This document shows, one piece after another, positions 1 to 43,570 of a stretch of DNA of 43,570 nt. The notes beneath the pieces were generated by a model. That model saw nothing but the letters and a program-made list of their open reading frames with translations, ran no database searches and had not been told where the DNA came from. Within the stretch, counting starts at the first letter, position 1, and each line of letters opens with the position of its first letter. The position numbers and the translations under genes were made by a program. Origin of the DNA: Psammoneis japonica (taxonomy: Eukaryota); assembly GCA_008632985.1 (NCBI GenBank), contig QPGO01000162.1:124001-167570 (forward strand). The letters run 5' to 3'.

Positions 1-607
1 TAGAGTGCGTTTTCAGGCAATGGAAGTGCCAGGAGATCCATGACACAAAGACACAAGAAGATGCATTCTGTGCCAAGCACATGGCACAAGAACCATGTCG
101 GGCAGCTCAAACAAATCATGCAACACTTGCAGCTCCTCCACATTGAATCGAGTCGTCCATTCGGCACAGTTGTCAGAGTGATCATTGATTTGTCGGTGAT
201 GTGTGGGAGAAAAGTCAATGAGACGATGCTCCTCCTCATGTGTCATGTCACCAACAGATGAATTTGCATCTGCCCAAATCTGAGCCACATTGTGACATGC
301 AAAAATGCCACCCAATGCATGCGCAAGAGCAACGCCAAAGGGGTCGTCCGCATTGCTGACTTGCTCTGGATCCAACAAACACCCATTTTCCTGATTGCCA
401 ACATCATTTGACAATCGACAGATGAACTGCAACATAACTGATGATAAATGGTCCAGAATTCTTTCCTCAGTGCAGATGCTCCTCGTGCCCAATGGCGCCA
501 GACAGTTGCACAACAGTGTTGTTAATTTGACTGTTGCCAATGTTGTGAGAAGAACTGGACAAGAATTGGCTGTTCTGAAAGCTCACAGAAAAGATGCTGA
601 GAAACCA
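1..607 (-). mobile_element. Degenerate TE-like sequence, possibly a PIF/Harbinger transposase N-terminal remnant
   Basis: TpA-depleted like the neighbouring TEs. ORF 13-540 has no Tyr, and TRFNVEELQVLHDLFELP loosely resembles Harbinger transposase N-termini. Family assignment is weak. Confidence 0.3.
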
Positions 608-2388
608 TGTAGAAATTGACAGAAAGTGGAATTCGGAAGTCGTCTAGAAGACTCTGGAGATGCAGAGATCTTTCCAGAAAGTGTCATCTTTGACACACTT
701 GACATCTCGTTGACACTCCTTGACATCCACGAATGAACACACAAATGAAGCATGGATGACCGTGACACTCGGCGCTCGCTTCCCCAATTGAGGCGTTGGA
801 AAACAGGGTGAAGACGATGGACATTAATCCGCTCAGTGACACCGGGTGAGTGCTGGATGGCAACGGTTCCATTGGCATGAACATGGACAATGCGGAAGGG
901 ACCATCTTTGGTGTTGAGTTTGCATTGGATGTCTTTGGTCATGGCAAAGACTTGATCGCTGATGTTGCAGTCACAAGTGAGACGTTTTGCATTCTCACGG
1001 AGATTGTTGCGCAAGACAATTCACTTGCAACAGGCATCAATCATTTTCCAACCAGCGAGACAAGCAGCAGAAATGACCATGTCTTGACCAAAAACGACTT
1101 GTCTGGGAGATGACATGAGGGCAGTGTGACAAGCACTGCGCAAGGCCCACACAGCAGATTGCAAAACGTTGTGGATCATGTCCTTGCCACAATCACGTGA
1201 CGGGAGATCCATTGCACGGAGAGAACTGGCAACAACTTGATGGATGCGCTCAACAAAAGCGCTGGCTTGAGGATTCTTGATCGTGGCAGGCTTCAGCTTG
1301 ACTCCACAACTGCAGAGAAGATCTGCAAACTCGGAAGTAAATTCTGGACCATTGTTGTGAACGACAAATTCTGGTCGCAGATGGCGACAGAACCATTCAC
1401 GATCGACAATGAATGAAATGTCGTCGGACGTTTTGGATGCATGAGATGCTCGACACGTTCCAGCCCTGGCCAGGTGGGACTCCGTGTGACATTGGGCCTG
1501 CAGAATTCCACGTGCGAGCTCCACAGTGCAAGAATTTAATTGATGTGTGTGTTTGTCTTAAACATCAAATAAACGGCCAAGTTTGTGGTGCAATTGTGCC
1601 TCTTGCCACTCGACGTTTTTGCAAAAGCACCTGCCCTGCGCAATTCTTAAGACATTGTAGAATCGCGCTGTGACAAAAAATGTCAAAAGTTGTTGGACGG
1701 ATCGCTCAATGAGTGCACCGTAAAATGACACAAAACTTCGCAAAAATCACGTGGAAATCTGTGTGCGCGAACATGCAACGCGATTCAAAAAACCATCGAT
1801 GTCACAGTTCAGCAGCACGAGGTCCCACCTGGACCTGGAACACGTCGCGAGTTCGATCCAGCGGGTGGCAATGTCAATCACAGAAACGGCCTTGATTTTG
1901 CAATCTACGCCATTTTTGTTGGTGCGCGTCCACGGACCGGAAAGATTGACTTGCACTGCTTGCCAAGGTTGGCAAATGGTGTCAGGAAGAGGCAACTTGC
2001 CACAATTCGCAGTCATGTGCTTGGACTTGGGACATTGTTGGCATTTGCGGACATGCGCGTGGACTTTCAACTGCATGTCGCGAATGTAAAAATGTGAGGC
2101 CAATGCATGATGCATCCGATTGGCTCCAGGATGGCAGAGAGTTTCATGACACCAGCGGAGAACAGCCGGAAAAAAAGTTGGAGAAAGGACGATCTTGTCC
2201 TTGCAAAGGACAATTTGATTTTTGTTGAATTGTTCGGCGGAACAGATGTTGGATTTGGCAAGACGTTGTTGGAGAGCCGCATCTTTTTTCTGATGTTCGG
2301 CAATGATGTCAAAAGCAACGGGGAATGTCGAAGGGTCGATTTCCAATGGCTTTCTGGATGACAACAGCATTTTTTCATGAGGTTCCAC
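608..2388 (-). mobile_element. Ty3/Gypsy LTR retrotransposon 3' fragment (degenerate integrase plus probable 3' LTR)
   Basis: Integrase motifs across broken ORFs: WCHETLCHPG...CQQC (HHCC), WQAVQVNLSGPW, HNNGPEF, KNPQASAFVERIHQ, GPFRIVHVHANGTV. Purine tract GGGGAAG (minus strand, ~779-785) precedes a TG...CA-bounded segment at 608-767. Upstream RT/RNase H is absent. Confidence 0.85.
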
Positions 2389-2800
2389 TCAAAAAGCAAG
2401 AGAATGGTTTTCCCTGTCATGCAGTCTTCTTTGAATGAGAGGAGCTTGCACAGTGCTTGGAAGCACTCTGGGTGCTTGCCAAGCCACAAGTGTGTCATTT
2501 GCAGATCTGGTGGCTGCACAATGCACGCATGGCACTGCTGTTGTTTGACTTGACACTCTCCTTGCTGCCCACTGCTGGTCCAGCCAACAAGCATGATGTT
2601 GTCCCACCTTTTTCAATGATGGTTGAAAGACATGAATTGCTGGCTCTCAAGTTGGACTTAGAGCATGGGAAGCTGGCAGAATGTTTGTTCATTGCTGTCA
2701 AACTGCAAACAAGCAATGTCTGGTTTCTTTAGAAAATGCACACATGGCAGGAGTTGACACAAGCTTTCCTGCGTGCACATCATGAGTGCCGGTGCAATGA
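2345..2800. repeat. Direct repeat copy A (~450 bp; partner at ~5760-6285)
   Basis: Shared blocks such as ccctgtcatgcagtcttctttgaatg, gcatgatgttgtcccacc and aaacaagcaatgtc occur in both copies. Boundaries approximate. Confidence 0.85.
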
Positions 2801-5759
2801 CCTGTTTGTTGGTTGTTTTGGAGCAGCAGCAGGCTTTGGCATGGCTGCACTTGCCACAGTGGGAACAGACAGCAGGGGATCCATGGCACTGCCAATTGCA
2901 TGGCAGATGGCCATCATGGTTGCTGCAAACAGAGGTCCTTGCAGTGTCAAGTTGAGCATGGTCACTGGCCAAGTTCCTTCTTCTTTTCACTCCTTGGCTC
3001 TGGTGGCTCAAGCGTCTCTGACAGCTTGGAGGACAAACATGGGGTGTTTGCTTGGCCGTGCAAAATGTGGGCTTGAATTGCTTGATGGCAGCATTTCACC
3101 AAGCATGGTTGCCCATTTGCTTCAAGAAGTGTGGAGGCCCATCTCAGCATCAGCTCTGGTGGGAAGATGCCAGCATGTTTGCAGCTCTGGTGCTTGCACT
3201 CAAAGCATTGGATGAAGCAGCATGCAGTGGTCTTGTCAGAGTTGCACAAAACTTGATCACAGTCATTGTGAGTGTGGGATGTGTTCTCCCAAGTGACAAG
3301 AGCCGCCCCCAACAAACTCAGCAGATCTCCTTGTGGCTTGTTTGCCCAAGTCAATGGGAAACTGTTGTTGGCAATGTAGCTTGATGCTGTGTTTGGTCAA
3401 TGCAGGTTCAAAGGAGAGCACACAAGGTGGCAGGTGGCAGCATGGGAAGAGGTTCAGACAGGAAATTGTCAGCAAAACTTTTGCACTCTCAGAGAAAGCA
3501 GCAAATGAAGCCAAGTGCGCACGTGCAACTCATTCATGAGCAAGTGTGGAAACACTGACAGTGTGTGCAGGTTCCAATTGTGCTTGAGAGTGCCACCCCA
3601 GCTTTAAAGAAGAAGGACGAGCTCACTTCATGAGTGCAGCACACACCAACAACTCAGTGGCATTTCTGGTTGCACATGGGATGTGGGGAAAAAAGCTGGT
3701 CAGAGGAGTGGGTGCAACAGGAGGCAAGGGCAGGGATGTCTCAGGAGCTGAGGGCATGGGTTGCACGCCAATTGGAAGAGCAAATCCAAATGCAGTGCCT
3801 CAGCTGACTGCATCATTTTTTTGAAAGTGATTCAAAGCCAGCACCACAGCTTCACAATTGGGGAAGCAATGCAAAGTGCACTCAAAAGCTGACTTGAGGT
3901 CATCAAGAGCAGACCAAAGAAGGTCATGGCAACTTGCACATGTGCAAGTGAAAAATGGTTGAAGCCATTCTTGAATTTCAGCAAGAAGTTCAAAGGTCAC
4001 AGGTTGCATTTGGGCTGGATGTTAAGAGCACCATTGACCTCAACAGATGCTGGTGTGAACACACTTGTGGCAGCAGAGCTTGAGTCTTTGGGCTCAGCAG
4101 TCAGTCTCCATCAGGCAAGCAGCATGTGTGCTGGCCAATTTGTTGCCTTGCACAGCTTTCACTGGAGTGACCATTGCTGGAAAGTGAGCTGCAGTCATCT
4201 CAGAAGAGTGTCAGCATGTGGGAAGAGCAACACTGTGGCACCGTCCCAAGTGTGGCACATGGCTGGTGCTTCCAACGTGTCTGAGAACACTGTTTCCACT
4301 GGTGCAGATGATGACAGAGCAGCAACATGGGCAGTGCTGGGGGAGAAAAGCAGCCTCTCATTGTTGCTGGTGGACCCCAAAGACATCAAGAGCAGCACAG
4401 ATGTGTTCAAGGCATGACATGGTTTGCAGTCATGAGAGCAAGCCAAGTGATGCAGCTTTCGTTTGCCCCAAAAGTGGCTGTCAACATTCAGGCAAGGACA
4501 CAGCTCAAGTCTTAGAAATGCCTTGAGGCTGGTGGGACAGAAGTGCAGAGTGCTGCTCTCTGAGCTGGGAGGCATCTTGTGAGACATGTGCTTCTCAGTG
4601 CACTTGTGATTGAAATGCTTTGGTTTGGGTTGGCTGCCACAAGAAGAGTTGTGACCCAAGGAGGGTGTGCTGGTCACAGGCCAGACAGACTGGCTTGATC
4701 ACTTTGTCAACACATGTCTCTAAAGCATCAGCATTCAACCAACTTTGACATCATGCAACAAATTGCATGGTCACAGACATTGTGCTCAGGGTCAAAAGAA
4801 ACACCAGTGCTTTCAGGAGCACTTTGGCAACAGCACATGCAATTTGTTAAAAAAGGGTGCTGCAGTGGGGTCCTTGACTGCACCAACACACACATTCAAA
4901 CCCTCCTTGGTTTCATGGTTAAAAAGGTTGATGTTCTGGGTGGTGATGCCAAGACACTTGTAGAGAGCAGAGTGCAGAGAGCAAAGTGCATGTTGTCAAT
5001 GACTTGACAATGACAGATTTCTTTGGGAGTCAGCAGAGCAGGAGGGGCCAAGGCACCACACAATTGGCCTCAAAGGCATCACAAAGAATGGCACTGTCAT
5101 TGCAATGATGATGGTTGCCAGAGAGTTCTTTGGGGTGTGGAAATGAGGTTTCCCAGTGAATGAGAACTTGGCCTTGGACTTGGTGAGACCATTGGCAGAA
5201 CCAAAATGGTGATCAGCACATGAAGACACAGCATCATGATGAGAGGGCCAGAGCACATGAGGGTTCATGAAACAAGGCAATGTCTTTTTTGTTTGCCAAG
5301 TGCAAACTGGCATGCTGGCTGGACATCCTGGCATTGGCATCATGACAAAGATTGCTGGCAGCAAGGATCAGCCTTCTTGTCAGCAGCAACAGCTGTCCAG
5401 CCACGGCCGGGCCTTGGCATCATTGCTCAAAGTTGACAAAGAATCACATGCTCTTTGTGAGCTGCAGGAGCCATGGAAGTAAAAAATGCAGTCTCAACAG
5501 ACCAAACCAGAAGTGTTGCAACTGTTGCAACCACAACAGGAAACAAGAGCAAAGCGGGTCTCAGACTGAGGTGACCAAGTTTCGTGCCGACAGGCAAGAC
5601 ACAAAGCTTCTGGAGCAAGCCAGAGAAAGTCAATGCTGATCGCAAAAGAGATGTTTCAGATGTTGCAAGAAGGTCAGTGCAGTCTCTGATCAGACAGTGT
5701 GGTTGACAGCATGTTGGAGAGCAAGGAGTCTCCCCGATCTAAAAGCTCAGTCTCGGCTG
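2801..5759. mobile_element. Highly decayed repeat-derived sequence between the direct repeats (family unrecognised)
   Basis: Almost no TpA or CpG over ~3 kb, very TG/CA-rich, only short Cys/His-rich ORFs, flanked by direct repeats. Confidence 0.45.
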
Positions 5760-6285
5760 GTTTCCTTCTGGATGCAACACAATGACATTCGTTCATCATG
5801 AGGCTCCCCACACAAAAATCAAGAGAATCGCTGGTTGTCCCCTGTCATGCAGTCTTCTTTGAATGTGAGGAGCTTGTGAAGTGTTCGGAAGCACTCTGGG
5901 CACTTGCTGTGGCAGCTGCGAGTGTGTCATTTGAGGGTTTGGCATGCTGCGTGCCGGCAGGGTGCACTGTTGCTGTTTTGTTTGACTTGACACCATTCTT
6001 CTTGCTCTGTCCACTGCTGGTCCAGCCAACAATGCATGATGTTGTCCCACCATTTTCAATGATGCTTGAAAGATCCGAATTGCAAGCTCCTCAAGTCGGA
6101 CTTCGAACATGAGAAGCTGGCAGTTTACATGCACACCTGCAAACACTGTGAAGTCATCCGAATGCGCATTCGTCGCTCAAACAAGCAATGTCCGGGTTAT
6201 TTAGAAGATGCGTACGTGGCGTGAGTCGACGTACGAGCTTTCCCGCCGCGTGCACTTCCTTGGGGCGGCGGGGAGGTGCAATGAG
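5760..6285. repeat. Direct repeat copy B, ending ~50 bp upstream of the DUF1118-like gene
   Basis: Aligns to 2345-2800. The gene-proximal end keeps CpG/TpA (gcgtacgtggcg versus gcacacatggca in copy A). Confidence 0.85.
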
Positions 6286-6335
6286 ATGCTCTAAGCTTGG
6301 TCGTTCACAACCAGCGAAACGGGCTTTGGCTGACA

Positions 6336-7101
6336 ATGAAGCCGCAACTATTTCTTCTAGCAGCCACAGGCGTTCTGGCATCTGCCTACGTCGCCCCTCA
6401 TGTCAAGAGCTTCACAAGCCGCCACCCTACGAAACTCCACGAGAGTTTCGGACTCGACTTTGCTGAGGATTCTTACGAGAACATGGACGAGCTTCTCCTT
6501 GGAGAAGCCAACTACAAGCAGTGGGTAAACCGAGTGGGTGATAACGCCTTTTTGAACCGACAGGTGCGTGAATAAGAATAAATTAGGGTTGCAAAATGAT
6601 GCGTTTTGCCGTCCTGACTCCTACAGCTAACATTCGCATTGTCTGATGTTGTGCTTCGCTTTTTTCCAGTACAACGTCATTCGTCGTGTTCGCGAAAAGG
6701 ACCTTCTTGGGCAGACTGCGGAAGCCGGCGTTCTATCCAAACTAGAAGCCCAGGGCTTGGATCTCGAAACTCTCGAAGAGCTCTTGCCAACAATTGAAAA
6801 GCTGGGCTTGCTCAGCTTGGTTGCCAATAACCAGCAGCTACTGGTCAATGGAGTTGCACCTCTTTTGGTGGAACCCGCGCCTCTGTTGTTGCCCGTTCTC
6901 GCTGGTGCCATTGGTGCTGGCCCAATTGGATTTTTCGCACCTGCTGCTCTTTGTGCTGGACTGGAGGCGTTCTTCATCGCGAATGATGTCGAGTTGCCGC
7001 TTATTGGCCTCCCAGCAGCTGGTGCCCTTGGTTTGATTCTTGTCCCCTTGACTGTCGTGCTTGCTGGAGTAGGAGTGACTCTTAGTGGCCTCAAGAAGTA
7101 A
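6336..7101 (+). CDS. Plastid-targeted DUF1118-like membrane protein (exons 6336-6563, 6670-7101)
   Basis: Signal peptide followed by ASAYVAP (ASAF-like). In-frame GT-AG intron at 6564-6669. LLGQTAEAGVLSKLE...IEKLGLLSL resembles DUF1118. Hydrophobic C-terminus. Confidence 0.8.
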
Positions 7102-7140
7102 GCACTAAGTACCCGAATATCCCAACATCGCTTCACAAAA

Positions 7141-7340
7141 CTACTCTAGTTACTCATGTACTAATCTAATTCGTAGGGCTACACCGTAAACATATGTTGT
7201 TATGCAGACTGGTTGAAGCAAAGAAGTACTTTTGTGGTGCCTCAAAGTAGAACCCCCCCTTCAAAAGGACATGGGAGGTAGACTCTAGCTAGGTTCTCTC
7301 TACTCTACAAATAGGTAGGGTCCTCTACTCGAGAGAGACA
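7141..7340. repeat. Intergenic low-complexity CTAG/TCTA/TAGA-rich tract
   Basis: For example ctactctagt and gtagactctagctaggttctctctactctac. Confidence 0.5.
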
Positions 7341-7565
7341 GTCTCGTCTGCTTTTGCTCATTTTAGGCATCCTGTGACGAGTACAACGCACGCACCTACC
7401 TACCTCACTCCTCAGCCAACCGCCGTCGATCGACGGACATGACAGCACAGCGTCGAAAGATTTGTTGTTGAAGTTGAAAGAAGAATATAACTTTTTATGC
7501 GATCCTGTATATATATAATTATAGCAGTACCCGCTACCCAAACCTCCCGCTTTTGCTTTCGCACC

Positions 7566-8219
7566 ATGACGACGGATGCCCGCTGCGATGGAGAAGCAGT
7601 TGTTTGTCCGAAATTTTTGCAGTTAGTATTGTTTGGTAGACCTGGAGCTGGAAAGACAACCATTGCAAACAAAATCAAAGAAAATGCTGCCTTGGAAAAA
7701 GCTGCGAGGAAGATTGTGTTGAAAACTCTTGATTTAGATGTCTGCATACCTCCATGGATGAAAGACAATTTTCAAAGGGGCGTTTATCCTACTCTGGAAG
7801 AACGGAAAAAGTTTGCTCTGGAATGCTGCGACTTCGTTGATTCGGAAGTTGCCACTCAGAAACGAGAAAGAACTTATCAATCTTTTCAAAGAAACGCTAT
7901 CATGTTATTCATTGTTTCGTTTTCATTTGTAAACAGGGATCTGCGTGACATATATCGAGCCCGATTCCCAGACGCTGTTTGGATTCTCGTTGATACGCCG
8001 GAGGACACAGCAGCCGTACGAATTAAGCAACGCGAGGATCATTTCTACAAAATAGCTGATGCCGCCGAAGTTGAACCGAAAGATAATCTTCATGTGGACA
8101 ACAGTGAATGGAATTTTGCCCCGGTTACCTTTCCTCACATTGCATTGGATGGAAACGACAAACCAGAGAATAATGCAGAAAGGGTGCTAGACGCTGTCGC
8201 ACTGGAGATAGAACGGTAG
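7566..8219 (+). CDS. Gluconokinase/shikimate-kinase-like P-loop kinase
   Basis: Walker A GRPGAGKTT, LDLD, and a RIKQREDHF lid motif resembling gluconokinases. Confidence 0.75.
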   Translation: MTTDARCDGEAVVCPKFLQLVLFGRPGAGKTTIANKIKENAALEKAARKIVLKTLDLDVCIPPWMKDNFQRGVYPTLEERKKFALECCDFVDSEVATQKRERTYQSFQRNAIMLFIVSFSFVNRDLRDIYRARFPDAVWILVDTPEDTAAVRIKQREDHFYKIADAAEVEPKDNLHVDNSEWNFAPVTFPHIALDGNDKPENNAERVLDAVALEIER

Positions 8220-8363
8220 CCGCTATTCAACTCATAAAGAAGCATCCGACGTCGGCCCTACGGAGCTGAAACACCTGTCTCGATGACTCTGTGTAAGATT
8301 GTCGCTATTTTTCTCCTACTTTTGACTCCCTCTCTTCGAAACGTTTCTCCCTCAGTTAAGTAG

Positions 8364-9492
8364 TTATTGCATGACGTTGTTCTTGTCAATAAAGGAAACT
8401 ATCCGGTCTCTTATTTCCTCCACAATGCTTACCAAGTCTGCATCTACATGTGGTACCTTTTGGAATCCCTCCAAAGCTTCGTCGGCGAGATCCAATAAGT
8501 CCTTGGCAAATCCAACTCCGCGAACCATGAGTCCCGCCTCCAAAACAGCCAAACGTTCTTCTTTGCTTGTATAGCCCAGCAGTTGTCCCAAAACCAAGGC
8601 GCCTTCTCCAAGATCCTGTTTAGTAGAGGGAGTTGAATATTGTCAGTAGTCGCGAACATACCTATTCTTTGTTATTCACTGGCTTACTTACCGTTCCAAT
8701 TTCTTCTAACACTCGTGTTTGAATAACTCGAAGTATCTCTAACAGTTTGGCGCTTTGAGGAGTCATCTTTGGTGCTGAGGCAATACGCTCGCACTCCCCC
8801 TCCAAATGTCTCAGAAATCCTGCTGTAAAGTTCGGCTTCTCCTCTTGTAGGAGATGATTCAACTCGTCTTCGATACGGTTTTTTCTTGCTATTGTGCTCA
8901 ACTTGGAAAGATCGTCCCTATCGTCGTCGTCCTCGGAAATGGTGTTGTATTTCGTCATGCACTTGATGATTTTGCCGAGCAACTTCTTGTTTGCGTCGTC
9001 CATTGATTGCGCCTGCCCGACAAACTCTTCACAAAAGGACAGGATAAAATCAATCGCCTCCATAACGGTTTGCTCGTTTTTGGCTTTTGCTTCCTTCACG
9101 ATCTCGGAAATGATATCTGTACCTTCATGACCTACTTGCATAGAAAATAACAGGTCCATGTTCTGCGTCATAATTCTGGGCAAGTATTCAGGGTTACTTT
9201 TTGAATCCACCACTTGTTCAACCAACTTTCTAAAGTCTTTCTGTAGTCTTGTGAGTCTAGCTTTGTCCAATCGTTCCAATTCTGCGATTTCATCCTCTTT
9301 GTTCAAATCGCTGCTCCTACCATCCGCTGGGCCATAGCGAGCAACCATTTTCAAGACTGCATCACTGTCTTTCCGCTCCAGTGCCCAACCGACTTTTTTG
9401 ATCGTGGCGAGCTGAAAAGGTACAAGAAACGAATCGGCCGTCAATAGGAGCAGCACACCCAGCATGCAGGATACCCTCACACAATATCTCAT
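8364..9492 (-). CDS. Hypothetical helical protein, probably plastid-targeted (exons 9492-8692, 8615-8364)
   Basis: Signal peptide plus ADSFLVP. A GTAAGT...CAG intron at 8691-8616 joins the 276-aa and 77-aa ORFs in frame. Confidence 0.75.
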
Positions 9493-9779
9493 TTAAATAA
9501 CATGTACATGTATCTTCGATGGGATCGTTGATGCATTGAGTGATGCGATTGCGATTTTGGATTTTGGAATTTGCAGATGGCAGATGGATGGAGGTGATGG
9601 GACGGTGGGACGGGCAGGCGACGCAACATGACTTTGTTCGACTCACTCGACTGACGATGCTTGACCCGATGATGAGATTGCAGATAGATGGCAATGGAAT
9701 TGACGCAGGAAAACGATGGTTTGGATTGTGTCCAGCCATGGCAGCAGCAGGAGCTGTGTATGCATTTGTGGTTCTCTGG

Positions 9780-10880
9780 CATTGACATTGATGGCTGCAT
9801 TGAACATTTTCTTGGAGCTGTGGTTGAAGTGTGCGCGACAACACCTGTTGGTGCACAAAAGCAACCTCAGCACTGAAGAAATGTTTGGTCTTTTGGGGCA
9901 CAGGAACAGTCATTGGGGCACTCTGTACTCTGTGGACACAAACTGCTGTCTTCCTTGCTGGCAGTTCATGAGGTACCTCACTGAGATTTGTCAATGCCAG
10001 CACCCCCAGCCACCCTCTCTCACTTGAGAGCCAAAACTCATTCTTTTTTTTTTGTTCTGGAGGGAGGAACTCATCATTTGTCTCTTCCATGACAATGATG
10101 ACTTGACAAAGAATGTTGTCAAAGCACATTGGAGTGAACAAGAGTGCACTCTGTCGAAGCATGCAAAGCGAAACAAATGATCAGCGTCAAAAGCTGCTGA
10201 GCTCTCTGTCATCATCACTGGTGATCACAAAGTGCAAGCAAGCCCAGTGACCCACACACCCTGCACTCCTTGTCCCTGCAGGACTCTTGCTCTTCAATTC
10301 AAAAACAACTGCAGCTTTGAAATGTACGTGCGCTCCAGAGGAGTGCAACGAGGTGGTACAAACATGATGTGTGCACACGGAGGTCAATGAAAAAATGCCC
10401 TCCACACATTTGGTTGTCCTCACACACACTCACCACTCACCTTTTTTGAGACAAGATGGTCATCAATGGCAAACTCTGTGGTTGCATGGAATTTGAGTTG
10501 AACTCTGTGTGGACAAATGACTGGATTGGCAGAAAATTGCCAAAAAGGGCAACAAGATGGTGAGCCAGCAGAAGGCATTGCTGCCAGTTGTTGGTCAGTG
10601 CTGTGAAATGTTGCTTGTCACACTGAGACAGTGCAGTGCCATTGGCACAAGAATTGGCCACTCAAAATGGGCTTGTGAGACCCAGCAGCATGCCATTGGA
10701 GAGTTGGGGGCATCAGCACCAGAGGGTGCACAGAAACACATGCAGGACTGAGAGCAAGTCTGCAGTTGTTGGGTGATGACGCTTCCAAATAAAGTGGCGT
10801 GGGTGATGCAAGAGTGGCTCAAGTCTTGAAGGTTCCATTTCTTCCTCATTTGCCCCCATTGTGTCGAGTGGAGCTGTTCC
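9780..10880. mobile_element. Isolated TpA/CpG-depleted island, probable decayed TE remnant
   Basis: Only about 5 TpA in ~1.1 kb between normal genes. No coherent ORF and no termini recognised. Confidence 0.5.
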
Positions 10881-11242
10881 TGCAAGTAACAACCCTCAAA
10901 CCTTGAGATTTTCCCCGCAATTTCGACTGGAGATGGTGTTGGAAGATGCATGATTCGCTGCAATGACCGCGTGGCGGCCAAAGGGAGGAGGGAGCAGAGT
11001 GAAACTGGCGGAATCTGGTTCAGACGCAGACTTATGGGTGTTGAACGCACGAGATGGCGAGGCGAATCTCGAGGTGACTGGCAAAGCCGGCTAATTACGC
11101 ATTAATGAAAATGTCATTGGTGATCCCGTTTTCAGAGGGAGATTTGATTGCCGGTCGATTGCTAATGACACGTGGTTGACATCAAAATCTATTGTGGCTT
11201 ACGATTTATTCCATTTCCTCGGCATTATCGTCAACATTCTTT

Positions 11243-12964
11243 TCAGTCTTTGATTGGATCATGAATCCAAAGATTGCTCAGCCACTTTTCTCCCTTTTTG
11301 ATGGGAAGCGCCGCATGCTGCGAATGGTCATCGAGGTTGCCGTCCGGATTCACCATGTAAAAGATGACTGCCTTTCCCTTCTTCGGAATAACATCGAAGC
11401 TACCATTGCTCTCGGCACTTCTTGGCCGAGGAAACGAGGTTTCGCCTCCTTCCATACCTTCGTTCAGGTACATTAGAACGTTGATTGATCGTGATGGACT
11501 ATTGGGAGTTTTGTTATCGGGATACCCAAAGTCATGATGGGCAGTGTATTGTTCGCCTGTACAAGAGAAAACAAGACGGGTTAGTGCCTGTCATGATCAC
11601 CATTAAGAAGCTCTGCCTTTCTCACGCGACGGTTGTAACTCACCAACATCATAGTGGACAAGCTGCATGTCTTCTGAAATGGGTTGGTTCGTGCCAAGTT
11701 CCGGGTATTCATCAGCATGCCTGTGTCGCAGCAAGGCCTCGTCCAACCGAAGGATATCTGCCACACGGCGATAAATTGCATCTGTAACGGGAGAACTGTA
11801 GCGCCCGATCCAGGTGTTTTTGGACGTCCTTGTATCCACGTCGGCCTTTGGAGATCCGCTTTCACCTGTCGTTGATAGATGTAGAGTCTTCTGTCCGACA
11901 AGGTCAAGAATGTGGTCGACTTCAGTCTCTGAGAGGAAATTTGGAATCTCAAAAGCTCTTGGTGCGCACGACACTGTCTTGAGCGTAAAATTCATAGTAG
12001 GCTCTGCGGCACGATATTCTTTCAGGGCAATATCGCTAGTTTCATTTCGACGTAGCTCCTCCATCTTCACCTTTGGCAGGTCTTGAGGTGGTGGCATTCT
12101 GACAAATTGCGTTTCCTTTGTGGAAACAACGTGCTCCTGTCCGAGGTAGTCGGCGCGCCAAATCTTGTGACGGGGAGGGTCACGAGGATACATGGTAAGC
12201 CACTCTTGTCCCGTAAAGTCACGGTAATCCTTGGCGAACTGAAGGTTTAGCCGATGGGCACTGTACATTTCGAGGTCTTCAGGACTTAGTTCCTCAAGAG
12301 AGCGACGCTGAGACTCTTGCTCTTCCGAAACACAACGCGCTGGCTCATTTCCATCAGTAAATGGATCATAAAAATACGCGGAGGTGCCTTGGACCATGGT
12401 GAAGTGACAAATCGCGTCGTTCGGACTAGAGGGCCTTGAAAAGAAGAATTTGTGACCGGGGAATGTTGATGTTCCACATGACTCCCACGGACCGCAATGT
12501 GAAATAAATCGTCCTTCTCCAGCCCTACCCGAGTCCCAATACAGGTGAAGTACTTCGGGAGACATATTGGTGAACTTCCCGCCCTGGCCCGTGAACTTTG
12601 GTGTCAGCTCGACGCGGGTTCCAGGAGCCTCCCGGTAGAAAGTGGCAATGTCTGGATTGACGTATGCTTTGAAGTCGTAGCCTGGCATCTTGTGTAAATT
12701 GGGGTCCTCCTCCTCGTCATCCTCGTTATTCAGTAGAACGTTGGGAGATGACTGAGCAATATCTTCCGCAAAAGAAGCAACGCAGAGCCCGTCGCTACCA
12801 CCCGTGGCATCTCCAGCACAGAGGTGATTGACGTTGACTGCTTCTTGGAGTGCAGGAATGTCTTGAGCCTTCACCGCGCTGTTCTTTTTGAAGGTGAGGG
12901 ACAGAATCAAGTTGAAAAGAGTGGCCGCAAGCGGCAAGAGTAGAAACTTGTAGCCGCTCGTCAT
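11243..12964 (-). CDS. Prolyl 4-hydroxylase alpha-type 2OG-Fe(II) dioxygenase (exons 12964-11644, 11556-11243)
   Basis: N-terminal signal/anchor; PRAFEIPNFLS, RTS, EDMQLVHY, spliced GEQYTAHHDF (HxD), LMYLN..EGGETSFP, HAALP..GEKW. Confidence 0.92.
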
Positions 12965-13169
12965 TGTCCGTTATTCACTCTTTGTTTACCTATGATCGCT
13001 TTGTTTTATCGTTTTTGTGAGTTAGATTACGTTGTTGTTGTTTGGTGCATGTGCGTGCGGTGATCGTTCGGGTTGGGTCATTTCGACCATGTTTCGCATC
13101 TCAGAGTTCGGATTTGCGGCGCCGATGTCACAAGATCACGACTCACAAACGCGAACAAAACCGCCACCT

Positions 13170-13608
13170 ATCCGAACCATCCAAACCCTATCCTCTCTCT
13201 CTACTCTAGAGCTAGAGAGTAAGTAGCTATGGATACCTGCTAGAGAGGGCCCTACTCTCTCTCTAGCTAGAGCTACTCTCTACTAGAGAATAGAGAAACT
13301 AGCTAGAGCCTACTCTAGAGAGTAGAGCAAGGATACTGTGTAGAGAGCTAGCCCTAGTAGAGAGGGCTACTAGAGAGCTCTAGCTTCAGCTCGAGATGTC
13401 TACTTTAGAAAACCATACAGTCACGTGGACGTTACTTATCCTTCCAGACATCCGAACCAAACCCTATCCTCTAGCGGTAGAGAGAGCTAGCTAGCTCTAT
13501 TTAGAGGGCTACCGATAGGGCCTAGATCTCTAGCTTCAGCTAGTAGAGATGCCTACTCTAGAGAGCACTACAGTACAGTCAATTGGACGACATCTATGCT
13601 TCAAGACA
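13170..13608. repeat. Two-unit degenerate tandem repeat saturated with CTAG/TAGAG/CTCTA motifs
   Basis: Units start at 13170 and 13450 (atccgaacc...aaaccctatcctct) and share ctctagcttcagct, tacagtca and similar ends. Confidence 0.8.
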
Positions 13609-13809
13609 GAACGTTCAAAGCTACCGGTACGAGAAAGGAAATTCTTACATTACACACTACAGCTCCGTGACAGTCCAATACAGTGATTGCATCGCGCCCG
13701 AAACACACTACGAAACCATCACAGAAACACAAGGAATTGCTTGTCAACAACTTTGATACCATTTCCAAGGTTCAAGTTGCCCTGTCTCCAATGTGGGCTG
13801 TCTCTCTCT

Positions 13810-15049
13810 TTAGTCAAAGAGTTTGTCGGCATCATCCTTCGTGGGCGCATCAAGGATACGGGGGTGAGCAACGAGAGCGGTTTCAATGTTGCCAAAGCGA
13901 TGCGTGTACTTTTTGTACCACTCCACCGTTGCCTTAAGTCCTTCCTCCCACGACATTTCTTCCTTCCACCCCAATTCATGCAACTTGGAAGAATTGATGG
14001 TGTAACGCAAGTCGTTAAACCGACGATCGGGTACGTACTCAATGAGTTCGTCCTCCCTGTCTTGCAATCCCATAATGTCAATGAGAGTCTTGGCAACCTT
14101 GATGTTGGCGATTTCATTTTCTCCACCAATATTGTACACGTGTCCGGGAGTGCCCTTGTGTAAAATTACGTCAAAGGCGCGAGCAACGTCCTCGACAAAC
14201 AAAAAGTTGCGGGTGTTTGACCCGTCGCCATGAATCGTCACGGGACGGTCGCGAAGGAGCTGGTTGGTAAACTTGGGAATGAGTTTTTCCGGAAACTGGT
14301 GTGGCCCGTAGACGTTATTTCCCCTGGTAATGAGACAGGGCAAGTTGAAGGATCGAAAGTATGACTTGACAAGAAACTCCGCTCCTGCTTTCGTGGCAGC
14401 ATATGGGTTGGTGGGCTCCAAAACGTGTTCTTCCGACATGGGATCCGTCTCAAAGTCTTCTCCCTCTCCGTAAACTTCATCCGTTGAGACGTGAATAAAG
14501 CGCTTAATGGTAGGGCAGCATTTTGCAGACTCGAGCAGGACGTGCGTACCGTAGATGTTATCACGGGTGAAGGCGAAGGAGTTACCAAACGAGTTGTCTA
14601 CGTGAGTCTGAGCGGCAAAGTGCATCACCGTGTCAATCTGTTCCTCCTTGAGCACATAAGATACCAGATCGGGAGAAGCAATGTCTCCTTGACGAACTTA
14701 AAGTTAGGCAGGTCTTAATGTCCTCCAGGTTTGCGAGACAGGAGCAATAAGCGAGTTTGTCGTAGACAACCACGTTGTACTGCGGGTATTTTTTGCAGAG
14801 GAGAATTGCAACATGGGAAGCAATGAAACCTAAGCGAGAGAGGAAAGAATTACAGTACAGTGAGCTCTTGCTGCTTTGTTTACCGCATCAAGAGAACCGG
14901 TAGACTACTTTGCAAAACAGAGACACCTGCTTTCAAGAGTTGAGCGAGAGGTGGGTTTCGGATCGTCACTTACCCGCTCCTCCTGTGAGGAAAATATTCT
15001 TGGGAACAAAGCCTTCGCTCTCACTAGTGGTTCCATTCGTATCCGCCAT
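13810..15049 (-). CDS. UDP/dTDP-glucose 4,6-dehydratase (RHM N-terminal-like; rhamnose pathway); intron 14973-14830; two apparent 1-bp frameshifts near 14690-14715
   Basis: TGGAGFIASH, HFAAQTHVDNSF, HVSTDEVYG, NPYAATKAGAE, TRGNNVYGPHQFPEKLIPKF. Confidence 0.92.
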
Positions 15050-15842
15050 GGTGGTGAGGGGCAACACAAAGACCGGCGCTGATCGTTTTCGTTTATTGCT
15101 TTTCAGAGTTACTTCTGATGCTCGCTTTCGATCCGTTCTGTCGACCGTTGAGAAATCAGTCATTGTCGGAGTGTTTACAAAATTGGTTTGTTTTATATAT
15201 ATCTAAAATAACCAATTATTTATAAACCCTTATGTGTTCATATAAAATAATATATACATAACGCCTCATTCTGGATACACATATTATGCGAAACATGCCG
15301 TTTCGACCGTTCCAAAAGTCAGGTGACGCTGCTGACAATGGTGGTCGATGTCTGCTTGCACCTTGCACCGTCGTTGTTACGAAGATAAACGCACATTCAG
15401 CCCTGCGAGAACGTATCATGACGTTGTGCAAGATGTTCCAGTGCATCAAATGCTTTAGGAAGGGTTGAGCAATGCACTTTTGTCCTAACTCAAGAGTCGC
15501 CATGTATGTATGTTACACGTTTTGCTTACGGCTTTGCATGAAAGAGTTTGCATGGACCGAAATGCACGATGGCGTAACCAGCGAATATTCGTCTGATTCT
15601 ATCATTATCAGCAAGATGAAGGGTATAGACTGCTGATTGGCAAAACAATCCGAAAGAACTGACGATCGGACCAACTCAACGTCCTTTCCCAACGCTGCCG
15701 GCACGTTCCTGAAAGAAATCGACAGCAGTGGTTGTAAATAATCAGCGTGAGGCTTTCTCACGCTCCGAGTGATCTCAGGATGGATGAAAAAAACTTTCTC
15801 GATCACACAAAACAGCATATTGAGAGCTTGAACACATCAAGT

Positions 15843-18800
15843 ATGCGTTTACCCTGCCTTGGATTAGCGGCCGGATTGCTTTCGGTGGGGCTACCCGGAG
15901 CGACGGGCGATGCCAACGGGGAGAGATTCCTAGAACAAGTGGTGAGTTACACATGGATGGAACGAGTTGCAGTATGGATTTTTTCTCTCCTTATCGTTTA
16001 GGTACGAACTAACTTGTGATTCCATCGTGATTGCTTTTGTTGCTCACAAGAACATCCCTTCATGCCGAATCGTCGTCGCGGCTTTTGAAACTGCGGGAAT
16101 CTTGGCACAGCAGAACGAAGACCAATACCTCTACCAATGTATTCTTGACGAGGAGAGCCCGGTTAGGTTCTGTTTTCCTAGGTTTACCTGAAGACTTCAC
16201 CACGGCCTGGCAAGAGGATCTTTTCGCTGGACATTCTTTTGTCTCGATTTCGAATGCCACGATGTTCCACCCTGGCGAAGCAGTGCATCCGCATGTTCTA
16301 ATTTCGGATGGAGCAACCATTACCTTTATTGAAGCTCCCGACCGTCGCCGCCTTGAGCCAAAGAAGGAAGGGACAAGCTCGGTTCTTGTCTTGAGGTTAC
16401 CGCCCCTGACTCAAACCCCACCTTGACCAAGGACGAACTGAGCGCCCGAGTCTTTGGAATTGGGGCAGGTGCTCCTTCCGTCAATCTCAAGAGTCAGATG
16501 GATTCCTGCTCGTTTGGAAAATTGACATTGGAACCCGCGTCCGACAATGCCCTGTCGGGGATTACCAATGGCGTCGCCGATGTCGTGATTGGTTCCAATG
16601 TTACAGGCGCTTCTCCGTTGGATCTGGACGATATTGTCACAGCTGTAGCGGACGCTCAGTTTGGTACTCTTGAAGACAACTTTGACCATGTCATGTACTG
16701 CCTCCCACCTGGATCTGTTCTTGGTGGATCCACGGACTGGACGGCTTATGGATTTGTCAACTACTATCGGAGTGTCTTCAACGATGAGCAGTGTGGCTAC
16801 GTCAGTACCCAGATGCGCCAGATTGGCCACAACATTGGTCTGAGGAACTCCAATCAGGGTGCCACAACTTTTGGAGACAACACTGGATACATGGGATCGA
16901 CCTTTGCGCAGTGGGTGGACCGTCCATGTGTTACAATGGCCACAAGAATTGGCTCCTTGGTTGGTATGACGACAAGGAGCTCGATTTGGATTTGCAGAAC
17001 GATGCGTGGGGCGGAAAATTGGCAGCATTTGTTGACTACAATGAAACAGGAATAGACGGATATTCTGCTATAAAGGTGGGGGACCTCTACCTGCAGTACA
17101 ACAGGGCCAAGGACTTCAACGCTGGGACTCAAGAATTTGCAGACCGAGTAACCGTTACGCAGGCGCCTGACGACACTCGGTATCCGACTTATTGGCAGGG
17201 ATCGCTGCTAGTATGCCGGGCGTCCCTTTCAGTTTTGAGACGCAAGATTCCACCTCCAATTTCACCATTGAAGTATGTGACCACGTGAGCGGCAGCCCCG
17301 ACTACTCCTTGGTGAGCATTTATAGGCGGGCCAGCAATCCACTTGTCCATCACAGGCGCCGTCGTTCATGCCATCGACGACTCCGTCAGATGTACCAAGC
17401 GACGTTCCTTCTACCCACCCCAGTGGTATACCCTCCGATATACCTTCTTTGAGACCTAGCAAGGTGCCATCACTTTCGCCTTCTCTTGCTCCAAGCATGG
17501 GCCGACAGAACACCCAGCGACATTCCTTCTGGAGCACCTTCCACGATGCCATCTTCAGCTCCTTCAGACCAACCAAGCGAAGAACCATCGAGATCTCCAA
17601 GTGATGTACCTTCGGCGTTTCCCTCGACACTGCCATCCGCATCGCCCAGCATCGCGCCAAGTGCCATCCCAACCTCGACTCCAAGCGCCGTCCCGAGTGA
17701 TGTTCCGTCCGTGTCACCGAGTGGAGTGCCAACCACCGAACCGTCGGCAGCGCCTTCGGAGTCACCGAGTGAGACACCATCGGCGAATCCATCGACGCTG
17801 CCATCGGCATCACCCAGCAATGTGCCTAGTTCCTTCCCGAGTGATGTTCCGTCAGGGTCACCGAGTGGAGTGCCAACCACCGCACCGTCAGTAGTGCCTT
17901 CGGAGTCGCCGAGTAAGTATCCATCGGCTATTCCCTCAACGCTGCCATCGTCATCACCCAGCATCGTGCCTAGTGCCATCCCGAGTGATGTTCCGTCAAA
18001 ATCACCGAGTGGCGTGCCAACCACCGCACCGTCTGCAGCGCCTTCGGAGTCACCGAGTAAGAATCCATCAGCTGTTCCTAGTGCCGTCCCGATGATGCTC
18101 CGTCGGGGTCACCGAGTCGAGTGCCAACCACCACACCGTCAGCAGCGCCTTCGGAGTTACCGAGTGAGAACCCATCGGCTATTCCATCGACGCTGCCATC
18201 GGCATCACCCAGCAATGTGCCTAGCGCCGTCCCGAGTGATGTTCCATCGGGGTCACCGAGTTGCGTGCCAAGCACCGCGCCGTCGGCAGCGCCTTCGGAG
18301 TCACCGAGTAAGAATCCATCGGCTATTCCCTCAACGCTGCCATCGGCATCACCCAGCATCATGCCTAGTGCCGTCCCGAGTGATATTCCGTCAGGATCAC
18401 CAAGTGGAGTGCCAACCGCCGCACCGTCAGTAGCGCCTTCGGAGTGGCCGAGTGAGAATCCATCAGCTATTCCCTCAACGCTGCCATCTGCCTCACCCAG
18501 CAATGCCCCTAGTGCTGTCCCGAGTGATGTTCCGTCAGGATCACCGAGTGAAATCCCAACTACACAGCCGTCGTCAGCTCCTTCCAGCATGCCGAGTGAT
18601 CAGCCAACTACTTTCCCGAGTGATGTGCCCTCGGCCTTCCCTCGGCACTGCCTTCTGCGGAACCCAGCCATGTGCCTAGCAGCCGCCCATCCTCAGCTCC
18701 TTCGTTGTCACCCTCCGTGAATCCAAGTAACGTGCCAACGAATCATCCCAGTCTTTTTCCTTCCGAGACGCCGAGCTTTGTTCCGAGTGACATACCGTCG

Positions 18801-20507
18801 AGCACCCCAACGAAGACGCCATCAGTCGTTCCTTCCACATCGCCGAGTGCAAATCCATCCCTGTTTCCGTCCAACTTCCCATCGATGTTCCCTTCATTGT
18901 CACCGTCGCATCCTACAGTTTATGTCGATCCGTGCGATGACTCTACCAACGGAACGTTTTTTGTTGACGATCAACGTGGGCACCGCGGATGCATCTGGCT
19001 TAACAAGAAGCCTGAGTGGCAAGCCTCCCTCTGCAACCCAGGCCACGATGCATATGATGTTTGTGCTGAAACTTGCGGCAAGTGTAGCGACTCTTGTCAC
19101 GACACCGATGGTGAGGAGTTTTGGGTAAACAACGTTCAACGGTATAAGAATTGTTCGTGGTTGGCGGTTTCGCCCGGTTTTCAGATCGAACTCTGTCACA
19201 GCGAACACGAGGCGTACGAACTTTGTCGCGAGACATGCAACAACTGTCTTCCACCGGTGCCTACTTCTGAGCCTTCTGACACGCCCTCGTTCCCTCCTTC
19301 CGCTTCACCTTCGAAGTTTCCTAGTCAGTCTCCATCATTCTCACCAACGCAAGCTCCTTTCTACGTCGACCCTTGTGACGATTCGGTGAATGGTACATTC
19401 TTCGTGGATGAACAAAGGGGGCATCGGGGATGTGTATGGCTGAACAAAAAACCTGAATGGCAATCAAGTCTTTGTATTCCTGGTCATGACGCTTATGATG
19501 TTTGTGCTGAAACTTGCGGCAAGTGTACAGATTCTTGTCATGATATAGTTGATCAGGAGTTTTGGGTAAACAATGTGCAACGTTATCAGAACTGTTCATG
19601 GTTGGCGGTTTCGCCCGGTTTTCAGCTCGAGCTGTGTCACGATGAGCACGACGCGTACGAAATTTGCCGCGAGACTTGTAACAATTGCCTTCCACCCGAG
19701 TTTTTATTTCCCTCTTTGCCTCCATCCGGATTGCCGACTGGGGCGCCTTCAGTTGCTCCTGAATATGTTGATCCATGTGATGACTCATTTGAAGAAACAT
19801 TTTTCGTCGACGAAGACCGGGGCGAGCGGGGTTGCATTTGGCTCACCAAGAAACCGGAGTGGCAAGCTGTTCTTTGTGTTCCTGAGCATGATGCTTATAG
19901 TGTTTGCGCCGAGACCTGTGGGAAGTGTACCGACTCATGCCATGATACCGAAGACCAGGATTTCTGGGTGAATAACGTACAGCGGTACAAGAATTGTTCG
20001 TGGTTGGCTGTGAGTCCAGGCTGGCTGGTTGAACTTTGCTATGAGGGCCACGAGGCGTACGAGCTTTGCCGAGAGACTTGCGACAACTGCCTTGCACCAC
20101 ATTTGACCCCATCGACACCTCCAACTGTTGCTCCCACAGTCACACCTACGACGATTCCGGATGATCAGGAACAGCTTATTGACAGCTGCGATGATTCCTA
20201 CGATCAAACGTTTTTTGTTGATGCCGAACGCGGCTACCGCGACTGCACATGGCTTGCAAAGAAGCCGCTGTGGCAACCGCTGATGTGTGATCCTTCCCAC
20301 GCTGCCTACCACATTTGTGAGGAAACGTGCGGCAAATGTACCGACAATTGTGACGACGAGGTAGATGTGGATTTCTATGTCAACGATGTACGTCTTTACA
20401 AGACATGTGCATGGCTTGCTGTCCGTCCTGCTTGGCGTGCTCAACTTTGTCACGAAGGACACGAAGCCTATGAATTGTGCCGAGATACTTGCAACAGTTG
20501 TGATTAA
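15843..20507 (+). CDS. Large secreted protein: M11 (gametolysin)-like peptidase domain with degenerate Zn motif, Pro/Ser stalk and C-terminal Cys-rich repeats; several apparent frameshifts
   Basis: Signal peptide MRLPCLGLAAGLL...; QMDSCSFGKL, DHVMYCLPPG, WTAYG, QMRQIGHNIGL, GDNTGYMG, MCYNGHKNWLLGWY; PSxx repeats; CxxTCxxC-ending modules. 5' exon structure uncertain. Confidence 0.75.
17350..18915 (+). repeat. Coding PSxx tetrapeptide repeats with a 144-bp (48-aa) higher-order unit
   Basis: ccatcggc.a.tcc recurs at 17777 and 17921. Unit approximates PSAIPSTLPSASPSNVPSAVPSDVPSGSPSGVPTTAPSAAPSESPSKN. Confidence 0.9.
18920..20504 (+). repeat. Four coding Cys-rich repeat units (8 ShK-like modules)
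   Basis: DPCDDS..TFFVD..GCxWL.KKPEWQ..CAETCGKC followed by FWVNNVQRY.NCSWLAV..CRETCNNC, repeated four times. Confidence 0.85.
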
Positions 20508-20542
20508 GGACATATTGAATATGTTTTAACTGTAAGCCACAA

Positions 20543-20899
20543 TGTGGGATTCTACCTAGGATACAGGTCCTATCTGTAGAATGTACTGCTGACAATCAGT
20601 ACAAGGTACTAAAAGCCAGTAAAATAGCAATGAGTTGTCTTACTAACTCGTGCTTAGTTGAAATTATGAGCTAAAACTAATCTAAAAGTGAATCTCTCGT
20701 TTTGTGATCCGAAAGATCTTGGATAATGCCACGTCAGAAAATAGACATTCTTCGAATGTCACTCACGTAGAATATGTACTAAGAGTCACGGCGTAAGTTC
20801 GTCACTTGAATTGTCCTTTCCGATGTCCAACTCAGCCGTATGGAAATGCTAAGAAGATTGGACGTCCTGAGATGTCCACAGTCATACTAAATTGTCACA
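20543..20899 (-). repeat. Copia 1 3' LTR (TpA-retaining copy)
   Basis: TG...CA ends; lies 35 bp beyond the host stop codon ending at 20507; aligns ungapped with 26685-27041. Confidence 0.97.
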
Positions 20900-20942
20900 C
20901 TCCTTTTGAAAGTGTCGGGTGAAGCTGTGACTTGATCTAAAA

Positions 20943-23900
20943 TCACCACTTGAGCAGCTTCTTTCGAAGGCGAGCAAATGTGTTTTGAGGCACTGGCTTG
21001 GTCTCCATGTCTGCAATTTGTTCAGTGGTGTCAATGGGTGGAATGGAAATGATTCCCTTCCTAACATGTTCCTTGAAATGATGCAGCGCTGGGTTGAAAT
21101 GCTTGGTTCTTGGTCTCATCTTGGGCAGTCTTGCAATTTCCAACGTGCCTGAATTGTCCTCGAATGCCTTGCAATGAACCAAAGGAGTCTTGGATGGCAC
21201 CTTGTGTCCATGCTCTTGAAATTCCTTGATCAAATTGATGACAGGAATGGCGCTTCGGAGGCTCTCGGATGAAGCGACACACTCGGCTTCTGTCGCACTT
21301 AGCGCGATTTGTGTCTGAAGCTTGGATGTCCAAACGACAGGGCAGTCTGCGCAGGCAACAACGTGCCCTGTCCTGGACTTTGAAGTGCTAACGTCATGAG
21401 GGGCAGTCATTTTGTTCCAATTGCCTGCGAAGTTGGCATCGGCACGAACTTCCAATGACTTGTCTTCCGTTGGGTCCAGAATGATGCCTTCATGTCTGGT
21501 TGCTCACAAGCACTTGCAGAGCCATGGCACTGCCTCACCGTGTGATCATTTGGGGTCACTTGAAAATCGCGTGACTTGATGCACAGTGTGCGCGATGTCG
21601 GGTCGAGTGCTCTTCTCCAGAAAATTCAATTTGCCGATGATGCTGCGACAGTCGAAGGATCCGTCAAAAGATTCTTGGTTCTCATGTCGATGCAGCATCT
21701 TTGAAGACGCTGCTGGAGTCTGCTTGTCTGGCACACGACGAGGTGAGTTCACCATTTTGAGCATTTGCTTGATCATTTGTGGTTGCATCAGCTTCATTCT
21801 GCCATCAGGCAGTGTCTCGATGTTGACACCGAGGCAGTCGTCAATGTTTCCTTGATCATCGATGTCGAAGATCGCGTTGCGGATGTCTTCAATTGCCTTG
21901 TCAACAGCATCCTTGTCTGGTGATGCAAGTGTGCCATCGTCAACGCAGTGCACCAAAACAACATTTCCTCGACAACAAAGGCATTCATCGACTTTTGATT
22001 GTTTGAATCCGATTTTCAACAATCCTTCTCGCAAGTGCTCACCCCACACTCTCCCTGCTTGTTTCTGTCCACACAGGTTCTTGAGTGATTTCAACACATG
22101 GGTTCTGCCATTGCCGCACTTGGTTTCGACGCCTTGTGGCAGCTCCATGCACATGTCAAATTCGATGTCGGCGTGAGGACAGGCAAGAACGAAGTCGACT
22201 TGGCGAGTGTGCCATCAATTAAAAACGGACAGCATGAGTGGGAACCGCACAGTGTTCCAATTGACAACTGCTGCATGAGTCTGAAAATGATTGACTGCAT
22301 GCTCTTGTTTTCCACCGTGCACATTGAGCCTTGACTTGCACTCACACACTTTTCTTGTCTTGATGTCTCTTTTTCTCTTCACAGACCACACCGCTGGGAG
22401 CATGTTGACTCCCTCTGGAACTTCTTCGACAGGAATCAGTTTCCAGTTTTTTTGTTCAATGTGATCATTGACTTCCTTGATGCAAGCCTTGATGAACTCG
22501 TCTCGGTCTGGTTCATTCATGGCTTGATCAAAATGCATGGCATCTGGGTCCGTCCTGGCTAAGAATGCGAAAGGTGAGTCCATGTTGTCTTGCATCTTGT
22601 AGTCGCCCTTGTGCATTGCATCGCAGCACTCGCAATGGGTCGACAGATATGATGCGATGCCGGCAGTTCGTTGTTGTTGACTTTCTGCCTTTCATTGCGT
22701 TGGTTTGCGTGCTCTGCCAGCCCTGCCAACACTTGGTTGTTCTGGCACCGTCTCTTGAGAGTCTTCAGGTGTCGTGTCTTCTGCTGATTTGGGCGTCTCG
22801 TCTTCAGCAATGGGGAAATGCTCGTCTTCGAGTTGTTGCGGAACATTGGGTTCCGGTGTCGAAGTGTTCTGTGCTGGCGCAGCAGAGCGAGGCTCCCTTG
22901 CTTCCCTTTGTGGCTTGAAGACATTGAATCTTGATGCTCTTTGCTTCTTGAGTCCTGATGCGGTTTGCCATTGCGAGAACGCAGGTGCATTTCCTGCTGA
23001 AGGGCGCACCGTCTCGAAGAAGTCATCAAATTGAACATGAAATTGCAGAGAGGCAAGTCCAGTCTCGAGGTTGAGCACTAAATTGACTGATCCAGCGTGT
23101 CTCGGAGATGGTCCCAAGTTGATTCCTAACCTTGCTCTTGATTGCCACTTGGGTGCTCTCTGTCCACTCTGCAGTCGGTTGTCAAGCGCATGGACGGGGC
23201 ATCCGAAAGTGTGGTGTTGTTTGAGATTTGGAGCAACCTTGACGGAGGCGAATCGTTCGATTGGAGAGCTGCCATCTTCGTGGTTGGGCATGTTGTTCTT
23301 GAGCTCATTTGAATTGCGCAGCGCACTTGGCCAGAGATTGATCTCAACAGCCGTTGGCCATCTTGCTTTCGCATGCAGCAGCTGTTTGCAAGTCTGTTCT
23401 TGCAGGTCTCGGATTCGCTTTTCAGCAACACCATTTTGGAAGTGGGCGTTGACGCCGCAGCATGATGTGGTTTGTCCTTGTTTCTCAACGTCTTGTGTGA
23501 AAGCGTTGTCAGCAAATCGTCCGTTGTCGGCATGGCAGTGTTTGATTTGGACATGATGTCGTCTCGCAAAGGCTTCGAAAGCGTGCTTGGCTTTCAGGGT
23601 TTCCTCGGAGGCAAGTGATCATTGCAGGAACACATGTCCAAGTTTGGAGTGGTGATCGACAAATGCTGTTGCTGCTCTGCATTGCTGTTTTGCAGGTCTC
23701 CCTTTGAGTTGAGGGACAAAGCCTGGGGTTGAGCTTTCAAGCTGATCTGCTGATGTGACCTCTCCTGGCTTTGCAGCGACATGTGTGTTTGACTTGCATC
23801 TGGATTTGGCACGCCAAGGGCGTTTGGTCATGGCGCCACAGAGGCAGCTGGCACATTTGGGTTCCTTGACCTTCAGGAGGCATCGCGGAAGGACACCCAA

Positions 23901-25136
23901 CACAGCCAGGAGCTCAATCATTTTGAATGATTGGTGTCGGAGGCGACAGTGCCAACGCAACAATTCACCTTGGTCGTTGGTGGCCACCAGGGCATCATCG
24001 TCAGGGATGACGTTGATGGGATCTTTGAGTTGAGAGCGGACGTCTGGGGTCGCTAGATCCTTGAGGTTCTCATCAGGTGAGTCGGATCTGTGTGCAGCAT
24101 CTGTCAGTTTGAACAACAGTGGCACGTCCTCATCAACGTTGTTGCATGCGCCTTGGGTCTTGTCAGGACCTGTCTCGTCAGGACTTGTGAAGGCGTCTTT
24201 GTGATTCGCAGCATCCGCGGACTCAGGGTCACTGTCGTCGTCTGGAGGCATCACGTGCGTTTGACAGGCTACGTGCTCGACAGTCTCGACATTGTTGTCA
24301 GCATTGACTGCGGCGGCGAATGCCCAATGATCGGCAGCACCGGGTGCGGAACGGAAGCGTGCAACGTTGGAGTTGTTGGTCCAAGGGACCAGCCTCGTGT
24401 GCTTCCTTTGATCCCACATGAGTGGGAGGCCGTCGTCTCGGTTCCAGGAAGTCGTTCCGTGTGGTTCAGGACAATGATCCTGAGCTTGCTGGCTCCATTG
24501 CTGAGGGCAGAGGAGGCAAATGGGCAAGTTGGGAACATGCAGTGCGTCGTGTATGGTGATCGTATGCACCTGTCCGTCGTCGTCTTCGATGCACCACTTG
24601 AGTGTGCCCTCTCCTTCTGCGTCTAACCATCCGCCTGCTCCCTTGATCTGCTTGTTTGCAGGACGTAGGTCACCAACAAAGTGTGATCCATCGTTCGACA
24701 TTGTGCAGGTTGCGTGGTTGTTGATGCCGACAATGAAGGAGTCGTAGTCGCAGGACACTGGCTCCGTTCTTGGCTCTCTTTTGAATGGTGTCGTGGTGGT
24801 CGAGGTGTTGGCGTAGACCGTTTCGCGAAAGGTGATCTCGCATTGAGCTGTCTTGCACGCAATTCGAGTGGGATGGCCCTTCTTCTTGTGAGTGATGTAT
24901 CGCGGTGAGTGTCGACTCTTGTTTCGTCGTGGTTTGCGTGTGCCAGTCATGCTGTCAGCTGGGATTTGCGAAATGATCCACTCACCCAACGTCATTGCTG
25001 ACTTAGACACGCGTTTCCACTTCTTCTCTGGCAGGTTGAGCGTCGTAAACACTGTGAGCACCAACAGTGGAGCCATGGCATCTACGAAGCTTGTGGTGAC
25101 CAGGGCAATTGCAAACGCGACAAGCACCGCCTTCAT
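20943..25136 (-). pseudogene. Copia 1 pol (PR-IN-RT-RNase H), broken by stops
   Basis: ORF pieces 23619-25136, 22692-23291, 22215-22616, 21546-22154 and 20943-21455 carry Copia motifs with Tyr replaced by Cys/His. Confidence 0.93.
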
Positions 25137-25172
25137 GCAGAATGCCCATGTCCGGAGCGCCTTCCGGACTGG

Positions 25173-26600
25173 TCATTCCTCGGACTCGTGATCCTCGATG
25201 ATTGAGGCCAGAGCGTTGGCATGGGAAACTTTCTTGTTGGAGTCTTTCGTTCCGCTTTCGGATTCTTGAGCTCTGCAAAGTTGACAACCTTTGTCTCCCG
25301 GATCATCAGGTGAGTGAGCTGCCCAAGCAGAGTGGTGCTTGCACCAACAACATTCTCTTCCCTTCTGACTCTTGTGATGATGCTTGTGCCCATTGACAGT
25401 CTTCGTAGGATCACTGTCCTTTGGCGGAGTCTTCTTCCAGGCTTCATCCTGTTTCTTGGCGCGCTTTGGGTTCTTGCTCTTGTTCTTGGAGCTCTTGCTG
25501 CCACCTCCCTTGGACTTGCTGGGACCACTCTTGAGAGCCTTGGAGAGCTTGAGGTTGTGATCCTTGATGGTCTCGACTTCCGTGGTAAGTGCGACAATCC
25601 TTTCCTGCTCAGGAGAGAGTGCTCCCCACTTGTCTGCTCGATCGAGGTTCGTGCACTTGTTGAGTGCTAGCTGCATGACTCGTTCCGGAGTGCAGTCCTC
25701 ACCGTCGTCGCACTTCTGTTCTATGTCAGCCATGCACTTGACGAATGCTTGATCGCTGGCTGCTGCGCATCCTTTGAATGGATTGACCACAAGGTCATTG
25801 CAGCCTTCTCCCCCAGCTCTGAGTCCGTCATGGTTGAGTTTGACGTGCTTGTTGAACTCCTTGATGTTTGAGTTGCAGGTCGACATGCATGAGTCAAGGC
25901 TGGACAAGTTCTTGCGGAAGCAGTTCGCGGTTGAGCGAGCATCCACAATGGCCTTCTGAGTGAGTAGTTTGAAGAACAGTGCACCGACTTGTGCTCCATT
26001 GATCTTGCATTGCTCACTTTCGGCGATGATCTTGTCTCTAGCTTCCACAGTTAGGGTCTGAGAGATCGCCTCAGCCATTTGGACTTGGTTCTGGGCTTGC
26101 CTTGACTGAGCAGCCATGCAGGCAGTAGCGTGGTCGCGCACGTTTTGTGCGGCAAGTCTGCCATGCTCGGTGATCAAGTCTCGAGCGATTCCATTGCTGT
26201 CAGGGATCGACATGATGTTTCCCGTTCCTGACTTCCATCCTGACTCTGCTGCTCATTCGTTGAGAACTTCACAGAATTTGTTGAGACCTTCAGAGTCTCT
26301 GTTGAACTCGTGAGGCAGTGGAGCCGCAGCAGCATTCCAGAGCTTGAGACCTTGCGAGGTGCCGCAGTCCATCCAGTTGTTTGGATGGTGCTGACCAGAG
26401 GTCAATGCGAACATGGGTCCTGCAGCAGGTGCTGCAGGAGGAACCGGAGGCACTGGAGGTGCTGGAGGTGCACCTCCTCCACCACCACCTCCTGGAGGGA
26501 CTGGTGGAACCGGTGGAACTGGCGGTGCTGGCACAGGTGCACCTGCCGGAGCGGCAGCAGGAGCTGCAGCAGGAGCTCAAGTCGCAGCAGACGAGGTGCG
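25173..26600 (-). pseudogene. Copia 1 gag with Pro/Gly-rich N-terminus
   Basis: ORFs 26253-26534 and 25173-26213; Lys-rich region, WCKHH..W..H motif and acidic tail; located between the 5' LTR and pol. Confidence 0.85.
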
Positions 26601-26684
26601 GGTGGTTGCCATTGTTGGATGGTTTGGGTCTCGATCAATGGCTGGCTTGAAATCGAAGTTGCGAAGCAGGTCGCAGAGGAAGCG

Positions 26685-27041
26685 CGTGGGATTCTACCTG
26701 GGATGCAGGTCCCATCTGTAGAGTGCACTGCTGACAATCAGCACAAGGTGCTAAAAGCCAGCAAAATGGCAATGAGTTGTCTTGCTGACTCGTGCTCAGT
26801 TGAAATTGTGGGCCAAAACCAATCTAAAAGTGAATCTCTCGTTTTGTGATCCGAAAGATCTTGGACAATGCCACATCAGAAAATGGACATTCTTCGAATG
26901 TCACTCACGTAGAATGTGGACTGAGAGTCACGGCGCAAGTTTGTCACTTGAATTGTCCTCTCCGATGTCCAACTCAGCTGCATGGAAATTCTAAGAAGAT
27001 TGGACGTCCTGAGATGTCCACAGTCATGCTAAATTGTCACA
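26685..27041 (-). repeat. Copia 1 5' LTR (TpA-mutated copy)
   Basis: About 30 substitutions versus the 3' LTR, 21 of them TA->TG/CA. Confidence 0.97.
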
Positions 27042-27118
27042 CACAACACTGTCATTTCTGAGTTCAAGGGACTTCATAGAACTCTCTAGTTGCAGTTTTG
27101 ATGTCATTGGAGTTGCTG

Positions 27119-27480
27119 GAACCAAAGGGGTGAAGTGGCGTTGTTGGTCAAGGCATGGCTTGAGGTGCTTGCGCTTCTTCTCCTTTTCGTGGGCTTCTGG
27201 GACTTTTTCTGGATCTTTCAAGCAATGCAATTTTGCATCCGTGTCTGTGACTCGGACGTCGAAGATGGCATCAGTCGACCTTTGCCACCAACCTTGCACC
27301 AAAATGTCACCTCGGTCACCGTCTTTAGACTTGTGAAGATTTGCAGAGACGTTGGCTTGCTCATTCTTTCCAGTGTCATCCGTTGAGCTCCTTGAGTCGC
27401 GGCCAGGGCCAACTGAAGGTTCGTCACGCACTGAAGAGGGCTTGGTGGATTTGCTGAAGAGATCAGCTGGCTCGTCTCTG
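27119..27480 (-). mobile_element. CRE-like non-LTR retrotransposon, 3' part (restriction-like endonuclease), truncated
   Basis: EIRDE...RGDILVQGWW..DAIFDVRVTD..EKEKKRKH..C...RHFTPLV. Continues RHDE|IRDE from 35223 once Copia 2 is removed. Confidence 0.85.
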
Positions 27481-27547
27481 ATTTCTGTCAGCCTGTCTAT
27501 CTGCACATCGTGTGATGGACAGACTGGACACGGATGATGGCCAGACC

Positions 27548-28101
27548 GACGTGTTCCAGCCGCACGTGAACCAAATCGTGCACAAAAACGACATTTGCGC
27601 GATTTTTGCGCGGTCCCTAACTTACGATCGAACTTTCACAACCAAAAGTATAGATTTATACAAATATAAATGTTTTGCAACACTAACAAGACTCGTGTGA
27701 GTGTTGCAATATCATTGTTATTGTGCTATCTATGTTTTTCATTGCGTTAAAAGATTCGTAACACAACGGATGATTTTCGGCGAAAATGTTGCCGTTATTT
27801 GGATGTTACCTAAATATATCTTTCTACGATGCTAATTGGTAGGTTTTCTACCTACGAAAAAATCTCAGTATAAATCTACTGACGTACAATCAGTATTGAG
27901 TCTACTGAGGAAGTTTATGATATATATCCCATGAGGATTTGAATACCCCTCAAAAAACTATTTAAATGTTCATACTCTGGAAGCCTATAAAAGTCAATCC
28001 GTCTAAGTATTTTTATGAAAATGCTATATACACTAAAATATACATAAATTATATTCAAAATCCGATTGTCGTTTTGTGCGTCACCTGGGACTGAACACAC
28101 C
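27548..28101. mobile_element. 554-bp AT-rich MITE-like insertion in the Copia 2 5' LTR
   Basis: Absent from the 3' LTR. Flanked by a GACC duplication (27544-27547, 28102-28105). Imperfect inverted ends gacgtgttc / gaacacacc and subterminal gcacaaaaacgaca / tgtcgttttgtgc. Confidence 0.88.
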
Positions 28102-28415
28102 GACCATTTAGATGGACGAGCAGATCTCTCTGAGATCTGCTTCTCACTCTTTTCTTGCTGGCACTCATGTTGTCACAGTCCTGGTACTTTGGGGAGTCTT
28201 TCACATCATTGTCGCCTCTCACCTTCAGTGTTCTGTCAGGTTGTGGCCACACGCTGTGCCACAAACCTCTGCGCCAAGCTTTCTGTTGCGACTCATCTGT
28301 TTTGTGAGCCGATCGAGCAAGCCTCATTGTCTGATCTGACAATTTTTTTCTCGCTTTCCCGGCATTTTTCACGACTGTAGAAACATGCCAGATTTCTGCG
28401 TGTGCATGACCAAAA

Positions 28416-30460
28416 ATGCCCTCACCAAGTGAAACCATGGCGTCTCCAGACCTTTCAAAGGCCGATCCGTCATCCATTGCAGAGATCCATTGTGAACTCC
28501 AAGAACATGCAACGATGCCTCATTTCCACACAACTTTGAACAAGACACATGCGGACTCCACATTTGATCTGGACTCGTCCTTTGACGATCCAGAGCGTGC
28601 TCAACCGAAGAAAGATTTTGTTGACACATTTCAAGATCATCTCGTCAACACGGCGTTCCCACCTTGCACGGTTCATCCTGTGGACACACAGCCTGTCAAG
28701 ACGATTGTGGACGACGCTGTGTTCCGCGTTGTTGACTCTGCCAGGCCTCGTGCGATCCGCATGATGCCCGCATCTCTCTTGTCGATCATCAAGACCAATC
28801 TCCGCAACCATGATCAAATCACATGTGTCATCATCTCTGCACACCACATTGACGTTGACCCAAACATGAAATGGAACCATGAGGATTGGAAAGAGTTCTC
28901 TCTCACACCCCACCCCCAGAACCCACAGCCCACACCTTCATCTACGACTGGTTCAGGACCCACCACAGTTGGCATGAATGACTTGATCACTGCCCTCAAT
29001 GAGTTTGCGTCGAGCCACGCTCCGCCTTCTCCAGCTTCTGCCAAACCGCCTGGAAGTGCCGCATCTTCCGTTGCATCGAAGTGCCTCTTCAATCCGAGCA
29101 CACTGCCTGCAGATGTTCGTGAACGCCACGACCGCAAAGAAGCCGGTGAAGTGACCCTGAAGAGCTCTCTCGTTCATTGTGATCATGGATTCCGTCATCA
29201 CATTGATGCATCTGATCGTGTCATTCTCAATGATGGCACTCTCTTCATCATGAGCTCGACTCCTGATCAGAAAATGCTGTTCAGGGAACCTCCAATGTGT
29301 CATGATGACTCTCCCCCTGGGATGCGTGCATGGTGTCAAAATTTCCAACGTCATGCCTTTGATTCAGGATGCCACATGCATCCCTTGTGGTGTTTTGCTA
29401 AAGACCACGGTGGTGAGAAGGGTTTCGAGATCGGAAACGGCAAGGACGATGACTTGCCTCAACACATGCACATCCACTGCAAGGAAGCTCAAAGCTCTCT
29501 CCACAAGATCCCATCCAAGTTGGATGTGTTCCCCAAGAACAGCAAACATCATCAGATTGTTGCATCATGCTGTGGCAACGGGTGCAAGGCTCTCAAACAG
29601 ATTGTCTGCGAGAATCATCCTGCTTTTGACCACGACGCTGCTGGACTAGTTGACTCCCATCCTGTCCAGGGCAATTGATCATTGACAGATTGTCACATGA
29701 TCTTCAATGATTTCCTGCAGCCACGTGCCTGCATCTTTGACACAGACTCTACGTTGGATGATTCACGAGAGATGACTGTTTTCATCAAGAACACCAAGCA
29801 TTCCAAGTTCTTGTCTCGTGCCACCAGAGATGAACAAAGTCTCCAGCCATGCTCAAGAAGTGTGCACAGATTGTTGAGACTCTCTCTGATTTCCCCCACC
29901 AACCGGATGGCCCATCCCTCACCACTCGTGCCACACCATCCAATCCCCACCGTGAATGGACTCGAACACCTGAGGATGCACGACGCACGGCTGTTGATGT
30001 CAATGCTCTCAAGGTCCCTGAAATCCCTCCTTTTGAACCAGTCAATGACACTCCTCCTGATGACACTGTCACAGAATCTCCACCTCCAGATGCCTTTGAT
30101 GCTTTTTGTGATGAATTGCATGAACTTGAGATCCCTTCTGCGGACAAAGATCAACTTCTCCGACATGCACACTCGGCTTTAGTTTACAAACTGAAAGTCA
30201 CTCCGAATGAAGCCTCCAAGAAACCATGTCTCATCTGCTCCGGCGAACATTCATTCGATGGCTGTCCAGTCTTGCAGAACAACCCATGCATCAAAGGATT
30301 TCACATCCAATTTTGTCAATTTTTGAAGAGGGAAGCAGCCATGCGTGCTTCTAAGTTCCAAGGACCCCAAGGTCTGCTCCCACCTCATCATGAAAACCCT
30401 GCAATTCCTCCTGCATCTGGTGCTCCGCCATCGGATTTTCAATTGGGCCGTCGCAGCTAG
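28416..30460 (+). pseudogene. Copia 2 gag
   Basis: ORFs 28416-29678 and 29849-30460; CLICSGEHSFDGC zinc knuckle; ends SDFQLGRRS*. Confidence 0.85.
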
Positions 30461-30482
30461 TTTCAGATCTCCGACGCTGCCC
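30433..30482 (+). promoter_or_regulatory. Putative -1 ribosomal frameshift signal at the gag-pol junction
   Basis: G GAT TTT heptamer in the gag frame, 5-nt spacer, stem GGGCCGTCG / CGACG(CT)GCCC. The -1 frame is open into the pol ORF at 30502. Confidence 0.7.
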
Positions 30483-30501
30483 ATTTTCTCCTCACCGAGA
30501 C

Positions 30502-33500
30502 ATGACCAATGTCAGCGGGATGACAATGAAAGAGGGGCTGACCGTCTCGTCATCTGCCGCTGCAATGCCTCTTTCTTCGCAGATTGACATGGATGCCACC
30601 CCTTCCACTGCCACGAAGGCATCATTTGATGCCAGCAAGTTGCCAGATGATGACCCTGCTCCTCTGGAGGACACCATCGATGCTGCTCCTGCTCCGGATT
30701 CTTTGGAACAGGGGAGGGAAGACCCAGAAACACCGGATTTTGAGGAGCACATTGACCTCACCTACAATGACATGGCTGTTGAGGATGGCTTTGCTGCTGT
30801 CAACTCTGTTTGTGTTGCTCCAATTGATCCATGCCAAGCCACTCACTCTCCTGAACCGGAATTGCTGCGCTCCACTTGTTCTGTCAACGGGGTCAACTTT
30901 GCTCCGAATGAACCTTGTGCTCAGTTGGATGCTGGCGCTGACACAGCATGTGCAGGCGACTGTGAACTTCTTCATCGATGTCAAGAATTTACTCCATCCC
31001 ATCCCTGCCCTCTTGCCGTCAATCTGGCACTTGGCCATCATGCTGTCCCAGTTGGATTCGGATGCCTCCGCATTCCCGCAGAGAACTCCAACGGATGTGT
31101 TGAGGTCTGCACCTGTTGCCACCCGCAGATCCGATCTACGTCAGTCGATGAGCACCCACTGCTTTGCCAGAATGGCACTCATCACGCCGATTGCAATGTC
31201 GACTGTGTGCTGAAGTTCCATGATCTTGGCACCTGCAAGTTTGTTGCACGACGCTGATTGCGCAAGAATCAGGACATCATCACACATGGGAAGCTGATCA
31301 ATGGCAAATGCTGTGCTCACCCTCTCATCCTCCCTGACTCTCACATTGAATTGGATGCATCTGTCGAGTGCCTCAAGAACAGTGACCCTTCTTTTGCCAA
31401 TGAGTGTGAAGGGGTCTCTGCGCACATGATTGAAACATGCAGCACGCACCAACATGAAGCTCTTTGTAACGAACGGAATTTGATTCCCCGAGTCTGTCAA
31501 GATGTTCCTTTTGAGGATTGTGCCGAGAAGAACATTCCTGTCCAGTCTCTCAAGGCCGACACGGAACGCGTTTTATGGCATCAGAGACTTGGTCATCCGA
31601 GTGACCGCTGCCTGTGTCATGCCCATGAACACGTGGACGGTGTCCCCAAGTTTGCCCACGGCACTTCTCCTCTCAACACTTGCCCTGCATGTGTGCGCGC
31701 TAAGCAGACAAAGGAACCTGCAGGTCCAAACACTGCTCTCACTGCCACCCAACCCTGCCAAGGCCTCACGGTTGATTTTTTGTTCTCTGGATTGCGATCC
31801 AAGAACTCGGAGTGCACCAAGGACTGCATTGGGTTGAATGGCAAGACTTGTTGGATCACTGTTTGTGATCATAAAACAAAGCGTCTCCATGGTGCGACTC
31901 GTGTTTCCAAGGCAACTCCTTTGAATTGGCTTTGACACTTTCTGGAAGAGCACTCGCCAAAATGTCCAGATGAGCATGTGTTCATGGATCAAGGAGGTGA
32001 ATTGCATCAGAATCCGGAGGTCCGACAACTTTTCGAGGATGACTTTCACTGCGCAATTCATCCCACGGGAAAAGATGCTTTGAATCAGAGTGGCCCAGTG
32101 GAACACAGTCATTTGTCTGTCGCCAATGCCATTCGGGCGATGCCAGTTGGTGCTGACTCACCCATGAAATTCTGGCCCTGTGCTTTCCATCATTTCATTC
32201 ACATCAACAATGCTGTGCCATCCTGTGGACAAGCTGCTGCTCTGATTGCTCTCGCTGCTGGTCGCAAGGATGATTTCAAGAACTTTCACACATTTGGTTG
32301 CCGTGTTTGGGTGCATGCTTCGAATCACCGCCCAGCGAAGTTTTGGTCTATCTCTTGCAAGGGCATTTTCTTGGGCTGCCTTCCGGACACTGCCAAGAAC
32401 ATCCTGTGGCATGACACCGAGTCATTGCGTGTCAAACTTGCCAAGCATGTCCATTGTGATGAGGGGATGAATGATCTCCCCCGAGACTCCATTCCCCCGA
32501 ATGTGGTTCACTTGGAGCGTGCTCAAGATGGCAAGGCTCCACCTGCCGACACTGACAAATCTACGATGGATGAGTTTCACTTCCATGGCAATCCTTTTGC
32601 AAAGACCATCACGCGCACAATGAAGGGCCCATTTGCTGATCCTGCATTTGGAACGTCATTGGCTGCAGATGATCTCTATCGGCAAGTGTTTGTCTTGGAC
32701 ATTGAACATGGCTCTCCTGCTGCGCGTCTTTTCTCTTCTTTGAAAGCAACCCGTGAGAAGATCAAGGGTGAGTGTGTTGCATCAATTGATGATCAGCCTG
32801 TCTTTGCGGCGGAGGAGGCCATCAAGCATCTTCAACAAGTGTGTGATTCTGGCAAGACTCATTTTGAAATCGAATTCGTGCCAGGACGTCACCTGGACTC
32901 CCAGGCTCTACAACGTGCTTTGATGGAACACAATGTCTGTGCACCGACCCCTGATCCTGATGATGAACATGTCCTGGAGACAACCAATGCTGACATGCGC
33001 GCCATTGCCACCATGTGCCATCCTGATGTTGATTTTTCCAAGATGGACAATGATGACGTTCCTCCGCTGTTTTCCATCGACCATGACAATGGTGTGGTTT
33101 CTATCTGTGCTGTTTCATCTCATGCTGTTGCTCCAGAGGAACAGGCATTGGGCACTTTCACTTGCCATTGCCTCAAGAAGCTGGGTGCGTGGCCCGAATG
33201 GCACGCTGGTGAACTCAAGCAACTTGATCAATTTCATGAGTTAGGAATGTTTGGTGCCCTGATTAAACGTCCAAAGGATGCCATTGTACTTCGTCCACAT
33301 TGACAATGTGACCTCAAGCATGATGGCACACGACGATCTCGACAATGCTGCGATGGATCTCCCTGTGCTGCCTCGATTCTCCATTTGACTTCACTTGACC
33401 TGCTCCTCTTGTGTGGAACAACCCATCCAACGAATGTTCTTTGCCCTTGCTGCAACAATGAGCTGCCCTGTCTTTGGTGGTGATGCCTGTGATGCCTGTG

Positions 33501-34844
33501 CACATTCTCTGATGCATGTGCGACTTGGTGCATGGCTTGGTTTGGCATTGAATTGGACAGGAGCATGGTGCTTCCAATGCAACATGCACTTCAAGGACAC
33601 CCGGAAGCTGGTGTTCTATGAGAGACGCATGTCAACGGCATCTTGTCTGATGTGAATCTGCTTTTTCGCAATGCTGCTCATGACAAATGCATCCACTCCG
33701 CTGCTTTTGAAGGACATGAGATGCTGCTCCTTTGTCAGGTTGATGATTTCTCCCTTGTGTGTCCTGAAGAGTCCCTTGCAATCCAAATCTACGACAAAAT
33801 TGGCAAAGCTCTTCAACTGGAGTTGCAACTTCTCCGCCCTTCAAGCATCTTGGTGTGATTGCAGAGTTCAATGGTGTGGACATTCATCAATGTGATGACT
33901 CCATTGGTGTTGCTGTTCACAGTCATGTTGATCGGGTTTGCACCTTGCATGGATGGTTGACACTGACAGATGAGGAACTCAACGATGACTGCAAGGCTGT
34001 GCCAATCCCGGTCGACTCTGTTCAAGAACTGCACACTGCCATTGGTCCAGCTGAAGGAACCCCGGAGCATGCGGAGTTGCAACAGGCTGTTGGATTTGGT
34101 TGTTGCACTTCACTTGGTGAATTGTTGCATGCGCATGTTGTCTGCCGATTGGATGTTGGACATGCCATCACCACCCACTCCAAGTTCTCTGCTTGCCCTG
34201 TGATGGTTCACCATGCTGCGCTCAAGGGTGTCTGCAAGTGCCTTCGACGTGCCAAGCAAAGGGAACTGAACCACAAGAAGCCCAATTGAGACTCGCGATT
34301 GCCTGCCTGCCCTTTTGAACGTCTCACTCCGGACCCGACCCTGCCGTCGTTCCCTTTCCCCGAGCATGATCATCAACTCATTGCCTTTTTGGATGCCGCA
34401 TGTGGTGATGATCTTCATAACCATCGCTCTACGACCGGACATGCATGCATGTTAGCCGGAGCTGCTGTGTCTTTCCAGTGCAAGACTCAATCGGTGACAG
34501 CTGCGAGTTCAACGGAAGCGGAATTCTGCACTGCTGGCACTGCTGCCAAGCATGTCCTTTGCCTTCGTCACATCCCACATGACCCGGGCTTCTCTCAGAC
34601 AAAGCCAACCCCGTCACACATTGACAACGAATCGGCGATCAAGATCATCAAAAATTCGATCCCGACCAAGCGCTCCCGTCACATTGAAATCCAGTTTTTT
34701 GCGATCCAAGAATGGAAGGAAGTGGGCAAGATTGTCACAAGACACATCCCTGGCATTGTCAACCCCAGCGATGACCTCACCAAGGCCCTTGGCTGGGCAC
34801 TGCATGCTCACCACGCTCGACACATGATGGGACACTGCTGTTGA
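30502..34844 (+). pseudogene. Copia 2 pol (PR-IN-RT-RNase H), broken
   Basis: ORF pieces 30502-31257, 31258-31935, 31978-33303, 33855-34289 and 34299-34844 carry Copia motifs. Confidence 0.92.
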
Positions 34845-35022
34845 TGTTTTTTTCCGCGGTGGCTCCCCTGCTGCGCATTGCCCTCCTTGTTTGATTGCAC
34901 ATTGAGCAGGGACACTCATTGTGTCGTGTGTCTGGTCTCTCTGTTTTTTTCTCACATCATCCCTGTTCTTTGGTTTGATCTGCACTGTTCTCTATGATGA
35001 GTCATCACAGATCAGGGGAGGG

Positions 35023-35217
35023 TGTCAGCCTGTCCATCTGCATGTCGCATGATGGACAGACTGGATGCAGATGATGGCCAGACCATTTGGACAGACGAGC
35101 AGATCTCTCTGAGATCTGCTTCTCACTCCTTTCTTGCTGGTGCTCGTGTTGTCACAGTCCTGGCACTTTGGGGAGTCTTTCATGTCATTGTCGCCTCTCA
35201 CCTTCGGCATTCTGTCA
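35023..35217 (+). repeat. Copia 2 3' LTR
   Basis: TG...CA ends, preceded by the PPT and followed by the TSD. Confidence 0.95.
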
Positions 35218-35222
35218 ATTTC

Positions 35223-37345
35223 ATCATGTCGCAAGATGACTACATTCCAGTGCATGTTGTGTGGAAAATTTGCACCCGCATCCATCACACTCCTGCACGA
35301 GGTGGGTTGGGAGGTGTTTCGGCATGGTGCACATGAAGGGCATCATGGAACTCATTGCTCGACAGCTCTGTTCCATTCACAACAGAAGGACAGACAGACA
35401 GCCAAGCACCAGTTTGTGTGCTTCTTTGTGTGGCTCTTGCTTTCTCGTTTGGCAGAGCATTGAGAACATTGCAGAGTTTTTGTTTGTTTGTGACATTCTT
35501 GCGCTCCAGAACAGTGGACTTCACCTCCTTGGAGGTTTCTCGGTGAACAGCCCATTGGAACTGCACGCGGCCGCGCAGGGAGTCAATTGCGTGAGCACTC
35601 ACCAGGGTGCTTGATTTGCAGTTGTCTGGGGCTGACTCTGTGGGACAAGGGATTGAGAGTCCAGCAAATTTGACGGGCAGGGCCGACAGGGCAATCCCAG
35701 GATCTTCTTGATCTGGCATGTCATTGAAGAGTGCTGGGAGGAAGAGATTGGCGATCGCTTCCTCAATCTCCGTGAATGAGTCGCCACAGCTCTTTGCCAC
35801 ATGCTGGACATGTTGCCATTCATGTTGCAGTGATTTTTGCATCCCTGCATGTGCTGTCTGGGGACACTTTGCTGCGATGTCTGCCAGACCTTTGACGATG
35901 CTTGTCCGCTTCTCGGACTTCTCTTCTGTCCATTTCCTGAATTCTTCCTCCTCACCGACAAAACCGCCAAGGTGTCTGTGCTTCCAGTGGCAATGGAGAA
36001 GCCAAGATCTCCAAAGCAATGCTTTGCAGCTTCCAAGTTGCAACTTGTAACTGCTGAAATGTTCTTCTTGTTGTTGTCGGGGCAGTGTCCGACTTGTGGA
36101 CCTGGCTCTCGCAAGCACAGGAAGAATGCTCTGATTCTTTCAAACCTTCCAGCGGCAGCCGAGTCATCAGTGCACCAGGGTTTAAACACATCTGGAAATT
36201 CTTTGTTTGGTTGCTTGACCAGTGGGAGAAGTCCCAGTCTGTGCACAACCATTGTGAGCGGGTCGCCCTGCGTGACACCTTCCTTGCTCTGAAGAGGAAG
36301 AATGCTGTGCCAAAGTGTCCTTGGATGACTGGGATGCTCCGATGCTTGCAGCAGTTAAATGTGAATCGGGCCCCAGAGGGTCAGAGGAATCCAATGCTGC
36401 AGAGCATCAGAATTCTGTTCTCCTTGTTGAAGCCATTGAAGGTGTTGATGAAGAGGAATCCGAGCTCGTCTTCGAATTTGTTTTGTTCCCAAAGTGGATT
36501 CATTGCATGAACCCCTCCTTCGACACCTGCTTCAAAACCAGCACAGAGTTGGTCTGTTCCACAGGCATCTTTGACTTCGGAACCAGCACAAATCATGATG
36601 GCTTTGGCTGTGATCCATTGCCAGATCTCGCCCATGCCGACCGGGTGCACGCCCGGGTTTTTGTCTGGTGTGAGTGGATGCTTTGCCATGAGCGCGCGGC
36701 AGGCGGCCCACGGAGGCAGTCCGTTCGCCACCCAGTTTGTGAGTCTCCCAAGTGCCTCTCTCAGGAGTCCACTGGCTTCTCCACCGGCACTGTGGCAGTA
36801 GAGCAGCCAGTTGGAGGCTGCATTGGCATCTGTTGCGCCGAGTCCACCACTTCCTGACAGACGTCTTGCTGCTTTCTCAACAGCGCCATTAGAGACTGGC
36901 ATGTCTTGGAAGTCTGGCAGTTCACCAAATTCGTGAAAGTGGGCTTTTTCTGGGATTCATGCGTCTGGATGCTTCTTTAAGAGGATGTCTTGGACTGGGT
37001 CCTCAGTCTTCTCGTCGATGTTGTCTGGGGCCAGAACTCCCCCCTTTTCACTGTTGGCTGTGTGGCGCACCGCCGCACGCAAGTTCCCTCGCAGCACCAT
37101 GTCATTGAAGGTTTTGGCACATTGATCAGATGTTGTTGATCCTTGATTGGTTTTAAGGTTGCTCTCAAGGAGCCGTTCAGTTGACTGAACAAGCATTTTA
37201 TGCTCACCTGCACCCCAGTCGTTCATGTGTCTGACGAGAAGCGAACGAATGTTCTTGGCACCTTTTGCCTCTCCGTCTCTTTGTAAAATCACTGTCTGAT
37301 CTCCAGAGGAGTTGACACTGTTTGCTCTTTGCTGAATGTGTGTGA
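35223..37345 (-). mobile_element. CRE-like non-LTR retrotransposon, RT part, degenerate and 5'-truncated
   Basis: DKNPGVHPVGMGE, QLCAGFEAGVEGGVHAM, FNGFN, GVTQGDPL (~36256-36279), WCTDD (from the W-Y-x-DD motif), LPVKFAGL, GAWL, RHDE. Confidence 0.88.
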
Positions 37346-39060
37346 ATCCAACGCCATACCCAAGGTGGATCATTCGTTGCTCCCATCCCTTGGCGCCAGT
37401 TTATCATCCTGTGAATTGTACTGCGACGACGATCCTCCTTTGGTTGGTCGACGCAGGTCGCGGGGCATGTCTTTGGTGGAAATGGATCACATGACGATAT
37501 CTTCAGCGAGCAGCACGGCCGTTTCAAACTACTATTGTCGGTGCACGATACTTAACCAACACTTCGACGGCCGCCGCGGAGGAAGTTTGTAAATCTTTGG
37601 AGGAAAAGAATGGCGCAATAGATACTGACGAAACCATTGTTTCCTCCAATGGGGTTTTCGACAAGCATTTTCCTCTTAAAGCAGATTCTCAGGGCATGTC
37701 TTCAGACGCGGAAAAGGAGAAAATCGATCGAAACAGTAAGCGTGTCATTGAAATGTCCTTGGCGTTGCCAGACGACTACACTCTCGAATACAAGCCAGGC
37801 GATTCCCTAGGTTTGATTGTCCACAACACACCTGAGGCGGTCAGGTTCGTTCTTGAGATGTTGCGAAGAAACCACGGTGTCAAGGCAACGCAGAAGGTGT
37901 CGGTAGATTCTAACCACCCAATCACCGTCGCTGATGCGATTATCAATCACATCGATTTGTGTTCTCCGTTGAAGAACAAGCGCATTTTGCATTCGCTCTC
38001 TCAGTTTGCAACTGACGTCGCCCAGGAATGCGCCTTGAGACTTCTTGCTTCGAAAACTCCACACGGAGAGCAACTGTTTGACACGTATGTTGACGGCCAG
38101 CGCATGTCAGTATTTGATATACTTCAGGACTTTCCGTCGTGTCAACGGATACCACTGGAAGGACTCTTGGGTATTTTGCCAGGGATCCCTCCTCGCTACT
38201 ATTCGGTGAGCTCTAGCCCGCTCGACAGGCGCGAGCCGCTCAGTCTTACGGTTGCGTTTTCCGTTGTGGATTATCTGACTCCTACGTTGGTAAATAGTGT
38301 TGGCAAGGAAATCGGTGGTCGGCGACGTATCGGCGGAATTGCGACACGGTATCTCGAAGTCTTGTGCTCTCCCTTTTTGTCGGGTCACTCACTCGAGAAC
38401 GCTCCAAAGCTGAAGATCTTCCCGAAACCGACCGCTGAGTTCCGCATGCCTGCGACAATATCGACGCCGCTCATATTGATTGGACCTGGCACGGGCATTG
38501 CTCCTTTTATGGGATTCCTGTCACATCGTAAGGCAGAAATCAAATCTATGGAGTCAGCAGAACTTGCGAATACATTGGTGGAGGGCACATGGCGTGGCGA
38601 CTATGAGCTTGAACCCAATGAATTGCCCATCTCCAACAGCGATGCGAAAGGGTTGAACCTTGGGGTTGATTTCAGGAGGCACCAAAGTGTCGGACCAATT
38701 CATGTATTCTTCGGTTGTCGTCACAAAGAGCACGATTGGCTGTACAGACAAGAAATGGAGCAATTGCATGCAGAGGGCATCATTTCCAAATTACATACGG
38801 CCTTTTCTCGAGATAGTCCGCAACGAGTCTATGTACAGGATCTCATGAAGCAGTGCGGATCACAGTTGACGGATCTTGTTTTGAAAATGAATGCGTCTGT
38901 TTACGTGTGTGGAGATGGAAACGCCATGGCGCGTGATGTTCAGTTTGCGTTAGTTGATTTGATTGCACAGTGCATGAAGGGCGACGAGGAGGGTGCCAAG
39001 GAATATCTTGAAAGAATGAAGCTGCAGAACCGATTTGTAATGGATATTTGGACTAGCTAG
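37346..39060 (+). CDS. MTRR: Methionine synthase reductase-like diflavin reductase, FAD/NADPH domains only (5' end missing, possible pseudogene)
   Basis: YKPGDSLG, PRYYSVSSSP, GPGTGIAPFMGF, FFGCR, AFSR, YVQD, YVCGDG..MA.DV, DIWT. No flavodoxin domain upstream. MTRR versus other diflavin reductases is an inference. Confidence 0.7.
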
Positions 39061-39258
39061 TTAAAGGAATGAAATACTTTGTCATCGCGAGAACTGACCA
39101 ATGAGGACGTTAATACAAAGTTACCTACCTAACCGAGCTGCAGCCGCCGTAGCAACCTGCCGTGTAGACCTGACCGAATACGGATCCCGTCCACTCCGAC
39201 AACAGATTTATATAGTGCTGTACGGTACTTTGACACATTACCGTTATTAGCTCTGCAG

Positions 39259-40084
39259 CTATCGCCAATCGAACAGTAGCTTGTGCTCGTAGCAGCAATA
39301 CACATCACTTGAGTTTGCCACGCTCAGACATTCGGTGTCAGCGCAGACCTGGTGAATGTGCTCGTTGCAACCCACAAAGTCGCATTCACGAAGGTCCGAA
39401 TCGGGACCACCCAAGCACTTGTCACGCAAACAACAGTGAGGAGAAGAAGCCTTATCCGCTGTTGGTGGCTCGTTTTCGTCGTCAACTTGGTTGAGGCCAT
39501 TGGCTGCTTTCTCCAATTCCACATTGTCATCCACATCGTCGCTTGAGTCATCTGAAATCTCAATGATGTCGCCCTTCTTGGTACCTTTCTTCAATACCAC
39601 ATCAATGAGGTCTTTGTCTCCCATTTTAGGATTCTTGGTGTTTGTTCTGGTTGGATTTCGCATCCATCAAATATGTAAACCAGCCTGTCGGGCGCCTTCA
39701 CATCAATCGCCCTTCCATGTACTTATCAAAAATTTGTTGAAACTTTGTATCGGCACGAACAACAACTCGTTTCTCCAAACCGGTATGCCCCTCCTGAAAG
39801 TACAACGTCATGTCAGTGGCGTCACTAGGCGGATTTGCTTCACGAGAAATATGAAAAATCCCTTGCACAATTTTCTCGTAGCGCCTGCGGAACGTTTCGG
39901 GACGCATCCGCATCCAGTTTTCGTTCAGAATCCGGATTCTGTTTATAAATTCTGGCGTGAGATAATGCTTACGATCGAACGTCGTCTCAGGGCTGTGTGG
40001 GTTGTGCACATAGTCACAAAGTTCCTTGGTGTCAGATTTTCGCCACTTGTGCGTCCTGCTGCCATCGTTGTTGTTCGTAGCCAT
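39259..40084 (-). CDS. Protein with SUMO/Rad60-SLD-like domain, SIM-like motif and PHD-like Cys/His finger (two ORFs joined across two apparent frameshifts)
   Basis: The middle frame reads RLVYIFDGCEIQPEQTPRILK, linking FQQIFDKY to MGDKDLIDV. Then IIEISDDSSDD and C-x4-C-x4-H-x2-C...C-x2-H. Confidence 0.65.
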
Positions 40085-40528
40085 AGTCGAGAGACAGTCC
40101 TATCGGTATCATGCGATAGAGAGTGAAAAGCTCTTAGAGGTTGGTGACACAAGCAAGAGCAACACAGGTAAACAGACGTTGATGAAGACGATCGACTCAC
40201 CTTTAGCCGAGAACTGACAAAACCATGTGTTTCAAAGAGTCGAACGGCGATTTTTGTGTGCTCGTGCAACAATGAGAGAAGAGTGATTCGATTTCCCGTT
40301 GCTTGGACGTTTCAATTTTTTTGAAAATGTGGCGGGAAAACCAACGGTATTTTCACTATAACATTTTGTGTACTTTTTGCATGGTTTTTGCGAACTCCCA
40401 CGTCAGCCAAACTTAACAACAACATCATACGAGCTCCCCCCGCGAACTCCAAGATTCGCTTCCCGCGCTTCGTCTGAAATCTGAAATCTAAATACCGGTA
40501 CTTTAACTTGTGTTCTTTTGTGGAGAAA

Positions 40529-40566
40529 GTTGTTGTTGTTGTTGTTGTTGTTGCTGCTGCTGCTGC
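40529..40566 (+). repeat. Compound microsatellite (GTT)n(GCT)n upstream of the ATG at 40616
   Basis: gttgttgttgttgttgttgttgttgctgctgctgctgc. Confidence 0.9.
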
Positions 40567-40615
40567 ATTCGTCCTTGTCTGTTTTTCAAAGATATTGAAC
40601 CCAACACTCAATAGC

Positions 40616-41890
40616 ATGTCGACTGAAGCCCCCAATGATTTCGTGATCCGCGAAGGTTTCCCCGCGCTGCTTCGTGCGGACGGCAAAGGTCCTCTGATTG
40701 AGGGTGAGGAGCCACTTCCAGCCAGAAAGTTCGCGTCATACAAAAATGCACTACGAGTGTCTCCAGAATCTGTGCATTCTCTCCTTGAGGACTGCAATAC
40801 TGTCTTTTCGGCAAGAACAAAAAACGACGGTGCGGCTTACAGTGTTGGATGTACGTACTTTGTGCCGTGTCAAATGAGGCCGAGATGTGCGCTCGAGGGA
40901 TTGGCTTTACGAATTTTCGAGACACATGCTGCAGCATTAACGAAAGAGGATGGCAAAGGTCTCATTTATGATCCAGAACGTAGTGGAGCTGAGTGGTGGA
41001 CATTGGTGATGGACGCGGCACCGCCGAAGCTGGAACAAGCGGAAAAGGGCGACAACAAAGGCAGCGATGAAGAGGACGACGATGATGAGGTCGGAATGCA
41101 TTTTGATGCCGACTATGGATTGGAATCAAATGTTCGCCACATGCTGCTGCATCCACGGGTTGCTACTGTCACGTACCTCTCCGACGTTGGAGCTCCGACT
41201 TTAGTTCTCGATAGGAAAAGCCCTTTGTTTTCGGACGTTGAAAAGAAGTCCTTGAGCGGAAGCGTCAAGTCTGCATGGCTATCTAGTCCTTATTTTGGTA
41301 AGCACATGTGCTTTGACGGTCGTCTCTTTCATGGAGCTCCCGCAGCGTTCTTTCCTGGAGTTGCGGGTGGAGAAGACGAGGGAGGCGAACCTCGAGGCGA
41401 ACCACCAGCCAAGCGACCAAAGCTTGGCGATGACTCAACGACGCTAGAGAAGCAGAGAGTCACATTTCTTGTAAATGTATGGATAAATCATTGCCCCGTG
41501 GACGCAGAAATATTGGATGAGGATGTTTGTCATCAACTCAGGACACCGTGGGAACCGCCGACTTCTCCAACCGAAAGCAACAACTTGAAGAGCGACGAAG
41601 CTTACAAACCACCCTTTGAATGGAAACTGAAAAATGCCAACGACAGCGATACTTTTAAGTATGCAAAACTTGCACCTTCCGAGTCTGATCCTGCTGGCTC
41701 AGAGGAAACCGTGGCTTGTCATCGGGAAGTAACAATTAATTTTGGTGCGTCGATGGAAGATATGCTCAAGTGTTGCCAAGAGGCTGTCGGAGGGGAATCC
41801 ATGGAATTAGAGCTACAAGATGGCGCGATAAACATAAGTGTAGGTCATGAAGTCGAAAGCAGCGACGACGAAGGAGAAGAAGCGGCTTAA
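40616..41890 (+). CDS. 2OG-Fe(II) oxygenase-like hypothetical protein
   Basis: Long ORF with normal composition; MHFD (HxD), ATVTYLS, FDGRLFHG, RVTFLVNVW. Confidence 0.7.
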   Translation: MSTEAPNDFVIREGFPALLRADGKGPLIEGEEPLPARKFASYKNALRVSPESVHSLLEDCNTVFSARTKNDGAAYSVGCTYFVPCQMRPRCALEGLALRIFETHAAALTKEDGKGLIYDPERSGAEWWTLVMDAAPPKLEQAEKGDNKGSDEEDDDDEVGMHFDADYGLESNVRHMLLHPRVATVTYLSDVGAPTLVLDRKSPLFSDVEKKSLSGSVKSAWLSSPYFGKHMCFDGRLFHGAPAAFFPGVAGGEDEGGEPRGEPPAKRPKLGDDSTTLEKQRVTFLVNVWINHCPVDAEILDEDVCHQLRTPWEPPTSPTESNNLKSDEAYKPPFEWKLKNANDSDTFKYAKLAPSESDPAGSEETVACHREVTINFGASMEDMLKCCQEAVGGESMELELQDGAINISVGHEVESSDDEGEEAA

Positions 41891-41896
41891 AAATAG

Positions 41897-43570
41897 TTAT
41901 CTCTGTTTTGTATTCCCTCTTCCTTCCATGGCAGCAGCAACATCGCTTCCAAGACCAAGCCCTGCCCACACGTCCTTGACCTTATCCGCTGTATCTGGAA
42001 CGACAAAAGCATTTTTGCGATCATGCGCCACCTTGGCAATGGCTCTCAGCGCCGCGAGGTTAAAGCCAACCGTGTCACGAATTTGCTCGAGACGCACTCG
42101 CACCAGGCGTCGGAGCTCTCTGAGAGGCACGGCGATGCTACCGCTTGCCACAATCTACACGTTCAAATAATGAAACGGATGGGTTAGAACGAATTATGTC
42201 AAGCCGTATTCTAAGCCATCATTTTGTTGAAGGCACGCTCAGAAATTTGGGTATAATTGAACATCACGAAGTGTTCCAGTGTAGCGTTTACTGGCGATCT
42301 GACAGGTAAAACAAGAATCTTCACCGCGCCTGACTGGGACGAGAATCAGTGAACAACGGTCGGCTTACCTGGTTTTGATGGGTCTTAATAATGAACACGA
42401 CTACCCGAGAGCACAGCTCCACGCCTCTTCCACTTTTCAACAGAACAATCAGGTAGTAGACCAGCCGTTCCACGTGTTTGAGTGATAGTAACAGCAAGCT
42501 CTGTTCCAATTCAGCGCTCTTGACGGATCGAAGGATCCACAAAACATACTGCGCAGGTTCAAGTCCAAGCAACAGTGGGTTTGGAGCACGCGTCTTTTCA
42601 TGGTTGGCTTGGCTCTTACGAAAGATGGCAAGGTCTTTTAGTTCTTGGTCCGCTCGTTCCAACCCTCAACGATTCGATCACCGGCAGAGACACTCAAGAC
42701 GCTGCGCTTGACTGCAGCCTCGCTCTGAGGCTGGGAGTCCCCTTCAATCTCGTCATCATCATGTTCTTCCTTGTCTCGTTGCTTTCGTCGTAAAATATTG
42801 GCAGTTCCGCCGTCATCTCCCATACCCGACTCGGCCTTATCAAACATTTGTTCGAGTTCTCGTTCCCGCTCTTCCTCGAGAAAGACAATATCCTTTGTGC
42901 GTTCCCACACACGTACCTGGCGGTCCATCCCACCACTCAGGACAAAGGCGCCTGTTCGGCTCACGGCGAGGCAATTGACTTCGGCACAATGCCCATTCAG
43001 CAACAAAATCTGTTCGAAACGATCTCCATCCCAATAGCGCACGGTCCCATCTTTGCTGGTTGTAAAGAAGTTGTGAGTCCTCTTTACGAATCGAAGATCA
43101 GTGATGGAGTCTTCATGACCATAGAGAGTACGATGTGTGTCACCAAAGTCCAGACCCCAAATCTTGATGGCCTTGTCTGCACCGGACGAAGCAAGAAGGA
43201 CATCATCGTCACTAGCATCAACCGCAAGTGCAGGTAATTTGTGTCCGTAGAGACTCAAAAAGAACTTCAGGGTATCGTCAAAGAATACACGAATAGTGCA
43301 GTCAAGCGTCGATGCGAATACCATGCGCTTGGCCGGGTCTGTTGAATGGGAGTACCGGACAGAGACGACATCATCGGCCATTTCCAGTGTACGAGTATGA
43401 ACAAGCATGGGGTGTTGTTGGCCGGCATGACTCCCTCCCTCCGCGGCTTCTTGAGCCTCCACGTCCCAAAACTTGATAGTCTTGTCTGCGGACCCGTGAC
43501 AATCGAAATCGTTTCCTGCGTGAGTGTCGGCCGCCTACAGTCCAAACTCCAAATTGCGCCATCATGAGCA
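41897..43570 (-). CDS. WDR3: WDR3/Utp12 (Dip2) SSU-processome WD40 protein, 3' part; intron 42368-42155; apparent frameshifts
   Basis: LKFFLSLYGHKLP, SGADKAIKIWGLDFGD.HR.L.GHEDSI, FLEEERERELE and a Utp12 C-terminal domain (RDTVGFNLAAL). Confidence 0.93.

Follow-up and report, generated by a model that had tools for sequence, protein, structure and literature searches.

Targeted hypermutation as a genome defence is known in the C>T direction, from fungal RIP and from APOBEC. For a TpA-restricted A:T>G:C counterpart there is one report, published in 2026, which concerns viral insertions in a single chlorarachniophyte. According to the main text of this preprint, integrated NCLDV and virophage DNA of Bigelowiella natans undergoes TpA-restricted A:T>G:C hypermutation, and Illumina mutation-accumulation lines acquired de novo TpA-only changes to TpG/CpA in two integrated viral regions, at a rate ~1000-fold over background and in some lines only (Mettrop et al., bioRxiv 10.64898/2026.01.13.699255). 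TpA-depleted genes bearing RT and DDE are also described there for B. natans. The author of an earlier note on the DNA analysed here knew of no described genome-defence system with such a signature; the preprint, as its main text presents it, measured the same TpA-only A:T>G:C hypermutation, and that statement is now outdated. Our literature search found the signature described in this preprint and, apart from it, neither in diatoms nor elsewhere.

We analysed a 43,570-nt stretch of DNA (the window) from the diatom Psammoneis japonica. What is new here is that a diatom shows this signature, that LTR retrotransposons carry it and that it has reached saturation. We propose that a context-specific A:T>G:C transition at TpA acts after integration, at the DNA level and on both strands, in the silenced mobile elements of this diatom; we put the probability of this reading at about three in four.

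Copia 1 and the TpA-depleted domains

The element at the centre of the window, Copia 1, has an LTR pair, a 5-bp duplication and RVT_2 downstream of integrase, as in Ty1/Copia elements. The features are as follows.

1-6100, no strand: TA-depleted domain, TpA obs/exp 0.07
ORF 1750-2388, minus strand: Integrase_H2C2 in the domain 1-6100
9551-11000, no strand: small TA-depleted domain, TpA obs/exp 0.08
20543-27041, minus strand: Copia 1, Ty1/Copia LTR retrotransposon, TSD CACAA
20538-20542 and 27042-27046: the 5-bp TSD of Copia 1, CACAA
20543-20899, minus strand: 3' LTR of Copia 1, 357 bp, 29 TA, TpA obs/exp 0.89, spared
20900-26684, minus strand: interior of Copia 1, 30 TA, TpA obs/exp 0.09
26685-27041, minus strand: 5' LTR of Copia 1, 357 bp, 7 TA left, TpA obs/exp 0.27, hypermutated
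27047-27480, no strand: spacer between Copia 1 and element 2, outside both, 3 TA, TpA obs/exp 0.12
27486-35217, plus strand: element 2, Copia-like, TSD ATTTC, interior TpA obs/exp 0.07
27486-27547 plus 28102-28238, and 35023-35217: LTRs of element 2
27548-28101, no strand: MITE-like insertion within the 5' LTR of element 2, 554 bp, AT-rich, high-copy
31258-31932, plus strand: gag_pre-integrs of element 2
ORF 31936-33300, plus strand: contains SH3_retrovirus of element 2
35223-37150, no strand: right flank of element 2, TA-depleted, 7 TA, TpA obs/exp 0.07
20951-27600 and 28201-37150: ranges that hold the TG/CA sites

The coding strand of Copia 1 is the minus strand; therefore, 20543-20899 is its 3' LTR. 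The polyprotein is read in a single frame of 1770 codons, from 26252 to 20943, with 6 internal TGA and 5 Tyr, and no TAA, TAG or frameshift was found across these codons. RVT_2 lies at residues 1276-1502 (E = 2.7e-24) and is preceded by gag_pre-integrs, which at 27.8 bits falls slightly below the 28.4 cut-off. Full-length Copia polyproteins match the element in one frame by tblastn. The 3' LTR begins 36 bp beyond the stop codon (20505-20507) of a host ORF on the plus strand (18624-20507).

Four blocks of the window, 23,150 bp in total, have a TpA obs/exp of 0.08, compared with 0.60 in host DNA. At the host ratio 841 TA would be expected in them and 113 are observed, so ~87% are gone. In the host genes TpA obs/exp is 0.48-0.63 and Tyr makes up 1.3-3.7%. 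CA and TG are raised in the blocks (1.66 and 1.61 vs 1.11 and 1.17 in the host), whereas AA (1.13 vs 1.14), AG (0.99 vs 0.98), AT and TT are unchanged. The unchanged AA, AT and TT rule out GC-biased gene conversion. CG is lowered to 0.55 in the blocks against 0.99 in the host; it varies between 0.13 and 0.75 among the blocks, and at 2401-6100 CpG is almost absent (0.13). Copia and Gypsy-type remains are present in the four domains, and no recognised protein domain was found in 9551-11000.

The process is near saturation over contiguous domains, including non-repeated spacer and flank DNA, and the LTR of Copia 1 that adjoins the 3' end of the host gene is untouched. The depletion takes in the spacer and the low-copy right flank of element 2, leaves out the Copia 1 3' LTR and the high-copy MITE-like insertion, and ends abruptly at host DNA. 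With a summed k-mer depth of 41-86, which does not exceed the depth of host-gene bins, the flank is considered low-copy. The MITE-like insertion, with a summed depth of 6083-15315 in its bins, retains 53 TA (obs/exp 0.91). A search of the depleted flank for the flavodoxin portion of the MSR-like gene next to it gave only weak matches. Since the interior of Copia 1 is more depleted (0.09) than its 5' LTR (0.27), part of the interior loss could predate insertion or follow a gradient.

The left boundary of the depletion falls within ~40-100 bp of the inner edge of the Copia 1 3' LTR. A boundary at this edge is not predicted by a chromatin-spreading model.

Spectrum and direction of the changes

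In an ungapped comparison the two LTRs of Copia 1 differ at 30 sites over 357 bp. TA in the 3' LTR stands against TG in the 5' LTR at 11 sites and against CA at 10, and TA against CG was not found in this pair. At 3 sites CG of the 3' LTR stands against TG/CA of the 5' LTR, and the first LTR base gives 1 site of TG vs CG. The remaining differences are AA/AG, GA/GG and TT/CT (1 each) and 2 transversions, one of which also removes a TA. The counts and coordinates of the earlier note (30 differences, of which 21 are TA vs TG (11) or CA (10) and 3 are of CG type, with no TA vs CG) were thus all reproduced. The TA-type differences run in one direction (21/29 vs 0/29, Fisher p = 2.6e-9), and transitions account for 21 of the 22 changes at TA sites. 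Arithmetic from this pair gives a per-TpA loss ~100-fold faster than that per other site. CpG changes likewise fall on the hypermutated 5' LTR (3 vs at most 1); 3 of its ~13 CpG have changed, compared with 21/29 TpA. A change of the top-strand A would produce TpG, and that of the bottom-strand A would produce CpA. CpG would never result, because either hit destroys the palindromic TpA target.

Where one strand alone offered TAC, the TAC side was chosen in 6 of 6 cases in the Copia 1 pair, as read by hand. Among the surviving TA of the depleted domains, TAT accounts for 10% vs 26% (chi-square p = 7e-10). The context analysis of coding regions is confounded by differences in the detectability of changes. 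These observations weakly suggest T-A-pyrimidine as the preferred context.

The LTR pair of element 2 shows 14 substitution events in 195 aligned nt, of which 7 are TG<->CA doubles, 3 are TA vs TG/CA, 3 are of CpG type and 1 is other. Judging from the sequence, the doubles are independent hits on one ancestral TA. Action after integration, at the DNA level and on both strands, as had been supposed before, is therefore borne out by two LTR pairs and by the depleted flanks outside LTRs.

An LTR pair alone gives no direction of change, and outgroups were used for polarity. Tyr is conserved at 28 columns of 59 homologous polyproteins. At these 28 columns Copia 1 has Cys 16 times, His 9 times, Tyr once and Arg never, while conserved Trp is intact at 14/14 and conserved Gln at 17/20 positions. 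Among the 93 departures at 507 conserved columns, 42 are one step from TA, either TA>TG (27) or TA>CA (15). A metagenome scan gave 78 related environmental Copia loci with a median TpA obs/exp of 0.60, and none of the 78 falls below 0.3; native TA avoidance in the element family is ruled out by their normal TpA. Thus, the polarity that had been assumed from the LTRs, TA to TG/CA, was confirmed by the replacement of 25/28 conserved Tyr and by the outgroups, and TA is the ancestral and TG/CA the derived state. The representative library holds no close family copies, since the best match to the RT ORF of Copia 1 is merely 61% identical. At least 40% of the reference Tyr positions read Cys/His in 6 of the 135 evaluable library matches, a count to be read with the fact that a hypermutated query favours such matches. 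Two public relatives are partly converted, and one of them, P0002, reads Cys 14 vs His 2 (p = 0.004).

Mechanism and alternative readings

The opposite polarity, that is, a RIP-like CpA>TpA change in the 3' LTR of a natively TA-poor element, is the least probable of the alternatives and can practically be dismissed. It draws on the inability of an LTR pair to orient changes by itself, and by the classical RIP indices (TA/AT 1.04, (CA+TG)/(AC+GT) 0.92) the 3' LTR would qualify. However, RIP is excluded because Tyr reads Cys/His while Trp stays at 14/14, and the outgroup test refutes the RIP-like reading: Gln is largely kept, TAA/TAG stops are missing from the 1770 codons, related elements have normal TpA, and the host is a diatom and not a fungus. 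It is also very improbable that the pattern is an artefact, of assembly or of basecalling of modified DNA, in unpolished repeats, even though the depletion tracks repeat blocks. In a public run, 8 TA-free stretches, 346-1211 nt long, are matched exactly by contigs with a k-mer depth of 33-41, and 27190-27537 is spanned by an exact contig; such an artefact is therefore unlikely. The reads thus support TG/CA in the TA-free stretches, on the artefact question that the earlier note had raised, with the proviso that the library type of this run is not on record and that it may be the sample behind the assembly itself. Region 21261-21398 of Copia 1 is matched in this run by a diverged contig alone, and at 5 places TG<->CA doubles separate its diverged copies from the window. 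Two further runs are neutral here, one covering just the host flanks and the other giving no contigs. In addition, TG outcomes and CA outcomes are mixed along a single strand and never give CG, the long reading frame has no frameshift, the low-copy flank is depleted while the very high-copy insertion is not, and Illumina data gave the same spectrum in B. natans, according to the preprint's main text. Hardly more probable is the reading that an ADAR- or ADAT-like enzyme edits the retrotransposon RNA from UA to UG ahead of reverse transcription and that the copies are mutated on arrival. The two partly converted relatives, the sense-strand bias of P0002 and the stronger depletion of the Copia 1 interior relative to its 5' LTR are in its favour. 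But the LTRs of a single insertion differ in both pairs, they are hit equally on both strands, spacer and flank DNA outside the elements is depleted, and a polyprotein with 25/28 conserved Tyr replaced would be unable to mobilise itself.

Further alternatives accept the action on DNA and concern its chemistry. Pol-eta-like WA>WG synthesis during repair in 5mC-rich DNA was among the candidates of the earlier note; here it would be error-prone synthesis while mismatch repair acts on deaminated 5mC of methylated elements. The CpG decay of the depleted blocks is consistent with it, as are 3 other LTR differences of Copia 1, A>G or T>C changes that lie outside TA. In antibody genes, Pol-eta leaves a signature with hits on AA and many transversions. 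Here AA is not depleted and AG is not raised, transversions make up 1 of 22 changes at TA sites, and near-saturation would demand implausibly many repair tracts. The candidate fits poorly, and we consider it quite improbable. A primary lesion on thymine deserves more weight, although it is still unlikely: in silenced DNA a TET/JBP-type dioxygenase would oxidise T in TpA to 5-hydroxymethyl- or 5-formyluracil, which would mispair with G and give T>C. Oxidised thymines mispair, and 5hmU favours TpA in dinoflagellates. TpA being palindromic, the TG:CA ratio of 11:10 and the Cys:His ratio of 16:9 fit T>C equally well. The TAC-side preference resembles the U-A-C that TadA edits in the tRNA anticodon loop, which would speak against this lesion; however, TAC is equally a G-T-A context for T, and therefore the preference does not discriminate a lesion on A from one on T.

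Our best guess is a TadA/ADAT-like adenine deaminase that acts on DNA and is targeted to silenced chromatin. The CpG decay is confined to the TpA-depleted blocks, and for this reason these domains may be regarded as 5mC-marked silent chromatin. The mutator would be drawn to this chromatin and not to sequence homology. A TadA/ADAT2-like polynucleotide deaminase would convert adenine to hypoxanthine, which would then be read as G at replication, and the element would be irreversibly inactivated as Tyr turns into Cys/His along the polyprotein. The assignment of the enzyme as an adenine deaminase is tentative. It is equally tentative, yet conceivable, that diatoms and chlorarachniophytes, distant SAR algae, have in common a defence by TpA-specific base editing of DNA, for which a natural adenine deaminase on chromosomal DNA would be the simplest agent. 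Such a defence would be recruited by silencing state and not by homology, would erase nearly all TpA of a retrotransposon where it sits and would extend into sandwiched unique DNA. An adjoining expressed host gene would block its activity, which would explain why one LTR of Copia 1 is intact.

Comparison with known systems

As the signature is present in a diatom too, the process is probably common in algae and a force in their repeat landscape. GC rises in the affected elements and TAA/TAG disappear, which creates spurious long ORFs on either strand; the loss of Tyr makes domain searches fail. For studies of targeting, an LTR pair serves as an internal clock and the spared LTR as a built-in control. 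If the enzyme is a natural DNA adenine deaminase, it is directly relevant to base editing, and transformable diatom model species are available for the enzyme hunt.

The decay of CpG in 5mC-methylated transposons occurs in the same blocks and also feeds TpG/CpA, but it cannot remove TpA and is slower than the TpA process in the Copia 1 5' LTR. LTR elements of Phaeodactylum are described as CpG-methylated (PMC2806351). ADAR (A>I) and APOBEC (C>U) resemble the process in their deaminase-type transitions and 5' neighbour preference, which for ADAR is U before the edited A. They act on RNA or reverse-transcription intermediates, before integration, with strand bias and on both LTRs alike, whereas here the action follows integration and both strands are hit; the LTR pairs differ at the edited sites. 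Like RIP of ascomycete fungi, the process is a dinucleotide-specific transition hypermutation that irreversibly inactivates transposons. RIP runs in the opposite direction, CpA>TpA, and raises AT; it is premeiotic and triggered by homology or duplication, whereas here identical LTRs had different fates (one hit, the other spared), low-copy DNA was hit and a high-copy insert was spared. Stops derived from Gln or Trp were not found in Copia 1 (Trp 14/14, Gln 17/20, no TAA/TAG).

The closest system is that of B. natans, as far as the main text of the preprint describes it. In both, only TpA is changed, to TpG or CpA by strand and nearly always by transition, and the effect is limited to invasive DNA and sharply set off from the remaining genome; single-copy DNA may be a target. 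Our host, a diatom, belongs to the stramenopiles, and that of the preprint, a chlorarachniophyte, to the rhizarians. Our targets are LTR retrotransposons and their flanks, while the words LTR, retrotransposon and diatom have 0 occurrences in the preprint's main text. TpA obs/exp is 0.08 here, near saturation, compared with 0.45 in the B. natans NCLDV region. The coincidence of depletion with CpG decay is a further difference. Our evidence is historical, from LTR pairs and outgroups, and that from B. natans is de novo mutation. Probably, the two are the same kind of process.

Direction of the changes in Copia 1

The direct repeat 20544-20843 / 26686-26985 belongs to the retrotransposon Copia 1 (20543-27041, minus strand). 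Its full extent is two 357-bp LTRs, 20543-20899 and 26685-27041, which are bordered by the 5-bp duplication CACAA. All long homology-bearing frames of Copia 1 lie on the minus strand; therefore 20543-20899 is the 3' LTR. An ungapped comparison revealed 30 differences between the LTRs. TA in the 3' LTR stands against TG in the 5' LTR at 11 sites and against CA at 10, and CG stands against TG or CA at three, so that these CpG>TpG/CpA changes sit on the hypermutated 5' LTR. The remainder consists of the first LTR base (TG in the 3' LTR, CG in the 5' LTR, one site), three other transitions and two transversions. TA is opposed to CG at none of the 30 differences. The 3' LTR contains 29 TA and the 5' LTR contains 7. 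The TA-type differences are one-sided (21/29 vs 0/29, Fisher p = 2.6e-9), and 21 of the 22 changes at TA sites are transitions. The earlier note had counted about 30 differences, 21 of them TA against TG (11) or CA (10) in one direction, with three CG->TG/CA, about six other changes and no TA->CG; our comparison gives the same picture. The first base, beside the primer-binding side, is T at 20543 in the spared 3' LTR and C at 26685 in the hypermutated 5' LTR. It is the sole CpG-type difference of the pair that runs opposite to the others.

The LTR pair by itself does not orient the differences, and polarity was taken from outgroups. The Copia 1 polyprotein (26252 to 20943) occupies a single frame of 1770 codons with five Tyr, six internal TGA and no TAA or TAG. 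A search gave 800 hits, and 59 homologous Copia polyproteins among the best 120 were aligned with the Copia 1 sequence. At the 28 columns with Tyr in at least 70% of the homologs, Copia 1 carries Cys (16), His (9), Tyr (1), Ser (1) and Leu (1), and Arg at none. Other conserved residues are retained: Trp at 14/14, Asn at 16/16 and Gln at 17/20 columns. Among 507 conserved columns there are 93 departures, including 27 single TA>TG, 15 single TA>CA and 8 CpG-type changes. In 78 related metagenome Copia loci, the median observed/expected ratio of TA (TpA obs/exp) is 0.60, and the minimum is 0.36. The replacement of conserved Tyr by Cys or His, together with the normal TpA of the relatives, indicates that TA is the ancestral state in Copia 1 and TG/CA the derived one. 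A RIP-like CpA>TpA change in the 3' LTR is excluded by the outgroups, because Tyr is lost while Trp and Gln are retained. Thus, the direction TA->TG/CA, opposite to RIP, which the earlier note had proposed, agrees with both the polyproteins and the 78 loci.

Depleted domains and reality of the sequence

In 1-kb bins the window shows two TpA states. Two-state segmentation on TA counts called the following domains.

1-6100: depleted domain 1
9551-11000: depleted domain 2
20951-27600: depleted domain 3
28201-37150: depleted domain 4

These four domains amount to 23,150 bp with a TpA obs/exp of 0.08, compared to 0.60 in the other 20,400 bp. They contain 113 TA, whereas 841 are expected at the host ratio. 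Besides TA, the dinucleotide shifts are limited to CG (obs/exp 0.55 in depleted domains vs 0.99 in the rest), CA (1.66 vs 1.11) and TG (1.61 vs 1.17); AA, AT and TT are unaltered. Each of the four domains is poor in CpG. The changes are TpA-specific transitions on either strand, and a single hit removes the target. They are confined to domains with sharp edges and are co-located with CpG decay. Tyr content in host ORFs is ordinary (1.3-3.7%).

The oldest-looking depleted block, 2401-6100, has a CpG obs/exp of 0.13 and a TpA obs/exp of 0.05, and its pyrimidine-purine steps are nearly all CA or TG (obs/exp 2.05 and 1.73). No recognisable protein domain was found in it. Between host genes, the 400 bp at 13201-13600 are very TA-rich (28 and 23 TA per 200 bp); therefore, TpA-rich DNA is tolerated outside the depleted domains. 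Both strands of the depleted domains are almost free of TAA and TAG, and long spurious ORFs therefore arise in several of their frames; over Copia 1, for instance, 13 ORFs reach 120 codons or more. Gene-calling programs would predict too many proteins from DNA of this kind.

The earlier note had asked whether accurate reads would restore TA at these sites. In X1, a sequencing run of one public sample, contigs identical to the window cover 27190-27537, 29865-30210, 30717-31242, 32234-32742, 32925-33333, 34037-34560, 35155-36133 and 36121-37331 at a k-mer depth of 33-41, and they carry the TA-free sequence; X1 is possibly the assembly source, and its library type is not on record. A basecalling or polishing artefact is opposed by these long exact contigs over TA-free stretches, by TG and CA outcomes interleaved on one strand with CG absent, and by 1770 codons without a frameshift. 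Parts of Copia 1 are matched in X1 by diverged contigs only. Altogether X1 yielded 2828 matching contigs, many of them diverged copies that differ mainly by transitions. The 23 best-supported events in the TE parts include five TG<->CA doubles, five CpG-type changes, two changes of a residual window TA to CA and one of window TG to TA.

Timing and targeting

Features considered for timing and targeting, with TpA obs/exp in brackets
16357-20507, plus strand: host gene, gametolysin (Peptidase_M11) domain, then PT-rich tandem repeats
20543-20899: 3' LTR of Copia 1 (0.89)
20900-26684: Copia 1 interior (0.09)
26685-27041: 5' LTR of Copia 1 (0.27)
27047-27480: spacer from Copia 1 to element 2 (0.12)
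27486-35217, plus strand: element 2, Copia-like, TSD ATTTC, gag_pre-integrs and Copia-type SH3 domains
27486-27547 plus 28102-28238, and 35023-35217, plus strand: LTRs of element 2
27548-28101: MITE-like insert in the 5' LTR of element 2 (0.91)
35223-37150: right flank of element 2 (0.07)

The LTRs of element 2 differ by 14 substitution events: seven adjacent TG<->CA doubles, three TA vs TG/CA, three CpG-type and one other. A TG<->CA double is the outcome of two independent opposite-strand hits on one ancestral TA. Seven doubles in 195 nt are more than ordinary substitution can produce. Therefore, hypermutation acted after the integration of element 2, on both LTRs. The two LTR pairs and the depleted spacer and flank bear out the DNA-level, strand-symmetric A:T->G:C change at TpA after integration that had been suggested earlier.

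The right flank of element 2 has a summed k-mer depth of 41-86 in X1, not above host bins, and is therefore low-copy. The insert is 554 bp long and AT-rich, its ends resemble inverted repeats, and a 4-bp duplication (GACC) accompanies it; its bins have summed depths of 6083-15315 in X1, and so it is very high-copy. It is the sole repeat in the window with normal TpA. The unlike fates of the same LTR sequence, the hit on low-copy DNA and the sparing of very high-copy DNA argue against homology-triggered targeting. They argue for targeting set by positional state, or for episodes older than the insert. The CpG changes on the hypermutated LTR and the low CpG in all domains suggest that the depleted domains are methylated silent chromatin. 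The gametolysin-like gene includes the plus-strand host ORF 18624-20507, and the spared 3' LTR starts 36 bp past the stop codon of this ORF; the transcription unit of the gene may shield the 3' LTR. The main period of the PT-rich repeats of the gene is 144 bp (17680-18549), in a range of 72-395 bp.

The stretch 36600-39060 holds a methionine-synthase-reductase-like gene. Its FAD/NAD part is in one open frame (37495-39057), and the linker that is just upstream in homologs (37302-37523) is in a different frame. A flavodoxin domain, present in full-length homologs, was looked for in the TA-depleted 2 kb upstream and not found. The gene may have lost its 5' part or been damaged by the adjacent TE block.

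Possible mechanism and comparison with Bigelowiella natans

Adenine could be deaminated to hypoxanthine by a TadA/ADAT-type enzyme, the silenced state could recruit this activity, and its role could be defensive. In the natural tRNA substrate of such enzymes, U precedes the edited A. The same argument is found in the preprint on B. natans (Mettrop et al., bioRxiv 10.64898/2026.01.13.699255). A weak T-A-pyrimidine preference is seen: surviving TA in the depleted domains are poor in TAT, and the TAC-offering strand changed at 6/6 informative sites of the Copia 1 LTR pair. Thymine-directed chemistry at TpA would fit the sequence as well as adenine-directed chemistry. Pol-eta-like WA->WG synthesis, a candidate of the earlier note, fits poorly, since AA is untouched and transitions make up 21/22 changes at TA sites. 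Editing at the RNA stage might contribute elsewhere, as P0002, the closest public relative among Copia polyproteins, lost 16 of the 28 conserved Tyr (14 to Cys, 2 to His), but it leaves the LTR differences and depleted flanks unexplained. The Cys bias of P0002 (14 vs 2) is a strand bias absent from the window. Partly Tyr>Cys/His converted polyproteins were P0002 and P0017 (2 of the best 120 of 800 hits) and, in a representative search, P0367, P0377, P0378, P0380, P0411 and P0467 (6/135 evaluable hits). The left edge of domain 3 lies within about 40-100 bp of the point where the 3' LTR meets the Copia 1 interior, which a spreading of silent chromatin would not predict. Depletion is stronger in the Copia 1 interior than in its 5' LTR, and the high-copy insert is untouched.

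For two host ORFs, every homolog with a species name comes from a diatom: Cyclotella cryptica, Mayamaea pseudoterrestris and Odontella aurita for the first; Cyclotella atomus, three Thalassiosira species, C. cryptica, Phaeodactylum tricornutum, C. cf. meneghiniana and Chaetoceros debilis for the second. Best identities are 58-64%. Those Phaeodactylum LTR elements that were tested are CpG-methylated, and the words RIP, hypermutation and dinucleotide do not appear in the text of that paper (PMC2806351). The earlier note regarded the TpA signature as undescribed. This is superseded: a full-text literature search returned one description of TpA->TpG/CpA, the 2026 preprint of Mettrop et al. (bioRxiv 10.64898/2026.01.13.699255). 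In Illumina mutation-accumulation lines of B. natans, 231/302 nuclear point mutations fell within integrated NCLDV and virophage; 230/231 were A>G or T>C, all 230 on TpA. The rate was ~6e-7 per site per generation, hypermutation occurred in 11/15 lines only, and an ADAT2-like DNA adenine deaminase was proposed. Diatoms, LTRs and retrotransposons are absent from the main text of the preprint.

Thus, the phenomenon in the window belongs to a kind only just described. B. natans is haploid, and its exons average 159 bp with 7.8 introns per gene (PMC12730881), whereas the host flank of the window shows two alleles in reads and long uninterrupted exons (521, 470, 455 and 295 codons). With the diatom homologs, this places the source of the window in a diatom or a near relative and rules out B. 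natans. The window also differs from B. natans in lineage, target class and near saturation, and it adds LTR-pair evidence on timing and targeting. It represents a second, distant lineage with TpA hypermutation and a cleaner natural experiment than B. natans.

Follow-up and report, generated by a model that had tools for sequence, protein, structure and literature searches.

The mobile DNA in a 43,570-nucleotide stretch from the diatom Psammoneis japonica (the window) raises the question of why its long open reading frames (ORFs) should be nearly free of Tyr when those of the host genes are not. The initial annotation had reported this contrast in transposable element (TE) ORFs, and it is borne out, although the ORF lengths differ slightly: the eight ORFs of one retrotransposon (Copia D) contain 3 Tyr in 2,121 amino acids, compared with a normal 75 Tyr in 2,666 for six host ORFs. 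The scarcity is seen in ORFs on both strands of the TE blocks. The proteins encoded by the host genes assign the window to a diatom.

The TE blocks are also strikingly poor in TpA. In the pooled blocks (23,136 bp), 117 TpA are observed versus 1,416 expected from base composition, compared with 694 observed and 1,207 expected in the host stretches (18,773 bp), so that rho(TpA) is ~0.08 in TE blocks and ~0.58 in host DNA. Expressed per kb, TA is about sevenfold lower in the five TE blocks than in the host stretches (5.1 vs 37.0), CG is also lower (34 vs 60), and TG+CA is higher (204 vs 143); the deficits of TA and CG, 32 + 25 per kb, approximately match the TG+CA excess of 61 per kb. When calculated for each kb, rho(TpA) is 0.02-0.19 in 1-6000, 10001-11000, 21001-27000 and 29001-37000 and 0.24 in 28001-29000, compared with 0.34-0.99 in intervals that are wholly or mostly host, the lowest of which (0.34, 37001-38000) straddles a boundary. 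Both rho(TpG) and rho(CpA) lie at 1.3-2.2 across the depleted blocks. The longest TA-free run is 927 bp (23127-24054), and, judged by TA-free runs and TA positions, the edges of the blocks are sharp. The depletion of TpA in TE DNA is real and far beyond chance, and in the window it is confined to mobile DNA, the host genes being normal. The features concerned are as follows.

1..6150, minus strand: TpA-erased block A, a Gypsy-type integrase fragment plus a more decayed stretch
9511..10887, no strand assigned: TpA-erased block B (10 TA in 9500-10900)
20538..20542, no strand: left copy of the target-site duplication CACAA of Copia C (right copy at 27042-27046, perfect)
20543..20899, minus strand: 3' LTR of Copia C, spared, retaining 29 TpA
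20900..26684, minus strand: internal region of Copia C, with a gag-protease-integrase-RT-RNase H polyprotein
26685..27041, minus strand: 5' LTR of Copia C, mutated, retaining 7 TpA
27047..27485, minus strand: 3' part of the putative non-LTR RT element E, TpA-poor, cut off from the rest by the insertion of Copia D
27481-27485 and 35218-35222, no strand: target-site duplication ATTTC of Copia D, perfect
27486..28238, plus strand: 5' LTR of Copia D (27486-27547 plus 28102-28238), split by a 554-bp insert
27548..28101, no strand: MITE-like insert in the Copia D LTR, with imperfect terminal inverted repeats and GACC at both flanks
28239..35022, plus strand: internal region of Copia D, with several frameshifts
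35023..35217, plus strand: 3' LTR of Copia D, with 0 TpA
35223..37290, minus strand: main part of putative element E, 5'-truncated, with the catalytic box WCTDD

Copia C is a complete Ty1/Copia element, with LTRs of the form TG...CA, a 5-bp target-site duplication and integrase before reverse transcriptase (RT); gag_pre-integrs and SH3_retrovirus domains precede RVT_2. Its polyprotein occupies a single frame of 1,769 codons (20946-26252) that is interrupted by six TGA stops, and 1,099 relatives were retrieved at E<=1e-10. Copia D is likewise a complete Ty1/Copia element, with direct LTRs and a 5-bp target-site duplication, and GGTTGTGG lies at 28239, immediately after its 5' LTR. The initial annotation took this as an altered primer-binding site, but a check of the ancestral form that it suggested yielded no supporting evidence. 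It has no DNA similarity to Copia C and represents another family: its only detected domains are gag_pre-integrs and SH3_retrovirus, and its identity to the relatives of Copia C is 20-24%. Sequence comparison supports the assignment of element E, called CRE-like in the initial annotation, as a non-LTR RT element: 2,498 relatives were retrieved at E<=0.001, and five of the eight full-length ones that were scanned contain RVT_1. In tblastn, residues ~790-1047 of seven of eight full-length relatives map to 27047-27485 and earlier residues to 35236-37373; only 6 TA are present in 35251-37150. In block A, the Gypsy-type integrase fragment (~586-2388, minus strand) matches Integrase_H2C2 (E 3e-10) and, weakly, integrase cores of solved structures; the block also contains a diverged direct repeat (2375-2679 / 5796-6123). 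It has 29 TA in 6,150 bp, with rho(TA) of 0.03-0.12 and rho(CG) of 0.05-0.37, CpG being strongly depleted in 2001-6000 as well. A search for relatives of the Gypsy fragment with which to compare direction retrieved none, and a Pfam scan of block B gave no match. The earlier claim that several TE classes are affected holds for two unrelated Copia families in opposite orientations, a probable non-LTR RT element and a Gypsy-type integrase block.

A deficit of TpA does not by itself reveal whether TpA has been lost. The elements could be natively TA-free, through selection against TpA/UpA or stop codons, or a change like fungal repeat-induced point mutation (RIP), CpA to TpA, could have run the other way in the TA-rich LTR. 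TpA is mildly under-represented in most genomes, and the host DNA here is no exception (rho ~0.58). However, the relatives of Copia C fix the direction as TpA to TpG/CpA. In Copia C, Tyr makes up 5 of 1,769 codons (0.28%), compared with a median of 3.37% in 120 relatives, and the motifs CVDD (21936-21947), LCGQKQA (22056-22076), RTGH (21363-21374) and EAEC (21279-21290), which the initial annotation had read as altered, correspond to YVDD, LYGQKQA, RTGY and EAEY in a consensus of 25 relatives. When Copia C was compared with 59 intact relatives over 510 conserved columns, Tyr was kept at only 1 of 28 conserved-Tyr columns, the others having become Cys (16), His (9), Ser (1) or Leu (1), while a control relative (P0002) kept 27 of the 28. 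At 90% conservation, none of nine Tyr columns is kept (7 Cys, 2 His). Other conserved residues are retained at 70-100%, except for Ile at 50%. Tyr to Arg, which would need both bases of the TpA to change, was never seen (0 Arg), and thus a single change appears to immunise the site. Furthermore, a single TG-to-TA or CA-to-TA reversal in silico undoes 42 of the 89 conserved-column mismatches, compared with 8 for restoration of CpG and 0-2 for each of six control classes of transition in context; the checks proposed in the initial annotation all gave the outcome that it predicted. In the putative element E, the WCTDD box (36163-36177) had likewise been taken as a replacement of a conserved W-Y-x-DD, and this reading is upheld: relatives read WYADD, with Y at the Cys position in 19 of 27 non-LTR RT relatives and F in 6, and none of seven conserved-Tyr cells is retained. 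In addition, rho(TA) was 0.16-0.93 in 79 metagenomic loci of related Copia elements and at least 0.36 in 78 of them. Native absence of TA or a reverse change is scarcely credible and is already contradicted: catalytic and invariant Tyr have been lost from a frame with six stops, the relatives are normal in Tyr and TpA content, LTR pairs have diverged at TpA sites, and the TEs have about seven times less TpA per kb than the host, not more.

The LTR pairs reveal when the changes were made and on which strands. In Copia C, 357 aligned nucleotides contain 29 mismatches, of which 11 are TA versus TG and 10 are TA versus CA, with TA always in the left (3') LTR and never the reverse; another 3 are CG (left) versus TG/CA (right). 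The 3' LTR keeps all 29 of its TpA, and its 5' twin keeps 7. In Copia D, 199 aligned nucleotides contain 21 mismatched bases, 14 of which form seven TG-versus-CA pairs in both polarities and 3 of which are TA versus TG/CA. Transitions at TpA that give TpG or CpA thus account for 21 of the 29 mismatches between the Copia C LTRs and, in Copia D, for 17 of the 21 mismatched bases. Because LTRs are identical when made and these now differ at TpA sites with the target-site duplications intact, the mutation occurred after integration. Both DNA strands were affected, as indicated by the TG:CA ratio of 11:10 in the Copia C LTR and the Cys:His ratio of 16:9 at Tyr codons. The argument that this is not an error of one element's RT is consequently stronger than when first made.

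These results bear directly on the idea that the changes were made before integration, either by ADAR/ADAT-like A-to-I editing of double-stranded TE RNA, with a preferred 5' U, or by editing of single-stranded cDNA. ADAR-type enzymes do prefer U before the edited A, according to the available text of a recent preprint (bioRxiv 10.64898/2026.01.13.699255), and one public relative (P0005) is one-sided, with 14 Cys versus 2 His at the 28 conserved-Tyr columns, as would fit editing of the sense strand. However, such editing is contradicted for the LTR sites, since the twin LTRs have come to differ at TpA sites, 21 of them in Copia C and 10 in Copia D, and TG and CA occur in both LTRs without polarity. 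Furthermore, the 3' LTR of Copia C, part of which (U3-R) is present in the RNA, keeps all its TpA beside a saturated interior, and a single contiguous mutated domain takes in a 5'-truncated, apparently non-LTR element as well as two families of LTR elements. We therefore regard editing of RNA or cDNA as quite unlikely. APOBEC3 and ADAR resemble the present process as deaminase-type hypermutation aimed at retroelements, ADAR sharing a preference for U/T before the edited A, but they act before integration and on one strand, leaving a strand bias and identical LTRs; an editor of this type is rejected for the same reasons.

It is also conceivable that the genome still reads TA and that a base modification at TpA causes the sequencer or polisher to miscall A as G or T as C. 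Modified motifs cause systematic miscalls in some long-read data. However, at identical contexts one Copia D LTR reads TG where its twin reads CA, a result not expected of a systematic miscall. In addition, contigs from a sequencing run (X1), built from 31-letter words at a depth of ~35-65, agree at every position with TE stretches of 409-1,211 bp, although this run is possibly the source data of the assembly itself and so not fully independent. The same signature is found in an unrelated metagenome contig (L073) and in P0005, as well as in Illumina data from another alga, Bigelowiella natans, in the available preprint text (bioRxiv 10.64898/2026.01.13.699255). An artefact is accordingly very improbable.

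The three elements form a contiguous mutated nest (20900-37290), and at the LTR adjoining the host gene the mutated domain ends within a few bases. This LTR, the 3' LTR of Copia C, begins ~35 bp past the end of the host ORF (20504-20507), and CpG decay spares it as well; its intact state could instead be due to later gene conversion from an intact copy. Within the nest, the 554-bp MITE-like insert is free of hypermutation (53 TA, 35% G+C) and is present in very high copy in run X1, with a summed contig depth of ~15,000 versus 120-180 over host DNA. It may just have arrived after the last burst of mutation, and consequently the evidence for targeting of a domain rather than of repeats is circumstantial. 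Fungal RIP is likewise a genome defence in which integrated mobile DNA acquires many transitions of a single kind at a preferred dinucleotide, with no indels and with a strong dinucleotide skew as the outcome. However, RIP changes C to T, mostly CpA to TpA, and makes DNA TA-rich, while the present process removes TpA and raises G+C; RIP also mutates both copies of a duplicate, whereas here one LTR is untouched and a high-copy insert is spared. RIP was rejected because of its opposite direction, given the conserved Tyr of the relatives and a TE TpA content far below that of the host. Decay of CpG to TpG/CpA, by contrast, is present in the same blocks and, like the loss of TpA, makes TpG/CpA and is confined to silenced repeats. 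The initial annotation had held that the loss of Tyr codons cannot come from CpG decay. CpG decay indeed cannot remove TpA or convert Tyr codons and explains 8 of 89 changes versus 42 for TpA loss, but it co-occurs and also contributes TpG and CpA.

What is shown is that the changes are specific to TpA, have a fixed direction, came after integration, struck both strands and stop at sharp boundaries. To account for this, we favour, with good confidence, a model in which the diatom host mutates integrated transposon DNA from TpA to TpG/CpA nearly to saturation. In this model, an A:T-to-G:C transition on either strand would turn the palindromic TpA into TpG or CpA, and this first change would abolish the target, so that TG or CA, and practically never CG, would stand where an ancestral TpA had been. 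Codons containing or straddling TA would be altered, among them those for Tyr, which would become Cys or His, and ATA for Ile, which would become Met or Thr, and TAA and TAG stops could neither arise nor persist. The elements would end up dead, yet with ORFs in every frame that lack Tyr and are misleadingly long. The unit of action would be a domain rather than single repeats, with host genes untouched, and the CpG decay in the same DNA would be the usual footprint of cytosine methylation. The target may be silenced, methylated chromatin and not sequence repetition. As to the chemistry, enzymatic deamination of the adenine of TpA to hypoxanthine, which pairs with C, is the leading guess. The evidence considered here is the end-state footprint of one sequence.

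The same footprint could be reached through thymine, if, in silenced DNA, a TET/JBP-type enzyme converted the thymine of TpA into a base such as 5-hydroxymethyluracil or one of its derivatives, and this base mispaired with G or was mis-repaired, giving T to C. Since TpA is palindromic, thymine chemistry would give the same mixture of TpG and CpA, and the symmetrical outcome (11:10 in the C LTR, no polarity in D) is equally expected; from sequence alone, adenine deamination is indistinguishable from thymine modification in the same palindrome. 5-Hydroxymethyluracil in dinoflagellate DNA has a reported preference for TpA and TpC. However, nothing in the window favours thymine over adenine, and the sole published treatment, in its available text, proposes adenine deamination with an ADAT2-like candidate (bioRxiv 10.64898/2026.01.13.699255). 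The thymine route is therefore considered unlikely, and adenine deamination is retained as the working chemistry.

That treatment concerns B. natans, so a TpA to TpG/CpA process is not unprecedented. According to the available text of this 2026 preprint (Mettrop et al., bioRxiv 10.64898/2026.01.13.699255), integrated viral DNA undergoes TpA hypermutation: in mutation-accumulation lines, from which rates were obtained, two integrated viral regions acquired 231 de novo mutations, 230 of them A to G or T to C and all 230 on TpA. Low-TpA coding sequences were enriched for RT and DDE domains, and an ADAT2/ADAT3-like adenine deaminase was put forward as a candidate. As far as that text goes, the likenesses are A:T-to-G:C change exclusively at TpA, giving TpG or CpA by strand, a footprint that over the long term combines low TpA with raised TpG+CpA, and copy number not being the trigger, as the viral region is single copy there and the high-copy insert is spared here. 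The two cases differ in that the host there is a chlorarachniophyte (Rhizaria) and here a diatom (stramenopile), that rates were measured there while the end state alone is seen here, and that the viral regions are partly depleted (rho 0.45 in the NCLDV region) versus nearly totally here (~0.08). The timing from LTR pairs, the base-sharp boundaries and the coincidence with CpG decay are absent from the same text, which does not mention diatoms, and a literature search found no diatom report of TpA to TpG/CpA hypermutation. Taken together, these comparisons suggest that the process is the same as that in the B. natans lines.

If so, the diatom retrotransposon footprint indicates that the process is not peculiar to one species or to viral inserts, and it adds evidence of action on integrated DNA with base-sharp domain borders. 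To our knowledge, the mutational genome defences known so far are cytosine-based (RIP in fungi, APOBEC in animals, CpG decay), and an adenine- or thymine-directed TpA process rests so far on one preprint about a rhizarian alga. The enzyme responsible would be a natural A:T-to-G:C DNA editor, of evident interest alongside engineered adenine base editors, and the question can now be put to a group that has genetically tractable model species, provided that these share the process. The erased blocks, with long stop-poor ORFs in all six frames, mislead gene finders and depress Pfam scores, and thus the TE content of such genomes is probably under-annotated. It is possible, though we propose it only tentatively, that diatoms and chlorarachniophytes share an old, chromatin-directed, TpA-specific A:T-to-G:C editor of double-stranded chromosomal DNA, which would act in bursts, alongside cytosine methylation, to disarm transposons and integrated viruses through the erasure of Tyr codons, sparing neighbouring genes to the base. 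If this is true, blocks of low TpA and high TpG+CpA would be marks of silenced foreign DNA across the SAR supergroup.

Ordinary DNA and nearly TpA-free blocks take turns along the window. In 1-kb steps, the observed/expected ratio (rho) of TpA falls to 0.02-0.19 in 1-6000, 10001-11000, 21001-27000, and 29001-37000, whereas it is 0.34-0.99 across the 1-kb windows made up entirely or mainly of host DNA. Within the low-TpA blocks, rho(TpG) and rho(CpA) are raised to 1.3-2.2, and the longest run without a TA is 927 bp. When the five transposable element (TE) blocks are pooled (23,136 bp), they contain 117 TA versus 1,416 predicted by base composition; three host stretches (18,773 bp) contain 694 versus 1,207 predicted. 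Among the surviving TpA (n = 116), the flanks CTAA, TTAA, and TTAG are relatively enriched and ATAC, ATAT, and TTAT are nearly absent, although these numbers are low and new mutations may account for some of them.

This loss has direct consequences for coding. Because Tyr codons require TA, the ORFs of the blocks are Tyr-poor, with 0-3 Tyr per ORF on both strands, whereas six host ORFs are normal in this respect (75 Tyr among 2,666 residues), just the contrast between TE and host proteins that the initial annotation had drawn. TAA and TAG also require TA, and the blocks are therefore crowded with long overlapping ORFs in all frames. Many of these ORFs, on both strands, reach 100-500 codons, TGA being the sole stop possible in TA-free DNA, and all six in-frame stops of the retrotransposon Copia C are TGA. 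The Pfam scores of genuine TE domains drop to about threshold or under it. TpA-erased DNA of this kind will mislead both gene prediction and TE annotation.

The elements that make up the blocks are as follows.

1-6150: block A, with a Gypsy-type integrase domain (Pfam Integrase_H2C2)
9511-10887: block B
20543-20899 and 26685-27041: the two LTRs (357 nt each) of Copia C, minus strand, with a perfect 5-bp target duplication, CACAA, and the Pfam domains gag_pre-integrs, SH3_retrovirus, and RVT_2
27548-28101: MITE-like insert of 554 bp within the 5' LTR of Copia D, with imperfect terminal inverted repeats and GACC on both flanks
Plus strand: Copia D, with LTRs of 195 nt and target duplication ATTTC
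37373-35236, then 27563-27030 (as aligned by relatives): element E, a 5'-truncated non-LTR reverse transcriptase (RT) element split by Copia D

Copia C, which is located at the junction of element E and host DNA, encodes its polyprotein in a single frame of 1,769 codons with no frameshift. It has no DNA similarity to Copia D, so the two belong to different families. When frames of blocks A, B, and E and of 27040-27640 were read through stops, Integrase_H2C2 alone was matched in Pfam; RVT_1 was found in five of eight full-length relatives of E that were scanned. Against solved structures, block A gives weak matches, to the integrase core only (E 0.0025-0.01), and a search for longer relatives of its ORF 1750-2388 found none. 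A repeat pair in this block (2226-2895 versus 5630-6388) is heavily decayed: its 778 aligned columns include 138 mismatches and 127 gaps, with 17 CG-versus-TG/CA bases and 4 TG-versus-CA pairs. Block B, in which Pfam recognises no domain, may be a decayed element of unknown family; an ORF at 9365-10180 spans its left edge.

For Copia C and element E, the direction of change was determined from intact relatives. Residues 720-1769 of the Copia C polyprotein, with stops read as X, retrieved 1,099 relatives (E<=1e-10); the best 120 of these (43-58% identity) have a median Tyr content of 3.37%, versus 0.28% in Copia C. An alignment was made of Copia C and 59 relatives, namely the first 60 of the 120 minus the Tyr-poor public protein P0005. 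A conservation threshold of 70% yields 510 columns, 28 of them Tyr. Of these 28, Copia C retains Tyr at 1, the others being Cys (16), His (9), Ser (1), and Leu (1); in a control relative, P0002, 27 are retained. Other residues at such columns are 70-100% kept, except for Ile (50%), which is replaced by Val, Thr, Met, and Phe. With the threshold raised to 90%, none of nine Tyr is kept (7 Cys, 2 His). The relatives thus do not already carry Cys or His, and the excess of Tyr to Cys/His is evident, as expected if TAY had become TGY or CAY. Furthermore, a codon-level count was made of the single-base reversions that restore the consensus residue at mismatched conserved columns (n = 89). Reversion of TG or CA to TA, which had been proposed as an in silico check, restores 42 of the 89 and CpG reversion 8, while six control classes of transition in context restore 0-2 apiece. 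Conserved Tyr is never replaced by Arg in Copia C; the two bases of one TpA are therefore not both changed, the target apparently being gone after a single hit.

The other elements were compared in the same way. In element E, the RT box reads WCTDD, as had been noted for this CRE-like motif, and its relatives have W-Y-A-D-D, with Y in 19 of 27 and F in 6; none of its seven conserved-Tyr cells is kept, in a noisier count that includes two overlapping ORFs in different frames. The Copia D protein is only 20-24% identical to relatives of C, and in this weak alignment none of the 8-20 Tyr aligned per relative is kept, about one-third to one-half being Cys or His. In 79 related Copia loci from metagenomes, rho(TpA) is 0.16-0.93, and it is at least 0.36 in 78 of them, so TpA and Tyr were present in the ancestors of these elements. 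An octamer proposed as the ancestral primer-binding site is present 3 times across 430,857 bp of related loci versus about 6.6 expected by chance, a count that speaks neither for nor against the proposal. Both the observation of Tyr erasure and its interpretation as TpA to TpG/CpA hold.

The LTR pairs provide the timing. Within one insertion, both LTRs derive from a single template and start out identical at integration. Those of Copia C now differ at 29 of 357 positions: 11 sites are TA in the left LTR and TG in the right, 10 are TA in the left and CA in the right, none is the reverse, and 3 further sites have CG in the left versus TG/CA in the right. In total, 29 TA are present in the left LTR and 7 in the right. 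Since the right LTR lost 22 of 29 sites, while differences that are neither TpA nor CpG amount to 5 of 357 for both LTRs together, the TpA load would be about two orders of magnitude over background. In Copia D, 21 bases of 199 aligned are mismatched; 14 of these form seven adjacent TG-versus-CA pairs, with either form in either LTR, and 3 others are TA versus TG/CA. The only simple account is that ancestral TA was hit independently, on either strand, after integration. Because the pairs diverged after integration, pre-integration editing of RNA or cDNA and RT error are ruled out at those sites, which bears out the suggestion that the pattern was not the RT error of one element. The pairs also argue against a systematic base-calling artefact at TpA, because the same sequence context has different outcomes in the two LTRs. 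In addition, TE stretches of 409-1,211 bp are reproduced with zero differences in contigs of one sequencing run, X1, although X1 may be the assembly's own data. Three sequencing runs come from one sample and study; over the window, contigs represent many related copies, with 587 differing places.

The host DNA encodes, among others, a protein of the NAD-dependent epimerase/dehydratase family (best Pfam GDP-mannose 4,6-dehydratase), a diflavin reductase, a WDR3-like protein, and an M11 peptidase. Features of three host loci are as follows.

17453-18600, plus strand: PT-repeat protein ORF, internally repetitive (self-matches 17594-18584)
18624-20504, plus strand: Cys-rich ORF of 627 codons with 49 Cys and internal repeats of about 440 bp
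37296-39057, plus strand: diflavin gene, methionine-synthase-reductase-like, without the N-terminal flavodoxin domain present in diatom relatives of about 800 aa

Contigs of X1 and a second run, X2, show clustered allelic differences at 18830-20142. Homology of the diflavin gene begins at about residue 200, at the edge of element E, and its frame shifts between 37302-37523 and 37516-39057; the sole X1 contig across 37512 has 23 extra bases, which would join both parts in a single frame. The gene in the window may be a frameshifted allele or an assembly error. Its named relatives are all diatoms (Cyclotella cryptica, 54% identity; Mayamaea pseudoterrestris, 51%; Odontella aurita, 43%), and its best match overall has 60% identity across 65-77% of the query, or 59% among near-full-length matches. 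A named Copia relative is from the diatom Epithemia, and one host protein falls only in broad eukaryotic clusters of the Protein Atlas. The named relatives place the window in a diatom, one without a close relative among named records.

The hit domain is unbroken from 20900 to about 37290, covering E, C, and D. At its edge, however, the Copia C 3' LTR is spared, and the change is abrupt: TA is dense up to 20888, after which it recurs at 20938, 21062, and 21300. The CpG decay of its 5' twin is also absent. This LTR begins about 35 bp past the stop of the 627-codon host ORF, which reads toward it, and very likely carries the 3' end of that gene. Also spared, within the domain, is the MITE-like insert (35% G+C, 53 TA in 554 bp), which is the most repeated part here, with a summed X1 contig depth of about 15,000 versus 120-180 over host DNA. 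Many loose X1 contig ends begin at 27548. The insert appears to be a very high-copy small element, probably active in the recent past. Element E, in contrast, is of about single-copy depth (35-67 at 90% likeness) and yet is TpA-saturated, so repetition is a poor predictor of being hit. A silenced, methylated chromatin domain bordered by active genes fits better as the target. Alternatively, later gene conversion could have restored the Copia C 3' LTR, and the MITE-like insert could have arrived after the last burst.

CpG decay accompanies the loss of TpA, with 34 CpG per kb in TE blocks versus 60 in host DNA. It is most severe in 2001-6000 (rho 0.05-0.37; 0.41-0.94 in other TE blocks), so the element there may be older or may have been methylated more heavily. 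TpG/CpA is the end product of both losses, and the deficits of TA (32 per kb) and CG (25 per kb) approximate the excess of TG plus CA (61 per kb). Five TGA stops of Copia C can be aligned; at four of these, relatives commonly have Arg, which fits an origin of the stops by CGA to TGA.

The window contains TpA-specific A:T to G:C transitions in integrated DNA, near saturation and limited to a domain. Both strands are hit, given TG:CA of 11:10 in the Copia C LTR and a Cys:His ratio of 16:9 that is not significantly unequal. As for the chemistry, the leading candidate, at roughly even odds, is that the adenine of TpA would be deaminated enzymatically to hypoxanthine. Modification of the thymine instead is equally compatible, since the TpA target is palindromic.

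The only match found among known systems is the TpA hypermutation of integrated viral DNA in Bigelowiella natans (Mettrop et al., bioRxiv 10.64898/2026.01.13.699255), which is alike in its TpA-specific A:T to G:C changes in integrated DNA. In two integrated viral regions of that alga, de novo mutations numbered 231, of which 230 were A to G or T to C, all of these at TpA, at a rate about 1000-fold over the rest of the genome in some lines only; 324 low-TpA coding sequences were enriched for RT and DDE domains, and adenine deamination with an ADAT2-like candidate was proposed. Diatoms are not mentioned in that text. The nearest classical analogue, fungal RIP, has the reverse chemistry and takes duplication as its trigger; it was tested and rejected. 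Editing of the APOBEC or ADAR type, likewise tested and rejected, precedes integration, whereas the changes in the window follow it.

Full-text searches of the literature (subscription journals and bioRxiv supplements lying outside this scope) and term look-ups in two papers on diatom TEs (PMC2806351; 10.1101/2025.10.24.684338) yielded no account of TpA loss in diatom transposons. One of the 79 metagenome loci, L073:1-4773 of a microbial-mat assembly, contains 37 TA over 4,773 bp, and its Copia frame of 739 codons encodes 2 Tyr. P0005, from a contig of 65,999 bp, is 58% identical to Copia C; its residues at the 28 conserved-Tyr columns include 14 Cys, 2 His, and 11 Tyr, and it appears to be half-way converted. 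Unlike the balanced window, P0005 is strand-biased (Cys:His 14:2), which would mean mainly sense-strand A to G. The sequences of L073 and P0005 hint that the same footprint occurs more widely. The window probably represents a second lineage with this TpA-erasing hypermutation, which was described very recently, and its first transposon-centred, saturated example, and it adds new evidence on the timing and boundaries of the process.

Follow-up and report, generated by a model that had tools for sequence, protein, structure and literature searches.

Flank-dependent survival of TpA sites in dead transposons of the diatom Psammoneis japonica

In the window analyzed here (43,570 nucleotides of Psammoneis japonica contig QPGO01000162.1), the few TpA dinucleotides left in TA-depleted transposon DNA are enriched for particular flanking bases. 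The enrichment is independent of k-mer ancestry, the underlying change is specific to TpA and runs from A:T to G:C, and survival fits a multiplicative model of the two flanks. The excess of TCTA/TAGA from which an earlier note had deduced an enzyme-like context specificity is real, yet it represents one of two near-immune flanks, TTTA/TAAA being the second; the whole pattern is a graded two-flank code, with CGTA/TACG next after TCTA and TTTA. We think it probable, though far from settled, that the transposon blocks were struck by a flank-reading, TpA-specific A:T-to-G:C mutator with an intrinsic enzyme preference, most likely a nucleic-acid adenine deaminase.

Transposon blocks depleted of TA

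Within the window, TpA loss is limited to transposon DNA, and the adjoining genes are normal: the observed/expected ratio of TA is 0.02 to 0.19 in blocks with Copia or Gypsy domains, against 0.4 to 1.0 around the host genes (an epimerase, an FAD/NAD oxidoreductase, WDR3, and a 2OG oxygenase). Since TA density was used to set the block borders, there is some circularity in the levels of retention but none in context. The features are as follows.

1 to 6200, no strand: TA-depleted block D1; 29 TpA left, of which 10 are TCTA/TAGA and 22 TYTA/TARA
1750 to 2388, minus strand: Gypsy-type integrase remnant inside D1
9601 to 11000, no strand: small TA-depleted block D2; 8 TpA left, one of them TAGA
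20544 to 20900, minus strand: unmutated 3' LTR of the Copia element in D3, the ancestral reference; 29 TpA in the aligned core
20901 to 27500, minus strand: TA-depleted block D3, a second Copia element (RVT_2, gag_pre-integrase); 41 TpA left, 17 of them TCTA/TAGA
26686 to 27042, minus strand: 5' LTR of the D3 Copia, mutated; of the 29 TpA of its ancestor, 22 are gone and 7 remain (3 TCTA, 2 TAGA, 2 GCTA)
27485 to 28238 (27485 to 27548 plus 28093 to 28238), plus strand: 5' LTR of Copia 2, from alignment to the 3' LTR
27549 to 28092: TA-rich insertion of about 545 bases that splits the Copia 2 5' LTR
28201 to 37400, no strand: TA-depleted block D4; 41 TpA left, 16 of them TCTA/TAGA
28370 to 35020, plus strand: dead Copia 2 interior (Pfam matches to gag_pre-integrase and SH3_retrovirus); 30 TpA, 14 of them TCTA/TAGA
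30904 to 34835: Copia 2 pol, from a tblastn search with 36 intact Copia polyproteins
35017 to 35217, plus strand: 3' LTR of Copia 2, from alignment to the 5' LTR

The stretch from 20400 to 37500 is matched at a likeness of at least 80% by 4582 contigs of run X1, with 3042 differing places, at which the changes are mainly transitions (A>G, 543; G>A, 549; C>T, 663; T>C, 621). No look-alikes of this stretch were found in the other genomes compared.

The Copia 2 interior contains 13 TCTA (with the TA at 28943, 29750, 30352, 31137, 32349, 32562, 32677, 32909, 33102, 33617, 33790, 34430, and 34993) and a single TAGA (28378). Together, these make up 14 of the 30 surviving TpA, significantly more than either the chance value of about 1/8 (binomial p=4.6e-6) or the empirical baseline of 13.9%, which is the share of TCTA/TAGA (111/797) wherever the window is TA-normal (p=1.6e-5). 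The earlier note, working by eye, had arrived at about 13 TCTA and about 27 TpA in total; the example coordinates that it gave, such as 28941 and 31135, each mark the first T of a real TCTA. The element is dead, as 32 of its 36 conserved Tyr codons have turned into Cys or His (17 now read TGY, 15 CAY, 1 TAY, and 3 something else). Its two LTRs show CA-versus-TG double differences. In the open reading frame from 31978 to 33303, the only Tyr is indeed the CTC-TAT at 32677 that had been singled out, against 14 Cys and 30 His. On the sense strand of pol, with 19 intact relatives as the baseline, 9 of about 16 TCTA were kept, while retention in all other left contexts lay between 0 and 0.22. Several of the retained TCTA are TCT-ACG codon pairs for a Ser-Thr that is conserved in homologs (33/33 at 34430).

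The contexts that survive

Over all depleted blocks, TCTA/TAGA accounts for 44 of 119 survivors, compared to 111 of 797 TpA where TA is normal (odds ratio, 3.6; p=1e-8), and the wider class TYTA/TARA accounts for 75/119 versus 210/797 (p=1e-14). The TCTA/TAGA enrichment recurs in each of the large blocks (D1, 10/29; D3, 17/41; D4, 16/41) and is absent from the small block D2 (1/8). Ancestral k-mer frequencies were approximated by two proxies, the TA-normal DNA of the window and the coding parts of 19/71 relatives (about 50% protein identity). After this correction, uniform retention across contexts, the outcome that would have spoken against the proposed specificity, was rejected within the window (deviance, 268.4; 135 df; p=7e-11), while a multiplicative model with two flanks fitted well (deviance, 120.2; 120 df; p=0.48; gain over uniform, 148 on 15 df). 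Baseline-corrected retention was 0.31 for TTTA, 0.30 for TCTA, 0.23 for CGTA, 0.01 for AATA, and 0 for TATA (overall, 0.11). Thus, flank-dependent survival stands, whereas a unique status of TCTA/TAGA does not, with TTTA/TAAA being retained equally well. The flank factors were 1.14 for 5'-TT and 0.92 for 5'-TC, with CG third highest at 0.50 and 5'-AA lowest at 0.04; a T at position -2 carried an odds ratio of 3.1 within NCTA (p=1.2e-5) and 1.9 within NTTA (p=0.013). The most retained hexamer was TCTACG/CGTAGA, with 10 observed, approximately 8.2 expected ancestrally, and 3.7 predicted by the flank model. Taken as a specific protected hexamer, it was striking against uniform retention (P=1.8e-8), but we dropped this candidate, since against the flank model P was 0.005, which is not significant over 136 classes. 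TCTAGA, of which 1 was kept and 4.2 were predicted (P=0.08), counts against the flank model.

The LTR pair of the D3 Copia provides the sole true ancestor available, all other ancestral counts being proxies. Of 31 differences between the two LTRs, 22 destroy a TpA and 25 are T>C or A>G; the 22 TpA losses occurred through a transition in 21 cases, and 0 TpA were gained. Divergence at TA (22/29) is far above that elsewhere (9 other differences, 360 columns). Because both LTRs were identical at insertion and now differ at 22 TpA, the change became fixed at the DNA level once the element had inserted, which makes the element's RNA an improbable substrate; a step guided by RNA may be part of it. 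Retention again depended on context, with 4/5 TCTA/TAGA sites kept versus 3/24 other sites (p=0.0067) and 6/9 TYTA/TARA sites kept versus 1/20 of the rest (p=0.0011). In the mutated LTR, which the earlier note had assigned to Copia 1, five of the seven remaining TpA are TCTA/TAGA, exactly as it had counted (26695, 26719, 26825, 26910, and 26992), and the other two are GCTA. Mapping of conserved Tyr residues on the D3 Copia was abandoned, as its alignment to homologs was too weak to trust.

Metagenome contigs contain a related Copia family that is unsaturated, five copies having lost 56 to 71% of consensus TpA. From this family it is evident that neighboring bases are read by a TpA mutator of this kind. 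Its A-to-G rate was 0.286 at TA, compared to 0.056 at AA, 0.059 at CA, and 0.032 at GA; in little-mutated copies, the rate was 0.036 at TpA and 0.046 at ApA. Transversions at TA amounted to 36/1251 (0.029) in hypermutated copies and 0.020 in little-mutated ones. A pyrimidine 3' of the edited A favored editing (0.44 before C and 0.36 before T, against 0.16 before A and 0.18 before G; p=8e-13 at the level of sites), and no matching 5' effect was seen in this family. TAG contexts (0.13 to 0.30) were edited less than TAC/TAT contexts (0.28 to 0.54), and TAGA is not special, its A being edited in 18/60 cases in the most mutated copies and 5/63 in intermediate ones. The most edited context was TACG (33/61), whereas a CG flank is protective in the window. 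Both of these points, on TAGA and on CG, weigh against the explanation favored below. A second candidate for an unsaturated family, the pair L069/L011, had 15 losses, too few to be informative.

A probable flank-reading mutator and its alternatives

From these data, we infer an enzyme that itself reads the flanks, and its likely chemistry. Such a mutator would act on transposon-derived blocks as DNA, after insertion, turning TA into TG or CA, and its efficiency at each TA would be set by at least two bases on either side. A TC or TT directly 5' of the TA (on the other strand, a GA or AA directly 3') would protect the site almost fully on that side; CG, GT, and CT flanks would be intermediate, and sites with AA, TA, GA, GG, or AG flanks would be erased. 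Near-saturation would then leave sites with one or two protective flanks, which is how TCTA/TAGA, TTTA/TAAA, TCTACG, and TCTAAA would come to dominate the survivors. The flank dependence would in this scheme reflect which sequences the mutating enzyme itself prefers, with a nucleic-acid adenine deaminase as the most probable identity of that enzyme, and we consider mutator preference the likeliest cause of the flank effect.

On which of the two adenines a flank spares, the lines of evidence disagree. According to k-mer flows, lost TCTA went to TCTG (+109/+123) and not to TCCA (-3/-12), whereas of the six losses seen directly at TCTA/TAGA sites, five are TCTA to TCCA. We set the k-mer flow method aside as unreliable, since the strong sense-strand TG excess in Copia 2 that it implies is contradicted by the near-equal TGY and CAY counts at the conserved Tyr codons, as well as by these direct losses. 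Models in which one flank acts on one strand (5' or 3' flank) were rejected too, with log likelihoods of -58.5 and -59.4 compared to -48.5 for a 50:50 choice over 70 events; as they did worse than a coin flip, a site-level effect, by protection or by duplex recognition, is possible. Position +1 alone was suggestive only: of the 21 sites that were informative, 14 had the edited A before a pyrimidine (p=0.095). On a decidedly speculative note, the TpA step might be recognized as a duplex unit, with survival the product of the flank factors and the choice between TG and CA near random and predicted by neither flank, which would make this a natural mutator of double-stranded DNA that can deaminate either adenine of the step, in diatom transposon defense. 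We know of no natural double-stranded-DNA adenine deaminase that has been described.

Site-level behavior of the flank factors, and the failure of one-flank-one-strand models to predict the edited strand, would also suit a context-blind mutator from which TC/TT-flanked TpA are shielded, either by a bound factor or by a modification (adenine methylation, or 5mC beside the TA, as in TCTACG). The most retained hexamer, TCTACG/CGTAGA, carries a CpG in DNA that is CpG depleted and thus presumably methylated. However, the protective set is graded across all 16 flanks rather than confined to one motif, TCTA/TAGA losses are still seen directly (the six cases above), and the strand-specific 3'-neighbor effect of the metagenome family, lacking a 5' counterpart, resembles an enzyme preference; we therefore regard shielding as rather unlikely. 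Less likely still is a context-blind lesion (hypoxanthine opposite T, if deamination is involved) with the flank code belonging to a repair enzyme. Both the multiplicative flank model and the differences between window and metagenome family are compatible with repair, which would have to be near complete at TC/TT flanks but almost nil at AA/GA flanks.

Survivors could also be new, arising mostly by ordinary C-to-T or G-to-A changes in CA/TG-rich DNA, in which case context would merely record the place of origin. Precursors abound, with 4764 CA and 4765 TG in the depleted blocks versus 237 TA (4-mer counts over both strands), and by our own arithmetic, ordinary transitions at 1 to 2% would make tens of TA. 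Nevertheless, we hold such an origin to be very unlikely: TCCA and TCTG together represent 608/9529 precursors (6.4%), but TCTA represents 46/237 surviving half-sites (19%); the mutated D3 LTR did not acquire a single TA; the TCTACG sites that were kept coincide with Ser-Thr or Tyr residues that homologs conserve and are hence ancestral; and a build-up in TC/TT contexts would still require slower removal there. Finally, that chance, ancestral composition, or purifying coding selection created the enrichment is already largely refuted and, to our minds, scarcely credible. Composition does explain some features of Copia 2. Its excess of sense-strand TCTA over TAGA (13:1, against 244:117 in intact relatives; p~0.03 by hand calculation) lies marginally beyond coding composition and is largely compositional, and the excess of YTAY over RTAR follows coding composition (41% versus 11%). 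The enrichment itself, however, holds against two baselines, is found again in three blocks that differ in element and orientation, and is seen in noncoding LTRs with a known ancestor. Selection is no explanation for a dead element, the more so as T-to-C is synonymous in TCT-ACG and the noncoding LTRs display the same pattern.

Known mutators and the meaning of the flank code

The only published counterpart of TpA erasure that we found is a 2026 preprint on the chlorarachniophyte (hence not diatom) Bigelowiella natans, which describes how integrated DNA of giant viruses and virophages is hypermutated from TpA to TpG/CpA, almost only by A-to-G and T-to-C changes, all at TpA, and which proposes that an adenine deaminase resembling ADAT2 acts on the DNA (Mettrop et al., bioRxiv 10.64898/2026.01.13.699255). 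There, the process was caught live in mutation-accumulation lines, where new mutations specific to a line, 231 of them at TpA, arose about 1000 times faster than the background (10.64898/2026.01.13.699255). The window resembles this type in that its mutations fall on TpA, are nearly all A-to-G or T-to-C, and are confined to foreign DNA; for ongoing mutation at such a rate, the far higher divergence at TA in the D3 LTR pair is the only hint. The main text of the preprint reports no flank code and does not contain the words "context," "flanking," "trinucleotide," or "diatom." Its discussion does raise repeat-induced point mutation (RIP) as a comparison (10.64898/2026.01.13.699255).

Like RIP, the process in the window kills repeated or foreign DNA in place by dense, dinucleotide-directed transitions, spares neighboring genes, and is revealed by a dinucleotide index. 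In Neurospora and other fungi, RIP turns C into T at CpA in duplicated DNA and thereby makes TpA, whereas TpA is destroyed in the window, as the D3 LTR pair and the TA ratios of the blocks attest. Moreover, one D3 LTR escaped while its twin was mutated, which is not what a duplication-triggered process such as RIP predicts.

The earlier note had called for a comparison with known deaminase and polymerase preferences. ADAR-type A-to-I editing, which acts on double-stranded RNA, shares with the window an A-to-G outcome with T/U as the 5' neighbor. Its hot-spot motif is 5'-UAG (PMC10661471). By contrast, a 3' G is disfavored in the metagenome family, and TAG contexts, TAGA included, survive comparatively well in the window. 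Early TadA-derived base editors prefer YAC. As with TadA and ADAT2-ADAT3, whose motif is 5'-ACG after U33 (PMC10661471), the target A is preceded by T/U, and the metagenome family matches further, with TACG most edited and TAC/TAT above TAA/TAG; the window does not, its CG flank being protective and TCTACG most retained. The A34 tRNA anticodon contexts rank high for retention in the window (rank test p=0.038), the opposite of a substrate set; an identity of resistant and A34 anticodon contexts was dropped because TACG is most edited in the metagenome family. DNA polymerase eta in somatic hypermutation favors WA, hitting TA as well as AA, and transversions make up a considerable fraction of its mutations. 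An A-to-G change at an A after T is common to both, but in the hypermutated copies of the metagenome family, ApA is spared and transversions at TA are low, both rates being close to those of little-mutated copies.

The flank code is thus a sequence-level, biochemical fingerprint of an otherwise anonymous mutator, one that argues against ADAR-like (UAG) and polymerase eta-like (WA) mechanisms. It suggests an assay for candidate deaminases, in which editing is expected at TATT or AATA but not at TCTAAA or TCTACG. For base editing, a natural editor of DNA adenines that is directed to TpA in a known context would be of interest. If the duplex reading were true, TC/TT-flanked sites would be places to which the mutator is inherently blind or, possibly, a motif that is marked as "self." For the elements themselves, dating by LTR divergence is inflated by the TpA process, and Tyr-to-Cys/His "substitutions" in annotated proteins become recognizable as its by-product. 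In the genomes of diatoms and other algae, DNA of this sort would be picked out by a flank-weighted index of TA loss.

TpA-poor blocks and the direction of the change

The 43.6-kb window consists of TA-normal, gene-bearing DNA alternating with blocks that are nearly free of TpA. The TA-normal DNA, with an observed/expected ratio (o/e) for TA of 0.4 to 1.0, contains Pfam matches to an epimerase/dehydratase, a FAD/NAD oxidoreductase, WDR3/Utp12, and a 2OG oxygenase, among others; the depleted blocks have a TA o/e of 0.02 to 0.19, with TG and CA up, at 1.3 to 2.2. Unrelated to the TpA finding, the TA-normal stretch 17450-20500 holds tandem coding repeats with PT-repeat matches (internal repeats of 66-89% identity). 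The depleted blocks are as follows.

D1, 1-6200: Gypsy-type integrase zinc domain at 1750-2388, minus strand (Pfam)
D2, 9601-11000: small block
D3, 20901-27500: Copia element on the minus strand (Pfam)
D4, 28201-37400: a second Copia element (Copia 2), plus strand (Pfam)

CpG is also low in these blocks (o/e of 0.05-0.37 at 2001-6000 and 0.4-0.75 in D4; about 0.8-1.1 in genes), so two processes supply TG and CA there, which disturbs estimates based on k-mer flows as well.

The nature of the change was read from codons and from long terminal repeats (LTRs). Placing 36 intact Copia polyproteins (at least 1,200 residues, from 43 found) on the window by tblastn located the pol region of Copia 2, the best named relative of whose polyprotein comes from the diatom Fistulifera solaris, at 30904-34835. 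Of its 36 conserved Tyr codons (Tyr in at least half of at least 20 aligned homologs), 17 are today TGY, 15 CAY, 1 TAY, and 3 other, so TA to TG and TA to CA changes are roughly equal. The two LTRs of the D3 Copia, identical when inserted, now differ in 31 of 360 aligned columns, and 25 of these differences are T>C or A>G in the direction from 20544-20900 (3' LTR) to 26686-27042 (5' LTR). While 22 of the 29 TpA sites of the former are gone from the latter (11 to TG, 10 to CA, and 1 to GA), pairwise comparison revealed no TpA gained in the mutated copy; the process therefore operated on the inserted DNA and eliminates TpA. The depleted D3 block ends abruptly on reaching the 3' LTR from inside the element, and all 29 sites of that LTR are intact. 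Repeat-induced point mutation (RIP), being triggered by duplication, would be expected to mutate both LTRs, whereas in the D3 Copia only one is affected. Two contigs of sequencing run X1 join 20537 to 27042, leaving out 6504 bases, i.e., the entire D3 Copia with both LTRs; this join, a weak hint with 25 letters on its shorter side, may represent an empty-site allele, in which case the mutated insertion would be polymorphic.

Between the Copia 2 LTRs (27498-27535 and 28096-28232 versus 35030-35210), seven sites read CA in one LTR but TG in its counterpart. Such double differences, also seen in other copies of run X1 at 28687/8, 28973/4, and 33717/8, are independent opposite-strand changes at one ancestral TA, and they offer a handy marker of ancestral TpA where an unmutated copy is absent. 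The Copia 2 5' LTR is interrupted by a TA-rich insertion of approximately 545 bases (27549-28092). With mean word depths of 18362 and 7476 in its bins, versus 94-5706 in all other bins of 20400-37500 (contigs of run X1), the insertion represents an element of very high copy number without TA depletion, which either postdates the mutation or was spared by it.

Flanking bases of surviving TpA sites

The earlier note had claimed that TpA sites surviving in the Copia 2 interior (28370-35020) are enriched for TCTA/TAGA. The enrichment is real and far above chance: the 30 TpA sites there include 13 TCTA and 1 TAGA, versus 111 of 797 in the TA-normal DNA of the window (p=1.6e-5). Its supporting details, namely, that TCTA/TAGA accounts for 5 of the 7 TpA sites remaining in the mutated LTR 26686-27042 and that the only Tyr in ORF 31978-33303 lies in the codon context CTC-TAT, were likewise borne out. 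By block, TCTA/TAGA makes up 10/29 survivors in D1, 17/41 in D3, and 16/41 in D4, with no enrichment in the small D2 (1/8); for D1 to D4 combined, the count is 44/119 (odds ratio, 3.6; p=1e-8). In the D3 LTR pair, for which the ancestor is known, TCTA/TAGA was retained at 4/5 sites versus 3/24 others (Fisher p=0.0067), and TYTA/TARA at 6/9 versus 1/20 (p=0.0011).

Retention for each left flank xy was calculated as xyTA/(xyTA+xyCA+xyTG) in the blocks against its baseline share, with sites pooled with their reverse complements. Two proxies served for ancestral k-mers: the TA-normal DNA of the window and the coding portions of 19 out of 71 related metagenome Copia loci, namely, those with the least TA depletion (TA o/e of at least 0.70). 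Against an overall baseline-corrected retention of 0.11, TTTA (0.31), TCTA (0.30), and CGTA (0.23) stood out, and retention was weakest for GGTA, GATA, and AGTA (0.04-0.05), AATA (0.01), and TATA (0). On the sense strand of Copia 2 pol, with the relatives as the baseline, 9 of about 16 TCTA sites were retained, versus 0-0.22 for all other flanks. A thymine at position -2 favors survival, with an odds ratio of 3.1 among NCTA sites (p=1.2e-5) and of 1.9 among NTTA sites (p=0.013). When both flanks were considered, retention was approximately 1.0 for TC on one flank with TT on the other (6 kept, about 6 expected), 0.26-0.32 where TC on one flank was combined with a purine at -1 on the side of the other strand (TAGA paired with TAY), and 0.03 for RTAY sites. 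A Poisson model that assigns each flank a survival factor and multiplies the two accounts for the 136 hexamer classes (deviance, 120.2; 120 df; p=0.48), whereas uniform retention is rejected (deviance, 268.4; 135 df; p=7e-11), the gain being 148 on 15 df.

Fitted survival factors per flank
High: TT 1.14, TC 0.92, CG 0.50, GT 0.49, CT 0.43
Middle: GC 0.33, AC 0.29, TG 0.24, AT 0.23, CC 0.21, CA 0.19
Low: AG 0.16, GG 0.11, GA 0.10, AA 0.04, TA 0

Thus, the idea that survival depends on context holds after k-mer correction, whereas TCTA/TAGA as a unique motif is too narrow: it is one of two near-immune flanks. The context effect may stem from an enzyme preference or from protection of the sites. 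The commonest surviving hexamer, TCTACG/CGTAGA (10 observed, about 8.2 expected in the ancestor; P=1.8e-8 versus uniform retention), is mostly explained by its two protective flanks, the flank model predicting 3.7 (P=0.005, short of significance across 136 classes).

Several retained TCTA sites are TCT-ACG (Ser-Thr) pairs; at 34430, Ser-Thr is found in 33 of 33 aligned homologs, and a T-to-C change there would be silent. The sole retained conserved Tyr codon, at 33790, also sits within TCTACG. Selection was rejected as the cause of TCTA survival, since the elements are dead and noncoding LTRs show a like pattern. Coding composition does largely account for the plus-strand skews of Copia 2 (TCTA:TAGA, 13:1; YTAY:RTAR, 16:4), the intact relatives having 244:117 for the former and 41% YTAY versus 11% RTAR. 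The reading of survivors as new TA arising from plentiful CA and TG was also discarded, as it predicts TC flanks in just 6.4% and the mutated D3 LTR shows no gains.

Three lines of evidence disagree as to which adenine is spared. The k-mer flows indicate TCTA to TCTG, a result we do not trust, as the approach would also entail an excess of TG on the sense strand, at odds with the Tyr codons; direct losses at TCTA/TAGA sites are TCTA to TCCA in 5/6; and when only position +1 is considered, editing fell on the adenine with a 3' pyrimidine at 14/21 informative sites (p=0.095). Models with one flank acting on one strand predicted 70 events less well than 50:50 guessing, so a site-level effect, through duplex recognition or protection, may be at work.

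An unsaturated Copia family in metagenomes

One Copia family among the fetched metagenome loci (45 stacked on locus L044, of which 36 were used after removal of nine near-identical duplicates) has lost 8% to 71% of consensus TpA per copy at an overall divergence of only 5-15%, so the process is present in at least one other environmental organism. The copies with 56-71% of consensus TpA lost, a stage still short of saturation, occur in microbial-mat and other metagenomes (L062:2000-10000, L028:1-4000, L057, L050, and L059); in L062 and L028, which are the two longest contigs, depletion is limited to the element, the flanks being spared. A-to-G change at TA reached 0.286 in the five copies with the heaviest mutation (AA, 0.056; CA, 0.059; GA, 0.032); at TA in twelve little-mutated copies, it was 0.036.

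Over 168 consensus TpA sites with full flanks (counting only the states TA, TG, CA, and CG), A-to-G change depended on the base 3' of the edited adenine (C, 0.44; T, 0.36; A, 0.16; G, 0.18; site-level Mann-Whitney p=8e-13 for the pyrimidine preference), with no effect of the base 5' of the T (0.26-0.33). A mutator of this kind thus reads its neighbors strand specifically and favors TAY, consistent with the YTAR bias of the window survivors. TAGA is not special in this family (edited at 18/60 in the most mutated copies and at 5/63 in those of intermediate mutation level), and editing is highest at TACG (33/61); the effect of T(-2)/A(+2) and the protection by a CG flank would therefore be specific to the P. 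japonica genome or to the saturated regime.

Relation to known systems

Polymerase eta produces a WA-motif pattern, which does not fit the TpA change. A TadA-like UACG preference agrees with the metagenome family, though not with the window, and the ADAR UAG hot spot, as outlined in PMC10661471, matches the pattern of neither. TpA-to-TpG/CpA hypermutation is described in a 2026 preprint on Bigelowiella natans (bioRxiv 10.64898/2026.01.13.699255), in which an ADAT2-like DNA deaminase is proposed. This was the only such description found in the literature, and titles and abstract listings on TpA in diatom retrotransposons yielded nothing on the topic. The terms "context," "flanking," "trinucleotide," and "diatom" are absent from the main text of the preprint. 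The present analysis adds a two-flank model corrected for k-mers, a direct test on an LTR pair, and the unsaturated family from metagenomes. While the process itself is not new, the flank pattern provides a useful, testable fingerprint of a rare and scarcely described mutation process.
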